Shown here in pieces: positions 1 to 39,712 of a stretch of DNA of 39,712 nucleotides. The stretch comes from Minisyncoccota bacterium (GTDB lineage Bacteria; Patescibacteriota; Minisyncoccia; Phycocordibacterales; CSBR16-119). The stretch's first letter is position 1. The number at the start of each line of letters is the position of its first letter. The stretch is from positions 1 through 39,712 of the forward strand of contig JAWKSM010000004.1 in the NCBI GenBank assembly GCA_041389065.1. The letters run 5' to 3'. The notes beneath the pieces were generated by a model. That model did not search any database. It was not told the origin of the DNA and worked only from the letters and a program-made list of their open reading frames with translations. The translations under genes were made by a program, and so were the position numbers.

Positions 1-1
1 T

Positions 2-250
2 ACAGATATCTATCATCAATGGCAGTATTTTGATGAAGTTAAAAAAGAGTGGATTGATTCTAGTAAAATTAAGCTCGGTGTTTCTGGAGGGCGAGATGAC
101 GGTTTTCGCGGATATTCTTTTAAAAGAAGTTTAACCAACGGTACTTGGAGGGTTGTTGTTGAAACAGAACGCGGACAAAAACTTGGACAGAAAAAATTTA
201 AAATTGTTCCAAAAGAGGGAAGTGTGAAGCTTCAAGAAGAACTACTTTAA
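2..250 (+). CDS. 3' end of a DUF2914-like protein (partial, enters from window start)
   Basis: Frame is open from the window edge to TAA at 248-250. The tail ...GGRDDGFRGYSFKRSLTNGTWRVVVETERGQKLGQKKFKIV resembles the conserved DUF2914 module. A hairpin terminator follows. Confidence 0.45.
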   Translation, partial: TDIYHQWQYFDEVKKEWIDSSKIKLGVSGGRDDGFRGYSFKRSLTNGTWRVVVETERGQKLGQKKFKIVPKEGSVKLQEELL

Positions 251-274
251 AGATTTTTTAAAAAGACAAAAAGA

Positions 275-295
275 AAAACCCCTTTCGGGGTTTTT
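275..295. terminator. Bidirectional hairpin terminator between convergent genes
   Basis: aaaaacccc-tttc-ggggttttt: GC stem flanked by an A-tract and a T-tract. Confidence 0.7.
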
Positions 296-303
296 CTTTA
301 GGA

Positions 304-507
304 TTAGATTCGACTTACGTTAACGGCGTTAGGACCTTTTGGACCTTGTTCCATTTCGAATTGAACTCTGTCTCCTTCTCGTAGACTATTGAATTCTACG
401 TCAACAAGATTTGTTGCGTGAAAGAATAGATCTTTTGCTGATTCTTGATCTGGCTTAATAAAACCAAATCCTTTATCAGTAACTCTTGCGATTGTACCTG
501 TTTGCAT
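304..507 (-). CDS. cspA: Cold-shock protein (CspA family, S1-like CSD)
   Basis: 67 aa with the RNP1-like KGFGFI motif and DLFFH (RNP2-like); typical CSD length. Confidence 0.95.
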   Translation of the reverse strand: MQTGTIARVTDKGFGFIKPDQESAKDLFFHATNLVDVEFNSLREGDRVQFEMEQGPKGPNAVNVSRI

Positions 508-632
508 ACTCTATAAGAGAAACTACGCTTCTAAAATATCAAACCGATGGCTGTAGTTTTAAACCCGACTTCGTTTCTCTTACAGGTCAAATTTGATAGG
601 TCTATTTAAGCACTTTTTAAAACACTAGTCAA

Positions 633-1403
633 TTACCGAATAAAAAAGAGGATTATTATTCCGGCAATTATCCTGTAAATCGCAAAAGATGTAAAAGAGT
701 GATTTTTAATAAATTTTATGAAAAATTTGGTTGCCAGGTATGCAGAAATAAAAGCGATAATAAAACCAATAGATAATTCGAGCAAATGACCATCTATTAT
801 TATTGTGTTCGATTTTAAAATATCGTATCCAGAAGCTGCAGCTATTGTTGGGATTGCAAGAAGAAAAGAAAACTCAACTATTGCACTTCGAGATACTCCA
901 AGCCCCATTCCGCCTATTATCGTCGCGCCAGACCTTGAAACTCCGGGCACCACCGCCAATGCCTGAATTAACCCAATCCAAAAACTTTTCTTGTAAGAAA
1001 TGTCTTCAACTTTTTCTATATAATTGTTTTTGTTTTTATAAAATTTTTCAAAAATCATGATAATAATTCCACCGATTATCATTGCGAAGGCGATTACGCC
1101 CAGACTTTCAAATAAAATATTTTTTATAATTTGATAGAGTAAAAAACCGATAGCTGCTGTTGGAATCCAGGCAACTGTTATTTTTTTCCAAAGAGTTTTG
1201 CTTTCAAAAATTTTTTTAATATAAATCAAAAAAACTGCAAGTATTGCACCAAGTTGAATAATTATAATGAAAGATTTGAAAAAATCTGTTTGTCCGATTT
1301 GTAGAAGTTTTCCGGCTATTAAAAGATGGGCTGTCGATGAAATGGGCAAGAATTCTGTAATTCCTTCAACAAAACCAAGTATTATAGTATTTAATATAGT
1401 CAT
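633..1403 (-). CDS. uppP: Undecaprenyl-diphosphate phosphatase (BacA/UppP)
   Basis: 256-aa polytopic membrane protein with EFLPISSTAHL and PGVSRSGATI signature motifs. Confidence 0.93.
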   Translation of the reverse strand: MTILNTIILGFVEGITEFLPISSTAHLLIAGKLLQIGQTDFFKSFIIIIQLGAILAVFLIYIKKIFESKTLWKKITVAWIPTAAIGFLLYQIIKNILFESLGVIAFAMIIGGIIIMIFEKFYKNKNNYIEKVEDISYKKSFWIGLIQALAVVPGVSRSGATIIGGMGLGVSRSAIVEFSFLLAIPTIAAASGYDILKSNTIIIDGHLLELSIGFIIAFISAYLATKFFIKFIKNHSFTSFAIYRIIAGIIILFFIR

Positions 1404-1482
1404 AATTAAAAATCAAAAAAGCTCGTTTATTATAGCAAATTTTCACTATCATTGTTTATTTCTTGCTGATATAATCTAGACT

Positions 1483-2118
1483 ATGAAAATAATAGCCTTA
1501 TCATGTTCTCCTTCTCGTGGAAGAAATTCTGATACGATGCTCGACAATTTTATAGTCGGTTTAAAAGAAGTTAAAAATCTTGAAATTGAGAAAATTTATC
1601 TTGGAGATATTCCGATAGATTATTATTCTTATGAAAATAGTAATGGTCCAACAGAAAATGAAATTTTGTTTAAGAATTTGATTGATAAAATGGTTTCTGC
1701 CGACGGCCTCGTGATTGCTACTCCGACATATAACTTTTCTGTGCCAGCGCATTTGAAAAATTTTATTGACAGGTTAAGACCTGTTGCGCTCGATCTTTCG
1801 CGGAAAAATAGTTTGGGTCAGCCAGTCGGGAAGCTTGGACATCTTCGAACATATTTTTTGGTTTCTGGCGGCACACCATCTTGGGCGCAAAAGATTCTTT
1901 TCTTTGCTTTTCCACCTTTTTGGCTTCGTGGAGTTTTTCTATATTTTGGTGCAAAAGTTATGGGCGCTTTTTATACGGGAAATATTCGCGCATTTGAAGA
2001 TAAAGATATTTTAGAAAAATGTAAACAAAAAGGTTCTAGATTTGGTCAGAAGGTTGTTTATAAGGTTGGGCAGGGAATTCTCGAGAATATATTTTGGCGA
2101 CCACCACAAAGCAAATAG
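1483..2118 (+). CDS. NAD(P)H-dependent FMN reductase / flavodoxin-like oxidoreductase
   Basis: N-terminal MKIIALSCSPSRGRNS and TPTYNFSVPAHLKNFIDR motifs are typical of the FMN_red family. Confidence 0.75.
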   Translation: MKIIALSCSPSRGRNSDTMLDNFIVGLKEVKNLEIEKIYLGDIPIDYYSYENSNGPTENEILFKNLIDKMVSADGLVIATPTYNFSVPAHLKNFIDRLRPVALDLSRKNSLGQPVGKLGHLRTYFLVSGGTPSWAQKILFFAFPPFWLRGVFLYFGAKVMGAFYTGNIRAFEDKDILEKCKQKGSRFGQKVVYKVGQGILENIFWRPPQSK

Positions 2119-2226
2119 TCCTAAGTCAATAGTGTTTTTTGCACTAAATGGGTGTATAATAAAGAGACTGCTATTTAAAAATAGTAAAGAGTTAGTTTAT
2201 TATAATTATAATTTCTAGTTTATTCT

Positions 2227-2478
2227 ATGAATACAAAAACAGCTTTGATTATATTGGGCGTTGCTGTGCTTATAATCGCGATTGTGGCTATTGCTCGACC
2301 TAAATCAAAAATGGATACAGATGAACCACAAATCGATCCAGTTACAGGAGAAGTTATTTTAGGAACAGGTGGTCCAGATGGTGATGGCGCAGACGCTATT
2401 CTTGGAGAATCTGCAAATGGAGAAAATGCTCCAGCAAATCCAGCTTTTCCAAAGACAGGTTTTAAACCGGTTAAATAA
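2227..2478 (+). CDS. Small N-terminally anchored protein ending in FPKTG-FKPVK
   Basis: 83-aa ORF with an N-terminal TM helix, a Gly/Asp/Pro-rich tail and an LPXTG-like FPKTG five residues from the C-terminus. A strong terminator follows. Confidence 0.55.
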   Translation: MNTKTALIILGVAVLIIAIVAIARPKSKMDTDEPQIDPVTGEVILGTGGPDGDGADAILGESANGENAPANPAFPKTGFKPVK

Positions 2479-2494
2479 AAGTTTGGTTAAATTT

Positions 2495-2527
2495 AAAAGA
2501 GGCGCGGGCGAAGCCCGCGCCTCTTTT
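2495..2527. terminator. Bidirectional intrinsic terminator
   Basis: aaaagaggcgcgggc-gaa-gcccgcgcctctttt: perfect GC-rich stem with A and T tracts on both sides. Confidence 0.85.
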
Positions 2528-2534
2528 AAATTTC

Positions 2535-3125
2535 CTAATAAACTCTCTCCGTAAAAACAACAAGTCTTGAATCGTGAGTGTTTAACAAATCATTCCAAGT
2601 TCCATCGCAAGTTATAAGATTAAGTTTTGAAATTCCATCAGCTGAAGAAAAAATTTCTGTTGTGTCTTCGTATAAAGAAACACTTTTTATATCAACAACC
2701 TTAAAAAAAGTTTTTTGTCCGTAATTATTTGTAATCGTAACAGTATCGCCCAAATGTATATTTTTTAAATTTGTGAAAACCGCATCTTCTCCGTGTTTCC
2801 AGTTTACATGACCAGCAAGAACGGCGCTTCCTGGTTCACCTGGTTTTGTTCCTAAACTATACCATCCGACATTATGACCAAAAGTCGGAACCGCCATCGC
2901 ACCATCTAAAATACCAACAGATTCTATCGGGGCATTTACACCAATACTTTCTATAGAAATTTTTGCCGGATATGTGTTTCTCTTAATTTCTGTTCTGTGA
3001 ACAATAACTTCAGCCTCCAGAGGCTTTTCTGGTGCCCACAAGGCAAAAAAGCACATTATTCCAAATATTCCAAAAGCGAGAATTTGCGGTAGTTTTTTCA
3101 TGGGCTTCATTATATTACAAGCCAC
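2535..3125 (-). CDS. Sortase-family transpeptidase (class E/F-like)
   Basis: N-terminal TM helix, catalytic His context LAGHV, Cys motif LITCDG and Arg in SRLVVF. Confidence 0.8.
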   Translation of the reverse strand: MACNIMKPMKKLPQILAFGIFGIMCFFALWAPEKPLEAEVIVHRTEIKRNTYPAKISIESIGVNAPIESVGILDGAMAVPTFGHNVGWYSLGTKPGEPGSAVLAGHVNWKHGEDAVFTNLKNIHLGDTVTITNNYGQKTFFKVVDIKSVSLYEDTTEIFSSADGISKLNLITCDGTWNDLLNTHDSRLVVFTERVY

Positions 3126-3242
3126 AAAATGAAGATAGTCTCTGTTTTTGGTATAATAATTTTATGAAAAATACTAATAAAATATCTTTATTTTTGATTT
3201 TGGCAATATTTTTATTTTTAATTTTTTATCTAAGTTAAAGAT

Positions 3243-3482
3243 ATGATTTCTAGTGGATTGACGCACAAAATTCCAAATGATTTTAAAGAAGTTTTGTCTT
3301 CTTCGACAAAGTCACTTTTGACTTGGGAAGATATTACGCCTCTTGCAAGAAATGAGTGGATTTGTTGGATTACTTCTGCAAAAAAAATTGAAACAAGAAA
3401 AAAGAGAATCAGAATAGCTCTTGAAAATTTAAAGAAAGGGAAGCGTCGACCATGTTGCTGGTCTGGCTGCACTCACAGGTAA
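3243..3482 (+). CDS. YdeI/OmpD-associated family protein (short form)
   Basis: TPLARNEWICWI...AKK.ETR..RI......L..GKRRPCCWSGCTHR matches the conserved YdeI C-terminal pattern. Confidence 0.7.
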   Translation: MISSGLTHKIPNDFKEVLSSSTKSLLTWEDITPLARNEWICWITSAKKIETRKKRIRIALENLKKGKRRPCCWSGCTHR

Positions 3483-3484
3483 AA

Positions 3485-4342
3485 TTATTTTTTAGCTTGA
3501 TGAACAACAACTTGTGGAAATGGTATTTCAATACCATTTTTATCAAAAGAAATTTTTAATCTTTTTCTTAATTCTCCAGCCACTTCCCATTGTTTTGTAG
3601 GAATTGTTTCTCCTGTTATTTTTATAACAACAGAAGAATCAGCAAAATCATTTACTCTTAGAAATTTAGGTGCTTTTGTAATCAGTTTTCCGAAATACTC
3701 ATCATTTGAAATGTTTTCACCAACATTATTTACTACTTCTATAACTTTTTCTAGATCAGATTCATATCCAACACCAATATCTATATTTATTCCGGAAAAT
3801 CCTTTTGTTTGATTTGAAACTCTTTTAATTTCTCCGTGCGGGATGTGGTGAACTGCACCATCTAGGTCACGAAGTGAAGTCATCCGTAAACTTATATCTT
3901 CAACTGTTCCACATGTTTGATCGAAACATACAGTATCTCCGACTCTGTATTGGTTTTCTAAAATTATAAAAAGTCCTGAAATTATATCTCTGATTAAGTA
4001 TTGTCCACCAAAACCAAGTGCTAATCCGACAATCCCAGCCGCAGCAAGAAAGGGTCCAATATCAAACCCAATCTCTTTTAAGATAATTAGCATAGTAATT
4101 ATCAAAATAATAATATTGATAGTTCCAGATAATATTCTTATTATTGTATTTTCTCTTTTTTCTTCTGCCTCTTTTGAAGAAAATCCGCCAGAGCGAATCA
4201 TTTTTCTAATAATATTACCGAGAAATGCACGACTAATGTACTTTAGTATAAAAGCTAAAATTAAAATTAGTATTATCTTTACACCATGATCTAATAACCA
4301 ATTTAATAAAACTTCACTCCATTTATTATCTAAATTCAACAT
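3485..4342 (-). CDS. mscS: Small-conductance mechanosensitive channel (MscS family)
   Basis: Three TM helices followed by the MscS beta-domain pattern (ENQYRVGD.V...G.VEDISLR.T.LRD.DG..HHIP). Confidence 0.9.
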   Translation of the reverse strand: MLNLDNKWSEVLLNWLLDHGVKIILILILAFILKYISRAFLGNIIRKMIRSGGFSSKEAEEKRENTIIRILSGTINIIILIITMLIILKEIGFDIGPFLAAAGIVGLALGFGGQYLIRDIISGLFIILENQYRVGDTVCFDQTCGTVEDISLRMTSLRDLDGAVHHIPHGEIKRVSNQTKGFSGINIDIGVGYESDLEKVIEVVNNVGENISNDEYFGKLITKAPKFLRVNDFADSSVVIKITGETIPTKQWEVAGELRKRLKISFDKNGIEIPFPQVVVHQAKK

Positions 4343-4435
4343 ATTTTTATATTAACATAATTTATTATGAAAATAAGTACTTATTTCTACTAGCTATATG
4401 TTGCTGATAATAAGTTTTTTATATAAAATAAATTT

Positions 4436-4876
4436 ATGAATAAAAATATATTTTGGGGTACGGCGGCTTTTGGTGGAATACTTTTAATAGCTTTGGTTTT
4501 ACCAAAAACTAAAAATATTGATGACATTGAGAATACAAGTAGTTCCGAAGAAGCCATTATTGTATTATCTCAAGATTTTTCTAGTTTCCCTATTTATCCA
4601 AATGCAAATATAAAAAACATAAACGATATAGATGGAGAAAAGGCTCGAGATGCTTCTGTTAGTTTGAGCACTTTTGATAGTAAAAATAATATTCATGAAT
4701 GGTATCGTGAAGCTTTAAGTGTCGATGGATGGTCAATAAAGAGTGACAAAAATGTAGCTGGTTATCAGATTATTCAGGGTGAGAAACAAAATCTCTATAC
4801 TTCACTACAAGTTGCTGGTGGGGCAGAAGATGGTGAGTTAATTATTAGCCAGCAATTAAAAATTCGAAAACAATAA
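4436..4876 (+). CDS. Hypothetical membrane-anchored or secreted protein
   Basis: 146-aa ORF with an N-terminal hydrophobic anchor. I recognise no family. Confidence 0.5.
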   Translation: MNKNIFWGTAAFGGILLIALVLPKTKNIDDIENTSSSEEAIIVLSQDFSSFPIYPNANIKNINDIDGEKARDASVSLSTFDSKNNIHEWYREALSVDGWSIKSDKNVAGYQIIQGEKQNLYTSLQVAGGAEDGELIISQQLKIRKQ

Positions 4877-4927
4877 GTTGATATACTACGTATATTTATT
4901 AAGCTTTTGGTGTATAATTTAGGGTAT

Positions 4928-5380
4928 ATGAAAAAATTACTTGGTATTTCTTCGTTTTTAGCAATATTTGCTGGTGTTTTGCTGATACTTGCTGGTATTT
5001 GGGGAATTTCTTTTACTTATAACACTATTGCAAGGGAGAATATCACAACACCATCAGATGCATCAATACCTGACACTCCTGTTAGAGGTCCACTAACTTT
5101 ACAATCTCAAGCAGATATAATACGACACCATGTGCTTGAAACAACAGATGGAAAAACGTACTCTGAAATGCCATCAAAAGTAGAAAAAATACAACCCGAT
5201 GGAACTTTCGCAATGGTTCCAAATGATGCTCGCACTATATGGATCACCGCAACCACCCTCATTACTGCGTTACATCTTGGTATTATTACATATGTATTTT
5301 CAGGATTGGTTATATTTATAGGATTTATATCTGTTTGGACTGGTATAACTTTCTATGCTTTAAAAAAGAGTTTTGTTTGA
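4928..5380 (+). CDS. Hypothetical two-TM membrane protein
   Basis: The ORF track gives 4907-5380. An internal ATG at 4928 (MKKLLG...) gives a canonical signal-anchor start. TM helices sit at both ends. Confidence 0.55.
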   Translation: MKKLLGISSFLAIFAGVLLILAGIWGISFTYNTIARENITTPSDASIPDTPVRGPLTLQSQADIIRHHVLETTDGKTYSEMPSKVEKIQPDGTFAMVPNDARTIWITATTLITALHLGIITYVFSGLVIFIGFISVWTGITFYALKKSFV

Positions 5381-5583
5381 CTGCAAATACGGTGCTAAAG
5401 CTCGCTCAAAGAGCACTTCAGATTTTCAAAAGTTCTGAACCTGCTGAAAAAAGAGCTTTCTTGAACTATCTACTTCAGAACCCGACTGTAGACGGAAAAA
5501 AGCTATATTTTACAATAGCTTCTCCGTTTAATTTAGTACTAGAACTGGCTGACAGTCCTAACTGGCTCCCCGTCTCGAGTTAG
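5380..5583 (+). pseudogene. Orphan C-terminal fragment of a large serine recombinase (scar)
   Basis: Frame-1 translation ...EKRAFLNYLLQNPTVDGKKLYFTIASPFNLVLELADSPNWLP resembles the extreme C-terminal tail of recombinase-family proteins (compare ILEKRELLGNL.GKIKLKD in the intact copy at 13920-15224). It has no N-terminal catalytic domain and starts right at the stop codon of the upstream gene. Confidence 0.45.
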
Positions 5584-5726
5584 AACTAAGAAGCTCATTG
5601 CAGGGTAAGGTCATTTTAGCACTAAAATCGGAATTTTTCGACGCGTCTCGAGCACATCAAAAAGTTACAAAAGTGACACGAATCAGCCCTTAAAAATTAC
5701 ATTGCTCTGTAACCTTTTTCTAAGAC

Positions 5727-6104
5727 TTAAATTAGAGCTTCCTGCTCAAGTTCGTGCCACTCACCGGGGTCAATATCTAACATATGTTTATACCCAGTCA
5801 CAAGTTTCTTGGCTAGTTCATTCCTTCTCATCAAGTCATGACTTTCTATGTGTGGCGGAGGAATCTTATTTAAGCTGCGTAGATCTTGAACAAACATCAT
5901 AGTCTTTCTTTTTAAATCTAGATACTCGAAATAAAGTCTTTCACATTCCAGATCAAACATCCATATCTCACCACAGGAATGACAGTAAAATTCTTTCTTT
6001 GTGTGCCCTATTTTCGCAGCAGGTTGACCTTCTGGCTTAACGGTGGCGAAATTCAGATCTGACACTTTTACACTAATTGAATTACATTTTTTACAAGTAA
6101 CCAT
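5727..6104 (-). CDS. Zn-ribbon protein (CxxC...CxxC), last gene of the Shedu-like cassette
   Basis: 125 aa with CKKC near the N-terminus and CHSC about 35 residues later. Starts 9 nt after the upstream gene's stop. Confidence 0.6.
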   Translation of the reverse strand: MVTCKKCNSISVKVSDLNFATVKPEGQPAAKIGHTKKEFYCHSCGEIWMFDLECERLYFEYLDLKRKTMMFVQDLRSLNKIPPPHIESHDLMRRNELAKKLVTGYKHMLDIDPGEWHELEQEALI

Positions 6105-6113
6105 ATAAAAATA

Positions 6114-7268
6114 TTAATTAATGTGATCCTCTAAGATCTTTATGTAATTTAGAAGTCGACCAAGAAGTTCGTCGTAGGTAACAAAGATAATATTTTTTGT
6201 TGAGAGACAAAGTAGACGAAAATCATCACTTTGTTTCTGTTCTACAAATTTTTTAGTATCTCCTGCCAAAATGATTCCGCGGGGACGAAGTACCTTCATA
6301 TTAATCTTGTAATTATCTAAAATGTAGCCACGAACAGCTGCTGCATTATTGGAAATATTTTCAATATAATTTTCTGTCTGGATTACGGCTTTCGCGATTT
6401 CAGAATCCCAAAAATAATTATTACGGCCTGAGTCGTGTTTAAGTATAGGTGTATCAGGACGTTTTATTTCTAAAATATCCAAGTAGTTGTCGTGAGTTAT
6501 AAGACAAAAGTCTGGAAATTTTGTCTTACCGATCACGATATTCATTTTTTCAATCGCCTGAATATAACCCTGCTGGATTATAAGAATATTTTTCTTTATA
6601 TAGGTTTGCCACCAAGATTCCGTGTGTCCTGCATTTATTTGTTTTTCCAAATCTACGGCAAGTTCTTTAAGGCTTTTTATTTGAGTGGTTGCTTTCATTA
6701 AGTTAACCGCACTCAGAGATTCCGAAGAGATAAATTCTGGCAGAAAAGTATTTATAGCCTCTTTGTCGGAAATTGAAAGTCTTGTAACAATATTTGGGTC
6801 AAGAATCTTAGACAGTGTTCCTGGAACATACGCATTTATTTCTCTTTCTTCAAAATGTGTAGGATGCATGCGTGAGAACATGCTCGAAACGATATCGGTC
6901 TTTATATCACGACCCCTATCGAAAAGCTCACTATTCATTTTTGAAAATGTTTTCTGGGAAATTTTTACGCGGTGTATTTTTCTTTCTACGGTTATTGAAT
7001 CAATTTCCGCGGTTATGATTAAGTGAAAATTTTCAAATTTCCTTTTCAGTATTTCAAGTATGTGTTTTCCAAACCCGATCTTTCCGTCATTTCCAAGATT
7101 CTTAGGCTTTTTACCTTCGAAATAAATCCTCGTACCCTTCAAAAGATTTCCGTAACTTTTATTACTTACAACAACATATCCTTTTCTGAGTTTGGTAACC
7201 CTTTTGTTATTAGATTTCTTTTTCTTTGTACCGCTGATAGGTTTTTTGGTCCCAGTTATCTTTTTCAT
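6114..7268 (-). CDS. sduA: Shedu-like DUF4263 PD-(D/E)xK nuclease with a Lys-rich N-terminal extension
   Basis: C-terminal half reads HTESWWQTYIKKN...FPDFCLITHDNYLDILEIKRP...AVIQTENYI...PRGIILAG...IIFVTYDELL. This matches the DUF4263/Shedu layout (E..WQ, D...EIK core, Q..nY, terminal TYDeLL). Confidence 0.7.
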   Translation of the reverse strand: MKKITGTKKPISGTKKKKSNNKRVTKLRKGYVVVSNKSYGNLLKGTRIYFEGKKPKNLGNDGKIGFGKHILEILKRKFENFHLIITAEIDSITVERKIHRVKISQKTFSKMNSELFDRGRDIKTDIVSSMFSRMHPTHFEEREINAYVPGTLSKILDPNIVTRLSISDKEAINTFLPEFISSESLSAVNLMKATTQIKSLKELAVDLEKQINAGHTESWWQTYIKKNILIIQQGYIQAIEKMNIVIGKTKFPDFCLITHDNYLDILEIKRPDTPILKHDSGRNNYFWDSEIAKAVIQTENYIENISNNAAAVRGYILDNYKINMKVLRPRGIILAGDTKKFVEQKQSDDFRLLCLSTKNIIFVTYDELLGRLLNYIKILEDHIN

Positions 7269-7271
7269 GGC

Positions 7272-7517
7272 TTAGTGTTTCTTGTCTCTGGGAGGGTTTG
7301 GATCCTTTCCGGGTGCAACCGTATCACTGTCTCTAATTGGACCACCGTTAGGTTTATGAATCCTCACTTCACCGCCTCCTGATTTGCCTGATAACTCCTT
7401 TGCTAGTTTTTCTGCTTCTGCTTGAGTTCCAACAATAGCTGCGGCTCGATCCGCACCAGCTTTTAATACTTTCCAACCATCCGAATTTTTCGGATTAGTC
7501 ACATGATAGTTTGCCAT
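7272..7517 (-). CDS. DUF2188 domain protein
   Basis: MANYHV...DGWKV...A.RA......TQAEAEKLAKEL......EVRIHKPNG.IRDSDT...DPNPP is the classic DUF2188 pattern. Confidence 0.8.
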   Translation of the reverse strand: MANYHVTNPKNSDGWKVLKAGADRAAAIVGTQAEAEKLAKELSGKSGGGEVRIHKPNGGPIRDSDTVAPGKDPNPPRDKKH

Positions 7518-7534
7518 ATTATTTATGAACTAAT

Positions 7535-8194
7535 TTATAAATTATGCACATACTCGATGTCGTCTTCGGGACGTCCAGTCGGAATTGTGCGTATAAACTT
7601 TCCAAAGATTCTGGAAGTTTCATCGAGAACAATAGGTTGATATCCTTTTGCTTCGGGGTGGAGTATAGCAAGACCTTGTGTTGTTTGTAATCTTTTAAGA
7701 ACAGCCATATCACCAATTATCGCAACAACCCTGTCTCCATTTCCAACAAATTCAGTCTTCTCAACCAGGACATAATCACCGTTATAGATACCGGCATCTA
7801 TCATACTGTTTCCGATAGCCTTAACGGCAACAACCTCTTTGTTTGATCCAACTAAACTCGGAGCCACAGTCAAATACTCTCCAAATTGTTCTTGGGCATA
7901 AACAGACATTGCATCACAGCCAACAGAAGCAATGACTGGTATTTTTAGAAACTGGTTCTTAGAAAAGATGTCGTGATTAACGACTGTAATTCCTCGGTGT
8001 TTAAAGCTATCTCGGCGTATCAAACCTTTTTTCTCTAAGGCGTCCAATCTTTGGGTTACGCTCCGAAGAGATTTTAGCTTGAAGTGTTCCTTGATTTCTG
8101 TAATCAGCGGGGAGAAACCGTTTTTTCTAATAGAGGCTTCTAGGAATTCCAGCGTTTCTTTTTGTTTAGTTGTGAGTATGGTCTGAAGGGCCAC
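7535..8194 (-). CDS. lexA: LexA-type repressor (winged-helix plus S24 autopeptidase), GTG start
   Basis: N-terminal LT.KQ.E.L.F......NGFSP...EI......S..SV...L..LEKKGLIRR. S24 catalytic Ser in GNSM and Lys in LKRL. Putative cleavage region IASVGCDA. Confidence 0.85.
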   Translation of the reverse strand: MALQTILTTKQKETLEFLEASIRKNGFSPLITEIKEHFKLKSLRSVTQRLDALEKKGLIRRDSFKHRGITVVNHDIFSKNQFLKIPVIASVGCDAMSVYAQEQFGEYLTVAPSLVGSNKEVVAVKAIGNSMIDAGIYNGDYVLVEKTEFVGNGDRVVAIIGDMAVLKRLQTTQGLAILHPEAKGYQPIVLDETSRIFGKFIRTIPTGRPEDDIEYVHNL

Positions 8195-8307
8195 AACGTA
8201 ATTATATCACTTACATTTTACTGGTCAAATATTTAAACAGCCACTTATCCACACAATATACACAACTTTGCTTGATTCTTTGCAAACACTTCTGATATAG
8301 TCACTTT

Positions 8308-8454
8308 ATGCCTTACGAACTTCAATTAAAACCTTTTACAGGGACAGACGGTATTAAGTGCAAAATCATTGAGATCACTGATATTGCTTTTCATACAACT
8401 AAAAAGACACCCACTCCTTCCGTTGGTAAAAAGATTCAAAAAGGCTTTCAATAA
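8308..8454 (+). CDS. Possible 48-aa early-gene ORF divergent from the repressor
   Basis: ATG at 8308, stop at 8452-8454; first ATG ORF downstream of the divergent control region. No recognisable HTH. Confidence 0.25.
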   Translation: MPYELQLKPFTGTDGIKCKIIEITDIAFHTTKKTPTPSVGKKIQKGFQ

Positions 8455-8485
8455 ATTAAACCAACCAGACAGAATCTATTCCCCA

Positions 8486-8722
8486 ATGAACAGAGACATG
8501 TTTTCCTCAGATAGAAAGACGTTTGCTCTTGAGCTTCTCAAAAGAGATCCTGATTTTTTGAAAATGATTCAAAAAGAGCAATCTCAGGGTTATAGAGTCT
8601 TAATTCAATTGCCGAAAGATGGAATCCCTATGGTTGCCGGAGACGATACAATCGAATTTCTTAAGAGTAAAAACGGAAAAAGATTATTAAGAGGATTTGA
8701 AAAAGAAAATATAGAGGAATAG
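8486..8722 (+). CDS. Hypothetical protein
   Basis: The track ORF 8369-8722 starts with TTG. The first ATG is at 8486 (MNRDMFSS...). No family recognised. Confidence 0.4.
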   Translation: MNRDMFSSDRKTFALELLKRDPDFLKMIQKEQSQGYRVLIQLPKDGIPMVAGDDTIEFLKSKNGKRLLRGFEKENIEE

Positions 8723-8888
8723 AATATAAAAATTGATATTGCGTAGTAAAAAGTAGAATAGTGTATCGTTTCAAAGCCATGCCTATTCCGCGCAAGAAAT
8801 AGTTTGAAGATTTCGAGCTTCATCTGTTTCGTGTGTGGGATAGGCTTTTTCTATATCCATACATTTTATTAAAGATTAATAAAATCGT

Positions 8889-9266
8889 ATGACGAAACTT
8901 TCATGGACAACAGGAGTTCGAGAAGTCAAAGACTTACTCCCTTGGAAAGAAAACCCAAGAAAAATCTCACGGGTGGCAATGGAAAAATTAAAAGAAAAAA
9001 TCATTCAAAGTGGTTTTCACAGTGTGATTGTCATTGATACAGATAACACCATTATCTCAGGCAATCAAAGAAAAACTGCTTTGATACAACTCGGTATCAA
9101 GCAGGTAAACGTATTGATTCCAGATCGTAAACTTTCAGATGAAGAACGCCGCAAGATTGCTATTGAAAGCAACATTAATGACGGCGAATGGGATTTTGAA
9201 AAATTAAAGTCATTTGATCTAGGTCTCCCTTCAATTTGCAGGATTCAACGAAAAAGAGTTGGTTAA
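8889..9266 (+). CDS. ParB-like nuclease (ParBc) domain protein, probably the N-terminal half of a ParB-MTase fusion
   Basis: Core is IVIDTDNTIISGNQRKTAL, typical of the ParB/Srx fold. The C-terminal 15 aa look out of frame. Confidence 0.75.
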   Translation: MTKLSWTTGVREVKDLLPWKENPRKISRVAMEKLKEKIIQSGFHSVIVIDTDNTIISGNQRKTALIQLGIKQVNVLIPDRKLSDEERRKIAIESNINDGEWDFEKLKSFDLGLPSICRIQRKRVG

Positions 9267-10164
9267 GTTTTGGGACGAAGAAAAAGATACCAAAGATGAC
9301 AAATTCGATGTTGAGAAAGAACTAAAGAAAATAAAAACACCACAGACTAAACCCGGTGACCTCATTATCATGGGTGGTCACAAGTTGTTGTGTGCTAGTT
9401 CAACTGATGTTAATGCTGTTAGAAAACTGTTCGGAAATGATAAAGCTACGGCTATCTACAATGATCCGCCTTTCAATATTGGACTTTCATATGACAAGGG
9501 CGTAGGTAAGAGGTCCAACTACGGAGGCACCTTTGACGATAATCAATCTCCCGAACAATACAAGGAGTTTATTCGTAAAGTTCTAAAATCTTCACTTGCC
9601 ATATCCACCAAAGACGTTCATGTGGCGTTTTGGTGTGACGAAGCGTGGGTGTGGGTTTTTCAAACTTTGTATATGGAACTTGGTGTTAAAAACAGAAGGC
9701 TCAATGTTTGGATTAAAAACAACGCATCGCCTATACCGACCGTAGCGTTTAATAAATGTCTTGAATATTGCGTATATGGCACGAAAGGATCTCCATATCT
9801 TTCAGACATTCTTAAAAATCTCAATGAAGTACAAAACAAAAATTATGGAACTGGTAATCAGCTTCTAGAAGATATCTCAAATATCTGGGCGACCAAACGA
9901 CTACCTGCAAATCAAATGGAACATCCAACAAGCAAGAATCCTGAACTTCACCATAAGTTTATTATGCGTTGCACTAAGCCAGGAGACATCATCTTTGACG
10001 CCTTCTCGGGTTCGGCCAGCACCATGATCTGTGCGGAACAATTAGGTAGAAGAGTCTATTCTCTAGAGACAGAAAATGTGTTTTGTGATTTGGCGATTCG
10101 CAGGTACGAGAAGTTGACTGGCTGTAAGGCACAAATAATCAAGAACTTTTATGAAAAAGAATAA
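9259..10164 (+). CDS. DNA methyltransferase (N6-A/N4-C, beta class), probably the C-terminal half of a ParB-MTase fusion
   Basis: Motif IV is NDPPFN. The SAM motif I near the C-terminus is IIFDAFSGSASTMICAEQLGR. The frame is open back to 9223 and reads VSLQFAGFNEKELVKFWDEE. Confidence 0.85.
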   Translation: MVKFWDEEKDTKDDKFDVEKELKKIKTPQTKPGDLIIMGGHKLLCASSTDVNAVRKLFGNDKATAIYNDPPFNIGLSYDKGVGKRSNYGGTFDDNQSPEQYKEFIRKVLKSSLAISTKDVHVAFWCDEAWVWVFQTLYMELGVKNRRLNVWIKNNASPIPTVAFNKCLEYCVYGTKGSPYLSDILKNLNEVQNKNYGTGNQLLEDISNIWATKRLPANQMEHPTSKNPELHHKFIMRCTKPGDIIFDAFSGSASTMICAEQLGRRVYSLETENVFCDLAIRRYEKLTGCKAQIIKNFYEKE

Positions 10165-10564
10165 ATTTCAAGATCAGTTCTTGGAGGAACTACGAAAAGT
10201 TCCAATTGTCCAGGTTGCTTGCGAAAAGACTGGGTTATCAAGAAACAGTGTATATCGTTGGAAGCGAGAAGACAAAGAGTTTGGAAAGAAAATGGATGAA
10301 GCGTATGCAGAGGGTGTTGCATTGGTAAGTGATATGAGTGAAAGCCAGTTACTTACCCTTATTAAGGAGAAAAACTATTCGGCGATAAGCTTCTGGCTTC
10401 GTCATCGAAACGACAACTACAAAAACAAACTTGAAATTACCACCAAAGAAGATCCCGAAGAGCTAACACCGTCACAAGCAAAAGTTGTGAAGGAAGCCTT
10501 AAAACTTGCAAAGATTACAAAATCAAAATCTATTAGAAATATTAATCGAAAAAAACATGACTAA
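10151..10564 (+). CDS. terS: Terminase small subunit-like HTH protein
   Basis: HTH segment VACEKTGLSRNSVYRWKREDKEF..KMDEA. Overlaps the MTase stop by 14 nt and the TerL start by 8 nt. Confidence 0.6.
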   Translation: MKKNKFQDQFLEELRKVPIVQVACEKTGLSRNSVYRWKREDKEFGKKMDEAYAEGVALVSDMSESQLLTLIKEKNYSAISFWLRHRNDNYKNKLEITTKEDPEELTPSQAKVVKEALKLAKITKSKSIRNINRKKHD

Positions 10565-12050
10565 AATAATTTCAAAAACACTTATAGACACGATGATAAA
10601 AGATCGTTCAGTGCGAACATCAATTACAAAAGACAGTTTTCTGTACTTCTTTCATTTCTACTACGCTCACTACGTAAAGTATGAAACAGCAGACTTTCAA
10701 AAAGAGATCATTCATAATCTCGAAAAAAGTACTACCGAAAATCTGTATGTAGTTGCGTTCCGTGGATCGGGTAAATCAACTATGGTGACAACTGCATACC
10801 CAATCTGGGCAATTCTTGGAAAACAACAAAAGAAATTTTGTATTATCTTCTGTCAAACCAGAGCACAGGCAAAACAGCACATGATGAATATCCGTACTGA
10901 ACTCGAAGGTAATGATGTGCTGAAGAGAGACCTCGGGCCTTTCCAAGAAGAAAGCGATGAGTGGGGCTCATTCTCTCTCGTGTTTAAAAAACACGGTGCC
11001 AGAATTACAGTTGCTTCAAGTGATCAAAGTATTCGAGGAATACGCCACAACGAACACCGTCCAGATCTCGTAATCTGTGATGACGTTGAAGATGTGCAGT
11101 CAACCAAAACTCGAGAGGGTCGAGACAAGACATATCATTGGCTTCGAGGCGAAGTTATTCCTGCAGGAGATAGAAAAACAAGACTGATCATCGTAGGTAA
11201 TCTTCTTCATGAAGACTCACTACTTATGAGGATCAAGGATGAAATAACTAATGGCAAGGCAAAAGGAATTTTCAAAGAGTATCCGTTGATTGATAAAAAT
11301 GACGTTTGCCTTTGGCCTGGAAAATACAAAGACGAGAAAGATTTAGAAGATGAAAAAATGAAAGTTGCTAGTGAGATTGCTTGGCAACGAGAATATTTGC
11401 TTCGCATTATTCCAAGTGACGACCAGGTTATTTATCCAGAATGGATCCAATATTACGACGAGCTTCCAGGAGCAAAACATAAAGCTTATCGAGGTACGTA
11501 TGCTGGAGTCGATCTCGCTATATCAGAAAAAGAATCTGCTGATTTCACTGGTGTTGTTTCCGCACACGTGTACGGTAGAAGGGAAAAAATGAGAATATAT
11601 GTTCTCCCAAATCCAATTAAAAAGAAACTCAATTTTCCTGCACAGGTTGATTTGATGAAAGATTTCAAGAAGACTCAAATGCCAAAATCAACAGACATAT
11701 TATTTGTAGAAAGTGTTGCGTACCAAGAGGCTTTGCCACAAATGCTAGAACTTCATGGGATCCAAGCAACAGCAATTAAACCAAAAGGGGACAAGAGGAC
11801 GAGACTACAGTTAACTTCAACAGTCATAAAATCGGGTGTAATTAAATTTCCAAGACACGGATGCGAAGACCTCATCGAACAACTTGTAGGGTTTGGTGTT
11901 GAAAAGCACGACGATCTTGCGGATGCTTTTTCGCTCTTGATTAATGCCACGTTGGATAAACACTCAAATGAATCAACATGGTTGATGTTCTGGCCTGGTG
12001 GAGGTGATGACAGTACTCTATATTTCTCCGACTATGTTGACGTTGGGTAA
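10557..12050 (+). CDS. terL: Terminase large subunit (ATPase plus nuclease)
   Basis: Walker A is AFRGSGKST and Walker B-like is DLVICDDVED. C-terminal RNase H-like nuclease with GVDLA...D.ADAF. The ATG at 10557 is preferred over the track start at 10506. Confidence 0.85.
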   Translation: MTKIISKTLIDTMIKDRSVRTSITKDSFLYFFHFYYAHYVKYETADFQKEIIHNLEKSTTENLYVVAFRGSGKSTMVTTAYPIWAILGKQQKKFCIIFCQTRAQAKQHMMNIRTELEGNDVLKRDLGPFQEESDEWGSFSLVFKKHGARITVASSDQSIRGIRHNEHRPDLVICDDVEDVQSTKTREGRDKTYHWLRGEVIPAGDRKTRLIIVGNLLHEDSLLMRIKDEITNGKAKGIFKEYPLIDKNDVCLWPGKYKDEKDLEDEKMKVASEIAWQREYLLRIIPSDDQVIYPEWIQYYDELPGAKHKAYRGTYAGVDLAISEKESADFTGVVSAHVYGRREKMRIYVLPNPIKKKLNFPAQVDLMKDFKKTQMPKSTDILFVESVAYQEALPQMLELHGIQATAIKPKGDKRTRLQLTSTVIKSGVIKFPRHGCEDLIEQLVGFGVEKHDDLADAFSLLINATLDKHSNESTWLMFWPGGGDDSTLYFSDYVDVG

Positions 12051-12055
12051 ATAAC

Positions 12056-12835
12056 CTACTCTAGATTTTCTAATTGAGTAGAATCTTGATTAGCATTAGT
12101 TTCTGTATTCTGTTTTGTCGTAACCTTTCTTTTTCTCTGACTAACCATAATCGGAAGTTTTGGTTTTACTGACTCAATCTTGGTTGTAATAATCTTGTAA
12201 ACTGAATCTAGAATATCCTTCTCGCTAAAATACAGTCCTGTTTTGTGTTTTAGGACTTTCTTGAGAAATCTAATAACTTCAACGGCGTAAAGATTGTTAG
12301 ACAATTTAGTTGGTTCAAGAGCTTCAAACCGAGCCCAGAAATCATTGAGTTCGTCTTTCAAAACACTTTTCTTGGTCAAGAAAAACATAAATTCTGACGC
12401 ATGTTTTAACTCTGCGGTATTTGAAAGATCAAACTCGAAAACTTTTCTGGTCGTAATTGGTTTACCAAAAATTACTCGATAGAGTTCGACTTGTTTACCG
12501 TTTGTAAGAATTATCCAATCAATACCTTCGTTGGCCGCGTAGCTAATACTCTGTCGTAGATGTCGCTCAGACAGATCAAGCTGAATGGCTTTTACTTCGA
12601 CTACGAATTGTTTCTTTCTTTTGACTTGGATAATGTAATCAGCATATTCTCCACGAATTCGATATTCTGTTTTTATTTCTTCTAGCTCTGTATATCCCAA
12701 GACATTGGTTAGCAGGCTATTTATCATGAGTCTTGTTGCTGATTCATCGAGATCTTTGTATTGCTTCTTCAAATATTGTTTGGAGTAGTTTTGGAGTTTT
12801 TTATAAAATTCCTGTTTTTGTAATTTTGTTGCCAT
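12056..12835 (-). CDS. Stand-alone HsdR_N-like PD-(D/E)xK nuclease-fold protein
   Basis: YADYII...KKQFVVEVKA......RHLRQ...YA...G..WIILTNG is the pattern of type I restriction HsdR N-terminal domain proteins. Confidence 0.6.
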   Translation of the reverse strand: MATKLQKQEFYKKLQNYSKQYLKKQYKDLDESATRLMINSLLTNVLGYTELEEIKTEYRIRGEYADYIIQVKRKKQFVVEVKAIQLDLSERHLRQSISYAANEGIDWIILTNGKQVELYRVIFGKPITTRKVFEFDLSNTAELKHASEFMFFLTKKSVLKDELNDFWARFEALEPTKLSNNLYAVEVIRFLKKVLKHKTGLYFSEKDILDSVYKIITTKIESVKPKLPIMVSQRKRKVTTKQNTETNANQDSTQLENLE

Positions 12836-12852
12836 ATAAGTTATCTTTTAAA

Positions 12853-13608
12853 TTATTGATTACCGACCTTTTTTATTAATGTCATAAGCTCGTAAGAATC
12901 TTTTATCGCCTGTTGGTCTTTTTTGGTAAGCGTAAAATCAGAATTTTTTTGATCTCCAGAAAATCTCACTCGTACATCCAAATCTCCACTACTTGCAATA
13001 GCTTGGATTATTCCGTTATCTTTGTTACCTGTAAAACTAACGACCTCCCAAACACTTCCACCAGAATTTTGAGTTGCATTATCTGGATCATACGTAGGAA
13101 CTTCTTGCGATTTCAAAACAAGTTCTCCAACTTTGACTTCCACTCTCGTGTGGAATATCCAATTCTCCCCATAATACTGACTTTCCAAATACCCATACCC
13201 TCTGTTGTTTACCGGTACTTTTATAAGTCGTCTATTGTATGAATTTTCTGCTAGTTGATTTTTGTGGGTGTACCAACCAATGTTATTAAATTCATCATAT
13301 TTGTATGTAAAGTTTTTCTTGAGCTCCTCTAGTCTTGCCTTATTTGCTTCTAAAATCGCTGGATCAACCGGTTCAGGTGTTGAAGCAACTACATTCTGAT
13401 TGGTAGATACAGGAGATGGGGTAGAAGTGTTTTTATTATCAGCACTTGAAGCGCTTACGATTAAAATAATCACTAAAAATCCGAGTCCTGTAAGAATCGG
13501 ATGTCGACTAAACCAACTTCTTAGATCTGTCTTGCAGTGAACACACTTCTTTGCTTTTGAAGGTATGTCTGACTGACAAGAAGGACACTTTTTCGTTTCT
13601 TCTTTCAT
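12853..13608 (-). CDS. Zn-ribbon / single-TM membrane protein with an extracytoplasmic domain
   Basis: N-terminal CPSC...CVHC zinc ribbon, one TM helix and a 170-aa C-terminal domain of unknown family. Confidence 0.6.
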   Translation of the reverse strand: MKEETKKCPSCQSDIPSKAKKCVHCKTDLRSWFSRHPILTGLGFLVIILIVSASSADNKNTSTPSPVSTNQNVVASTPEPVDPAILEANKARLEELKKNFTYKYDEFNNIGWYTHKNQLAENSYNRRLIKVPVNNRGYGYLESQYYGENWIFHTRVEVKVGELVLKSQEVPTYDPDNATQNSGGSVWEVVSFTGNKDNGIIQAIASSGDLDVRVRFSGDQKNSDFTLTKKDQQAIKDSYELMTLIKKVGNQ

Positions 13609-13919
13609 ATGTATTTATAAATAAATTAATAAAAAGTTAGTGGCAAACAAAAAGCCCACCACCAGATAGAGCCGAAGCTCATATCTCAAGTTTCCCTGAA
13701 ATAGCACAAACAGTGACCTCTGATGATGGGGTCTTTATACTGTTTGTGTCTAACTATATTCGGGCCATATCGTCGCCCAAAGGCGCCGGGTTAGGTCACT
13801 ATGTTGTATGTATATAATATCGTAAAAAAGCTCTCTTGCTAAGAGCCCAGGCGAGTATGCAATAAAACCGCTAGTCTGCATAGCTATGCAGGGTTTATGG
13901 GTCTGGCATTAATATATCT

Positions 13920-15224
13920 ATGGAAGAAAGAGCGAATCAAGGAGTTGTCACTCCTCCTCAAAAAATTAAATACGTCCTATACGCACGCAAAAGCACGGAC
14001 AGTGATGAGATTCAAGCCTTGTCTATAGATTCTCAGGTCAAAGAAATGCTTCAAATTGCTGAACGGGAAGAACTTGAAATTGTTGATATTAGAAGAGAAG
14101 CTCACTCTGCAAAAGATTCAGGTCAACGACCAGTCTTTAAAGAAATTATCGAAGACATACGAAGAGGTCGTTTTAATGGAATTATTGTTTGGCATCCTGA
14201 TAGATTAAGTAGAAACGCAGGGGACCTGGGAACCCTAGTTGATCTCATGGATCAGAAACTTTTGATTCAGATTAAAACCTACGGACAGAATTTTACTAAT
14301 AGTCCAAGTGAGAAATTTCTTTTGATGATCTTGTGTAGTCAGGCGAAGTTAGAGAATGATAATAAAAGTATAAACGTAAAGAGGGGACTACGAGCCAAGG
14401 TTGAAATGGGGTTGTGGCCATCTGTGGCACCAACAGGGTATCTCAATGAAAAACGAATGGACAGAAAAGGTCATGTACTAGTAGATACTGAAAGGGCACC
14501 GACTATAAAGAAAATCTTTGAAAAGGTGGCGTATGAAAAGTGGTCAGGCAGAAAAGTATACAACTGGCTCAAGTTTGATCTGAACTACAAAACCGCAGCC
14601 GGAGGTAAAAACCTGTCTCTAAGTAATATTTATATCATCCTCCAAAACACTTTTTACTATGGAATGTTTGAGTACCCGCAGAAGTCTGGAAATTGGTATC
14701 AGGGCAAACACGATCCACTCATTACCAAAGAATTGTTTGATCAAGTTCAGGATCAAGTAAAAAGCCAGTTTGTGAGGGTGGAAAATAAAGAATTTGCTTT
14801 CACTAAACTCATGTTCTGCGGACTGTGTGATTCTGGAATAACGGCAGATGAGAAATTCAAGAGACAGAAAAATGGCAACGTTCACCGGTATGTTTACTAT
14901 AAATGCTCAAATTCAAAAGACAGGACTTGCAAAAACGGCTATCTGGAAGAAAAAGAACTAATTCGACAATTTGGAGATCTGATGGATCGAATAGATCTAA
15001 ATGAAATTGGGATAAGAGAAAAACTAAGATCTGAAGTAGAGAAATTCAAGAAATTCCAAAAACTTCTTTCTGGAAAATCAAAGAAAGTTGAGATAGAGGA
15101 TATAGATATACGGAATTATGCGAAGTTTGTTCTTACTGAGGCGAGTATTTTGGAGAAACGAGAGTTGCTAGGAAATCTTAAAGGAAAAATCAAGTTGAAA
15201 GACAAGAGAATTAGCCTTTCTTGA
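13920..15224 (+). CDS. Large serine recombinase (resolvase catalytic domain plus recombinase domain plus Zn ribbon)
   Basis: YARKSTDSDEIQALSIDSQ catalytic Ser context, RLSRN, and a CGLC...YYKC zinc-ribbon segment. Confidence 0.9.
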   Translation: MEERANQGVVTPPQKIKYVLYARKSTDSDEIQALSIDSQVKEMLQIAEREELEIVDIRREAHSAKDSGQRPVFKEIIEDIRRGRFNGIIVWHPDRLSRNAGDLGTLVDLMDQKLLIQIKTYGQNFTNSPSEKFLLMILCSQAKLENDNKSINVKRGLRAKVEMGLWPSVAPTGYLNEKRMDRKGHVLVDTERAPTIKKIFEKVAYEKWSGRKVYNWLKFDLNYKTAAGGKNLSLSNIYIILQNTFYYGMFEYPQKSGNWYQGKHDPLITKELFDQVQDQVKSQFVRVENKEFAFTKLMFCGLCDSGITADEKFKRQKNGNVHRYVYYKCSNSKDRTCKNGYLEEKELIRQFGDLMDRIDLNEIGIREKLRSEVEKFKKFQKLLSGKSKKVEIEDIDIRNYAKFVLTEASILEKRELLGNLKGKIKLKDKRISLS

Positions 15225-15252
15225 AATATAAATATTTAATAGGTCTTATTTT

Positions 15253-18200
15253 TTAATCAGTAATCGGCCTTATTAATACTGTACGCATAGTATCATTTCC
15301 TTTTTTATAGGAATTAACTTCTTCTAGTTCAAATCTGACACCAATATCTTTACCAATACTTTCAAGTTGTTTTAAGATTATTTGATAACTCGTCTTATCT
15401 CTCGCATTTGCAAGTATTGGTATAAATCTATTTTTATCTATATATTCACTCTTGTACCTCTCAATAAAAGCCTTGATTAGCTTACCGCCAGCTAACTTTG
15501 ATTCTGTGTTGGCGGCAAGATCTGCTACATAAATTACTTTCTCATTTTCCTCTACAGAACCTTCGTATGCAAGAAGATATCCCTGGGTCTTTTTCTTCTC
15601 ATCCTCATATTTAAGTGCCATATTGGGAAGATTGAAATGAGAGTTTAATATATCTTTTGCAATTAGACCATTTTCTATATTGTGTAAATATTCTTTTAGG
15701 GAAGAATTGTCGTCGTATGCTTTTCCTTCGATATATGCGGCACTAAGAGTATCTGCGTATGTCAGGTCAGAAATACCCTGTATACTTGATTCTATTTTTT
15801 TAATACTTGGCTTATTTTTAGCACTTAGTTTTTTCTGTAAAATTAATTTTTGTTTCGTTAAATCAATTACTTTTGCAGTTTTTCCTATGTTATCGCTGTA
15901 TCCAACAGGAGCAGTTGGTACAAAAGTATTATCAATATTTTGGCCAATACTTGCATCAGTGTAACCGGTTCCAATTACGACACGATTAGTATCAAGATTT
16001 TCCTTTTCTCCATAGTGTTTTGCATACTCACTAAAGAAATCGTCATATAAAACTTCAAGATCAGTAATGTCTCTAAAGTTAGGACTTACCTCGATATTGT
16101 CGCACGTCATTATATCTTTCTCATTTACTAACACATCATCAGAAAATATCCCGTTTAAAGAAGTTTTTTCATTTCCGTTCAATTTTTTTAGCAAATCTGC
16201 GACGTTTACCTTTATATCCCGATCTTTTGTAACTACAGATTGGGCTACCGTTTTCCACTCTCCATCTTTTGATTTTCTCTGAACCACCAGCTGACCACAA
16301 ACAGGATTATACATATACACGTTATTTTTCCCTGAACCGAATGGCATACAACAAGCTGTGTCGTTTCCAGCTACTACCACTTCTGGGTCGCTCTTTAGTC
16401 CAATCTTCATTCTGTATTCCTTTATAGGTAGAGCCAGTCCGTATTCTCCGTTATATAAGATACTCTGAAAGTCTTGTTGTAAATTTTCCGGGATAGCAAT
16501 TTGACCTTTTATTATTTCCATCAAGTTCAATCTTTCTTTTTTAGATAAATCATTTAATTTTTTAAACAAAACTCCTGGATTTTTTGCAATACCAGTGATT
16601 TTCTCACCTCTTGAGCCAAGCGCCTTTTTCATTTGATCTACAAAAGACAGATGAGTAATCTCTCCTTGAGGTATCTTATACTCAATTTCAAGAGGCTGCC
16701 ATGCTTGTATTTGGTCGAGTGATCCCTCTATCAAAGCATCTCTTAAATCTTCTGAACGAAGGTCCATGTAGGGAATTTCTGTATAGTTTGAGGGCTTCTT
16801 TAATTCATGGGTGCGGCTCGCATGCTCATCACCGACACCTAGAAATCCAGATGGGTTTTGCCAGAACTCAATTACTGACTGAGTATTAATATTCGGATGA
16901 AAAGCTAAATATTCTACATAGTCTTTTAATTTTTCTTTTCCTTCGCCCGAAAGATCTTTGAGTTGCTCTAAGATTTCTGATTTATTTAAAAGTTCTATTA
17001 AATCAGCAAAGTTTTTCAAAGATTTCCAATTAATAAAAATGTCTCCCGGTTTTTTGATTTGATCTACCAAGTCTTTTATTTTTTTGATTTCGTATTCCGT
17101 TGCTTTCTTTAGTTTTTCTAAAACATCTATATTTTCAAAAACATCAGCAATATTATTTAGTTTTTGATATGAATTAATTTCTAAAGTTTCGTAAGCTTCG
17201 CCTCCATCATCCTCTTCTTCCATATACTCCTCTGCTACGCCGTAATTTCCGGCGTCTCGTTGAACCTGGAGTAGGATGTTGGCATAGAACTGCTCGGGTT
17301 TTAACCCCGACTTCTGTGCCATATTGATTACCTTTTTAAAAGCAAAAAGTTTGTCATGGTGGTTTTTACCACCCACGAACTTAAACATTTTTTTGTATCC
17401 AAAATATAGGGCACCAGTTTCAAACGCCTCCTTAATTTCATGATCTTCTTGAGTCCAAACCGAATCTTCCATATTTTTGATATTTTCAAAAATATATTCG
17501 TAGTCATTTTCTGTTTGTGGGTCGTACTCAACTTCATGTTCATCTATTTTGTTTAAATCAAGCCCTCTTTCTTCAACAAGTCTTTTTTTTATTAAGATAT
17601 TTTCTCCTAAAGAAAGTGTTTCTATGTATTTCCAAGATAGACCAAGGATATTTTCTGTAAAAAATTTTTTTGTTTCTTCTGTTTCAACCATACTTCCCAG
17701 AGAAAGTTCATTTAATTTTATAAGTTTTATTGTACCCAGTTTTACTTCAGCATCTGAAATCTCTAGTCTTTCTTTGAGATTTATAGCAATGTATATTTTA
17801 CCAACAGACATCCAGTTGCTAATGGATTTAAGCACTATTTCATTAGCGGTTTCATTGTCTATTAGGAATTGTTTTTGTATTTCTTTAAAATTTTCTGTTA
17901 TATCGTCTGCCACACCTCCGTTCATGTTCAAAATCCAGAGCATTTCTTTTTTTGCCAGTTTTTGAACATTTGGACTTCTTATAAACTCTTCGGAAACATT
18001 AAAATTATTTTTTAATGAAATAACCTCAGCAATGTGACTTTGATCTAGACGCTTTAGAATCCACTTTTCAACTATTTCTTGTACATCACTTTCTGCCAAG
18101 TTGAACTCTCTCGCAATATTGCCTGCTGCAAGTGAATCCTCTCCCTTTATTTTATTATCCATCGCCCTTTTCGCCACTGTTTGAATATCGACATCGGTAA

Positions 18201-20130
18201 TCAATTCTGAATTACTTCCAGTTTCTTTTATTAATTTAACTGCCTCATCAGCAAAAGAATCATTAAGTAACTCTATAATCCATTTTTTTATCAGTAATCT
18301 TATTTTTTCATCCTCCATAAAAGAATCCGGTAAAGAGAATATTTTTTTAATATTAAGATAAAATTTATAGTTATCAGACTTTATTAATATTTCTTTAATT
18401 ATATTACTAGTTTCATTTTCCGAAATTGAGAAAAATTCTTTTAAGTTAAAAATATTTCTAAATTTTGTTTTTAATTGAAAATTTTTTTGATCAAGTGCGT
18501 ATTCAATTATCATGGGCTTTATACTTAGCGCTACATCATCTTTATTTAGACCGCAACTTGAAACGATCTCTTGAATTATGTGAATGTCTCCCTTTAAAAC
18601 CAAGCTTTTAATTTTATTTTTCGCTTCTTCGATAATTTCTGGCTCTGCTAGAACAGCCCTTAAGGAGCTCAAATTTTCGTTGTTATTAATAACTTTAAAT
18701 ACATTAATCGTTTTCTGTAAACCTTCATCAGTCTTGAATGAATTTATGAAATTGTCTTTAAAAGTTTCCCTTACCTCATTGTCATTCAACATATTGTGAG
18801 AAATTTTAAAATTTTCAGAAACCCCTATGAGATAGCTAGTATAAGAATTCTCGTCAATTTTTTCTAAAAGAATATCCTTAATGATCTCCTCAATAGATTT
18901 ATCACTTATATTAAATTTTTCTTTTATCTTTAATGCCGTGGAAAAATCTAATCTATTAATATTTTTTGCCAAGCCTATATTTGCGGCTTCTTGCATATCT
19001 AGTTGATCTAAAACGCTATCGGGAATATTAAATTTTTCCTTAATTCTCATTGCAGCATAATAAACACCTTGGCCCATAATTTCTCTAACTGATTCAACCG
19101 CAGAATCCTGTGTTTCTGAATTTTGTATAAAATTTTCGTCAATTCCAATCTTTTCACAAATATTTAATACTCTTTGCCAACTAGCTTTTTTTAGAAGCAT
19201 TAATAAATTACTCTCTACAACATCCTTCAATTTTTCTTTTGGAAGATCTGAGTTCTTTATAATTTCAACCGCCAATTCTTGGTTATGTCTTGTACCTAAT
19301 TCACTATCCAGCCATTCGATGATAGCGTCTTGAACATCATCTTCACTCATACCCCAATCATTTTTTATTTGATTTATATTATTCAAAACACTTTTAACCG
19401 CCTCCGGATATTTTTGAGTGGGTACTTTGACTTTTTCCTTTTGTTCTTTTTTAATACCAGCCCTTACGGCCCCTTTAACTGCCGGACTATGAATAAAATC
19501 ATCGGACATAGAGAGTGCGTCGCTCATTTTTTTGGTCCAATAAAAATGCGACTCGTTTAATCCTTCAATAATTATTTTTTTTATTTTTTCTTGTATTTCT
19601 GGATCTTTAATAAAATCTTGAGATATTGGAAAGTTTTCCGCTATGGTCGCAATAGATCCATATGCGAACTCATCATTAAATTTGCGTGTAATAATATTTT
19701 GTATTACCATTTGACTTTCAGGATCAGTAAACAGCTCGTTTGACACAGCAAAGGTCTTTTTTAAAAAAACCGCAGTATGATAATTCGAAGAAATTACTTC
19801 CATTATTGATTTCTTTGCGAGCTCTTGCGTCTCTGGACTCTTAATAAATTCTGTAGAAAAACCAAAAGAATTCTCAATATTAATAATCTCAAACTTAGAA
19901 GGATATTTTGAAAAATCAGAAAGTATTTTTATTATTCTGTTTTGTGTTTCTAATAAAACCTCTTTATCATTTGTTATAGTTTCCCCTGAGCTTTCAAAAT
20001 CATTTTTTAATTTTATTGCGTCTTTTATTTTTCCTGAATTGATAAGAGAAATAATCTCATTTTTTAGAGATTCTCTCTTGTTGCTGTTCACTCCTTCACG
20101 TCTATTGTCTGGTGGTCCTTCTCTTGGCAT
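15253..20130 (-). CDS. 1625-aa repeat (alpha-solenoid-like) protein with a GNAT-like C-terminal domain
   Basis: Single uninterrupted ORF. The first ~830 aa are many degenerate ~35-40-aa units (...F.IS.EFI.SPE.Q..AKK.I...L). The last ~160 aa read IYVADLAAN.ESKLAGGKLIKAFIERY...ANARDKTSYQIILK, resembling the GNAT beta4-alpha3 and beta5-alpha4 region. Confidence 0.8.
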   Translation of the reverse strand: MPREGPPDNRREGVNSNKRESLKNEIISLINSGKIKDAIKLKNDFESSGETITNDKEVLLETQNRIIKILSDFSKYPSKFEIINIENSFGFSTEFIKSPETQELAKKSIMEVISSNYHTAVFLKKTFAVSNELFTDPESQMVIQNIITRKFNDEFAYGSIATIAENFPISQDFIKDPEIQEKIKKIIIEGLNESHFYWTKKMSDALSMSDDFIHSPAVKGAVRAGIKKEQKEKVKVPTQKYPEAVKSVLNNINQIKNDWGMSEDDVQDAIIEWLDSELGTRHNQELAVEIIKNSDLPKEKLKDVVESNLLMLLKKASWQRVLNICEKIGIDENFIQNSETQDSAVESVREIMGQGVYYAAMRIKEKFNIPDSVLDQLDMQEAANIGLAKNINRLDFSTALKIKEKFNISDKSIEEIIKDILLEKIDENSYTSYLIGVSENFKISHNMLNDNEVRETFKDNFINSFKTDEGLQKTINVFKVINNNENLSSLRAVLAEPEIIEEAKNKIKSLVLKGDIHIIQEIVSSCGLNKDDVALSIKPMIIEYALDQKNFQLKTKFRNIFNLKEFFSISENETSNIIKEILIKSDNYKFYLNIKKIFSLPDSFMEDEKIRLLIKKWIIELLNDSFADEAVKLIKETGSNSELITDVDIQTVAKRAMDNKIKGEDSLAAGNIAREFNLAESDVQEIVEKWILKRLDQSHIAEVISLKNNFNVSEEFIRSPNVQKLAKKEMLWILNMNGGVADDITENFKEIQKQFLIDNETANEIVLKSISNWMSVGKIYIAINLKERLEISDAEVKLGTIKLIKLNELSLGSMVETEETKKFFTENILGLSWKYIETLSLGENILIKKRLVEERGLDLNKIDEHEVEYDPQTENDYEYIFENIKNMEDSVWTQEDHEIKEAFETGALYFGYKKMFKFVGGKNHHDKLFAFKKVINMAQKSGLKPEQFYANILLQVQRDAGNYGVAEEYMEEEDDGGEAYETLEINSYQKLNNIADVFENIDVLEKLKKATEYEIKKIKDLVDQIKKPGDIFINWKSLKNFADLIELLNKSEILEQLKDLSGEGKEKLKDYVEYLAFHPNINTQSVIEFWQNPSGFLGVGDEHASRTHELKKPSNYTEIPYMDLRSEDLRDALIEGSLDQIQAWQPLEIEYKIPQGEITHLSFVDQMKKALGSRGEKITGIAKNPGVLFKKLNDLSKKERLNLMEIIKGQIAIPENLQQDFQSILYNGEYGLALPIKEYRMKIGLKSDPEVVVAGNDTACCMPFGSGKNNVYMYNPVCGQLVVQRKSKDGEWKTVAQSVVTKDRDIKVNVADLLKKLNGNEKTSLNGIFSDDVLVNEKDIMTCDNIEVSPNFRDITDLEVLYDDFFSEYAKHYGEKENLDTNRVVIGTGYTDASIGQNIDNTFVPTAPVGYSDNIGKTAKVIDLTKQKLILQKKLSAKNKPSIKKIESSIQGISDLTYADTLSAAYIEGKAYDDNSSLKEYLHNIENGLIAKDILNSHFNLPNMALKYEDEKKKTQGYLLAYEGSVEENEKVIYVADLAANTESKLAGGKLIKAFIERYKSEYIDKNRFIPILANARDKTSYQIILKQLESIGKDIGVRFELEEVNSYKKGNDTMRTVLIRPITD

Positions 20131-20198
20131 ATATTTAAAATTATATCATTTCCATACAAAAAAAGCTCCTTTAAAAAAGAGCTGTTTCTGACGCATCT

Positions 20199-20219
20199 CG
20201 TGCGGGATAACCCTGCACG
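20199..20219 (-). terminator. Hairpin immediately 3' of tRNA-Asn
   Basis: cgtgcggg-ataa-ccc(t)gcacg, 3 nt from the tRNA CCA end. A weaker hairpin with a T-tract lies further downstream at about 20163-20185. Confidence 0.35.
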
Positions 20220-20222
20220 ACT

Positions 20223-20297
20223 TGGCTCCCCGAGTAGGATTCGAACCTACGGCCAATCGATTAACAGTCGATTGCTCTACCGCTGAGCTATCGGGGA
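20223..20297 (-). tRNA. tRNA-Asn (anticodon GTT), CCA encoded
   Basis: Reverse complement is TCCCCGATAGCTCAGCGGTAGAGCAATCGACTGTTAATCGATTGGCCGTAGGTTCGAATCCTACTCGGGGAGCCA. It has a 7-bp acceptor stem, D and T arms (GGTTCGAATCC) and anticodon loop CTGTTAA. Confidence 0.95.
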
Positions 20298-20359
20298 ATA
20301 TTCTTTTTTCAAAGTGTATCTTTTCGATACAAAGCAAATATTATCAAAAAAATGATAAA

Positions 20360-20593
20360 ATGCCAATACTTATGTATATTCGGGTAAAAGTGCTTGCTGG
20401 GGTCAAAAGGGAGCTTGTAAAAGAGCTTGGCGAGAATAGGCTGGAAATCCATGTAAAAGAGCCGGCTTTGGCGAATTTGGCGAACAAAAGGGTTGTGGAG
20501 ATTGTGGCTTTTAAGATGGGAATTTCTGTTAAAAAAGTAAAAATTATTAGCGGGCATCATAGTCCAACTAAAATTTTGGCTGTTGAAATCTAG
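20360..20593 (+). CDS. DUF167 (YggU-like) family protein
   Basis: I.V.V..gakr..v.......l.I.v...P..G.AN..v....a.......V.I.sG..S..K pattern. The track ORF start at 20222 overlaps the tRNA, so the ATG at 20360 is used. Confidence 0.75.
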   Translation: MPILMYIRVKVLAGVKRELVKELGENRLEIHVKEPALANLANKRVVEIVAFKMGISVKKVKIISGHHSPTKILAVEI

Positions 20594-20676
20594 ATTTTGG
20601 TTTGTGGTAAAATTTATACAGAGGTTTATTAATTTAGTTGTGGGCTGTGCTAATATCACGACCTATCACAATCTGG

Positions 20677-21066
20677 ATGAATATAAATATAAAAGCAACA
20701 AATATTGATCTTACTGATCCAATAAGAGATTATGTTCATTCGAAAATCGGAGCTCTGGAAAAGATTATCGGAAATTCTGACGAAGTGAACTTGTTTGTTG
20801 AAATTGGAAAAGAGTCAAATCATCACAATAAAGGAGAAGATCTTTTTATGGCTGAAGTTAGGACTAGAATTGCCGGAAAAGATTATTATGTAAAAAATTT
20901 TAACGCTGATCTCTATGCCGCTGTTGATGAAACGAAAGATAATTTTTTAAGAGATGTTAAAACTGATAAAAAAAGAGGGCAGACACTTTTTATACGAGGC
21001 GCGAGAAGTTTGAAAAAACGTATAAAAGGTATGAAGCCGTGGTGGCCTTTTGGAAGTAAAGATTAA
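20677..21066 (+). CDS. hpf: Ribosome hibernation promoting factor (HPF/RaiA, short form)
   Basis: MNINIKATNIDLTDPIRDYV..K...LEK is the canonical sigma-54 modulation / S30AE start. An internal ATG is used rather than the track start. Confidence 0.85.
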   Translation: MNINIKATNIDLTDPIRDYVHSKIGALEKIIGNSDEVNLFVEIGKESNHHNKGEDLFMAEVRTRIAGKDYYVKNFNADLYAAVDETKDNFLRDVKTDKKRGQTLFIRGARSLKKRIKGMKPWWPFGSKD

Positions 21067-21083
21067 TTAATTTTAAATAGTAT

Positions 21084-21653
21084 ATGAAAAAATTTTGGGG
21101 AATTTTAGCGTTGATTATTATTGGAACACTTGCTTATATTTTTTTGAAAATACCTATGGAAAGAGAAACTTATATTATAAAAACAAATATGGGGGATATC
21201 ACTGTCGAATTGTTTAACGATACTCGTCCTGTGACGGCTGGTAACTTTTCAAAATTGGCCGAGCAGGGATTTTATGATGGTGTAAAATTCCACAGAGTTA
21301 TCGATGGATTTATGATTCAAGGTGGAGATCCGCTTTCAAAAGATGATTCAAAAAGAGATTATTGGGGAACTGGTGGTCCGGGATATAGTATTCAAGATGA
21401 GCTTCGCGCACCAAATGAAAATGTCAGAGGAACTATTTCAATGGCAAATGCTGGACCAAACACAGGAGGAAGTCAATTTTTTATAAATGTTGCTGACAAT
21501 ACACCGCTTGATTTAAGGCATTCTGTTTTTGGGAGAGTTGTTGCAGGGATGGATGTTGTCGACACTATTAGTTTGGTTGAAGTTGATCCAATGAAGAATC
21601 ACAAGCCAATAAAAGATGTTGTGATTGAGTCTGTGACGAAGGTTGTTGAGTAG
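21084..21653 (+). CDS. ppiB: Cyclophilin-type peptidyl-prolyl isomerase with an N-terminal TM anchor
   Basis: FHRVIDGFMIQGGDP, SMANAGPNTGGSQFFI and HSVFGRV motifs. Confidence 0.92.
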   Translation: MKKFWGILALIIIGTLAYIFLKIPMERETYIIKTNMGDITVELFNDTRPVTAGNFSKLAEQGFYDGVKFHRVIDGFMIQGGDPLSKDDSKRDYWGTGGPGYSIQDELRAPNENVRGTISMANAGPNTGGSQFFINVADNTPLDLRHSVFGRVVAGMDVVDTISLVEVDPMKNHKPIKDVVIESVTKVVE

Positions 21654-21667
21654 TTAATGTTTTAAAT

Positions 21668-21696
21668 AAAAGCGGCGCGCGAAGCGCGCCACTTTT
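21668..21696. terminator. Bidirectional intrinsic terminator
   Basis: aaaagc-ggcgcgc-gaa-gcgcgcc-actttt lies between convergent ppiB and fmt. Confidence 0.85.
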
Positions 21697-21698
21697 AT

Positions 21699-22523
21699 TT
21701 ATAGTGAAATCTCCTTTTTACCTTCAGGGATTATCTTTTTGATTATGAATTTTCCGTTTTCGAAAGTTGCTTCTGTGATTTTATTTCTTTTTCCACTTTC
21801 ATCGAAGTAAAAAATCCCTGGCCAACCCAAATATGCTCTGTATTTGGTCCACTTACTTTCATCGGTGTCAGACATTTTTATTTCTCCATCTGCTTTGCTG
21901 ATTTTCTTACAATGAGTCGCTTTTGATTCATCTTGCTCGACTGGCTCAATTTTTCCTTCTAGATAATCTGGGAGTATTTTTGTTAAAAGTTCTGCGCCCA
22001 CTTCAGTAAGTTTTTCTTTTAACTCCGGAGTTGTTATTTGATCATCAAGAGGAAATTTTTCTACTGCGACTATTGGTCCTGCGTCTAGCTTGAAAACAAG
22101 TTTTTGAATTGTCACCCCGGTTTCTTTTTGTCCTGACAAAATAGATTGTTCGACAGGAGAAGCTCCACGAAATTCTGGAAGTAGGGAATAGTGAATGTTC
22201 AAAAATCCTTTTGGTAGAGAATCTATTATTGATTGCGGGATTATGTGTCCGTATGCGACGACAATTCCAAGCAGGGCGCCGGATTTTCGTATTTCTTCCA
22301 AGACGTCGGCGCCCTGCTTTTCTGGTTGAATAACTTTTAGATTATTTTTTTCGGCAAAAGTTTTAACAGGTGGTGGAGTCATGATCTGCTTTCGTCCGAC
22401 AGGTTTATCTGGTGAAGTTATAACCAAAACAATCTCATAACTTTCTTTTAGCAAGCTCTCTAAAATTTTTACTGAGATTTCTGGTGTTCCTAAGAATATA
22501 ATTTTTTCTTTTTTTGATTCCAT
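21699..22523 (-). CDS. fmt: Methionyl-tRNA formyltransferase
   Basis: N-terminal IIFLGTPE, the HYSLLP.FRGASP catalytic motif, and position in a def-fmt operon. Confidence 0.9.
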   Translation of the reverse strand: MESKKEKIIFLGTPEISVKILESLLKESYEIVLVITSPDKPVGRKQIMTPPPVKTFAEKNNLKVIQPEKQGADVLEEIRKSGALLGIVVAYGHIIPQSIIDSLPKGFLNIHYSLLPEFRGASPVEQSILSGQKETGVTIQKLVFKLDAGPIVAVEKFPLDDQITTPELKEKLTEVGAELLTKILPDYLEGKIEPVEQDESKATHCKKISKADGEIKMSDTDESKWTKYRAYLGWPGIFYFDESGKRNKITEATFENGKFIIKKIIPEGKKEISL

Positions 22524-22775
22524 TTAACTTATGTATTTTTCGATGTTAAGCCATTCAAGAATATCTCCAATAAACGGAACATTTTGAAAAGTTTTTAGAA
22601 GCCATAAAATAATCGCAATTAAAAGTGCAGCAACTATTGTTGTTCCGACAGTTGTTCCAACTCCTAAAAATATCCCTCGCACAAAAGAGCGCTTTGGTGA
22701 ATTTGTTTCTTCAATTTCGTGACTAAGGATTTCTAAATTCTCATTTAGTTCCTCTATTTGTTCTTTGTCTTCCAT
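22524..22775 (-). CDS. Small membrane protein (DUF5665-like) between def and fmt
   Basis: 83 aa with an acidic N-terminus followed by F.RGI..G.G...G..i TM segments. Abuts fmt directly (no intergenic gap). Confidence 0.6.
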   Translation of the reverse strand: MEDKEQIEELNENLEILSHEIEETNSPKRSFVRGIFLGVGTTVGTTIVAALLIAIILWLLKTFQNVPFIGDILEWLNIEKYIS

Positions 22776-22777
22776 AT

Positions 22778-23305
22778 TTATTTATTATTTTTTTCTTCAG
22801 AAACTTCTTTTATAACAGAAGCTTTGTCGATAAATAGTATACCATCTAAGTGGTCAATCTCGTGTTGGAAAATTCTTGCCAAAAGCCCACCAGCACCTCT
22901 TATAATTTTCTCACCCCTTTCATTTACAGCTTCGATAGTTACATTTTTTGGTCTTTTAACGAGTCCATAAACACCTCGAATAGACAGACATCCTTCTTCA
23001 ATTTCTTCTGTTTTTTTTGAGAATTTTGTAATAACAGGGTTTAAAAAATAAATATGTTCGTAGAATTTTTTTTCTGGTTCGCCAGCCAAATAATCTTCAT
23101 CAAATATTTTTGTTGAGACTGCGAAAATTCTTTTGTTCACGCCAATTTGTGGTGCAGAAATTGCCACGCCGTCGTCTTGAGAACGAAGTGCTTCGCTTAA
23201 ATCTTCAAGAAGTTTTTGAGTTTCTTTTGTGCCGATTTCTTCTTGTGTTAAAGGCTTCGAGATTTCCCTCAATCTCTCATCGCCAATTTGTATGATTTTT
23301 ACCAT
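22778..23305 (-). CDS. def: Peptide deformylase
   Basis: G.AISAPQIG, EGCLS and QHEIDHL metal-binding motifs. Confidence 0.95.
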   Translation of the reverse strand: MVKIIQIGDERLREISKPLTQEEIGTKETQKLLEDLSEALRSQDDGVAISAPQIGVNKRIFAVSTKIFDEDYLAGEPEKKFYEHIYFLNPVITKFSKKTEEIEEGCLSIRGVYGLVKRPKNVTIEAVNERGEKIIRGAGGLLARIFQHEIDHLDGILFIDKASVIKEVSEEKNNK

Positions 23306-23315
23306 AACCTATAAA

Positions 23316-24653
23316 TTATAGATTTTTAAGGTGTTTTGCAAGCTTGTCGATATCAACTGTTGTTTGAGAACGGTTTGTCATGTCTCTCACGATAATTGAA
23401 TTTTCAAGAGCCTCTTTTTGTCCAAAAATAAGAGTGTGTGGTATTCCGCTTTTTTCTGCGATTGCAAGTTGTGAACCAAGACTGTCTTTTGAAAGAGATT
23501 GTCTTACTGGGATTTTGTTTTGTCGCAGGATTTCTATAACTTTCAAGCTTTTCATTTTGGCTTCTGTTCCAAGTTGAATTAAATATACTTTTGCTTTTTT
23601 CTTTACACGAGGTTTTGGAATTTTTGAACTTGCTTCTACAATCCTATCAACCCCAAAACCAAATCCAACACCAGGGATTTCTTTTTTGTATCCCATTGCT
23701 TTTGAAAGATAGTCGTATCGTCCACCACCACCAAGCGCCAATCTTTTTGTTACAACTTCTTCTTTATTTTCTTTTTCTTCAGAATCGTTTTCTGTTTCAT
23801 CAGAATCTGTTGTTGTAAAGAATTCAAAAACAGTGTGAGTGTAGTAGTCGAGGCCTCGAACAAGAGTGTGATCGAGTTCATAGTCCACACCAAGCTCGTT
23901 TAGGTTTTCCATAACTTCTTTAAAGTGTTTTTTACTTGCACTGTTTAAGTAGCTTACTGATTGAGGAGCTTCAGCATTTATTTGCAAAAGGTTTGGATCT
24001 TTTGAATCAAGAATTCTAAGAGGGTTGTCTTTCAGTCTTTGTCTATCTGTGGCGTTCATTTTGCCAAGGTGTTTTTTGTAGTAGTTCACCAATTCCTTCA
24101 AATAGTCTTTTCTACTTTCTGCATCACCGATTGAGTTTATCTTTAGAGAAATATTTTCAATCCCGGCTTCTTTTAGCATTAAAATTCCCATATGGATAAT
24201 CATTGCATCCATAATACTTTTTGGACTTCCGATAACTTCTATACCAAAAGTATAAAATTCTCGATATCTTCCTTTTTGCGGTTTGTCGTGTCGGAAAAGA
24301 GGACCATAATAATATAGTTTTACTGGCTGAGGTTTGTTTTGCATTCCGTGTTCTATGTATGCGCGCATTGTCGCAGCTGTTCCTTCAGGTCGCATCACAA
24401 GTTTGTCGCCACCTTTTGTTTTTACAGAATACATTTCTTTGTCGACAATATCTGTCCCACCACCAACTCCTTTTGTAAAAATTTCCTCGTGTTCTAAAAC
24501 AGGAGTTTGGATTGGTTTGAATCCATAGTATTCTGCGATCTCTTGTGCTTTTTCAAAAAAACCTTGGTAACTGTAGTAGTCGTCACCTGAAATATCTCTC
24601 ATTCCTTTTGGAGCTTGAAAGACATCTTCTTTCTTTTCTTTTTTTTCTGCCAT
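23316..24653 (-). CDS. hisS: Histidine--tRNA ligase
   Basis: Class II motifs (LRPEGT, FRHDKPQKGRYREF, GGGGRYD) and a C-terminal anticodon-binding domain. Has an acidic insertion DSDETENDSEEKENKEE. Confidence 0.95.
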   Translation of the reverse strand: MAEKKEKKEDVFQAPKGMRDISGDDYYSYQGFFEKAQEIAEYYGFKPIQTPVLEHEEIFTKGVGGGTDIVDKEMYSVKTKGGDKLVMRPEGTAATMRAYIEHGMQNKPQPVKLYYYGPLFRHDKPQKGRYREFYTFGIEVIGSPKSIMDAMIIHMGILMLKEAGIENISLKINSIGDAESRKDYLKELVNYYKKHLGKMNATDRQRLKDNPLRILDSKDPNLLQINAEAPQSVSYLNSASKKHFKEVMENLNELGVDYELDHTLVRGLDYYTHTVFEFFTTTDSDETENDSEEKENKEEVVTKRLALGGGGRYDYLSKAMGYKKEIPGVGFGFGVDRIVEASSKIPKPRVKKKAKVYLIQLGTEAKMKSLKVIEILRQNKIPVRQSLSKDSLGSQLAIAEKSGIPHTLIFGQKEALENSIIVRDMTNRSQTTVDIDKLAKHLKNL

Positions 24654-24654
24654 A

Positions 24655-25260
24655 TTATTTTTCTTCAGTTATTTGATAATCGTAGTGTCCAGGATTTAGT
24701 CCAAAAGAATTAAAGGGAAGCAATCTGATAAATGCTTTTCCAACAATATAATGTTCGTCTAAATTCCCCCAATATCTTGAATCAGAACTTGCTGCACGAT
24801 TATCTCCCATAACAAAATATTCTGTGTCTCCGATTGTTGTTGTGAAATTATTTTTGCTTTCGTTTTTTACATATGGTTCATCAAGAGCTATTGTTTCTCC
24901 ATCTTTTGTTTCTATAGAAACTTTTGAACCGTCGATTGTTACAACTTCACCAGGAAGACCGATAATTCTTTTTATGAAAAATTTTGAAGTGTCGTTTGGA
25001 TATCGAAAAACAACAACATCGCCTCTTTTGGGTTCTTCGAGTTTGTAGGATATTTGGTCGACTATCAGATACTGGCTGTTTTCAAATGTCGGAACCATTG
25101 AAGATCCGCTGACGATAAATGGCTGAGCAACAAAAGCTCTGATTGGCCAAACAATAATAAATGCAACTATTGCAAATTTGATTGTTTCCCAAATTCCATT
25201 TTGCTTTTTTTGTAAAGGAGTTTCGTTTTGTTCGATTTTTTCAAAATTTTCAGATTTCAT
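24655..25260 (-). CDS. lepB: Signal peptidase I
   Basis: SGSSM (catalytic Ser), KRIIGLPGE (Lys box) and GDNR..S.DSR. The internal ATG at 25260 is preferred over the track start at 25296. Confidence 0.9.
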   Translation of the reverse strand: MKSENFEKIEQNETPLQKKQNGIWETIKFAIVAFIIVWPIRAFVAQPFIVSGSSMVPTFENSQYLIVDQISYKLEEPKRGDVVVFRYPNDTSKFFIKRIIGLPGEVVTIDGSKVSIETKDGETIALDEPYVKNESKNNFTTTIGDTEYFVMGDNRAASSDSRYWGNLDEHYIVGKAFIRLLPFNSFGLNPGHYDYQITEEK

Positions 25261-25335
25261 ACAAAGAATTGTAATACAAATAAGAGCTTGACGCAAATTA
25301 ACTTCTTACTTATTTTTGTGATAATATGTGTTTGT

Positions 25336-25929
25336 ATGTTTTTAATAGCAGGTTTGGGTAATCCGGGAGAAAAATATAAAAATACAAGACACAATGTTGG
25401 CTTTCTGCTGATTGATTTTTTGTATTCTGGATTTGAATTCGACAAATACGCCGACGCTTTTATAAAAAAGGAACTAATAAAAGATAAAGAAGCTTTGATT
25501 ATTAAACCACAAACTTTTATGAACGATTCTGGAAGGTCTGTTTCTTTTTTGTCTGACAAATATGAGATCGATCCTGAAAATATTTTGGTTGTCTATGATG
25601 ATATTGATTTACCTTTTGGCGATGTTCGAGTTTCTTTTGATAGGGGAGAAGGTGGTCACAATGGGATAAAATCTATCGTGTCTCATTTGGGAACAAAAGC
25701 GTTTATAAGGCTCCGAGTTGGAATTTGTCCAAGAGATGAAAATGGAAATGCTGTAAAACCAAAAGGTGGATTTTTTACTCCTCCAAATAAAGCTGTTTCA
25801 AATTTTGTTCTGAAAGATTTTTCATCGGCTGATTTAGAAAAGATATCAAATCTTTCTTCGAAAGTAGAAAAAATTATAGAAACTTTTATAAAAGAGGGAA
25901 GAGAGAGGGTGATGAATGAGTTTAATTAA
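25336..25929 (+). CDS. pth: Peptidyl-tRNA hydrolase
   Basis: MFLIAGLGNPGEKYKNTRHNVGF canonical N-terminus and GGHNG motif. Start moved to the ATG at 25336. Confidence 0.93.
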   Translation: MFLIAGLGNPGEKYKNTRHNVGFLLIDFLYSGFEFDKYADAFIKKELIKDKEALIIKPQTFMNDSGRSVSFLSDKYEIDPENILVVYDDIDLPFGDVRVSFDRGEGGHNGIKSIVSHLGTKAFIRLRVGICPRDENGNAVKPKGGFFTPPNKAVSNFVLKDFSSADLEKISNLSSKVEKIIETFIKEGRERVMNEFN

Positions 25930-25973
25930 ATCCTATTCTTACTTTTTTCATGATAAAAAAGTAACAAAAAATC

Positions 25974-26130
25974 TAGACCCACACTTCACACTTAAAAATA
26001 TTAAATTTTAAACCAAAAAACAAGAAAACTCGTCTGAAAAATAATGTCTATACATTATTTTTCAGACTCAAACATTCTTGTTTTTAAGGTAAAATTTAAT
26101 ATTTTCTTAACAGTGTTCTCGTGTAGGGTC
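25974..26130. repeat. Long imperfect inverted repeat (about 157-nt extended hairpin) between pth and rpsA
   Basis: Perfect 16-bp core 26032-26047 / 26052-26067 (gtctgaaaaataatgt / acattatttttcagac). It is extended by the paired blocks caagaa/ttcttg, A5/T5, ttaaattttaat-type AT stems and gaccc/gggtc at the base. Confidence 0.7.
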
Positions 26131-26151
26131 GGAAGGATCTAATTTAAAAAC

Positions 26152-26177
26152 AAAAAATTCCCTTGCGGGAATTTTTT
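26152..26177 (-). terminator. Intrinsic terminator downstream of rpsA
   Basis: aaaaaattccc-ttgc-gggaatttttt. Confidence 0.75.
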
Positions 26178-26187
26178 GTTTTTAATT

Positions 26188-27276
26188 TTATTTCGCTTTA
26201 TTTTCAATAAAAGCCAAAGTCATTTTTTGTTCTTTTGGATCAAAGATGTTGATTTGGAAGTTATAAGTTTTTCCAAGTTCAAGTGTTTCTTTCAGTTTTT
26301 CTTCAGAACCAAATGATGAGTTGTGAACAAGTCCAGCAACTCCTTCTTTGATTGAAACCAAAGCTCCGTGCTTGTTAAATTTGATAACAACTCCAGAAAT
26401 AATATCTCCTTTCTTTAGTTTTCCTTCAAATTCTTTCCAAGGATTTTCTTTGAAGACTTTTAGAGAAAGAGAAATCTTTCCATCTTTAATTTCGATAATT
26501 CTTGCTTTTACTTTATCTCCAACTTTGAAGATTTTTCGTGGGTCTTCGATAAGTCCCCAGTCTATTTCTGAAATGTGAACAAGACCTTCAAGACCTTCTT
26601 CAATTTTTAGAAATACTCCGAAGTCAACGATTCCAGCAATTTCACATTCTAGGTCATCTCCAACATTGTATTTGTCGACAACCTCTTTTCGTTCTTCTTG
26701 GTTTGTAGATTTTTCAGAGAAAACAAGTTTATCTTCTTTTGGATTTGCAGAAATAATATTTACTGACATTTTTTCTCCAACAAACTTCTTAAGTTCTCGA
26801 AGAATTTTATCCTTGTCAGAATCTTCAACTCTTGGGTAGTTTTCTGGTCTAAGTTGTGACGCTGGCAAGAATCCTTGAATTCCTTTCCATTCAATAATCA
26901 AACCTCCTTTGTTTGCTTCTTTGATTGGAAGATCAAGTACAGTTTTGTTTTCAATAAGTTCTTCAGCTTCTTTCCAAACAAGAGCTTGTCTTGCTTCTTT
27001 TAGAGAAAGTTCTGTATATCCGTCTTCGTTTTGGATTTCTATAATCTTCGCTTTGATAACATCACCCTTTCTTATCTTTCTGATGATATCTCTCGCGTTT
27101 ATAAATTCCTTTCCAAAAATTATTCCAGTTCCGTATGCACCAAGGTCAACGAAAACAGACGCTCTTTTTGTATCAATTATTTTTCCTTCAACGATATCGC
27201 CAACTTTTAAGATGAAATTTTTTTCATCTGTTAGCTTTACCAATTCAGGATTTCTTGTATCTAATGTTGTATCCAT
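26188..27276 (-). CDS. rpsA: 30S ribosomal protein S1 (four S1 domains)
   Basis: Repeated S1 OB-fold units (G..v.G.V.......v.vdlg..G.l....i). Confidence 0.9.
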   Translation of the reverse strand: MDTTLDTRNPELVKLTDEKNFILKVGDIVEGKIIDTKRASVFVDLGAYGTGIIFGKEFINARDIIRKIRKGDVIKAKIIEIQNEDGYTELSLKEARQALVWKEAEELIENKTVLDLPIKEANKGGLIIEWKGIQGFLPASQLRPENYPRVEDSDKDKILRELKKFVGEKMSVNIISANPKEDKLVFSEKSTNQEERKEVVDKYNVGDDLECEIAGIVDFGVFLKIEEGLEGLVHISEIDWGLIEDPRKIFKVGDKVKARIIEIKDGKISLSLKVFKENPWKEFEGKLKKGDIISGVVIKFNKHGALVSIKEGVAGLVHNSSFGSEEKLKETLELGKTYNFQINIFDPKEQKMTLAFIENKAK

Positions 27277-27513
27277 AAAAAATATCCGCTATTAGGCGGA
27301 CTAACAAAGATTTTAGGTTTTATAGACTTTTTTATGTGTCTATAAGGTTAGCCTTAAATCCGTCTAATAATTTCTACATACTACTATATATGTTTCAAAA
27401 AGTAAACAGCTTTTTATTTTTGGCTGATTTCCACAAATTTCTATTATTTGACCAATATTTAATTTAAAAGTGCTATATAATATATGTATTACTAAATTAG
27501 TTCTTATCTTTAT

Positions 27514-27885
27514 ATGTCAAAAAATGGTCAAAAGGGATACTACCTAAAGGCAACCCAAAGTATTTTCCTTGTTGCGGGTATTTTGATGGTTTTTACTTTT
27601 CCATATTTCCTAAAATATTTCAATTTTAGCGGTATGGCTATTATTTTCACGATGGTTCTTCTTGCGGTCTTGGCAGGGTTTACTGGTGGTGGAAACAAAC
27701 TGATTCTAAAGTTCAATACTCTTGTTGCGATTGTCGGATTTGTTATGTCAGCTTATCGAGGTGTTGTAATATTTTTCCGAGGAGTTGAAGAGCCTCTTGC
27801 AATATTCTCTTTTTGGACTCATCAAATTCTCGCACTCGTCTTTTTTATTGCAATATATTTTGCGGTAAGAGCAATGAGATCATAA
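27514..27885 (+). CDS. Hypothetical 4-TM membrane protein
   Basis: 123-aa hydrophobic ORF lying 10 nt upstream of the ATPase gene. Confidence 0.55.
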   Translation: MSKNGQKGYYLKATQSIFLVAGILMVFTFPYFLKYFNFSGMAIIFTMVLLAVLAGFTGGGNKLILKFNTLVAIVGFVMSAYRGVVIFFRGVEEPLAIFSFWTHQILALVFFIAIYFAVRAMRS

Positions 27886-27895
27886 TAATTTTTAA

Positions 27896-29788
27896 ATGTA
27901 TAATCCTGAGCAAGTAACATACTTCGGAGAAACAGATTTCCGAGGAAAAAGAGTACGTTTTGGTATAAAGGCGGAAGATAGGTCTCGCCATGTTTATATT
28001 ATTGGAAAAACAGGTATGGGTAAATCAACCTTACTTGAAAACATGGCTGCTCAGGATATTAAAAACGGTGAAGGAATGTGTTTTATTGATCCGCACGGTA
28101 GCGCGATAGACACACTTCTTGAATATGTCCCAGAAGAAAGGCTTGGTGATGTTGTTTACTTTGCTCCTTTCGATTCTGAAAATCCAATCTCGTTTAATAT
28201 TTTAGAAACTGTTTCTGAAGATCAAAAGCACTTGGTTGTGCAGGGTCTTATGTCTACTTTTGATAAAATTTGGCCAGATACTTTTTCTGAAAGAATGAAG
28301 TATATTTTAAGTAACACGCTTTTGGCTTTGCTTGAATATCCTGGTTCAACACTTCTTGGTGTGAACAGAATGTATGCAGATAAAGGTTACAGAGAAGAAG
28401 TTGTAAAAAATATTACCGATCCAACAGTAAAAACTTTTTGGGTTGATGAGTTTGCAAAATGGGATGAACGTTTTATGCGTGAAGCTACAGCCGCTATTCA
28501 AAACAAAATCGGTCAGTTCACAGCCAACCCGATAGTTAGAAATATTATTGGTCAAAAAACCTCTAGTTTCGATTTTCGAGAAGTGATGGATAAAAAAAAG
28601 ATTCTCCTTATAAACCTTTCAAAAGGTCGTATTGGTGAACAAAACGCAGGGCTTTTGGGTGGAATGCTTATCACAAAAATATATCTTGCGGCCATGTCTC
28701 GTGCTGATGCCACAAAAGCAGAAATGGCAGAACTTCCTTCTTTTTTCTTGTTTGTGGATGAGTTTCAAAACTTCGCCAACGAATCTTTTGCAGATATTTT
28801 GTCTGAAGCAAGAAAATATAAATTAAATCTAACAATGGCTCACCAATATGTCGAGCAAATGGAAGAAGAGGTTCGTGACGCTGTTTTTGGAAACGTTGGT
28901 ACGACGGTTTGTTTTAGAGTTGGTCCGCTCGACGCAGAACTTTTAGAAAAAGTTTTTGTTCCGACTTTCACCCAAGAAGACATTGTAAATCTTGGACGTT
29001 TTCAAATTTATTTGACACTTATGATCGATGGTGTGGGATCAAAACCTTTTTCAGCAACAACAATGTCGCCACTCCCTAGAAATCCAATTTCTTTCAGAGA
29101 AGAAGTTATTGAAACTTCAAGAAAAAATTTCTCAAAACCAAGAAAAGAAGTTCAAGAATATATTGACGAGTGGTACAAAAAAGAATTTCATACAGAAAAA
29201 CAAAAGAAAGAGATTGATAAAAAAGAAGAATATTTAAAAGGTAAATTTGGCGAAGAATACAAGCCAAGAGGAAGTAGGGACGATGAATATGCTGGAGCTT
29301 TTGTTCCCGAAGAAGCCAAGTCAGAAAACAGAAAATCAGAAAACAGAAAGACTGATTTTAAAAAAGATTTTAATTCTTCAAAGAAAAAAAATAATCATCA
29401 AAGTGGTGGTCAAAAAGATAGAAAATTTGATGAGAAAAAAGAACCAACAAAAATTAAAATACCAGACAGTATAAAAGAGGCGATAATAAAACCAGAAGTT
29501 TCAAAACCAGCCGAGCCGGTGTCGCTTAAAAATTTGGCCGACAATGTTCAGCGTCCAAAAATTTCTGAAAAAGATGCTTCTGATAAAAATAAATCTTTGT
29601 TGAAAAGCGCACTTTCAAAAGCTCTTTCGGGTGCGACGTCAACTCCTTCTAAAAATCCTGAAACTCCGAAAAAAGATTTAGATCAAAAAGTGCCAGAAAA
29701 ACAAAATATTACTGAAACGAAACCTTCAGAAAATAATCAAAAACAAAAAGAAGTTCCTGAAGACGTTTTAAAAAGTATATTAGAATAA
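27896..29788 (+). CDS. T4SS coupling-protein-like (TraD/VirD4/HerA-type) P-loop ATPase with a Lys-rich disordered tail
   Basis: Walker A is IIGKTGMGKST and Walker B is FFLFVDEFQNFA. The C-terminal ~190 aa are K/E/S-rich and low complexity. Confidence 0.8.
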   Translation: MYNPEQVTYFGETDFRGKRVRFGIKAEDRSRHVYIIGKTGMGKSTLLENMAAQDIKNGEGMCFIDPHGSAIDTLLEYVPEERLGDVVYFAPFDSENPISFNILETVSEDQKHLVVQGLMSTFDKIWPDTFSERMKYILSNTLLALLEYPGSTLLGVNRMYADKGYREEVVKNITDPTVKTFWVDEFAKWDERFMREATAAIQNKIGQFTANPIVRNIIGQKTSSFDFREVMDKKKILLINLSKGRIGEQNAGLLGGMLITKIYLAAMSRADATKAEMAELPSFFLFVDEFQNFANESFADILSEARKYKLNLTMAHQYVEQMEEEVRDAVFGNVGTTVCFRVGPLDAELLEKVFVPTFTQEDIVNLGRFQIYLTLMIDGVGSKPFSATTMSPLPRNPISFREEVIETSRKNFSKPRKEVQEYIDEWYKKEFHTEKQKKEIDKKEEYLKGKFGEEYKPRGSRDDEYAGAFVPEEAKSENRKSENRKTDFKKDFNSSKKKNNHQSGGQKDRKFDEKKEPTKIKIPDSIKEAIIKPEVSKPAEPVSLKNLADNVQRPKISEKDASDKNKSLLKSALSKALSGATSTPSKNPETPKKDLDQKVPEKQNITETKPSENNQKQKEVPEDVLKSILE

Positions 29789-29794
29789 TTAAAG

Positions 29795-31213
29795 ATGTTT
29801 AGATATATTTTTCTTTTCTCAATATTTTTTCTTCCAGCGATAACTCATGCAAATGTAATTTTTTCGGAAATTGCTTGGATGGGGACGACAGATAGTCAGT
29901 TTGAAGAATGGATTGAGCTCAGAAATACCGGAAGTGAGTCGGTCTCGCTTTCAGGGTGGAAAATATATAAAGCGGGTGGTGCCACCGTGCTATTTTCTTT
30001 GTCTGGAAGTATTGATTCCGGAGAATATTTGGTCGTTTGTCGAATTACAGCTAGTGTAACAAATCCGCTTTCTGGTGGGTGCGACTTGTCGGGGAGCTTT
30101 GGTGGAAGTGGTCTAAACAATACAAGCGAACATATTATTTTAAAAGATTCTTCGGGCGGAGAAGTTGACGAAATAAATGCTAGCGGTGGCTGGCTGGCCG
30201 GGAGTTCTTCTACAAAAGAAACAATGCAAAAAAGCGGATCTGGTTGGGTGACTGGTGAACCAACACCTGGAAGCGCAAATGTCTCTGGCGGAAGCGATCC
30301 TGTCGACAATGAAGACGAGAACGAAGAAGAAGAGGAAGAGGATATGTCTTCTTCAAGCTCCTCGAGCTCGACTCTTCCTTCAACTAAAAAATATTCAAAA
30401 GAGGTGGTTGATATAAAGGTTGTAGATTCTTCTGTACCAGTTGGAACTCCTGTTAAATTTTCTTTAGACACAAGAGATTTAAATGGTGCAAATATTCTTC
30501 GTGGGGAATTTTTTTGGAATATGGGCGATGGAACCGAAAGATATTATAGAAGAAACGAAAAGTTCGAACACACATATGATCACGAGGGAACATATATTGT
30601 TTATTTAAAATATTACTCAACTTATTTTGAGGGAATGGAGCCAGAAGTTGTCGACAAGATTACTATCACGGTTGGAAATCCGAGTATTATAATTTCAAAA
30701 ATTCACGGAGATGGAAGTGTCGAGATTAAAAACACTTCAAGTCAGGAAATCGATTTGTCTTCTTGGGTTATAAAAGATGTTTTTGGTAGAAAGTTTTTAA
30801 TTCCAGACGGGACTTATATTGCAGGAAGCAAGACACTAACTTTTAATTCAAAAAGAACAAAAATTGCTGGAATGCCGATATCTATTTTTAGCCCAAACGG
30901 AAGTCTTGTCTCGAGTTTTTCTAATATTTCAACTTCTTCTACAACAAGTTCTGTGGCAAAGTCTTCAAGTTCTGCGTCTTCATCATCTTCATCAAAAGTT
31001 TCTTCTGAAAATCTTGAAAAAGAAAGTGATGAAGTTATAAACTTAAATGAAAGATTGACGGCCAATGCTTCTTCTTCAAAACAAAAACAACCATCTTTGT
31101 GGATGATTGTTTTTGTTGCATTACTTTTTATTGTTTCAGCTTTTGTATTTTTTCTTTACAGAAAAGAGGGAACAGAACCTAAGGAAGAAGACGATTTTGA
31201 GTTGATTGAATAA
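29795..31213 (+). CDS. Lamin-tail-domain (LTD) x2 plus PKD-like surface protein with a C-terminal TM anchor
   Basis: Signal peptide. VIFSEIAWMGT...EWIELRNTGSESVSLSGWKI is an LTD. FWNMGDGT...H.Y...G.Y.V.L is PKD-like. IIISKIHGDGSVEIKNTS..IDLSSWVIKD is a second LTD. Also acidic and Ser-rich linkers and a terminal TM. Confidence 0.75.
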   Translation: MFRYIFLFSIFFLPAITHANVIFSEIAWMGTTDSQFEEWIELRNTGSESVSLSGWKIYKAGGATVLFSLSGSIDSGEYLVVCRITASVTNPLSGGCDLSGSFGGSGLNNTSEHIILKDSSGGEVDEINASGGWLAGSSSTKETMQKSGSGWVTGEPTPGSANVSGGSDPVDNEDENEEEEEEDMSSSSSSSSTLPSTKKYSKEVVDIKVVDSSVPVGTPVKFSLDTRDLNGANILRGEFFWNMGDGTERYYRRNEKFEHTYDHEGTYIVYLKYYSTYFEGMEPEVVDKITITVGNPSIIISKIHGDGSVEIKNTSSQEIDLSSWVIKDVFGRKFLIPDGTYIAGSKTLTFNSKRTKIAGMPISIFSPNGSLVSSFSNISTSSTTSSVAKSSSSASSSSSSKVSSENLEKESDEVINLNERLTANASSSKQKQPSLWMIVFVALLFIVSAFVFFLYRKEGTEPKEEDDFELIE

Positions 31214-32534
31214 AGTTTATTTTCTTTAGTGAAGCATTTGTTTCTTCAAGAGATTTTATTGCTTCAGCTTTTATATCAACAACCGGCACTTCAGTTTTTA
31301 TTTCTTCTTTTACTTCTACTTCGGTAGCAGGTTCTTTGGTTACAGGAGCAACTTCAGTTTTTGTTGACTCAGACTTTGAAGTGCTTTCTTCTGAAGACAA
31401 GTCAGCTTGTTTGATCTTTTGGTATTCTTCAATTTGCGCAATTATCTTTTTTGCTTGTTGTGAAAGAAGAAGTGCTTGTTTGAAATTCCCAGATTTTTTT
31501 GCAGCTTCTGCTTGAACCAAAAGACTTTCAGCTTCTTTTACTTTTAGCTTTGCATCAGTTTCTGAAGATATTTTAATAGCCGATTTTTCTACATTTCCTG
31601 AAGTTGTTGTTGCAGTAGAATTCACCAAAGTTAAATCTTTTTCTAAAGAAAGAGAAACTTCTTGATTAGATTCTTCTTTTATTTCCACTTCTTCTTTAGA
31701 AGATTCGTCATTTTCTTTTTTCAGGATTTCAATTTTCTCTGACACTTCTTTTGTATTTTTCTCTGCAACTTCTTCTGCAGTTTTTTCGTTTTCATTAACT
31801 TCTTCAATTATTTCTTTTTCAGCTTTTTCAACTTTTCGGATTGCTTCTTCAACTGTGTCTAGAAGAGCATCTTTTTCTTCTACTTTCGAATCCAAGGCGA
31901 CAGACATTTTTGCTGTAATTTCTGAAGAATTTTCTTTTTTATCTTCTTCTGTTTTTTGTTCTGTTAAAACTTTTTTATGAGCCTCGAGAACTGGAGTTAT
32001 TTTCGATGTTGTATCAAGCGCTTCTTCAATCTTTCCTTCTTTTTTTAGATTTTCGATTGATTCTGTTACATCTTTTACATTTTTCTCAAGATTGGTCTTT
32101 ACAATCTCTTTTTTCTCTGGAGAAAGATCTTTTTTTTCTACAAGTTTTTGCGCTTCTGTTAGACGTCTTTCAACTTGTTGTCTTTGAACAACAACTTTTG
32201 CTTCCGTACTGAAAGCCAATTTTTCTTCAATCTTTTCGTTTACGTTAATTTTTACATTGTAAAGTTTGTCTCCAGGTAGGGAATCTGTCGATGCATAAGA
32301 CACACCACTTCCACCCACAACAATAAGTGCTATCAAAACAAGAGAAACAGCTTTTCCTAGAGCTTTGAAAGTAAAGATTGAGAAATAAAAAGTTTTTTTA
32401 GGAACATGAACTTCGCTTCTTATTGGGTTATAAGAAATGAATTGTTCAATTCGGTATCGCAAAGTATCTTTCTCTTTTTCAGAAAGACTTATCATTTTTA
32501 GCATCTTTATAAACTTTTTCAGTTTCTTATTCAT
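31179..32534 (-). CDS. Anti-sigma-like membrane protein (DUF5667-like) with a long K/E-rich coiled-coil ectodomain
   Basis: Short cytoplasmic N-terminus, one TM, then a DSLPGD.LY.VK motif. Its start overlaps the sigma gene stop by 8 nt. Confidence 0.6.
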   Translation of the reverse strand: MNKKLKKFIKMLKMISLSEKEKDTLRYRIEQFISYNPIRSEVHVPKKTFYFSIFTFKALGKAVSLVLIALIVVGGSGVSYASTDSLPGDKLYNVKINVNEKIEEKLAFSTEAKVVVQRQQVERRLTEAQKLVEKKDLSPEKKEIVKTNLEKNVKDVTESIENLKKEGKIEEALDTTSKITPVLEAHKKVLTEQKTEEDKKENSSEITAKMSVALDSKVEEKDALLDTVEEAIRKVEKAEKEIIEEVNENEKTAEEVAEKNTKEVSEKIEILKKENDESSKEEVEIKEESNQEVSLSLEKDLTLVNSTATTTSGNVEKSAIKISSETDAKLKVKEAESLLVQAEAAKKSGNFKQALLLSQQAKKIIAQIEEYQKIKQADLSSEESTSKSESTKTEVAPVTKEPATEVEVKEEIKTEVPVVDIKAEAIKSLEETNASLKKINFIQSTQNRLLP

Positions 32535-33057
32535 ATTCTTTAATTATCTTTTTTAATTTCTCGACCCCTCTGTGAATCATTACCGATGTGTGATTTTGTG
32601 ATTTATCTAAAATTTCACTTATTTCTTTAATACTCATTTCTTCGACATATCTCATCAAAAGTATTTCTTTGTATTTTTCGTCAATCTTTTCGATGGTCTT
32701 CAACAATTTCTGCCTATCTTTTTCTTTATCAAAATTCTTTTCTTTTTCTTCTAGGACATTTTCTTCTTCTGTAAAATCGATTCCAGCTTCCATTATTTCG
32801 TCTAAAGAAGATGACTTCTTTTTTCTCCTGTGGTCAACGATTAAGTTTTTGGCTACCCTGTAAAGAAAAGCCTTTATGTTTTCAACTTCTTCGCCTTTTT
32901 GAAGATATTGCCAGGTTTTTGTAAAAGTATCTTGGGTTATATCTAGGGCAATTTCTCTGTTCGATGTCTGAAAAAGGCTATATCTAAATATTGCATCTGA
33001 GAATTCCTCATAGCTTTCCATAAAGACTTTTTCTATTTTGTCGTTCATTTCCTTCAT
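32527..33057 (-). CDS. ECF-type sigma-70 family factor
   Basis: Region 2 is A.DI.QDTF.K.W and FLYR.A.N...D..R. Region 4 is MRY.EEMS.KEISEIL....N...V.IHRG..KL. Start taken at MKEMNDK; the track starts at 33117. Confidence 0.85.
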   Translation of the reverse strand: MKEMNDKIEKVFMESYEEFSDAIFRYSLFQTSNREIALDITQDTFTKTWQYLQKGEEVENIKAFLYRVAKNLIVDHRRKKKSSSLDEIMEAGIDFTEEENVLEEKEKNFDKEKDRQKLLKTIEKIDEKYKEILLMRYVEEMSIKEISEILDKSQNHTSVMIHRGVEKLKKIIKEYE

Positions 33058-33154
33058 AAATATAGACGTTTTAGACCTATTTTTATTACAAAATAGTGCT
33101 GGAATAGATTCTAGCACGAAAAACCGATAAAACCTTTACTTTTATGGGTTTTAA

Positions 33155-33715
33155 TCATTTCAGGCTCTTTAGTTTTTTAAAATCATTTATTAGAACTTCT
33201 CGCATGTTGCCGTTGTAAAGTGCGGCGGCTGGATGATAAAGCGCGAAGAAATTTTCTACTTCGAAATCTTTCATTTTATTTTTTAAAAATTTTCCGTGAA
33301 CTTTTGAAATTTGTTCTTTTGGGAAAAATCGGTTCAAAGCGTGTCTGCCAAGAGTTACGACAACTTTTGGTTTTATAAAATTTATTTCTTCTATAAGCCA
33401 GGGAAGACATTCTGAAATTTCTTCTGGTTTTGGGTCGCGGTTGTTTGGTGGTCGATATTTAACCACGTTTGTTATATAAACGTCATCTCTTTTTAATTTG
33501 ATACTTTCAAGCATTTCGTTTAAAAATTTTCCAGATCGTCCGACGAAAGGCATGCCAGATAAATCTTCTTCTTTTCCTGGAGCCTCGCCAATAAATACAA
33601 TTTTTGCAGAAGGGTTTCCATTACCAAAAACCGGACCGGTGGCAGAGTTTTTTAACTCGCACTTGTTTTTCTTGTGCCACTTTTTGTTTATTTCGTTTAA
33701 ATTTTCTATATTCAT
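33155..33715 (-). CDS. udg: Uracil-DNA glycosylase, family 4
   Basis: GEAPGKEEDLSGMPFVGRSGKFL and the HPAAAL motif. Confidence 0.9.
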   Translation of the reverse strand: MNIENLNEINKKWHKKNKCELKNSATGPVFGNGNPSAKIVFIGEAPGKEEDLSGMPFVGRSGKFLNEMLESIKLKRDDVYITNVVKYRPPNNRDPKPEEISECLPWLIEEINFIKPKVVVTLGRHALNRFFPKEQISKVHGKFLKNKMKDFEVENFFALYHPAAALYNGNMREVLINDFKKLKSLK

Positions 33716-33750
33716 ATTTAAAATGTGTTAAAATTATTGTACTAAAATTT

Positions 33751-35340
33751 ATGTCAATAGAAAATCATTCAAAACCTGGCCCAGAAAGCGATAAAAATCT
33801 TAAAAAAGAGTTACCTGTGCTAGAGACACCAGATCTTTTGACTGGAACAGAACAGGAAAAAATGTTGAAGTTAGAAGAATATTTTTTGCAATATAAGGAT
33901 AAAGCTACAAATGAAATAAAATCAGGTTTTATCTTAGAATATCAGGATTTTGTTAAGAAAGTTTTGGGACGCAAAGATTTAAATGGTGAATATTTTGATA
34001 TTGGTCTTGATCCTTATAGTGCCGTTGCTGGAGAAACATTCTCTAAAATGTACTTAAGAGAAAATAAAAATTTCGATGGAAGTGATGCCATTTTTACACC
34101 AAGAACAGTCTTAACAGATTTAGATCACACTGATAAATATAGAATATATAAATCAAAAAAAGTGCCGGGTTTAGAAATTATAAAAAATTTTTTTTCAAGG
34201 ATTAATCTAGTAGAGGATGAAGAATTTGGAAACATTGATACAACTTTTGGTTTCTATAATGCAAATTTTAGCGGAGAGCCATTTAAAAATAATAAAAAAA
34301 TAATACCAATGGGTGCTGTCGGTATTGATCATAAGGTTTTAGAGGAATCTCAAAATCATCCAAAAGAATTTAATCCAGTACTAGATCGTTTATCTCAAAT
34401 GTCTATTTGGTTTAATCACGACATGTTGTCTCATGGCTCTTTTTTGCCAAATCAAAACTTAGATTGGTCACTTAATCGTTTACAAGATGGTGACCCAGGT
34501 CATGAATACTATCAAGCATTTGGTGATCAAAATTTTGAATATGGTAAAAAAAATGAAGAAGGTGAAAGAGATAGGGTTTTTGCTGGAGAGCTTTGGTCAA
34601 TGTCATTTCAAGCTGATATTTTGAATGAAATAGAAAGACGACGCCCTGCAGTGGGTAAGTTTTTACGCATGCATTTAAATTCTTTTTTGCGAGATGTTGA
34701 TGTTTTGGCAGAGTCAATACAAGATAAAAAATACGGTAAGATTATTTCAGAATATTATAAAAAACTTTATTCGTTTATGTTTTTCCGAATAGTTAATCCT
34801 AAAGTTTTTTTTCAAAGTAATGTAGAAGGAAATGAAAGAATTAAAAATAACAGAGAGGTTTTAGAAAATTTACCCGATTATGAATTGTCTACGCGAGAAA
34901 GTTTGCATGGTGCTAAGGGTCTAAGGGTTGCAAAAGAAGATGGGTATTTTGACTATGTTCCACATAGAGTTTTTCTTCAAACAATGGATTCTTCTATGGA
35001 AGATGGTGAGTTTATTATGAAAAAGGTGGCTAGTTTTAAAGATAATGGAAAACCTGACGAGGAAACATTAATTTTTATTCGCTCTAATGAAGAAAATATG
35101 GAAAAGTGGGTCGATGCCATTTTTAACTATATTTTTCTTCAAGAATTTAAGGGTTTTGATTATATTTCTCATATTTCTAAAGATTCCCCAGAAACATTAA
35201 AGCTTGTATCATCTTTTGCGCAAGGAGAGATAAAATTTGATGATATTAAAAAAAGACTCAATGAGCTCGGATTAAAAAATAAGATTTTAGAAGATAGATT
35301 TTTCAGAGAAAGAAAAAAAGAAAGAGGCGCGGATGATTAA
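33751..35340 (+). CDS. Hypothetical 529-aa protein
   Basis: Clean ORF. The ATG at 33751 is preferred because the track start at 33604 overlaps udg. No family recognised. Confidence 0.6.
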   Translation: MSIENHSKPGPESDKNLKKELPVLETPDLLTGTEQEKMLKLEEYFLQYKDKATNEIKSGFILEYQDFVKKVLGRKDLNGEYFDIGLDPYSAVAGETFSKMYLRENKNFDGSDAIFTPRTVLTDLDHTDKYRIYKSKKVPGLEIIKNFFSRINLVEDEEFGNIDTTFGFYNANFSGEPFKNNKKIIPMGAVGIDHKVLEESQNHPKEFNPVLDRLSQMSIWFNHDMLSHGSFLPNQNLDWSLNRLQDGDPGHEYYQAFGDQNFEYGKKNEEGERDRVFAGELWSMSFQADILNEIERRRPAVGKFLRMHLNSFLRDVDVLAESIQDKKYGKIISEYYKKLYSFMFFRIVNPKVFFQSNVEGNERIKNNREVLENLPDYELSTRESLHGAKGLRVAKEDGYFDYVPHRVFLQTMDSSMEDGEFIMKKVASFKDNGKPDEETLIFIRSNEENMEKWVDAIFNYIFLQEFKGFDYISHISKDSPETLKLVSSFAQGEIKFDDIKKRLNELGLKNKILEDRFFRERKKERGADD

Positions 35341-35426
35341 TTTTCTTTTATTCATATTTCTGTTAAAATGCTAATATTAAATTTAAATAAAGCCTATGGC
35401 TAAAAGCCAAATGCTAAAATCTAAAC

Positions 35427-35660
35427 ATGGGAATTAAAGATTTTTTTGTTAAGAAAATGTTAAAAAGCCAGCTTAAGAAGTCTGGTTTGCCTGAAGCGCA
35501 ACAAGAAAAGTTGATCGAAGGAATGATTGCAAATCCGGCGCTTTTTGAAAAAATGGCTAAAGAAATTAAAGAGCTTGAAAAACAGGTGAAAAACCAAATG
35601 GCGGCTTCTATGGAAGTGATGAAAAAATACCAAAACGAGCTAAGAGACATAATGATGTAA
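35427..35660 (+). CDS. Hypothetical 77-aa helical protein
   Basis: K/E/M-rich ORF followed by a strong terminator. Confidence 0.5.
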   Translation: MGIKDFFVKKMLKSQLKKSGLPEAQQEKLIEGMIANPALFEKMAKEIKELEKQVKNQMAASMEVMKKYQNELRDIMM

Positions 35661-35668
35661 TACAAGCG

Positions 35669-35699
35669 GCCCCGCGACTTCGTCGCGGGGCTTTGCTTT
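35669..35699 (+). terminator. Intrinsic terminator
   Basis: gccccgcgac-ttc-gtcgcggggc followed by tttgctttg. Confidence 0.8.
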
Positions 35700-35723
35700 G
35701 ATAATAAATAAAATGTTAAAATA

Positions 35724-36701
35724 TTGTACATGAGATTAGGTAATTTTGAGATGGTAGGTAAAAAACCGCTTGGTTCTGGCGCAGAAAGAGATGTTTTTGT
35801 TAATCCTGAAAACGAAGAGAAAGTTTTGTCTATATTTAAATCATTACCAGGAGAAAGAATTGCTTCACCAAATAAAATAAAAGGTTCTTACTATCTAACT
35901 AAAATAGCTCACATTCTTTTACCTAAAAATATTCCAGATATAAGTCAGGCGGAAATATCAAAAGATGGTAAGGAAGTTTTCAATAGACAGAGGATATCTC
36001 ACACAAAAGGTCATGAAATGTTGCAAAAAGCCAGACAAAAAGGAGAAGATGAATCTGCTGGCCTTGAATTGATGCAAGAAGAGATGGAAGATGAAATAAA
36101 TGACGTAACGGATAAGCTTGCGGAAATCGGATTCGCTTTTAATTTAGATGAAAATATTGGAAACTATACAAAAGATGAAAAGGGAAATATTTACTATCTT
36201 GAAACATTTATTCCTTGGGGATCTAACCCAGAAAATCCTACAGAGTTAGAACTTTTTTTTGAAAAAGAAGATTTAATTGAGGCTATAGAAAAATTACCAG
36301 AACGGGATAAAAAAATTTGCAAATCTTACCTAAGTAGGTTGATGGAGTTGTTTGAGGAAGACAAAGAAAAAAGTCTTGAAAGAAGTGATACAAGAGAAAT
36401 GTATATTAAAGCTCCTGCCATGGAGACTCTTAGTGAGCTTGAAAATGTGCTCTATTATTTTGAGAATAAACACGACATAAATTTGTTAATGAATATAAAA
36501 ACTTTTGAAGAGGCTGTTAATAGCTTTCAAAGACAGGCGGCAAAAAAAGATTTTTCTGCTATCTTCAAGCTTATCCATGATAAAAAATTAACAGAGACAA
36601 TTCCCGAAGAAAAATTTAATAAATTAAGAGAGAGATATTTAATAATAGAAAGAGCAATAGGTACTGTTAATGGAGATTATTTAGATCACAGCGTTAGGTA
36701 A
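35724..36701 (+). CDS. Hypothetical protein, possibly an atypical kinase-like fold
   Basis: PLGSGAERDVF (Gly-loop-like), VLSIFK (beta3 Lys-like) and FNLDENIGNYT...IYYLETF (catalytic loop and DFG-like). The family call is tentative. Confidence 0.55.
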   Translation: MYMRLGNFEMVGKKPLGSGAERDVFVNPENEEKVLSIFKSLPGERIASPNKIKGSYYLTKIAHILLPKNIPDISQAEISKDGKEVFNRQRISHTKGHEMLQKARQKGEDESAGLELMQEEMEDEINDVTDKLAEIGFAFNLDENIGNYTKDEKGNIYYLETFIPWGSNPENPTELELFFEKEDLIEAIEKLPERDKKICKSYLSRLMELFEEDKEKSLERSDTREMYIKAPAMETLSELENVLYYFENKHDINLLMNIKTFEEAVNSFQRQAAKKDFSAIFKLIHDKKLTETIPEEKFNKLRERYLIIERAIGTVNGDYLDHSVR

Positions 36702-36738
36702 AAAAACAAGGACCAGAACCCTGCAGGTTCTGGTCCTT
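36701..36738 (-). terminator. Intrinsic terminator oriented for the minus strand
   Basis: 13-bp stem aaggaccagaacc / ggttctggtcctt. The T-tract (gtttttt) is present only on the minus-strand side. Confidence 0.8.
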
Positions 36739-36758
36739 CGCCAAGCATCAAGCTTGGG

Positions 36759-36941
36759 CTACACCAGCGGTGTGATGAATGCATGGCCAACGGGGCCCAG
36801 GATGCGCGTCTCAACGTATCTGCCATTCGGCCTGAACTTGTTCTGTGCCTGCTGTGTGGCCATATTTCCTGGTTGTTTCAGGATCTTCACCACATTCACT
36901 TTTCCTGGGGTGATACGCTTACGACGCTTCTGCTCTGCCAT
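36759..36941 (-). CDS. GC-rich 60-aa basic ORF of unknown family (or the body of a small RNA)
   Basis: Only sensible ORF in a unit bounded by a near-consensus promoter and a terminator. G/C-ending codons are atypical for this genome. No Shine-Dalgarno sequence. Confidence 0.35.
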   Translation of the reverse strand: MAEQKRRKRITPGKVNVVKILKQPGNMATQQAQNKFRPNGRYVETRILGPVGHAFITPLV

Positions 36942-36981
36942 GGTGCTTTGGGGTTTGGTTGGTGAACTATTTACTTCCTAC

Positions 36982-37009
36982 ATTATACACAAATAAACTA
37001 TTTTGTCAA
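36982..37009 (-). promoter_or_regulatory. Near-consensus sigma-70 promoter (TTGACA-16-TGtTATAAT) on the minus strand
   Basis: Minus strand reads TTGACAaaatagtttatttgTGTATAAT. The -35 shares the palindromic ttgtcaa with a plus-strand TTGTCA. Confidence 0.6.
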
Positions 37010-37039
37010 ACACAAAACTGATTATGCTATAATAAACCC

Positions 37040-37351
37040 ATGAAAAATATATCACCACAATTAAAAAGTTTTTTGCACGCTGGGGCAGTTTTTCTGTATG
37101 TTCTTGGTGTTGCGATCCTTCTTTCAAAAGGAGAAAATATTTTTGGAGCGGAAGATACTTTATACATACCAATTTTTATGATTTTGCTTTTTGTTGTTTC
37201 GGCAACAACTGTCGGAGGGCTTGTTCTTGGTCGTCCGATACTTATGTACTGGGATGGAAAGAAAAAAGAAGCTCTTAAGTTTCTTTTAATGACGGTCGGA
37301 TGGCTTGCACTTTTCGCAATAATTATTATTTTTATTCAAATTTTAAAATAG
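37040..37351 (+). CDS. Hypothetical 3-TM membrane protein
   Basis: 103-aa hydrophobic ORF. TGcTATAAT at 37025-37033 lies only 6 nt before the ATG, so the mRNA may be leaderless. Confidence 0.6.
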   Translation: MKNISPQLKSFLHAGAVFLYVLGVAILLSKGENIFGAEDTLYIPIFMILLFVVSATTVGGLVLGRPILMYWDGKKKEALKFLLMTVGWLALFAIIIIFIQILK

Positions 37352-37354
37352 TTT

Positions 37355-37762
37355 ATGTCAAACAGAATTGTACACTTTGAAATACACGCAGATGATTTGT
37401 CTCGAGCAAAAGATTTTTACACAAAAACTTTTGGCTGGGAATTTGAAGAATGGAAAGGGGGAGAAAAAGAATATTGGATGATTATGACTGCGCCGAAAGA
37501 TTCTAAAGAGCTTGGGATAAACGGAGGAATGTTGAAGCGTCCTGAAGGTTGCCGGCCTGTCGAAAAAGGTCAAGCGGTGACAGGTTTCGCTTGTACGGTT
37601 GTTGTCGAAAATTATGACGAGACTGCAAAAAAGATTTTAGAAAATGGCGGAATAGAGGCGATGCCAAAATTTGATTTAGCTGGAATGGCTTGGCAAGGAT
37701 ATTTTCTAGATACTGAAAAAAACATTTTTGGAATTCATGAGGTAAGAGGAGAGATGAAATAA
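37355..37762 (+). CDS. VOC-family (glyoxalase/bleomycin-resistance fold) protein
   Basis: IVHFEIHADDLSRAKDFY...FGWEF ... G..a...D.e.N.FGIHE is the typical VOC pattern. Confidence 0.85.
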   Translation: MSNRIVHFEIHADDLSRAKDFYTKTFGWEFEEWKGGEKEYWMIMTAPKDSKELGINGGMLKRPEGCRPVEKGQAVTGFACTVVVENYDETAKKILENGGIEAMPKFDLAGMAWQGYFLDTEKNIFGIHEVRGEMK

Positions 37763-38107
37763 AATTCAAGAGCCGGGCCATGTGGCCCGGCTCTTGTTAT
37801 CTGCTGTGTTTTAGGATGCCAACAGATGCCTTGGCTCGTTCGTCGGTCTTCTGGCTCGTGTTACCGAACCTTATCCGCGGCCAAAACATCATCATTGTGT
37901 TGCATTGGGCTGTCGGGTGTTCCAATCTAAGTGGGTCCGATATGCCTTTCCCGCGCAGTTGCGCCACAGCTAACTAACAACAAGTCAAAGAACGGGTGTG
38001 CCATTTTGTTCATTATTTCAGAGAAACTTAACGCGTCAGGTGTTCCGATTAGCCAAGGCGTGGGGGCATTGTGCTAAACTGCGTCGATCTCTGAATTTAG
38101 AACAGCC
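37757..38107 (-). ncRNA. Candidate about 350-nt non-coding RNA of unknown family
   Basis: GC-rich segment with no ORF over 30 codons on the minus strand. It is bounded by a TTGACA-17-TAATAT promoter (38114-38142) and the terminator at 37767-37796. Contains internal hairpins and the repeated motif GG(A/C)ACACC(U/C)G. Confidence 0.4.
37767..37796. terminator. Strong hairpin terminator usable from both strands
   Basis: caagagccgggcc-atgt-ggcccggctcttg. The minus side continues aattttattt. Confidence 0.8.
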
Positions 38108-38113
38108 TTTCAA

Positions 38114-38142
38114 ATATTATTTGAAGACTTAATTTTTGTCAA
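38114..38142 (-). promoter_or_regulatory. Near-consensus sigma-70 promoter (TTGACA-17-TAATAT) on the minus strand
   Basis: Minus strand reads TTGACAaaaattaagtcttcaaaTAATAT, directly downstream of the preceding gene's terminator. Confidence 0.6.
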
Positions 38143-38147
38143 TAAAA

Positions 38148-38189
38148 ATGAAGAAGCCCCGACCGTGCGGTCGGGGCTTCGGTCTTCAT
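38148..38189 (-). terminator. Intrinsic terminator of the DUF3050-like gene
   Basis: 12-bp stem gaagccccgacc / ggtcggggcttc. The minus side continues ttcattttt. Confidence 0.8.
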
Positions 38190-38198
38190 GTGTTTGCA

Positions 38199-38798
38199 TT
38201 ACTCGATGGGGATGAGTCCCTTCGCATACAGATCGAGGCGTGCAGCGTAGAAACGATCAAGCACTTCAGAGTTAAGTTCGTGGGCTTGCGTGAGCTCGGC
38301 GTGTCCACCCTCTTCGGAGTCGAGACGGATGTGCTCTTCCAAGTAGTATCGATAGAATCCGAGATGATACCCCTCCCAGTTTTGAGAGTCCAAGATCTTC
38401 TTGAAGATGCCGGGTAGTTCCTGCTCTCGGGAGAAAATCGTCATTGCGCGCTCCTTGTCTGTCATCGAGCGGACTGCATCAAGGTATTCCTCCGTCACAT
38501 GAGATGATCGACGTATGAACTCGCTTGCTTCGTGAGGGAAGCGAACCGTGAAATGGCTCAAGAATTGCCAATGATCACCGAGCTGTTTGTAGTTTCCATA
38601 CGTCAGGTTGGTGGTCCCGAGTACCCCTGCCGCCATGAGCTTGAGGTTCTTGTCGTCGGGGAAGACCTCGAGCGCCAGGCGGAGCGACTCAGCGAACTCT
38701 CGCGCGGTTGCGAGGCTTATCATGACGATGCTGTAAGGAGAGTAGTCTCCCCATGGAAGTTCCAGGATCTGTCGGACTTTTTCTTGGTAGGGTTGCAT
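38199..38798 (-). CDS. Heme-oxygenase-like fold protein related to DUF3050; GC-rich, likely horizontally acquired
   Basis: C-terminal FSREQELPGIF...FYRYYLEEHIRLDSEEGGHAEL resembles the DUF3050 F.RE..iPgmF...YYLeRHIe.Dgd.H motif. The GC shift begins exactly at the ATG at 38798; the track start at 38864 lies in AT-rich DNA. Confidence 0.6.
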   Translation of the reverse strand: MQPYQEKVRQILELPWGDYSPYSIVMISLATAREFAESLRLALEVFPDDKNLKLMAAGVLGTTNLTYGNYKQLGDHWQFLSHFTVRFPHEASEFIRRSSHVTEEYLDAVRSMTDKERAMTIFSREQELPGIFKKILDSQNWEGYHLGFYRYYLEEHIRLDSEEGGHAELTQAHELNSEVLDRFYAARLDLYAKGLIPIE

Positions 38799-38817
38799 AG
38801 GAACGGTTTTGTTTTTA

Positions 38818-38845
38818 ATTTTACATAAAAATAATTTTTTGTCAA
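38818..38845 (-). promoter_or_regulatory. Sigma-70-like promoter (TTGACA-16-TAAAAT) for the DUF3050-like gene
   Basis: Minus strand reads TTGACAaaaaattatttttatgTAAAAT. The surrounding ttttgtcaataaaa module is shared with the promoter at 38133-38146. Confidence 0.5.
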
Positions 38846-38885
38846 TAAAATTGTTTTTAATCAAAAATCTTGTTATATTTCACTC

Positions 38886-39712
38886 ATGCAAATTGGAATT
38901 GTTGGTTTACCAAACGTAGGGAAGAGTACTCTTTTTAACGCCTTAACAAAAAAGGGTGTTTTGGCTGCGAATTATCCTTTCGCGACAATAGATCCATCTG
39001 TTGGGATTGTAGCTGTGCCAGATGAAAGACTTTGGTCGCTTTCAGAATTTTCAAATTCTAAAAAAACAATTCCGGCAGCGATTGAATTCGTGGACATTGC
39101 CGGACTTGTCGAAGGCGCTTCAAAGGGTGAAGGACTTGGAAACAAATTTCTTTCTCATATTCGTGAAGTGGATGCAATACTTCAAATGGTTAGAATTTTC
39201 CCTCTCGAAGAATCTGGAAATGGAATTATGCACGTCTATGGCGATATCGATCCACTGCGTGATATTAAAGTTATAAACATGGAGCTGATTTTGGCTGATC
39301 TTGAAAGTGTGAATAAAAGAATTGGAAATATTTCTCGTGATGTAAAACGTGGTGACAAGCTTGCTGTGGCGGAAGATTCTGTGCTTCAAAAAATAAAAGT
39401 TGTTCTGGAAGAAGAAAAAATGGCAAACACTCTTTCGCTTTCCGAAGATGAAGCTAAAATTGTAAAAAGTTTGAACTTGTTAACTTCAAAGAAAATTATT
39501 TTTGGGCTTAATAAGAAAAGTGGCGCGGCGAATTTGGATCAGGCGGAGCCTGACAAATTCGCCGCGCTTACAAGCTTCATCGAAGAATCTGGATACGAAT
39601 ACGTTGTCCTCGACGCAAAAACAGAAGACGATATTCGTGATATGTCTGCCGAAGAAAAAGCTGAGCTTCGAGAGGGAAGTGATGGAATTTCTGATTTAAT
39701 TCAAAAAAGTTA
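38886..39712 (+). CDS. ychF: Redox-regulated ATPase YchF (5' part, runs off window end)
   Basis: Manual translation gives MQIGIVGLPNVGKSTLFNALTKKGVLAANYPFATIDPSVGIVAVPDERL...IEFVDIAGLVEGASKGEGLGNKFLSHIREVDAI. The frame stays open to the window edge. Confidence 0.93.
   Translation, partial: MQIGIVGLPNVGKSTLFNALTKKGVLAANYPFATIDPSVGIVAVPDERLWSLSEFSNSKKTIPAAIEFVDIAGLVEGASKGEGLGNKFLSHIREVDAILQMVRIFPLEESGNGIMHVYGDIDPLRDIKVINMELILADLESVNKRIGNISRDVKRGDKLAVAEDSVLQKIKVVLEEEKMANTLSLSEDEAKIVKSLNLLTSKKIIFGLNKKSGAANLDQAEPDKFAALTSFIEESGYEYVVLDAKTEDDIRDMSAEEKAELREGSDGISDLIQKS

Follow-up and report, generated by a model that had tools for sequence, protein, structure and literature searches.

What is an island that encodes an intact terminase but no portal, capsid or tail genes? 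The question is raised by a locus in the window, that is, the whole stretch of 39,712 nucleotides from a Minisyncoccota bacterium that was analyzed here (GCA_041389065.1, JAWKSM010000004.1:1-39712). A first-pass annotation had described a recombinase-bounded island at 5380-15224 and offered three readings: a satellite that keeps its own terminase and could redirect packaging into the capsids of a helper phage, a recent deletion remnant of a prophage, or a restriction-modification (R-M)-like module.

Both the extent and the borders of the island required correction, because the right arm up to a tRNA gene had been overlooked. In the window sequence the mobile element occupies 5573-20222 (14.65 kb) between exactly matching 10-bp direct repeats, TGGCTCCCCG, which derive from the 3′ end of a tRNA-Asn gene, the second repeat being that end itself. 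The serine recombinase fragment on the left comes from a different, larger recombinase and lies outside the element, with a reading frame that continues into the tRNA-derived repeat; the element is therefore not bounded by recombinases. The features at its ends are:

5381-5572, plus strand: C-terminal remnant of a serine recombinase, outside the element (translation resembles recombinase C-termini)
5563-5572: attL core TGGCTCCCCG, which repeats the final 10 nt of tRNA-Asn and is identical to 20223-20232
5573-5726: non-coding left end of the element, with family motifs TCTCGAGTTAGAAC and cattgcagggtaaggt and an inner copy GACGCGTCTCGAGC
20190-20222: right end of the element, with the inverted repeat TCTCGTGC..GCACGA adjoining the tRNA
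20223-20297, minus strand: tRNA-Asn(GTT) (ARAGORN; Rfam tRNA, 75 bits), the last 10 nt of which (20223-20232) form the attR core

In an independent run, an RNA/DNA contig crosses the attL junction (5523-5774), and in other contigs 5431-5572 leads straight into the 3′ end of tRNA-Asn. The left-end motifs recur at the left ends of four related elements (L047, L032, L039 and L086), and the left end of a further relative, L125, is 86% identical to the window over 5563-5717. Alignment of 27 right ends, together with that of L086, gave CTCGTGC-TA-GCACGAG as the family form of the right-end palindrome. In 27 loci a minus-strand tRNA is found at the right end, and in several of these a matching repeat on the left gives element sizes of 12-19 kb. 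The core overlap at insertion is short (5-10 bp), and the element ends carry inverted-repeat arms.

The comparison with empty sites that the first-pass annotation had proposed supports mobility. A conspecific genome, L108, has flanks 96-97% identical to those of the window but lacks the island, and in this empty allele the homologous recombinase remnant directly abuts tRNA-Asn. Empty sites were also recovered for L086, where contigs from runs X27 and X28 join position 3429 to 18858 and skip 15,428 bp; flank depth was about equal to element depth plus junction depth. Empty and occupied sites thus occur together in these samples. In runs X29 and X32 the L086 element was found without a single mismatch in different flanks. 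Circular or concatemeric junctions were not seen in the runs searched, none of which was identifiable as virus-particle-enriched, and element depth never exceeded flank depth.

All genes of the first-pass annotation are present at the positions it gave. Within the revised borders, the gene content of the window copy is as follows:

5727-6104, minus strand: Zn-ribbon protein, 125 aa, left cargo (ORF; L125 has other genes at this position)
6114-7268, minus strand: Shedu defence nuclease SduA, left cargo (PF14082, 2.8e-28; PADLOC SduA, 7.7e-27)
7272-7517, minus strand: DUF2188 protein, PADLOC candidate PDC-S16 (PF09954, 9e-19; PDC-S16, 2.6e-16)
7535-8194, minus strand: LexA/CI-like repressor with an S24 self-cleaving peptidase domain (LexA_DNA_bind, 5.3e-17; Peptidase_S24, 1.8e-19)
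8308-8722, plus strand: first gene of the rightward operon, function not assigned (tblastn; about 137 aa in relatives; broken by a +1 insertion at 8442)
8889-10164, plus strand: ParB_N-DNA methyltransferase fusion (ParB_N and N6_N4_Mtase; phrog_498; broken by a +1 insertion at 9229)
10151-10564, plus strand: TerS-like helix-turn-helix (HTH) protein, 137 aa (phrog_4044, 7.5e-10; phrog_4102, 3.7e-5; phrog_309, 2.3e-4)
10557-12050, plus strand: TerL, intact, 497 aa (phrog_38, 1.5e-80)
12056-12835, minus strand: HSDR_N_2 (PD-(D/E)xK-like) protein, middle slot (PF13588, 8.1e-9; phrog_17239, 1.7e-45)
12853-13608, minus strand: Zn-ribbon membrane protein, middle slot (weak DZR match; also present in L125)
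13920-15224, plus strand: large serine recombinase, the probable integrase of the element (PF00239, 1.6e-22; PF07508, 1.8e-13; PF13408, 2.5e-8)
15253-20130, minus strand: 1625-aa protein, right cargo (ORF; missing from the empty-site genome L108), placed inside the element by the revised borders

The layout is of the lysogeny type, as first described, with the repressor divergent from the rightward operon and divergent promoter-like sites between them; the best such site of the island (8228-8201) lies directly upstream of the repressor. The serine of the GNSM motif and the lysine of the repressor are conserved. The overlapping stop and start codons of the operon are likewise real, and the phage-derived module finishes with the TerL stop codon at 12050. 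The ParB and methyltransferase (MTase) parts (8889-9266 and 9259-10164) are present as two pieces in the window, and every relative has them as one ORF of about 424 aa; the L001 protein aligns to the window in two frames, and the extra base at 9229 is missing from L125 and from contigs of run X3. Homology to the first operon gene is similarly split (tblastn frame 1 over 8308-8445, frame 2 over 8426-8710), and in L125 this gene is intact with an A-run one A shorter. Given these two +1 frameshifts, the window copy may be impaired. Coverage by RNA contigs (including 6455-6905 in SduA and 7879-8179 in the repressor) is confined to the leftward genes and the right-arm ORF, and comes from six low-depth contigs that may include DNA.

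The cargo is non-structural, and the two middle-slot genes converge on the operon as previously annotated. SduA carries the DUF4263 nuclease domain that characterizes Shedu; L125 shares 94.5% identity with the window in its backbone but has a Thoeris-like TIR gene of the ThsB type in place of SduA. The DUF2188 gene often adjoins the repressor and occupies an identical position in many loci. Neither the Shedu gene nor the DUF2188 gene was part of the first-pass annotation. Other loci have an SNase, a tRNA_anti-like OB protein or nothing in the slot of the HSDR_N_2 gene. Domain and defence profile searches found no family match for the ORF at 5727-6104, and the 1625-aa ORF matched no Pfam or PHROG family; runs X22/X23 contain the region 13775-20282 in near-identical form, and their contigs over 14936-20282 are free of mismatches.

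TerL is intact, as was originally noted, and probably starts at 10557 (MTKII), giving 497 aa. The phrog_38 match covers residues 29-487, the score for Terminase_6C was marginally below its cut-off (21.6 against 22.6 bits), and the motifs FRGSGKST, LVICDDVED, GVDLA and KHDDLADAF, representing Walker A, Walker B and the acidic residues of the RNaseH-like nuclease, are invariant in 76 sequences. A phmmer search with TerL gave no PDB match, and its AlphaFold model was too poor for use (pLDDT 43). The TerS-like gene lies directly upstream of TerL and overlaps it in all loci; its model is helical with an HTH, and a Foldseek search with this model (pLDDT only 58.6) returned nothing significant. The recombinase is also intact, contains Resolvase, Recombinase and Zn_ribbon_recom domains, and is the sole conserved recombinase of the element; its catalytic YARKS motif and its DRLSRN motif are conserved in 58 sequences, and its clades follow the target tRNA. 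Estimates of dN/dS were about 0.03 for TerL, about 0.05 for the TerS-like gene, 0.03 for ParB-MTase and 0.04 for the recombinase, with synonymous sites saturated in most pairs. The TerL and TerS-like genes are the most conserved of the element and under strong purifying selection, with no sign of relaxed selection on terL.

The same gene set without structural genes, which the first-pass annotation had suggested looking for, is widespread. More than 4000 clusters of TerL homologues were found, the best 120 being 80-90% identical and located on Patescibacteria contigs of up to 281 kb. Matches came from 233 species genomes, all of the 80 loci fetched had one core order, and the order recurs across the more than 85 related loci examined, so the arrangement is not due to chance. 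The core consists of a repressor (LexA/CI-like with an S24 peptidase or, in some members, ImmR/ImmA) divergent from a small gene, ParB-MTase, the TerS-like gene, TerL and the large serine recombinase; domain and PHROG profile searches recognized no replication gene in it. Cargo occupies three fast-changing slots: one to the left of the repressor, one between TerL and the recombinase, and a third that separates the recombinase from the tRNA. Across the family this cargo includes CBASS, Thoeris, Shedu, Pycsar, R-M systems, diversity-generating retroelements and copper resistance. An identical TerL protein was found between differing cargo sets. The island family has apparently not been described before.

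Pfam and PHROG searches found no portal, capsid or tail genes between the att sites (5573-20222), and none of the Pfam tables of 8 loci contained virion genes. By contrast, loci whose TerL is 34-42% identical to that of the element (the L092/L104/L105 type) are genuine phages or prophages: they carry ParB-MTase and TerL of the same PHROG family, and continue with a portal-MuF gene (phrog_2662, 1e-110), a protease, a major capsid protein, an adaptor and tail genes, none of which had a match in 85 related element loci. When 246 ORFs of the phage loci were compared with the element loci, ParB-MTase and TerL alone matched, and the TerS-like protein showed no detectable homology to the protein in the TerS position of these phages. 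The shared genes indicate that the module of the element derives from a Patescibacteria tailed-phage lineage, and the content of the element itself is not that of a tailed-phage (Caudoviricetes) prophage.

An integrative element with its own integrase and without virion-building genes has the general traits of a satellite. We regard it as somewhat probable that the window island is a copy of a terminase-only phage satellite and cargo carrier of Patescibacteria. The absence of portal and capsid genes from homologous elements, purifying selection on terL and the empty sites favour the original satellite proposal, of which packaging into helper capsids is the part that we infer: since the packaging enzyme is kept and capsid and tail genes are absent, the island most likely travels in the capsids of other phages. 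Since the element TerL shares only some 40% identity with those of the phages, docking on the phage portals is not assured. A candidate helper exists on contig DBDS01000006.1, where an element (L040) occurs together with a prophage of the related type (L105), a co-residence that is one among 5 portal matches and statistically not meaningful.

The terminase pair could instead be mainly an anti-phage weapon, jamming or competing for the procapsids of an invader or cutting its DNA, with transfer secondary or absent. The richness in defence cargo fits such a packaging-interference island, as does the C-terminal acidic/aromatic extension of the element TerLs that the phage TerLs lack, and the higher conservation of the element TerLs (pairwise identity 58-89%, against 46-59% for phage TerLs in the sampled set) would fit a generalist function. 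However, the mobility of the element is clear from a recombinase of its own, att sites and an identical copy in different flanks, and the co-conservation of a DNA-recognition subunit and a methyltransferase with TerL fits packaging of the element's own DNA. We consider interference as the main function unlikely, and it overlaps with the satellite model, the two being compatible.

Quite unlikely in our view is a helper-free route, in which the terminase would process replicated or excised DNA, load vesicles or serve a domesticated, gene-transfer-agent (GTA)-like capsid cluster located elsewhere in the chromosome. No structural genes were found within 10 kb, and conservation across the phylum is extreme, both of which would suit this reading. 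Against it, a profile of the related-phage portal searched against 185,579 species genomes matched 5 loci only, each belonging to the related phages, and in two of these, which reach past the portal, protease, capsid, adaptor and tail genes are present; with so few portal loci there is no widespread domesticated capsid cluster. TerL enzymes are not known in any role other than that of the capsid-portal motor, which speaks against the route as well.

A decayed prophage, which recently lost its portal, capsid and tail genes and is eroding further, is very improbable. The two +1 frameshifts lend it some substance for the window copy, but for the family it is rejected: more than 85 loci, spread over many lineages of Patescibacteria, have the layout without structural genes, no homologous element carries portal or capsid genes downstream of terL, the four core genes have dN/dS of 0.03-0.05, and the att sites leave no space for a structural module. 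Joint action of the ParB nuclease, MTase and terminase-like ATPase-nuclease as an R-M-like module has their domain content in its favour but is very unlikely, since in genuine phages these ParB-MTase and TerL genes, between which an unrelated gene takes the TerS position, lead directly into portal and capsid genes, ParB-MTase falls in phage methyltransferase families (phrog_498), no PADLOC model matches TerS or TerL, and, unlike in type II R-M, the MTase is fused to ParB_N with no conserved endonuclease partner.

Among known satellites, the terminase-only reading finds its closest parallels in PICIs, SaPIs and capsid-forming PICIs (cf-PICIs), which are likewise integrative, about 12-19 kb in size, repressor-controlled and equipped with packaging genes while missing most virion genes. 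SaPIs carry TerS, cf-PICIs carry TerS and TerL, and defence or accessory cargo resides in hotspots (PMC10085698; PMC9122126; 10.1101/2022.09.08.507074). PICIs and SaPIs are defined in SatelliteFinder by a tyrosine integrase, an AlpA-type regulator and a primase-replicase module, whereas this element has a large serine recombinase, and profile searches of its core found neither AlpA above threshold nor a primase or helicase. Unlike cf-PICIs it has both terminase subunits without capsid, portal or connector genes, and it differs from both groups in its host phylum, Patescibacteria, and in a helper dependence that is putative here. P4 uses the terminase of its helper and remodels the capsid via Sid/Psu, whereas this element brings its own terminase and has no recognizable capsid-remodelling gene. 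P4-like satellites resemble it in a conserved backbone with variable anti-phage slots, the anti-phage systems turning over faster than the backbone (PMC9122126). Tycheposons, PICMIs and VEIMEs, marine integrative elements that occur in virus particles, are also small and cargo-carrying, and are found partly in streamlined genomes. Tycheposons usually have tyrosine recombinases. They integrate at tRNA genes, PICMIs and VEIMEs reportedly package their genomes as concatemers, and terminases are present in about 8% of VEIMEs (10.1101/2020.12.28.424599; PMC12822802). The core found here, of repressor, ParB-MTase, TerS, TerL and serine recombinase, is undescribed for any of these three.

In the cycle that we propose for the satellite, DNA damage or infection by a helper would inactivate the repressor, the operon would then be switched on, and the recombinase would excise the element. 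Its TerS and TerL would recognize element DNA, cleave it and drive it into helper-phage procapsids, spreading the cargo and probably lowering helper yield, and methylation by ParB-MTase would protect the DNA from restriction in the following host. More tentatively, and with slightly less than even confidence, we suggest that the family represents ancient, phylum-wide terminase-only satellites that keep just a packaging motor, its TerL bearing the element-specific C-terminal extension, and a tRNA-targeting serine integrase, and that steal the complete capsids and tails of helpers. On this view they may also move neighbouring chromosomal DNA by in situ (lateral) packaging, as their packaging operon is invariably directed towards the tRNA, and these satellites would be the main shuttle by which defence systems, diversity-generating retroelements and metal resistance move among the ultra-small bacteria of the Patescibacteria.

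The terminase genes belong to a conserved, mobile, tRNA-integrating element that lacks virion genes and whose terminase pair is under strong selection. In the window, it lies in chromosomal DNA of about 35% GC between housekeeping genes on the left (BacA, sortase, MscS) and on the right (tRNA-Asn, hibernation factor, PPIase, fmt, def, HisRS). Domain or profile matches were obtained for the repressor, ParB-MTase, TerS-like protein, TerL, cargo and recombinase, confirming the genes listed in the first-pass annotation, which had overlooked two genes left of the repressor:

6114-7268, Shedu nuclease SduA, left of the repressor (overlooked)
7272-7517, DUF2188 gene, left of the repressor (overlooked)
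7535-8194, minus strand, LexA-like repressor with LexA_DNA_bind and Peptidase_S24 domains
8889-9266, plus strand, ParB_N
9259-10164, plus strand, N6_N4 MTase
10151-10564, plus strand, TerS-like HTH protein (phrog_4044, 7.5e-10)
from 10557 (most likely the real start), plus strand, TerL (phrog_38, 1.5e-80)
strand opposite to the TerL operon, HSDR_N_2 protein and Zn-ribbon membrane protein
13920-15224, plus strand, complete large serine recombinase
15253-20130, 1625-aa ORF inside the element

The 1625-aa ORF matched no family, an Rfam search of the island found no RNA family except tRNA, and a repeat search of the island returned AT-rich chance repeats only. Elsewhere in the window, 27896-31213 encodes a 630-aa coupling ATPase of the TrwB/TraG type and, after it, a lamin-tail/PKD-domain protein of 472 aa, a region that may represent a DNA-transfer or uptake apparatus; the ATPase is kept in a conspecific contig (L108), which ends within that gene.

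The island had initially been bounded by recombinase genes at 5380-15224. The last 10 nt of tRNA-Asn (20223-20232, TGGCTCCCCG) recur at 5563-5572, with GGCTCCCCG as the attachment core of the window element, and an empty-site allele, which the first reading had proposed looking for in related genomes, was found in L108 (43.8 kb), whose flanks match those of the window at 97.4% and 96.4% identity. Gene order in L108 follows that of the window up to the ORF at 4436-4876, after which a recombinase C-terminal remnant directly abuts tRNA-Asn, followed by the hibernation factor gene, and window 5573-20222 is entirely missing. Contigs from sequencing runs X3 and X4 have the same empty-site pattern, with an island depth of zero. 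The 10-nt repeat and the empty sites thus define an element of 14,650 bp at 5573-20222 that includes the 1625-aa ORF, and the earlier borders were not upheld; the stretch 5381-5572 is the remnant of a different recombinase outside the element and not a boundary gene.

A second variable spot lies next to the tRNA. The 157-aa membrane-protein gene beside the recombinase remnant (window 4905-5371), for which an exact-protein look-up gave no match, is inverted in L108 (10635-11121) and only 70% identical, within flanks that are 96-97% identical. Besides this inverted gene, L108 carries an extra 220-aa ORF and only the C-terminal remnant of a recombinase, overturning the full-length recombinase beside tRNA-Asn that had been read from X3/X4 Logan contigs. 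A group I intron occupies the tRNA-Asn anticodon loop in L108 (12145-12464; Rfam RF00028, 79.4 bits, E = 1.7e-20) at the site equivalent to window 20263/20264, where X3 contigs likewise break; the window tRNA-Asn is intron-free. Larger serine recombinases (480-600 aa, ~35% identical to that of the element) or their remnants were observed just left of several elements (window 5381-5572, L020, L031, L041, L044, L046, L064, L080), which suggests that these tRNA sites are also used, by tandem accretion, by a second family of recombinase-borne elements.

TerL homologs formed more than 4000 clusters, the best 120 of them 80-90% identical and located on chromosomal contigs of up to 281 kb. Scanning a single genome for each species gave matches in 233 genomes, from which 80 loci were fetched; the relatives were Patescibacteria MAGs throughout. 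Analysis by tblastn and ORF clustering resolved a single architecture, in which leftward cargo, often with a DUF2188 gene, precedes a minus-strand repressor (in some members replaced by an HTH/ImmA-metallopeptidase pair) and a plus-strand operon of a small unknown gene, a single-ORF ParB-MTase (~425 aa), a TerS-like gene (~135 aa) and TerL (~500 aa). Between TerL and the serine recombinase (~440 aa) there may be an insert (0-8 kb), and the recombinase is followed by more cargo and a minus-strand tRNA gene. None of the variants of the first operon gene matched Pfam or PHROG. The gene set without structural genes, which the first-pass annotation had proposed looking for in other genomes, recurs across the fetched loci: of 246 ORFs from related phage loci, only ParB-MTase and TerL matched within 10 kb of an element TerL, and the Pfam tables of eight loci contained no virion gene. 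One locus (L015, 7086-21491) holds two tandem elements, the second repressor and operon beginning right after the right cargo of the first, and in L051 the recombinase itself is inverted.

Cargo varies around this core, and contigs encoding an identical TerL protein can carry wholly different flanking cargo. The left slot holds CBASS (CD-NTase and Cap15) in 12 loci, and elsewhere Thoeris (ThsA-Macro and ThsB-TIR), a caspase-like set, Shedu, Pycsar, AAA_15 ATPase or Lactamase_B-like genes. The middle slot holds an SNase, a tRNA_anti-like OB protein or HSDR_N_2, and the middle or right slot holds type I, type III and type IIG/SNF2 R-M systems, reverse transcriptase with bAvd (diversity-generating retroelements, 10 loci), a copper ATPase/CsoR/DsbD set (~16 loci) and ABC transporters. 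The retroelement cassette, found in about 10 elements (L009, L012, L024, L027, L047, L049, L086 and L124 among them), consists of reverse transcriptase, bAvd and a 300-aa candidate target, and sits before or after the recombinase in either orientation. Locus L125 is 94.5% identical to window 7511-13804 and has a TIR/8xMP pair in place of the window's Shedu. Window 13775-20282 (recombinase, 1625-aa ORF and tRNA end) was near-identical in an aquatic metagenome from another study (runs X22/X23), with zero mismatches over 14936-20282 and the terminase-side half missing or only ~97% identical, a pattern that suggests module exchange between elements.

A minus-strand tRNA gene (Gln, Glu, Ser, Trp, Lys, His or Asn) ends 27 loci at the right, and several loci have a direct repeat of the tRNA 3′ end to the left of their left cargo, from which element sizes of 12-19 kb follow. 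A conserved palindrome (consensus CTCGTGC-TA-GCACGAG) marks the right ends at a distance of 2-4 nt from the tRNA, and left ends start with TCTCG(A/T)G(A/T)T(A/G)GAAC, which has a second inner copy. Recombinase clades match the target tRNA, which points to the recombinase as the probable integrase. At locus L086 in activated-sludge runs X27/X28, flank depth was 34/23 and element depth 20/10.5, and a contig of depth 9/15 joins 3429 to 18858, omitting 15,428 bp with a 5-bp overlap (TGTGA); the joining contig alongside the element depth indicates that empty and occupied sites coexist in each sample. The same element is mismatch-free in runs X29 and X32, but its flanks differ. Circular junctions, which the first reading had proposed looking for in read data, were not seen: a search for a right-end palindrome followed by a short tRNA-like core and a left-end motif gave no match in viral contigs and three in metagenome contigs, at L114 2177-2217 (reverse-complemented; fetched 4233-4273, minus strand), L115 1833-1873 and L116 929-969. 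With no core genes nearby, these were rejected as proof of circles and are regarded as tandem remnants, solo att-like scars or miniature derivatives. No run in which the window element or L086 occurs carries a viral label.

To our knowledge, few phages have been described for this phylum. Contigs in IMG/VR with TerL 51-87% identical were also of the element type, and those with TerL 34-42% identical were real phages carrying ParB-MTase, a TerS-position gene, TerL, a portal-MuF fusion (phrog_2662, 1e-110), protease, major capsid protein, adaptor and tail genes. Prophages of this type occur in two Patescibacteria genomes. In JANBVK010000001.1 (L104) the full set of ParB-MTase, TerS-position gene, TerL, portal-MuF, protease, capsid, adaptors and tail was observed, and DBDS01000006.1 (L105) has this set minus ParB-MTase; the packaging and head modules of this tailed-phage lineage are apparently complete. 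In a single case, DBDS01000006.1, the prophage and an element (L040) are found together and form a candidate helper pair. Element TerLs bear a C-terminal extension of ~20-45 aa (motif DDxTxY[YF]xDYxDV) that is missing from the phage TerLs, and profile comparison of the element TerS-like protein with the phage positional TerS detected no relation. The predicted TerS-like model was weak (pLDDT 58.6) and had no significant Foldseek match; for TerL, AlphaFold had a shallow alignment to work from and its model (pLDDT 43) could not be used, and phmmer of TerL against the PDB gave no match.

Coding indels that set the core of the window copy apart from that of L125 number exactly two, an additional A at 8442 that splits the first operon gene and an additional C at 9229 that splits ParB-MTase; the TerS-like gene, TerL, recombinase and repressor are intact. 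General assembly error is unlikely, since the alignment of host flank with L108 is free of coding indels over its 10.5 kb. Six RNA contigs from run X2, part of the study whose DNA runs match the window, map only to 5523-8179 and the right-arm ORF, with none on ParB-MTase, TerS or TerL, regions that a DNA run of that study covers patchily; this pattern hints, though weakly, at repression of the rightward operon. Selection was estimated by Nei-Gojobori dN/dS from pairs with unsaturated dS only, giving 0.03 for TerL, 0.05 for TerS, 0.03 for ParB-MTase, 0.04 for the recombinase, 0.11 for the repressor and 0.47 for the first operon gene. Synonymous sites of TerL were saturated in 85% of pairs, yet amino acid identity was ~60-90%. 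Walker A, Walker B and nuclease acidic motifs were invariant in 76 TerLs, and the recombinase catalytic motif and repressor Ser/Lys dyad were conserved. The test proposed earlier for terL therefore returned strong purifying selection, and the low dN/dS and conserved motifs exclude relaxed selection.

From the absence of virion genes, the selection and the mobility, we infer a terminase-only phage satellite, as the first-pass annotation had considered; the element would package itself into the procapsids of a helper phage. Its slots are analogous to the cargo hotspots of P4 and PICIs. Both its integrase type and its gene set separate it from the satellite classes known so far (PMC10085698, PMC12822802). 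We found no description of this family in the literature, nor, for any satellite class, of a layout with both terminase subunits and no capsid, portal or connector. A rival reading, which overlaps with the satellite model, is that the terminase pair serves as a packaging-interference defense, and another is a helper-independent use of the terminase. Decay from a prophage, also put forward initially, is rejected for the family, as the structure-less layout is shared family-wide and relaxed selection is excluded. The suggestion that ParB, MTase and terminase act as an R-M-like module was likewise rejected.

These loci are currently labeled ‘phage terminase’ or ‘hypothetical’, and some are in IMG/VR as viral contigs; recognizing the family avoids counting them as prophages. 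The apparent targets of the recombinases are the 3′ ends of at least eight tRNA species, with cores of 5-10 bp, and the enzymes would constitute a natural serine-integrase panel with predictable sites. A terminase-only satellite would demonstrate that a phage can be parasitized through control of the packaging motor and nothing more. In Patescibacteria, whose genomes are tiny, few ways of exchanging genes are known. The element is conserved and abundant, with matches in 233 species genomes and thousands of metagenome terminase clusters, and because it also shuttles CBASS, Thoeris, Shedu, Pycsar, R-M systems, retroelements and copper resistance, it would be a major vehicle of the Patescibacteria accessory genome.

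Follow-up and report, generated by a model that had tools for sequence, protein, structure and literature searches.

Positions 5727-8194 of the window (the whole 39,712-nucleotide stretch of DNA that was analyzed) carry four minus-strand genes that encode, in the order of transcription, a LexA-type repressor, a DUF2188 protein, a Shedu nuclease and a small Zn-ribbon protein. The question raised by this locus is whether the four constitute a single defense system, as a sequence-only reading of the DNA had proposed. We consider it likely that they form instead the leftward, lysogeny-type immunity operon of a capsid-less, phage-derived integrated island that holds a swappable defense slot.

Layout and transcription signals

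ORF calling delimited four ORFs separated by intergenic gaps of 17, 3 and 9 nt, reproducing the coordinates and gaps described earlier, and Pfam and PADLOC profile searches bore out the earlier domain and motif calls for all four proteins. The ORFs can be taken as real genes because the Shedu, DUF2188 and Zn-ribbon ORFs each retrieved strongly conserved homologues in homologue searches.

A promoter-like site of the repressor operon was located on the minus strand at 8201-8228 (TTGACC, 16 nt, TG-TATAAT; 11/12 matches, extended -10). Its putative -10 box ends 6 nt ahead of the GTG start of the repressor, a leaderless-type layout, and this spacing from -10 box to start codon is also seen upstream of the sister repressors in loci L086 and L092. 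An imperfect palindrome of 20 nt (CTGGTCAAAT/ATTTAAACAG, 8221-8240, arms 10/12 complementary) overlaps the -35 box and is a weak candidate for the operator; it showed no conservation in the sister loci, where repressor identity is no more than 23-28%, and a search for a common operator motif across the sister repressor promoters found none. On the plus strand, a divergent promoter-like site at 8272-8301 (9/12 matches, with TG) faces the early genes of the element.

Terminator prediction found no convincing terminator within the cassette and, 3' of it, weak A/U-rich hairpins and nothing stronger. The first of these (5692-5717, minus strand) lies 10 nt past the stop codon of the Zn-ribbon gene and is possibly a weak terminator; a second hairpin with a U-tract occurs at about 5495-5525. 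With z-scores of -0.08 and -1.9, the two are not compelling as terminators, and note that the overall counts of promoter-like and terminator-like sites in the region are at chance level. The four genes probably belong to one transcript: the strong promoter-like site and the lack of a convincing internal terminator make a single operon plausible, in line with the co-transcription suggested earlier.

The Shedu nuclease

The 384-aa product of the third gene (6114-7268, minus strand) is, on the evidence of its sequence, SduA, the defense cargo of the operon, with a predicted anti-phage role. The significant DUF4263 match anticipated for it was obtained with Pfam (SduA_C, PF14082, 2.8e-28; 99.5 bits against a cut-off of 27), the PADLOC SduA profile matched at 7.7e-27, and Shedu chains in the PDB matched at 6e-10 to 1e-6. 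The protein consists of a Lys-rich tail, a conserved N-terminal domain, a long helix and the DUF4263 PD-(D/E)xK domain, in that order. Residues D253, D264, E267, K269, Q297, E299, N300 and Y301 do not vary among 24 homologues, across which the Shedu hallmarks noted earlier (ESWWQ, DILEIKRP, QTENYI, VTYDELL and the Lys-rich N-terminus) are likewise kept. Overall, 422 Shedu homologues were found, and none in a search of viral contigs. Prophages carry Shedu in 121 instances (10.1101/2023.08.10.552793).

The structural model of SduA (pLDDT 80) was compared with solved Shedu proteins by Foldseek. It matched E. coli SduA (8ps5) over 380 alignment columns at an E value of 4e-14, and its nuclease domain matched B. 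cereus Shedu (8ti9) with a TM score of 0.76-0.77 normalized to the target. Like the solved proteins (B. cereus 8TI8/8TI9, E. coli 8PS4/8PS5), the window protein has a C-terminal DUF4263 PD-(D/E)xK domain with the Q-x-E-N-Y motif. Unlike them, it is without a sequence match to solved proteins over residues 30-200, its subfamily keeps a K/R-rich disordered tail, and its gene lies inside a repressor operon with a Zn-ribbon partner after it. By analogy with the solved proteins, an N-terminal sensor domain would gate the nuclease.

Conservation of the four-gene arrangement

Our comparison set comprised 82 loci encoding Shedu proteins 51-86% identical to the SduA of the window, with neighborhoods drawn from metagenome contigs and exact-protein look-ups; genome contigs, searched with a single protein, gave one locus. 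A LexA-like gene was present in 3 of the 82 loci and the Zn-ribbon protein in 2, and a DUF2188 profile search of the set found none, 63 of the loci having room for the gene upstream. No other locus examined had all four genes together. Furthermore, the nearest DNA relative differs for each gene, a pattern of mosaic homology. The cassette is a mosaic and not a conserved four-part Shedu system.

What survives of the multi-component proposal, and of the co-conservation of flanking genes that it implied, is the Zn-ribbon gene seen from the partner side, which adjoins DUF4263 in 7/9 of its contexts; DUF2188 (0/82), the LexA-like gene (3/82) and, seen from the Shedu side, the Zn-ribbon gene (2/82) do not follow the nuclease. 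Nor would a multi-gene Shedu be the first of its kind, KELShedu providing a precedent (10.1101/2025.09.13.674623).

That repressor, DUF2188, SduA and Zn-ribbon protein operate as one multi-component Shedu, switched by DNA damage through self-cleavage of the repressor, appears to us very improbable. The absence of DUF2188 from 63/63 Shedu loci with room for it, the failure to find the full set elsewhere and the gene-by-gene change of nearest DNA relative weigh against such a system, even though it would accommodate the tight spacing, the single strong upstream promoter-like site, the two-gene precedent of KELShedu and the LexA-like genes directly 5' of Shedu in L006 and L029. It could also draw on the match of the DUF2188 protein to the PADLOC defense candidate PDC-S16 (2.6e-16) and on the occurrence of DUF2188 in operons under damage-responsive CapH/CapP regulators (10.1101/2022.04.27.489752). 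However, the repressor-DUF2188 pair also precedes CBASS, TIR or an unknown gene.

The DUF2188 protein

The 81-aa DUF2188 protein (7272-7517, minus strand; PF09954, 9e-19, 67.8 bits against a cut-off of 22) has 1677 homologues with a mean identity of 84%, no sequence match to solved structures, and one locus in a search of viral contigs. An S24/LexA-type repressor gene lies immediately upstream in five of the six contexts sampled, and the genes that come after the pair vary (CBASS, Thoeris-type ThsB TIR, a small unknown protein or, in the window, Shedu). The partner of DUF2188 is therefore the S24/LexA repressor, which it usually follows, and not Shedu.

DUF2188 has been seen beside protease-controlled repressors (10.1101/2022.04.27.489752). 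The CapH/CapP-type arrangement (same source, citing Burroughs & Aravind 2020) resembles that of the window in that DUF2188 accompanies a proteolytically controlled repressor and variable defense-like genes. However, CapH/CapP systems combine an HTH protein with a separate metallopeptidase on the opposite strand, whereas the window repressor is of the self-cleaving S24/LexA type and is encoded on the same strand, immediately upstream. DUF2188 also recurs near defense genes and in candidate lists, as would be expected of the usual neighbor of a repressor that fronts a cargo slot.

The Zn-ribbon protein

The last gene of the operon (5727-6104, minus strand) encodes a 125-aa Zn-ribbon and helical accessory protein with CKKC (residues 4-7) and CHSC (residues 41-44) motifs, to which Pfam and PADLOC profile searches assigned no family. 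The family is small, well defined and rare, with 64 cluster representatives in 1.84 billion proteins. A model of moderate confidence (pLDDT 74, 4 sequences) shows a three-stranded Zn-ribbon and three helices, and a fold search of the PDB and a viral library returned no match at E <= 0.001, only generic Zn-ribbons of the TFIIS/Rpp21/NrdR type.

Seven of the nine contexts place the gene next to DUF4263 (the window, L010, L029, L084, L085, L094 and L095), and in the other two it adjoins another nuclease-like gene. DUF4263, a 472-aa protein resembling PDC-M36A and a protein weakly similar to HSDR_N are its partners, in either gene order; elsewhere the C-terminal module occurs by itself, encoded behind a HEPN RiboL-PSP RNase whose gene it overlaps by 4 nt. 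In L083, the gene that precedes the one for the Zn-ribbon protein was considered as a Shedu from a motif and rejected, having only weak HSDR_N matches in Pfam, and counts as other nuclease-like. Since the nine contexts all join it to Shedu or a nuclease-like gene, the pairing is real and the protein is, as judged from its neighborhoods, a true Shedu/nuclease associate, the role proposed for it below being drawn from gene adjacency.

The pairing has a parallel in the KELA/KELB proteins of E. coli KELShedu, which are both needed and form a complex (10.1101/2025.09.13.674623). In both cases the gene for a protein of ~110-125 aa lies within a few nt of the DUF4263 nuclease gene, but KELA is a WYL-like SH3 beta-barrel encoded upstream, whereas the window partner is a predicted Zn-ribbon with three helices, usually encoded downstream, and is set apart from KELA by the description of KELA rather than by its sequence.

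The small protein would be a non-essential partner of the nuclease that either serves it as a DNA-binding adaptor or holds it in check. It is also possible, if rather unlikely, that SduA and the Zn-ribbon protein are a toxin-antitoxin-like or self-immunity pair, in which the small protein restrains the nuclease or shields the DNA of the element and mainly stabilizes the island. Several features are compatible with such a pair: the family joins different nucleases in either gene order and lends its C-terminal module alone to a HEPN RiboL-PSP RNase with overlapping genes; the lack of the Zn-ribbon protein from most Shedu of the subfamily would make it a modulator and not a core part; BstA offers a precedent of prophage defense with cognate self-immunity (PMC8585504); and there is a weak, non-significant fold resemblance to MqsA, itself a Zn-ribbon antitoxin. 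However, no fold match of the Zn-ribbon protein was significant, in solved Shedu proteins the N-terminal domain itself provides auto-inhibition and no antitoxin is needed, and the closest Shedu relatives presumably work without the small protein.

The LexA-type repressor

The 219-aa repressor (7535-8194, minus strand, GTG start) has both LexA_DNA_bind (PF01726, 5e-17) and Peptidase_S24 (PF00717, 2e-19) domains. It reaches 138.3 bits against the cut-off of 110.95 of TIGR00498, the NCBIfam LexA equivalog, which the proteins of L092, L099 and L116 likewise exceed, and shows 32% identity to E. coli LexA in the aligned part. Both members of the Ser/Lys dyad are retained, as S130 (GNSM) and K167 (LKR), in invariant alignment columns.

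The cleavage site was examined in an alignment of the window repressor with E. coli LexA and six sister repressors. The window protein reads ASVGCDA, and it is G-C-D, not the S-V-G taken earlier for the cleavage region, that aligns opposite the A-A-G of LexA. Consequently, the scissile pair by alignment is Cys-Asp, opposite A84-G85 of LexA, where LexA has Ala-Gly, and neither an Ala-Gly nor a Cys-Gly scissile bond is present in the aligned repressor. The best PDB sequence match is the LexA G85D mutant 1JHF, because the repressor also has Asp at that position. G85D is the lexA3 mutation, which renders LexA non-cleavable (PMC6363387). The window repressor shares with the lexA3(Ind-) protein its two-domain architecture, the Ser/Lys dyad and the Asp, and differs from it in being element-borne and in having Cys for Ala at P1.

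Given this Asp at the position of Gly85, the coupling of expression to DNA damage or induction that had been proposed is doubtful for this copy of the repressor, non-cleavage being predicted by analogy with E. coli LexA only. The same P1' residue tells against a damage-switched four-component Shedu. Note that the sister repressor of L006 has Ala-Ser at the cleavage pair, and the clade may tolerate unusual cleavage sites.

The island and its sister elements

The operon belongs to an island of roughly 10 kb (about 5.6-15.3 kb), whose ends were placed by gene content and not by serine-integrase att sites, and whose host is probably a Patescibacteria (CPR) bacterium. Opposite the repressor, on the plus strand, lie a first early gene (8308-8722), a gene for a ParB-N and N6/N4 DNA methylase (8889-10164), the small and large terminases (10151-10564 and 10506-12050; phrog_38 1.5e-80 and phrog_4044 7.5e-10) and, at the right end, a large serine recombinase or integrase (13920-15224). 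Between large terminase and recombinase, a second variable slot on the minus strand (12056-13608) holds an HSDR_N_2 PD-(D/E)xK-type protein, not related to the L083 partner when tested, and a double-zinc-ribbon membrane protein that proved not to be related to the Zn-ribbon family. No capsid or structural genes were found in the island. Two early genes look frameshifted: the first is split into two frames (8308-8454 and 8369-8722) where L092 has a single 134-aa ORF, and the ParB-methylase occupies two ORFs where the closest sister, L099, has one of 425 aa. These frameshifts could be assembly errors. To the left of the operon, ORF 5239-5583 was considered by eye as a recombinase C-terminus and rejected, since tblastn with the island recombinase gave no significant similarity; it belongs to no family in Pfam or NCBIfam.

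Sister elements share this backbone and differ in the cargo after the repressor. L099, with a large terminase 87% and a methylase 93% identical to those of the window, carries two ThsB_TIR genes and an 8xMP membrane protein followed by host genes; L092 carries DUF2188, ThsB TIR and a membrane protein; L086-L089 and L093 carry DUF2188, a CBASS cyclase (1e-125) and the Cap15 2TM effector; L029 has a short Zn-ribbon gene and Shedu, and L006 a YjzC-like gene and Shedu. A reverse transcriptase and a type III methylase occupy the second slot of L099, and type I HsdR that of L093/L104; the slot is empty in the short contigs L101 and L103 (6.7 and 7.4 kb), where the recombinase is directly 3' of the large terminase. 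Element genes flank the repressor and cargo on both sides in L006 and L093, whose gene orders are circular permutations of the window order.

These elements therefore display a hotspot, with conserved flanks and known defense systems as swapped cargo in related elements. Phages and their satellites carry such defense hotspots (PMC9122126), and those of P2 phage and P4/PICI resemble the window family in their conserved backbone, fixed slots and exchange of defense content between relatives, here Shedu, CBASS and Thoeris-type TIR in the first slot and type I/III restriction-modification and reverse transcriptase in the second. They differ in host phylum, which here is probably Patescibacteria, and in backbone, which in the window consists of a LexA-type repressor, ParB-methylase, small and large terminase and serine recombinase. 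By its gene content the island could be a satellite of the P4/PICI kind, since it has packaging genes, an integrase and a repressor but no genes for virion structure; it may also be a decayed prophage.

The placement of the repressor at a divergent promoter-like site, with early genes opposite and an integrase in the island, recurs in related elements, and we conclude that it is probably the immunity repressor of an integrated mobile element, heading an operon that ends in a cargo slot. Could the 219-aa protein instead be the LexA of the cell, paired with DUF2188 in the host genome, with mobile and defense genes accumulating beside it, for example at an integration site upstream of lexA? The TIGR00498 score of 138.3 (cut-off 110.95), also surpassed by the L092, L099 and L116 proteins, the 32% identity in the alignment with E. 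coli LexA, a DUF2188 conservation (84% mean identity) like that of a housekeeping partner and the position of the repressor operon at the element edge in the window, L092 and L099 would all suit a host gene. However, the repressor and cargo of L006 and L093 are located between terminase/lysis genes and the serine recombinase, and in L116-L123 the pair has a rolling-circle Rep and a tyrosine integrase on one side and restriction-modification genes, another integrase and IS66 on the other. Furthermore, from ParB to the large terminase the DNA of the window is 81% identical to that of L099, whereas the two repressors show 27% identity and the host flanks are unrelated, which is the pattern of a swapped immunity region. 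A fixed lexA3-like state would also be strange for a host SOS regulator. A host LexA is on balance unlikely.

A probable immunity operon with a defense slot

Under the immunity-operon reading, a strong promoter abutting the start codon would drive the LexA-family S24 repressor, followed by DUF2188, a very conserved 81-aa gene that trails repressors of this type in mobile elements of several kinds, and then by the cargo slot, here filled with SduA and the small Zn-ribbon/helical protein. The repressor would silence the divergent early genes (ParB-methylase and terminases), and its transcript would carry the defense genes, so that Shedu would be made whenever the element is quiescent and could guard host and element against incoming phage in the manner of lambda cI-rexAB.

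The repressor transcript of lambda cI-rexAB is of the leaderless type and faces a divergent early promoter. The window resembles lambda in its predicted leaderless-type repressor transcript and its divergent early promoter-like site, but a repressor of the LexA kind, whose DNA-binding domain is a winged helix, takes the place of a CI-like one, and the cargo is Shedu. In lambda cI-rexA-rexB, RexAB-type (PMC12894663) and BstA (PMC8585504) systems, as in the window, defense genes lie directly behind the immunity repressor, a position that would give their expression during quiescence. With Asp at the Gly85 position of its repressor and two split early genes, the window element looks locked in and in decay, and its operon is probably expressed constitutively, not in response to damage.

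The tight spacing made four independently mobile modules resemble one system, a lesson for annotation. The Zn-ribbon family, which pairs with Shedu and other nucleases, may supply an accessory or a restraint. Natural occurrence of Asp at the LexA Gly85 position suggests a route by which an element becomes locked into its host.

To our knowledge, CPR bacteria have few known defenses and almost no characterized mobile elements. We offer tentatively, at somewhat less than an even chance, a broader reading in which the island represents an undescribed family of small capsid-less Patescibacteria islands that carry defense in two hotspots, the repressor-DUF2188 pair is a conserved control module shared with other kinds of mobile element, and the Zn-ribbon/helical protein founds a class of nuclease partners that is new and that makes a second, unrelated two-component Shedu. 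If true, a recurrent CPR island type with two defense slots would provide a handle on the defenses and mobile elements of these bacteria. One of the two hotspots lies behind the repressor and the other between large terminase and recombinase.

Composition of the cassette

The first of the four minus-strand genes encodes a 219-aa repressor with a GTG start (7535-8194), which matched LexA_DNA_bind (5e-17) and Peptidase_S24 (2e-19) in profile searches. After gaps of 17, 3 and 9 nt it is followed by genes for an 81-aa DUF2188 protein (7272-7517; DUF2188, 9e-19; PADLOC candidate PDC-S16, 2.6e-16), the 384-aa SduA (6114-7268; SduA_C, 2.8e-28; PADLOC SduA, 7.7e-27) and a 125-aa Zn-ribbon protein with two CxxC pairs that matched no family (5727-6104). 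ORF coordinates and profile HMMs agree with the sequence-only reading, which had called four minus-strand ORFs at this spacing with LexA, S24, DUF2188 and DUF4263 domains; the Shedu motifs and Lys-rich tail that it described are present and are kept throughout the Shedu subfamily. The identity of the 384-aa protein as Shedu is supported by its PDB sequence matches, the E. coli and B. cereus SduA proteins, and by its structural model (pLDDT 80), which matches 8PS5 at an E-value of 4e-14 and the nuclease domain of 8TI9 at a TM-score of 0.76-0.77, normalised to target.

Promoter prediction placed a strong sigma-70-like site (TTGACC, 16 nt, TG-TATAAT) on the minus strand at 8228-8201; it stops 6 nt short of the repressor GTG, a leaderless-type layout. 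A terminator search within the cassette recovered nothing convincing. Since the overall counts of predicted promoters and terminators are at chance level, co-transcription of the four genes is rated plausible and not proven. The -10 box lies 6-7 nt from the repressor start codon in three elements, those of the window (8194-8206) and of the comparison loci L086 (~3330-3352) and L092 (~3345-3365). Leaderless repressor transcripts are suggested as a feature common to these elements.

Gene neighborhoods of Shedu and its partners

The four genes had been proposed to form a multi-component Shedu variant, a claim that was not borne out by the neighborhoods of 82 loci encoding full-length relatives of the 384-aa protein (51-86% identical). 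By tblastn and profile HMM searches, none of the 82 has DUF2188, with room upstream in 63, and two (L010 and L029) have the Zn-ribbon protein. Three have a LexA-like gene, upstream and on the same strand in L006 and L029 and on the opposite strand in L024. The partners are consequently not co-conserved, and the four-gene set is no conserved unit. Other immediate neighbors were highly variable across the 82 loci, the commonest recurrent one being a large serine recombinase (7 loci). Two more families of small proteins, neither with a known domain, recur beside this Shedu subfamily, one of ~112 aa (L008, L017, L032, L094) and one of ~190 aa (L005, L094); in L094 both flank a Zn-ribbon gene, in the order Shedu, 114 aa, Zn-ribbon, 186 aa.

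An exhaustive profile search of 1.84 billion proteins gathered 64 cluster representatives of the Zn-ribbon family; a word-based search gave three relatives. The family is modular, with the ribbon (residues 1-50) alone in ~54-aa proteins and the helical C-terminal module (residues 52-123) alone in ~75-aa proteins. The model of the window protein (pLDDT 74) has a three-stranded ribbon and three helices, with no significant structural relatives. Zn-ribbon genes follow Shedu at gaps of 9-17 nt in the window, L084 and L095, precede it in L085 and L029, and follow it beyond a gene for ~110 aa in L010 and L094. They also precede the gene for a PDC-M36A-like protein of 472 aa that carries a D...EVK motif (L096/L097), and in L083 the Zn-ribbon gene follows that of a PD-(D/E)xK-motif protein whose similarity to HSDR_N is only weak. 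The Shedu partners belong to at least two lineages, those of L084 and L095 being 33-36% identical to that of the window over the aligned C-terminal stretches. We conclude from these contexts that the Zn-ribbon protein is a genuine, though optional, partner of nucleases, which may act as a sensor, an adaptor or a restraint. A two-gene Shedu system is already known, KELShedu (10.1101/2025.09.13.674623), but its partner is WYL-like, unlike the Zn-ribbon protein, and the Zn-ribbon family appears to be new in this role. In L098 (1057-1949) the C-terminal module stands alone as a 75-aa protein, and its gene shares 4 nt with the end of the gene for a HEPN RiboL-PSP RNase, in a toxin-antitoxin-like layout.

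DUF2188 has 1677 homologues (mean identity of 84% in a sample of 18), and six of its contexts were examined, the window included. In L086-L089, genes for the large terminase, small terminase, ParB/methylase and a 114-aa protein diverge from an S24 repressor, DUF2188, a CBASS cyclase and Cap15. L092 joins the same backbone to a LexA-like gene, DUF2188, a ThsB TIR gene and a membrane protein, and in L093 an S24 repressor, DUF2188, cyclase and Cap15 are convergent to a serine recombinase. L116-L123 carry LexA, DUF2188 and a protein of 111-119 aa in an element of another kind, with rolling-circle Rep, tyrosine integrases, MutH/methylase and IS66, and L090 has DUF2188 without an S24 repressor and with a divergent XRE-type gene. 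These neighborhoods link DUF2188 to the repressor, while the genes that follow vary. The DUF2188 proteins of the window and L092 are 81% identical and their repressors 28%; DUF2188 and the repressor are not co-evolving. DUF2188 has been described next to defence genes and to repressors under protease control, CapH/CapP (10.1101/2022.04.27.489752); the S24-repressor-DUF2188 pairing appears to be new.

The mobile element and its cargo slots

On gene content, the setting of the cassette is an integrated mobile element that lies between ~5.6 and 15.3 kb of the window. Divergent from the cassette run an early gene, ParB-N and N6/N4 methylase, and the small and large terminases (the latter phrog_38, 1.5e-80), followed by two minus-strand genes and then by the gene for a large serine recombinase. 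Genes for capsid, portal or tail are absent from this interval. Terminases and serine recombinase without virion structural genes (10151-15224 in the window) recur in L101, L103 and L006, and these islands may form a capsid-less, satellite-like family rather than being full prophages. Housekeeping genes (BacA, sortase, MscS) form the left flank. On the right, a minus-strand ORF of 1625 aa (15253-20130), possibly still part of the island and without a significant family in Pfam or PADLOC, begins 29 nt beyond the recombinase gene and extends towards a tRNA-Asn gene (20223-20297), with genes for a ribosome hibernation factor, a cyclophilin and a formyltransferase beyond the ORF. From the last host gene to the Zn-ribbon gene extend 346 nt that look non-coding (5381-5726), with an ORF that matched no family (5239-5583, plus strand) and two A/U-rich hairpins; the left attachment site, or what is left of it, may lie in this stretch. 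Since Shedu and DUF2188 homologues are labelled Parcubacteria, Taylorbacteria or Patescibacteria, the host is probably a CPR bacterium.

The closest sister element, L099, shares the large terminase (87% identical), the methylase (93%) and 81% DNA identity over 3.1 kb. Behind its LexA-type repressor (27% identical) lie two ThsB_TIR genes and an 8xMP membrane protein, followed by host trxB and ftsZ, with neither DUF2188 nor Shedu in the locus. The repressor is followed by a 60-aa Zn-ribbon gene and Shedu in L029, and by a YjzC-like gene and Shedu in L006. When the window was compared with all loci by blastn, the nearest DNA relative differed for every cassette gene, and the repressor had no DNA-level match. 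Judged by these gene orders, the repressor is followed by a slot that acts as a hotspot for cargo, and defence hotspots are known in phages and satellites (PMC9122126). A second variable slot lies between large terminase and recombinase. In the window (12056-13608, minus strand) it is filled by genes for an HSDR_N_2 protein of nuclease type (phrog_17239) and a membrane protein with a double zinc ribbon, in L099 (9579-17144) by those for a reverse transcriptase, type III methylase (type III restriction-modification) and 774-aa protein, and in L093/L104 by type I HsdR (L104 5895-13755). L101 and L103, both short contigs, have nothing in this slot, and their recombinase directly follows the large terminase. 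A CPR island family with two cargo slots appears to be new.

Origin and inducibility of the repressor

At 138.3 bits the repressor scores above the NCBIfam cut-off for LexA equivalogs (110.95), as would be expected were it the host's own LexA, and so do the L092, L099 and L116 proteins; those of L086, L093, L029 and L006 fall below it, at 70-94 bits. Gene order makes a host LexA quite improbable. In L006 the repressor and Shedu have terminases on one side and the recombinase on the other, in L093 the repressor and cargo adjoin the recombinase (both orders being circular permutations of that of the window), and the window and L099 have a common backbone but unlike repressors and host flanks. 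These neighborhoods argue that the repressor is a gene of the element.

Its Ser/Lys dyad is intact. In the phmmer search of the PDB, and again in an alignment of seven sequences, it is G-C-D that stands opposite the A-A-G of LexA, and not the SVG that the sequence-only reading had given for the cleavage region. Sister repressors have AAG, NCG (three) and SAS in the alignment, and TCG in L099 by direct inspection. Aligned in this way, the clade of LexA-like repressors varies where Ala-Gly is the norm. Among L006 (3966-4616), L029 (4106-4756), L086, L093 and L099, four have Cys-Gly and one Ala-Ser. The best PDB match of the window repressor is 1JHF, whose sequence (...VAADEP...) carries G85D, the substitution of the non-cleavable lexA3(Ind-) (PMC6363387). 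The window repressor is predicted to be non-inducible, and would seem to be a new, natural G85D-like case. By analogy with lexA3, damage-induced de-repression, and with it the damage-coupled expression proposed earlier, has probably been lost in the window copy.

Possible mode of action and state of the element

Gene order, domains, catalytic residues, the promoter-like layout, mosaic ancestry and the hotspot pattern can be read from sequence, and a mode of action can be proposed. The repressor would silence the divergent early operon, and DUF2188, SduA and the Zn-ribbon protein would ride on its own transcript, so that Shedu would be made while the element is quiescent. In lambda cI-rexAB, defence is expressed in the quiescent state alongside the repressor. 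As in solved Shedu proteins, an N-terminal sensor of SduA would gate its PD-(D/E)xK nuclease. Shedu has been reported in prophages in 121 instances (10.1101/2023.08.10.552793).

The first early gene (8308-8722, plus strand), divergent from the repressor, lies in two frames (8308-8454 and 8369-8722); L092 encodes the homologue in one ORF of 134 aa. Either a frameshift has made the gene a pseudogene, or the assembly is in error close to a homopolymer run. A second apparent frameshift of the early operon divides ParB-N and the N6/N4 methylase into two overlapping ORFs (8889-10164, plus strand), which are fused as one ORF of 425-431 aa in L099 (425 aa; 89-93% identical), L029, L086 and L092. Unless the splits are assembly errors, the G85D-like repressor and the two split early genes suggest that the window element is decaying and locked in.

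Follow-up and report, generated by a model that had tools for sequence, protein, structure and literature searches.

The giant gene and the insertion at tRNA-Asn

The window analyzed in this study is a 39,712-nt stretch of a Minisyncoccota bacterium contig (JAWKSM010000004.1, assembly GCA_041389065.1), and its main feature is an intact open reading frame of 1625 aa plus stop at 15253..20130 on the reverse strand, which starts with ATG and has just five more open codons upstream. As the preliminary description had it, this giant gene is the largest open reading frame in the window (the runner-up encodes 630 aa); it converges on a serine recombinase (13920..15224, forward strand), with 28 nt between it and the recombinase stop, and is separated by 92 nt from tRNA-Asn(GTT) at 20223..20297 on the reverse strand. 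The recombinase belongs to the large serine type, with three Pfam domains (Resolvase, Recombinase and Zn_ribbon_recom) and a PHROG integrase match at 9e-65. The spacer upstream of the giant gene (20131..20222, reverse strand) holds the tRNA-Asn terminator at 20183-20164 and then, shortly before the ATG, the extended -10-like sequence TGATATAAT; this order of elements suggests that the giant gene has a promoter of its own, as read from the sequence, and a very short leader.

The encoded protein is soluble and acidic (pI 5.1), and no signal peptide or membrane segment was found in it (maximum 19-residue hydropathy of 1.16). Searches of Pfam, NCBIfam, PHROGs, PADLOC and PDB sequences with the whole protein and its parts returned no match above threshold. 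At 76% completeness, the source genome yielded no SelO-family gene.

Relative to the nearest congener (G107), the giant gene lies within a 14.65-kb insertion (5574..20222) that was delimited by an empty site and a flanking repeat. In the congener, the equivalent of window positions 5366-5501 is followed by 63 nt and then by tRNA-Asn, the flank being 95% identical; this comparison draws on that one genome. The insertion is bracketed by a 10-nt direct repeat of the tRNA 3' end, TGGCTCCCCG, which was identified via the congener's empty site. The right copy (20223-20232) is the 3' terminal 10 nt of tRNA-Asn, and the left copy (5564..5573, forward strand), where homology to the empty site picks up again, precedes a stretch resembling a degenerate tRNA T-arm. 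No longer repeat of the tRNA-Asn 3' end was found in a search for 16-25 nt with at most 3 mismatches. The left end of the insertion carries a Zn-ribbon/Shedu/DUF2188/LexA-like cassette, and further genes encode ParB, a methyltransferase, TerS, TerL, an HsdR_N-like protein and a Zn-ribbon protein. Also inside the insertion are the serine integrase and, in the space separating it from the attachment site, the giant gene.

The giant gene was not found in seven other genomes of the genus, three of them at least 92% complete, and TerL was not found in five congeners. Integration at tRNA-Asn recurs within the genus, and an integrase 70% identical to that of the window is encoded only ~730 nt from a tRNA in another genome (G102). 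In the source sample, zero-difference contigs bridge both the junction of integrase and giant gene and that of giant gene and tRNA; one zero-difference contig from a wastewater run of another study also bridges the former, and wastewater and activated-sludge runs of two other studies contain zero-difference pieces of the element (joints inside the giant gene with sides of 21-22 nt were disregarded). The source sample contains two or more variants of the element, and its short contigs leave the left part unphased with the giant gene. No contigs joining 5573 to 20223, as expected of the excised form, were found in four runs, contigs being prone to drop rare forms. Because the insertion is absent from the nearest congener and zero-difference pieces of it appear in the runs of other studies, the giant gene is regarded as accessory and probably transferable. 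Instead of a single 14.65-kb insertion, the difference may reflect two insertions in succession or a deletion on the congener's side.

Repeat arm and conserved C-terminal module

The repeat array proposed for the N-terminal half was recovered by an iterated HMM as 19 units, of which 15 score 10 bits or more, so that residues 19-794 (17749..20076, reverse strand) are described as 15-19 diverged units of ~38 aa with a period of ~38-40 aa and the consensus YSEAINIKENFSISDEFITDPEVQEAIKKIIIKKIN. As a control, an HMM trained on residues 1-470 only was scored on residues 471-870, where it reached 21.7 and 8.8 bits against 6.4 for the best of 100 shuffles; on the C-terminal module the same HMM gave -3.7 bits. 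No TPR, HEAT or ARM Pfam model matched the array, for which an alpha-solenoid-like scaffold had been proposed from the sequence. Of 168 homologues, 36 carry this repeat type in their N-termini.

The C-terminal module, residues 870-1625 (15256..17523, reverse strand), is common to the whole family and was modelled by AlphaFold2 with a pLDDT of 85.9 and a pTM of 0.80. The model divides the tail into three parts: a helical domain, then a GNAT-like domain that is divergent, and finally a canonical GNAT fold. The first of these, residues 870-1139 (16714..17523, reverse strand), is all-helical according to the model secondary structure, and is followed by a KKPS linker motif (P1113) that is invariant among the conserved columns.

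The middle domain, residues ~1144-1444 (15799..16701, reverse strand) with a GNAT core at ~1236-1426, was modelled at a pLDDT of 88.9, and in two structural searches the best 50 chains were all GNATs. The top match reached a Z of 8.8 (rmsd 4.0, 159 aligned residues) and values at rank 50 were 7.0-7.2, with Z values of 7-9 falling in the middling range of the tool; Eis2 and MAB_4324 were among the structural matches. The best Foldseek E-value for this domain was 3.4e-3, short of 1e-3. In the ESM Atlas, the clusters retrieved with it were all unnamed and of low recognition, the domain profile found nothing meaningful among PDB sequences, and an hhalign comparison of the two GNAT-like domains with each other was not significant. 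The motif A glycine loop is absent from the middle domain, its beta4-alpha3 segment being TCDNIEVSPNFRD without a G-x-G. Residues ~830-1450 had been reported to match nothing recognizable, which remains true of the sequence, for which no database match was obtained, but not of the fold, since residues 1144-1444 are modelled as GNAT-like; in structural terms, the supposedly uncharacterized central region is modelled as the conserved helical part and an additional GNAT-like domain that is divergent.

Within the family no motif is more conserved than GNDTACCMPFGSGKNN, which lies in the alpha1-alpha2 loop of this first GNAT-like domain (residues 1255-1270; 16321..16368, reverse strand). In 62 sequences its residues G1255, D1257, C1261 and K1268 never vary, and 21 columns of the domain as a whole, that of C1261 among them, are invariant. 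This patch had drawn attention as Cys-rich, an overstatement given just three Cys in the patch and six in the whole protein.

The last domain, residues 1449-1625 (15256..15786, reverse strand), adopts a canonical GNAT fold of the mixed alpha/beta type (beta1-alpha1-alpha2-beta2-4-alpha3-beta5-alpha4-beta6) according to its structural matches, in line with the GNAT-like C-terminus first proposed from the sequence. The model aligns with Naa10 (4kvm_E) at a Z of 10.2 and an rmsd of 2.9 Å over 145 of 153 residues; about 50 GNATs at Z of at least 8.3 span the whole domain, and Foldseek gave an E-value of 3e-5 (9f1b). At the sequence level, Pfam GNAT models matched no part of the protein even at an E-value of 10, residues 1451-1625 included, and the sole sequence-profile match was that of the family profile to Naa10 among PDB sequences (E 0.0056), in which beta4 and motif A were aligned. 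Motif A of GNATs, Q/R-x-x-G-x-G/A, forms the beta4-alpha3 loop and binds pyrophosphate. The corresponding family pattern, [KR]-x-A-G-G-x, aligns to RRLGLA of Naa10, with a frequent basic residue but without conservation of the last G/A position. Four columns of the domain are invariant (Y1518, D1537, R1577 and T1580) and G1548, which belongs to the partial motif A, is at least 90% conserved; the positions of D1537, R1577 and T1580 are those usual for catalysis and CoA binding.

Family distribution and genomic context

The giant gene belongs to a large, unnamed and almost Patescibacteria-specific family that lacks a Pfam model. Counted as representatives at 50% identity, the family comprises 472 members at E of 1e-3 or below and 302 at 1e-30 or below. 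Among the 472 representatives, conservation is confined to residues 870-1625 at ~44% identity, a value also obtained for this segment against a Patescibacteria protein, and even for the 36 near-length homologues the conserved portion of the query is only ~46%. The closest homologues are P0002 (71% identical) and P0003. The module is almost always found at the extreme C-terminus, behind N-terminal extensions of up to ~2800 aa in the longest homologue, and the N-terminal arm differs among relatives in both length and sequence; the array is the variable part of the family and the 755-aa tail the constant part. One homologue, P0037, is 5715 aa long. Four homologues of 2100-2500 aa gave no Pfam match, no relative of the giant protein was found on IMG/VR viral contigs, and no description of the family was found in the literature. 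A Foldseek comparison with viral models yielded scattered GNATs, apart from one weak hit with an rmsd of 20 Å.

The preliminary description had proposed checking whether the homologues always adjoin a tRNA or recombinase, and across 69 related loci no such regular adjacency was seen. Most of these loci have housekeeping neighbours and no recombinase; a tRNA is adjacent in about 5 of 44 related loci, in no case tRNA-Asn, and a second integrase-adjacent member is that of locus L023. Therefore, the cargo status of the giant gene is a local feature. The earlier proposal of mobile cargo holds for this genome, given the empty site, the 10-nt repeat, the integrase inside the insertion and the lack of the gene in seven of seven congeners, and fails as a family-wide description; mobility within the family is occasional, and the giant gene is not an obligate mobile-element gene. 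Nor does the gene occupy a conserved syntenic core position, the arrangement that had been set against mobility at the outset.

The giant gene and a Shedu nuclease cassette occupy opposite ends of a mobile element, which raises the question of anti-phage defence or abortive infection. In that case the arm would sense a phage component, whereupon the GNAT tail would acetylate a target that is essential, in the manner of AtaT and TacT, GNAT toxins that acetylate aminoacyl-tRNA. The very patchy distribution (one of the eight genomes compared within the genus, and about 1 of 101 sampled genera of the order), the variable N-terminus, the tandem or multiple paralogues in some genomes and the presence of GNAT toxins among the C-terminal structural matches (7byy, Z 10.1; 6gtp, Z 8.7) are all consistent with such a role. 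However, these toxins match no better than ordinary GNATs, and PADLOC models matched neither the giant protein nor its tail. Among 238 neighbours of related loci, the 25 commonest Pfam families are housekeeping families, with no enrichment of defence genes among those listed, and no conserved neighbour, partner, antitoxin-like or immunity gene was found in the 69 loci. A defence function is therefore considered unlikely.

The same housekeeping surroundings favour an ordinary chromosomal protein acetyltransferase of CPR with a regulatory role, for which the proximity of the recombinase would be coincidental and the gene would have been lost from the congeners. The cytoplasmic character of the protein and its best matches, which are protein acetyltransferases, agree with this explanation, as does the family tree, which broadly follows the lineage labels and groups the window's protein with Moraniibacteriota (support 99). 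However, the gene lies inside the flanking repeats of an insertion absent from the nearest congener, it was found in none of the seven congeners, including the three that are at least 92% complete, and no synteny is kept anywhere in the family, so that a purely chromosomal role appears improbable.

An effector acting on the host cell of an episymbiont, whose arm would bind a host protein that the tail then modifies, would suit a very large protein with a fast-diverging arm, expanded paralogues and a family nearly confined to the episymbiotic CPR lineages, the exceptions being a few bins labelled Bdellovibrionota or Obscuribacterales. These non-CPR labels are unreliable; moreover, the protein carries neither signal peptide nor membrane segment, and no secretion-system genes recur near related loci in the listed Pfam tallies. 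An effector role is thus judged very unlikely. Least probable is a non-catalytic scaffold with GNAT folds as dead binding modules, to which the degenerate motif A and the failure of Pfam GNAT models would point, but which is at odds with the clustering in the first domain of 21 invariant residues, polar or small and with Cys, Asp, Lys and Tyr among them, and with the invariant D1537, R1577 and T1580 retained by the second.

Proposed function and comparison with known systems

With moderate confidence, the giant protein is interpreted as a soluble, cytoplasmic member of a repeat-armed family with an acyl-CoA-dependent tail, carried in this genome as accessory cargo of an island. The tail would act as an acyl-CoA-dependent acyl-transferase in which the last GNAT domain binds acyl-CoA, while the first GNAT-like domain may provide either an acceptor pocket or a thioester intermediate on Cys1261. 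The substrate would be macromolecular, probably a protein, and by analogy could be recruited by the repeat arm in the way that Naa15 positions Naa10; the gene itself would travel with the element as accessory cargo. A more specific and rather doubtful proposal is that the family forms a new class of repeat-guided acyl-transferases with two active sites, in which an invariant Cys relays a thioester between GNAT folds, spread among CPR partly by serine-integrase elements and serving as a conflict system whose target is set by the arm. The conflict in question would be defence or host manipulation, with a fast-evolving arm.

The best structural matches of residues 1449-1625 are NatA (the Naa10 GNAT with helical-repeat Naa15), Ard1 and RimI. 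The giant protein would resemble NatA in joining a long, putatively helical repeat part, defined here by its sequence periodicity, to a small GNAT. It differs from NatA in being a single polypeptide whose repeats match no TPR Pfam model, in placing a helical domain and an invariant-Cys GNAT-like domain between arm and GNAT, in keeping motif A only partly and in having no known link to the ribosome. Tandem GNAT-type folds in one chain are likewise present in the two-GNAT enzymes MshD mycothiol synthase, Eis, MAB_4324 (7q3a) and N-myristoyltransferase. In the known examples, donor binding often falls to one domain, and its partner shapes the acceptor site. These enzymes show no sequence similarity to the giant protein, whose two domains are not detectably related and which is further set apart by large insertions and the unique GNDTACCMPFGSGKNN loop in its first domain and by an N-terminal extension of ~1100 residues. 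The toxins AtaT, TacT and KacT share the GNAT fold and carriage on mobile DNA, but are single domains of ~170 aa with an adjacent antitoxin, whereas the giant gene has no conserved partner.

The insertion itself is comparable to tRNA-linked integrative islands and to satellite-like elements that use a large serine integrase. It shares with them an integrase, a short repeat that regenerates the tRNA 3' end, an empty site in a relative, and cargo at either end, with Shedu at the left and the giant gene at the right. It differs in encoding TerS and TerL without capsid, portal or tail genes and in the 4.9 kb that the intervening giant gene puts between integrase and attachment site. Targeting of a tRNA is less usual for serine integrases.

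Combined, these results describe a family of hundreds of diverged members that joins a familiar catalytic fold to a strictly conserved, previously undescribed Cys-bearing domain and a fast-changing arm. The allocation of nearly 1% of a ~0.6-Mb genome to one protein implies that its role is important, and the accessory status of the gene narrows that role towards strain-level adaptation and away from core physiology. The presence or absence of the island provides a natural pair of strains with and without the gene.

Domain architecture of the giant protein and its family

The giant gene (15253-20130, minus strand) is an intact ORF with only five open codons ahead of its ATG; the 1625-aa product is acidic and soluble, without a signal peptide or membrane segment anywhere in its sequence. 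No sequence match to it was found in Pfam, NCBIfam, PHROG, PADLOC or the PDB. Homologues have only residues 870-1625 (the tail) in common, with 44% identity between the tail and a 1505-aa Patescibacteria protein.

In an AlphaFold2 model of the tail (36 sequences; pLDDT 85.9, pTM 0.80), residues 1449-1625 form a canonical GNAT fold, aligning to Naa10 (4kvm_E) with Z 10.2 and an rmsd of 2.9 Å over 145 residues, followed by RimI, Ard1, EctA and about 50 other GNATs; Foldseek gave E 3e-5. The modelled fold therefore bears out the GNAT-like C-terminus proposed in the preliminary description. A last-domain profile of 62 sequences also matches Naa10 by sequence (E 0.0056), pairing YISDLA with HITSLA in beta4 and K-x-A-G-G with RRLGLA in the motif A region. 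Motif A is partly kept: conservation at G1548 is 90% or more, but the closing G/A position is not conserved. Y1518, D1537, R1577 and T1580 are invariant.

The central region, previously described as matching nothing recognized, indeed lacks a sequence-database match, but by fold it resolves into a conserved helical domain (residues 870-1139) and a second domain that is GNAT-like in its model (modelled alone with 62 sequences; pLDDT 88.9, pTM 0.87). The best 50 chains for this middle domain were all GNATs in both structural searches (Rv0802c, Naa80, HAT1, GCN5, RimJ-like), with Z 8.8 at best and 7.0-7.2 at rank 50; there was no Foldseek match below E 1e-3, the glycine loop is absent, and no sequence relationship to the last domain was detectable. 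Its 21 invariant columns include K1246, G1255, D1257, C1261, K1268, Y1272, N1275, D1344, Y1411 and D1413. The Cys-rich patch noted earlier does lie in a conserved loop, between alpha1 and alpha2, but C1261 is its sole strictly invariant cysteine, a pattern more in keeping with a nucleophile than with metal binding.

An iterated HMM recovered 19 repeat units in residues 19-794 (15 scoring at least 10 bits), with a period of about 38-40 aa and the consensus YSEAINIKENFSISDEFITDPEVQEAIKKIIIKKIN. A control HMM trained on the first half alone recovered second-half units at 21.7 and 8.8 bits (maximum of 6.4 in 100 shuffles) and no unit in the conserved tail, upholding the repeat array proposed for this part of the protein; judged from sequence, the arm would be helical and solenoid-like. 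Of 168 homologues, 36 have this repeat type in the N-terminus, four of them in 10-13 copies.

An exhaustive HMMER search returned 472 representatives at 50% identity with E<=1e-3 and 302 with E<=1e-30, and one-genome-per-species contigs gave 69 loci over many CPR classes, with a few bins labelled Bdellovibrionota or Obscuribacterales. The tail is nearly always the extreme C-terminus, preceded by N-terminal extensions of differing size that in the longest homologue reach about 2800 aa. This large, unnamed family belongs to the GNAT superfamily and has an architecture not previously described. Lineage labels are broadly coherent in the family tree, where the giant protein groups with Moraniibacteriota-labelled bins. 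Some genomes hold two members, adjacent in L072 (L072:7997-16352) and also seen in the two-copy bins L035/L043, L052/L063 and L068/L069. One homologue, P0037 (predicted 5715 aa), carries the whole arm-plus-tail unit twice in succession (residues 623-1385 and 1759-2543).

An insertion at the 3' end of tRNA-Asn

The genome (526 kb, 76% complete) contributes the window as one entire contig of 39.7 kb, and homologues place the source bacterium in the Patescibacteria/CPR. As in the preliminary description, which also gave the ORF its correct size, a 28-nt gap separates the end of the giant gene from the stop of a large serine recombinase (13920-15224, plus strand; domains Resolvase, Recombinase and Zn_ribbon_recom), and 92 nt separate its start from tRNA-Asn(GTT) (20223-20297, minus strand). 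In this last spacer the tRNA terminator comes first, and an extended -10-like TGATATAAT lies immediately ahead of the ATG.

Nucleotide identity of the right flank to the window is 95% in the nearest congener, G107, which has an empty site: there the equivalent of 5366-5501 is followed by 63 nt and then tRNA-Asn. The stretch before its tRNA is what remains of the C-terminal end of a different serine recombinase. In the window, the end of this remnant holds TGGCTCCCCG (5564-5573), which exactly repeats the last 10 nt of the tRNA 3' end (20223-20232) and precedes a degenerate T-arm-like stretch. The empty site and the repeat therefore define positions 5574-20222 (14.65 kb), giant gene included, as an insertion at the tRNA 3' end. 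With the integrase inside and the giant gene absent from all seven same-genus genomes examined, the earlier suggestion of mobile cargo holds for the present genome. The rest of the order gave distant partial matches only, in 2 of 100 other genera. Left of the giant gene, the mobile element pairs a Shedu cassette with a LexA-type repressor and also encodes ParB, a methyltransferase, TerS, TerL, an HsdR_N-like protein and the integrase. It yielded no genes for virion structure, and in five congeners no TerL was detected.

The remnant spans about 67 codons in the window (5381-5583), ending within the displaced tRNA-Asn 3' fragment, and abuts tRNA-Asn in G107. Immediately left of the tRNA-Asn locus, congeners G104 and G101 carry intact serine recombinases of 557-575 aa in the remnant's position (G104:C3:80361-81446; G101:C3:3789-4601), so tRNA-Asn is a recurrent serine-integrase target in the genus. 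In another genome, G102, an integrase sharing 70% identity with that of the window lies about 730 nt from a tRNA with all other island genes absent; the space between integrase and attachment site is thus a cargo slot, filled here by the 4.9-kb giant gene. That tRNA (L081:9129-9218), downstream of the integrase, was called by ARAGORN as tRNA-Ser with the unusual anticodon ACT and may be attachment-site-derived or aberrant.

Zero-difference contigs from the probable source sample span the integrase-giant and giant-tRNA junctions, and a wastewater run from another study yielded a zero-difference piece spanning the former. One source-sample contig matches the integrase as far as 15200 and then continues into unrelated sequence, which hints at a sister element whose giant-gene slot is empty or holds another gene. 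The sample holds at least two element variants. One, about 5% diverged (~95% identical over 5563-5678 and 7546-13804), has 1266 unrelated bases (1.27 kb) in place of the Zn-ribbon, Shedu and DUF2188 genes (5679-7545), consistent with a swappable slot for cargo as proposed earlier; the contigs are too short to phase the element's left part with the giant gene. In two runs, contigs of the variant lack one base at 9227 (positions 8438 and 12843 were noted too), within the zone of the frameshift previously proposed to separate ParB from the methyltransferase; either a genuine difference between strains or an assembly error in the window could account for the split.

Additionally, a group I intron (Rfam RF00028, 66-73 bits; insert about 235-560 nt) splits the anticodon loop of tRNA-Asn(GTT) in three same-genus genomes: G107 (L079:1280-1598), G104 (L077:16023-16260) and G106 (L078:15781-16022). 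The window tRNA-Asn is intronless. No published description of such introns in CPR tRNA-Asn genes was found.

Proposed function and mobility of the family

The tail may act as an acyl-CoA-dependent transferase. The last GNAT would bind the donor via its partial motif A and the invariant R1577 and T1580, at the beta5-alpha4 position, and the first GNAT-like domain would provide an acceptor pocket or, through Cys1261, an acyl intermediate. By analogy with Naa15-Naa10, the variable arm would recruit a macromolecular substrate. The family may serve in defence, as toxins or effectors, or in housekeeping, although none of these roles has positive family-wide evidence.

Mobility, which holds at the present locus, does not extend to the family at large. 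Across the 69 loci, each neighbour family turns up in six at most, and Pfam tallies of 238 neighbours are of housekeeping type (EF-Tu-type GTPases, Mur ligases, SecDF, enolase, aminoacyl-tRNA synthetases). A tRNA lies within 500 nt of the family gene in about 5 of 44 loci, tRNA-Asn in none, and no relative occurs in IMG/VR; a generally mobile family was rejected on these grounds. At L071, a recombinase lies 7.8 kb from the family gene. L023 runs in the order tRNA, serine recombinase, family gene, two unknown genes and housekeeping genes, and is a candidate for another small island with a member of the family: its 1022-aa member (tail 40% identical; L023:6010-14980) adjoins a 534-aa serine recombinase that overlaps tRNA-Ala at its 3' end. 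Overall, the picture is of an accessory gene that is lineage-wide but retained sparsely, and that integrative elements take up on occasion.

Follow-up and report, generated by a model that had tools for sequence, protein, structure and literature searches.

An ORF-free presence/absence cassette in a Patescibacteria genome that most likely encodes an abundant small RNA

Can a stretch of fewer than 400 nucleotides that brings its own promoter and its own terminator, and no recognizable protein gene in between, be a gene for an RNA, and if so, for what kind of RNA? This question is raised by one locus on the minus strand of the window analysed here, i.e., the complete contig C4 (39,712 nucleotides) of genome G000, which comprises 526 kb and is 76% complete. 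The genome belongs to the CPR/Patescibacteria, whose genomes are tiny and contain very little non-coding DNA; to our knowledge, almost nothing is known about regulatory RNAs in this group. An earlier note, made from the letters of the sequence, had proposed a structured RNA of about 350 nt at this position. According to our analysis, the locus is probably a real, functional and lineage-restricted small RNA gene in a hot spot of swappable cassettes, and its 383-base unit most likely makes an abundant small RNA, for which we infer strand, ends and fold from the sequence.

Layout and transcription signals of the unit

The unit and the signals bordering it are listed in Table 1. Both elements which had initially drawn attention to the locus were located, namely the TTGACA-17-TAATAT promoter at 38142..38114 of the minus strand, directly after the terminator of the upstream gene, and the strong terminator hairpin at 37767-37796 with its U-rich tract, for which a stem of 13-14 bp was recovered. 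The description as a GC-rich unit in an AT-rich genome likewise agrees with our values, which are 0.45-0.52 for the element (about 50% for its body) in comparison to 0.363 for the genome.

Table 1. Features of the RNA unit and its upstream border, with positions referring to the window.
Feature	Position	Strand	Description
Whole presence/absence unit	37758..38140	-	383 nt, between 7-nt direct repeats TTTTATT (38147-38141 and 37764-37758, minus-strand reading)
Outer sigma-70-type promoter	38114..38142	-	TTGACA-17-TAATAT; predicted signals
5' domain	38006..38107	-	Nested outer helices around a variable apical part (predicted fold)
Inner promoter-like site	38012..38039	-	CTGACG-16-AATAAT, extended -10 (TG upstream); 9/12 matches
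U-rich linker	37972..38005	-	Mostly unpaired in predicted folds; 5' end of the abundant RNA species (RNA contig end at 38000)
3' core domain	37803..37971	-	Closing helix GCUGUG/CACAGC (predicted fold)
Intrinsic terminator	37757..37796	-	13-14-bp GC-rich stem, then U tract; hairpin 37796..37767, then AATTTTATTT
Terminator of the upstream DUF3050-like cassette	38153..38180	-	Outside the RNA unit; hairpin just 5' of the outer promoter

The outer promoter shows the TTGACAAAAA-type architecture also found in other promoters of the G000 genome, and its -35 hexamer spans the junction of the cassette. In G007, the sister genome that holds the only homologue (see below), three substitutions fall into the block 38108-38149, none of them touching either promoter hexamer, and the inner promoter-like site carries no change. 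At the opposite end of the unit, the intrinsic terminator is probably bidirectional, since the stop codon of the glyoxalase-family gene, which runs convergently, overlaps with it.

Regarding promoters in general, TTTTATTGACAAAAA(A)TTA is common to those of the RNA unit (38114-38145) and of the DUF3050-like cassette (38818-38848), both on the minus strand, and strong promoters throughout the G000 genome follow a TTGACAAAA...TG-n-TATAAT pattern.

Distribution of the unit and its place in a cassette hot spot

BLASTN revealed a single homologue of the element in the congener G007, which shares about 92% genome identity with G000 and whose copy is 94% identical. The BLASTN search covered about 440 relatives (40 relatives together with 400 genomes of the order), with G007 as the only carrier, and the element is absent from six of the seven other genomes of the genus. 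Seven further matches at E 0.004-0.01 span 21-38 nt each and were dismissed as chance matches. Beyond G007, exact 20-26-mers of the element were found in none of the metagenome, genome and viral collections, and BLASTN against phages and plasmids gave no match. Nothing real was obtained by nhmmer against 160 loci holding relatives of the two flanking genes, nor did a covariance model built on the 3' core yield more when run on these 160 loci, on 20 genomes of the family and on 150 of the order; its 22-bit match in G159 falls within an ORF of 478 aa and was put down to chance. The BLASTN and nhmmer checks that the earlier note had proposed hence recovered G007 and nothing else. Equal word shares of 0.15 across many runs were also rejected as a sign of wider spread, the share of run X12 having come from the flanks and not from the element.

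It is this run, X12, which offers a view of the site in its empty state. A DNA contig of a close relative (43.8 kb) joins position 37757 to position 38141 and thereby skips exactly 383 nt, with seven letters at the junction (TTTTATT) that fit both sides and with flanks that diverge from those of the window by about 4 to 15%. The precise junction identifies the unit as a presence/absence polymorphism, and its precise absence from a close relative characterizes the RNA as accessory and not housekeeping. Both an insertion and a deletion via microhomology would fit the junction. In a fourth relative (run X19), a different sequence follows the glyoxalase-family gene. In G007, a gene for a Bax1-I-family membrane protein is situated upstream and replaces the DUF3050-like gene; G007 nevertheless has the same terminator hairpin, promoter and element. 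The upstream terminator hairpin (38180..38153) is kept in G000, in G007 behind this other gene and also in the X12 relative, where the site is empty. The element is one cassette in a flexible hot spot of swappable cassettes, each of which is individually promoted and terminated.

The precise presence/absence and the 7-nt direct repeats at the junction could also point to a small mobile or recombination-borne non-coding insert of the MITE type, which spreads as DNA and is transcribed only incidentally. A contig of 419 nt from run X14, whose kind is only guessed as DNA, would suit such an insert by covering almost exactly the unit with its flanks unassembled, although at a depth of 4 the missing flanks prove nothing. 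Against mobility, however, the genome contains a single copy without terminal inverted repeats, the same site is occupied in all genomes carrying the element, and no copy turned up in the phage, plasmid, viral, metagenome and other genome collections mentioned above. Moreover, the 7-nt repeat corresponds to the T-rich tails of two terminators, and a microhomology deletion explains the junction equally well. An origin from a MITE or an IS element was rejected for the missing inverted repeats, the single copy and the terminator nature of the repeat, and we consider a mobile insert of any such kind most unlikely.

The genes surrounding the element deserve some description on their own. The DUF3050-like gene (window 38199-38864, minus strand) and the Bax1-I-family gene of the sister genome (L003 746-1441) both lie between the ychF-side region and the same terminator hairpin, and in the X12 relative the DUF3050-like gene comprises two internal segments (38348-38477 and 38513-38598) that are equal in length to those of the window but strongly diverged, which marks it as a mosaic gene. 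Further along, a GC-rich cassette on the minus strand (36708-37009), present only in G000 and absent from G007, combines a perfect TTGACA-16-TATAAT promoter, an ORF of 60 aa (36941..36759) and a 14-bp terminator; its ORF has no Pfam match and is a singleton in a collection of 15 billion proteins. Between the two cassettes, a two-gene unit on the plus strand (37040-37762) encodes a 103-aa membrane protein and a 135-aa protein of the glyoxalase/bleomycin-resistance family, the latter being 100% identical in G007, present in only two of eight genomes of the genus and consequently itself accessory. As for the taxonomic setting, the nearest named relatives of YchF are found in MAGs of Nomurabacteria, Paceibacteria, Parcubacteria, Taylorbacteria and Kaiserbacteria, which conflicts with the NCBI label "uncultured Candidatus Saccharibacteria" (CAZOPP010000014.1 / L024 and many TPA MAGs); this label looks generic, and on the strength of the YchF relatives we refer to the organism as a Paceibacteria-like CPR bacterium.

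Expression, fold and coding potential

Expression is documented by one assembled contig from one run of one study: in the wastewater metatranscriptome X15, a contig of 214 nt matches 37787-38000 with 100% identity at a k-mer depth of 488, the contigs of this run showing neither strand nor true ends. The neighbouring 60-aa cassette is represented in X15 by a contig covering 36731-36957, also 100% identical, at a depth of 2.4, and the protein genes flanking the element have zero cover. This gradation (488 versus 2.4 versus 0) makes DNA carry-over unlikely. Each of the two RNA contigs stops within the 5' arm of its minus-strand terminator. While the 3' core (37803..37971) is fully covered by the RNA contig, the 5' domain (38006..38107) has no RNA contig in X15, and the contig of the element starts at 38000, i.e., 107 nt downstream of the start expected for the outer promoter and about 5 nt from that of the inner site. 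In run X14 of the same study, the presumed DNA contig passes 38000 unbroken. Together, these observations hint, if weakly, that the abundant species corresponds to the 3' part of about 245 nt, or about the 3' two-thirds, rather than to the full 350 nt. With regard to the structured RNA of about 350 nt in the earlier note, a self-contained, ORF-free unit that belongs to no known family and reaches a high depth in a metatranscriptome was thus borne out, but the abundant part extends over 37787-38000 only.

In the scenario we prefer, transcription would proceed on the minus strand and end at the intrinsic terminator (37796-37767), and the stable and abundant product would most likely be the 3' ~245 nt, in which a single-stranded, U-rich 5' end would be followed by a compact core of several helices (37971-37803) and by the terminator hairpin. 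This product could originate from the inner extended -10 site, whose sequence suggests a promoter with an RNA start near 38005. An alternative option could be the cleavage of a longer transcript which starts at the outer promoter near 38107. The RNA may then act in trans, in a protein-binding or regulatory capacity, rather than being a by-product. Taken as a whole, a stable, accessory and trans-acting ncRNA from a stand-alone gene that occupies a flexible hot spot in this small CPR genome is an interpretation to which we give roughly even chances. A seed-target search with the U-rich linker against 657 start regions yielded a best duplex of -29.2 kcal/mol, which lies within the range of shuffled seeds.

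When fold energies were compared with those of shuffled sequences, as the earlier note had suggested, the whole unit reached a z of -4.08, largely contributed by the terminator, and the undivided body only -1.72, but its two domains were moderately better than shuffles (z -3.3 and -2.9). The 5' domain has a minimum free energy of -29.1 kcal/mol and a z of -3.30 in G000 versus -2.02 in G007, the plus strand giving about -2.0 and -1.7, respectively. For the 3' core, the minus strand (z -2.94) clearly differs from the plus strand (z -1.03). The outer helices predicted for the 5' domain (UGUUC/GAACA, UUCAGAGA/UCUCUGAA and GACGC/GCGUU) are kept in G007 while the apex refolds, and the 3' core is predicted to comprise the GCGC-AACU-GCGC hairpin together with another, irregular arm and a long hairpin that is likewise irregular (about 49 pairs). 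Both pairings pointed out earlier, i.e., the GCGC-AACU-GCGC hairpin and the 8-bp UUCAGAGA/UCUCUGAA helix, therefore reappear in the predicted folds.

The notion of a structured RNA is consequently supported by two domains that beat their shuffles, but not by conserved structure: between two sequences of 94% identity, no pair of the body has changed on both sides. The only two-sided, compensatory event is the insertion of a paired A/U, which lengthens the terminator stem in G007, with the A entering the 5' arm and the T the 3' arm. All changes in the 3' core (substitutions and one 1-nt deletion) affect positions left unpaired by RNAalifold or maintain the pair, e.g., from G-U to A-U, which is a weak test given that the consensus was derived from the same two sequences.

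Regarding divergence, the body of the element differs by 5.8% between G000 and G007; nine of its 17 substitutions are crowded into 43 nt (38043-38085), and the remaining 243 nt (38042-37800) differ by 3.7%. For comparison, third codon positions differ by 15-25% in most genes and by 3% in a nearby membrane-protein gene, and stretches without long ORFs by 6-9%. Constraint on the element is likely in view of its lower divergence compared to third codon positions; judged from these sequences, a local history of recombination could mimic it.

The motif GG(A/C)ACACC(U/C)G, or GGMACACCYG, which the earlier note had seen three times, indeed has three copies in the element and none elsewhere in the window (3 observed versus 0.02 expected), and three of the six copies in the 526-kb genome are inside the element. 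Each copy is predicted to be capable of forming a 4-bp stem with an (A/C)ACAC loop. In the sister genome, all three are changed, so the motif shows no constraint, and we read the copies as traces of internal duplication and not as binding sites.

With respect to coding potential, the earlier note had described the unit as free of ORFs, with all three minus-strand frames full of stops. Two of these frames contain 10 and 8 stops, but the third has only 3 in 116 codons; this frame has no start codon. The longest ORFs measure 56 aa (minus strand) and 65 aa (plus strand), and both are disrupted by a 1-nt deletion at 37917 in G007, the sole homologue. Apart from one short frame considered below, no conserved ORF emerged, in keeping with the earlier statement. 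Pfam searches of all six frames, with X at stops, found no match in the element, phmmer with the best frame against 1.84 billion representative proteins (E<=0.001) returned 0 matches, and a collection of 15 billion catalogued proteins has no called gene at the element. The same Pfam (six frames) and phmmer (best frame) searches detected no homology to a decayed GC-rich protein gene, a point which had also been singled out for checking. The best frame has an even GC content by codon position (0.55/0.44/0.49), in contrast to the usual coding pattern of the neighbouring GC-rich coding cassettes (0.56/0.33/0.60 and 0.57/0.39/0.64). TAG is an ordinary stop codon in G000, and a read-through of the best frame at TAG is out, since this codon terminates 76 of 306 long ORFs.

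These data bear directly on the possibility that the locus is a transcribed remnant, i.e., a former protein-coding cassette with a decayed frame, whose promoter and terminator still work and whose RNA has no function. Such a remnant would account for a promoter-body-terminator layout and a raised GC content which the coding cassettes on either side also show, for a body of about 300 nt, which is the size of a small gene, and for the frame with three stops. This frame reads the repeated motif twice as I-G-T-P-D, and 9 of the 17 substitutions are synonymous in it, with a p of 0.019 that loses significance once all six frames are taken into account. The lack of conservation of the motif repeats, the restriction of the element to two genomes and its precise loss from a relative, if it was a loss, would fit as well. 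In fact, however, the best frame resembles nothing among 1.84 billion representative proteins, no frame has a Pfam match, and the GC3 excess of the neighbouring cassettes is missing. The stops are common to both genomes, which places any coding selection before their split, and yet third codon positions have diverged 3-5 times more than the body. Furthermore, an RNA depth about 200 times that of the neighbouring gene with its perfect promoter would be unusual for an untranslated junk transcript. A functionless remnant thus appears rather unlikely to us.

Another option is that the transcript serves as mRNA, or as dual-function RNA, for a micro-protein. The candidate is an ORF of 28 codons (38013..37927, minus strand), which is kept together with its ATG in G000 and G007 and in which three of four changes are synonymous third-position substitutions, an outcome with a chance probability of about 0.05. 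The absence of a ribosome-binding site is no argument against translation, since Shine-Dalgarno motifs are not used in this genome, and it was dropped as an argument against small ORFs in general. The abundant RNA contig, however, begins at 38000 and hence downstream of the ATG, and the ORF, which has neither a hydrophobic helix nor a homologue, spans only 87 of the approximately 300 conserved bases. We regard a micro-protein as very improbable. In G000 as a whole, GGAG, GAGG or AGGA precede 13 of 358 long ORFs, which is below the frequency in random 17-mers (7%), and gene leaders are A-rich.

Relation to known RNA families and systems

The earlier note had been unable to match the locus to RNase P, tmRNA, SRP, 6S or riboswitches, and the Rfam search it recommended led to the same result: no family reached its gathering score, and E<=10 produced only terminator-like noise. 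With Rfam 15, the window and a 701-nt region gave terminator-like partial matches far below threshold, and a literature search retrieved nothing specific to the element.

Several families were considered individually and rejected. RNase P RNA (RF00010/RF00011) had no model match in the 701-nt region even at E<=10 and none in the window; moreover, the element does not qualify as a single essential copy, given that G007 has it alongside a canonical RNase P RNA (C41:2051-2417, 102 bits), and three further congeners without the element carry RNase P RNA. For tmRNA (RF00023), ARAGORN and Rfam find none at the element, and the tmRNA of the genome is located at C1:1651-2032 (119.8 bits). A 6S RNA (RF00013) is at odds with the missing model match, the branched fold and the too narrow distribution, the missing match being of limited weight as the model is insensitive and detected 6S RNA in no more than 5 of 14 control genomes. 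For a sponge RNA of the CsrB/Rsm type, five GGA triplets were counted by eye in the body, which is approximately the number expected by chance, and the CsrA partner was found in none of G000, G007 and G004. An Hfq-dependent sRNA was discarded likewise, no Hfq having been found in G000, G007 or G004, the last of which is 97% complete.

Two observations on the genomes themselves arose from these searches. G000, at 76% completeness, yielded no RNase P RNA, although four congeners have one; the 6S model had no match in the genus genomes searched.

The closest parallels may be sought among the orphan ncRNA classes of bacteria, such as raiA, OLE, ROOL and GOLLD, which have their own promoter and terminator, are of unknown function and are all included in Rfam. 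Like these, the element is free of ORFs, GC-richer than its genome, stand-alone, apparently abundant and predicted to fold into multiple helices. Unlike these classes, with their wide conservation and covariation, it resides in two sister genomes and has no model match, and with about 245-340 nt it is also smaller.

In trans-acting sRNAs of the enterobacterial type, a structured body is preceded by a single-stranded 5' region and followed by a Rho-independent terminator. The 3' species of the element would resemble them in its unpaired U-rich 5' end, its folded core and its terminator hairpin with U tail, but the element is longer than most of them, no Hfq was found, and no target rose above shuffled controls. 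CsrB/RsmZ, CrcZ and 6S RNA, on the other hand, sequester proteins by means of repeated hairpin motifs. Here, the apparently high abundance and three short motif copies able to form hairpins are reminiscent of such RNAs, whereas the alteration of all motif copies in G007, the lack of a CsrA gene and of a 6S-model match, and a fold other than a rod with bubble set the element apart.

The element is an unclassified, probable small RNA gene. What makes it noteworthy is that a cassette of a flexible CPR hot spot would carry RNA only, and that the evidence of its expression is unusually direct, if thin. If a cassette without an ORF is kept, strongly transcribed and gained or lost among near-identical strains, the flexible gene pool of the CPR would include RNA genes besides protein genes. 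In practical terms, the unit is a concrete and short RNA target in wastewater enrichments, the value of a single lineage-restricted orphan being modest. Going further, the unit could represent a new RNA class, i.e., a highly expressed and strain-variable RNA-only cassette with an accessory function, exchanged in the same manner as the protein cassettes of the hot spot; this broader proposal is unlikely as it stands. If true, the cassette could serve, e.g., in phage defence or interference or in host interaction in these host-dependent CPR strains. The comparison with replacement-type flexible islands and single-gene cassettes is instructive in this context: as in these systems, the contents of one and the same site vary between close relatives (G007, the X12 relative and G000), but unlike other single-gene cassettes, the one described here makes do without a protein gene.
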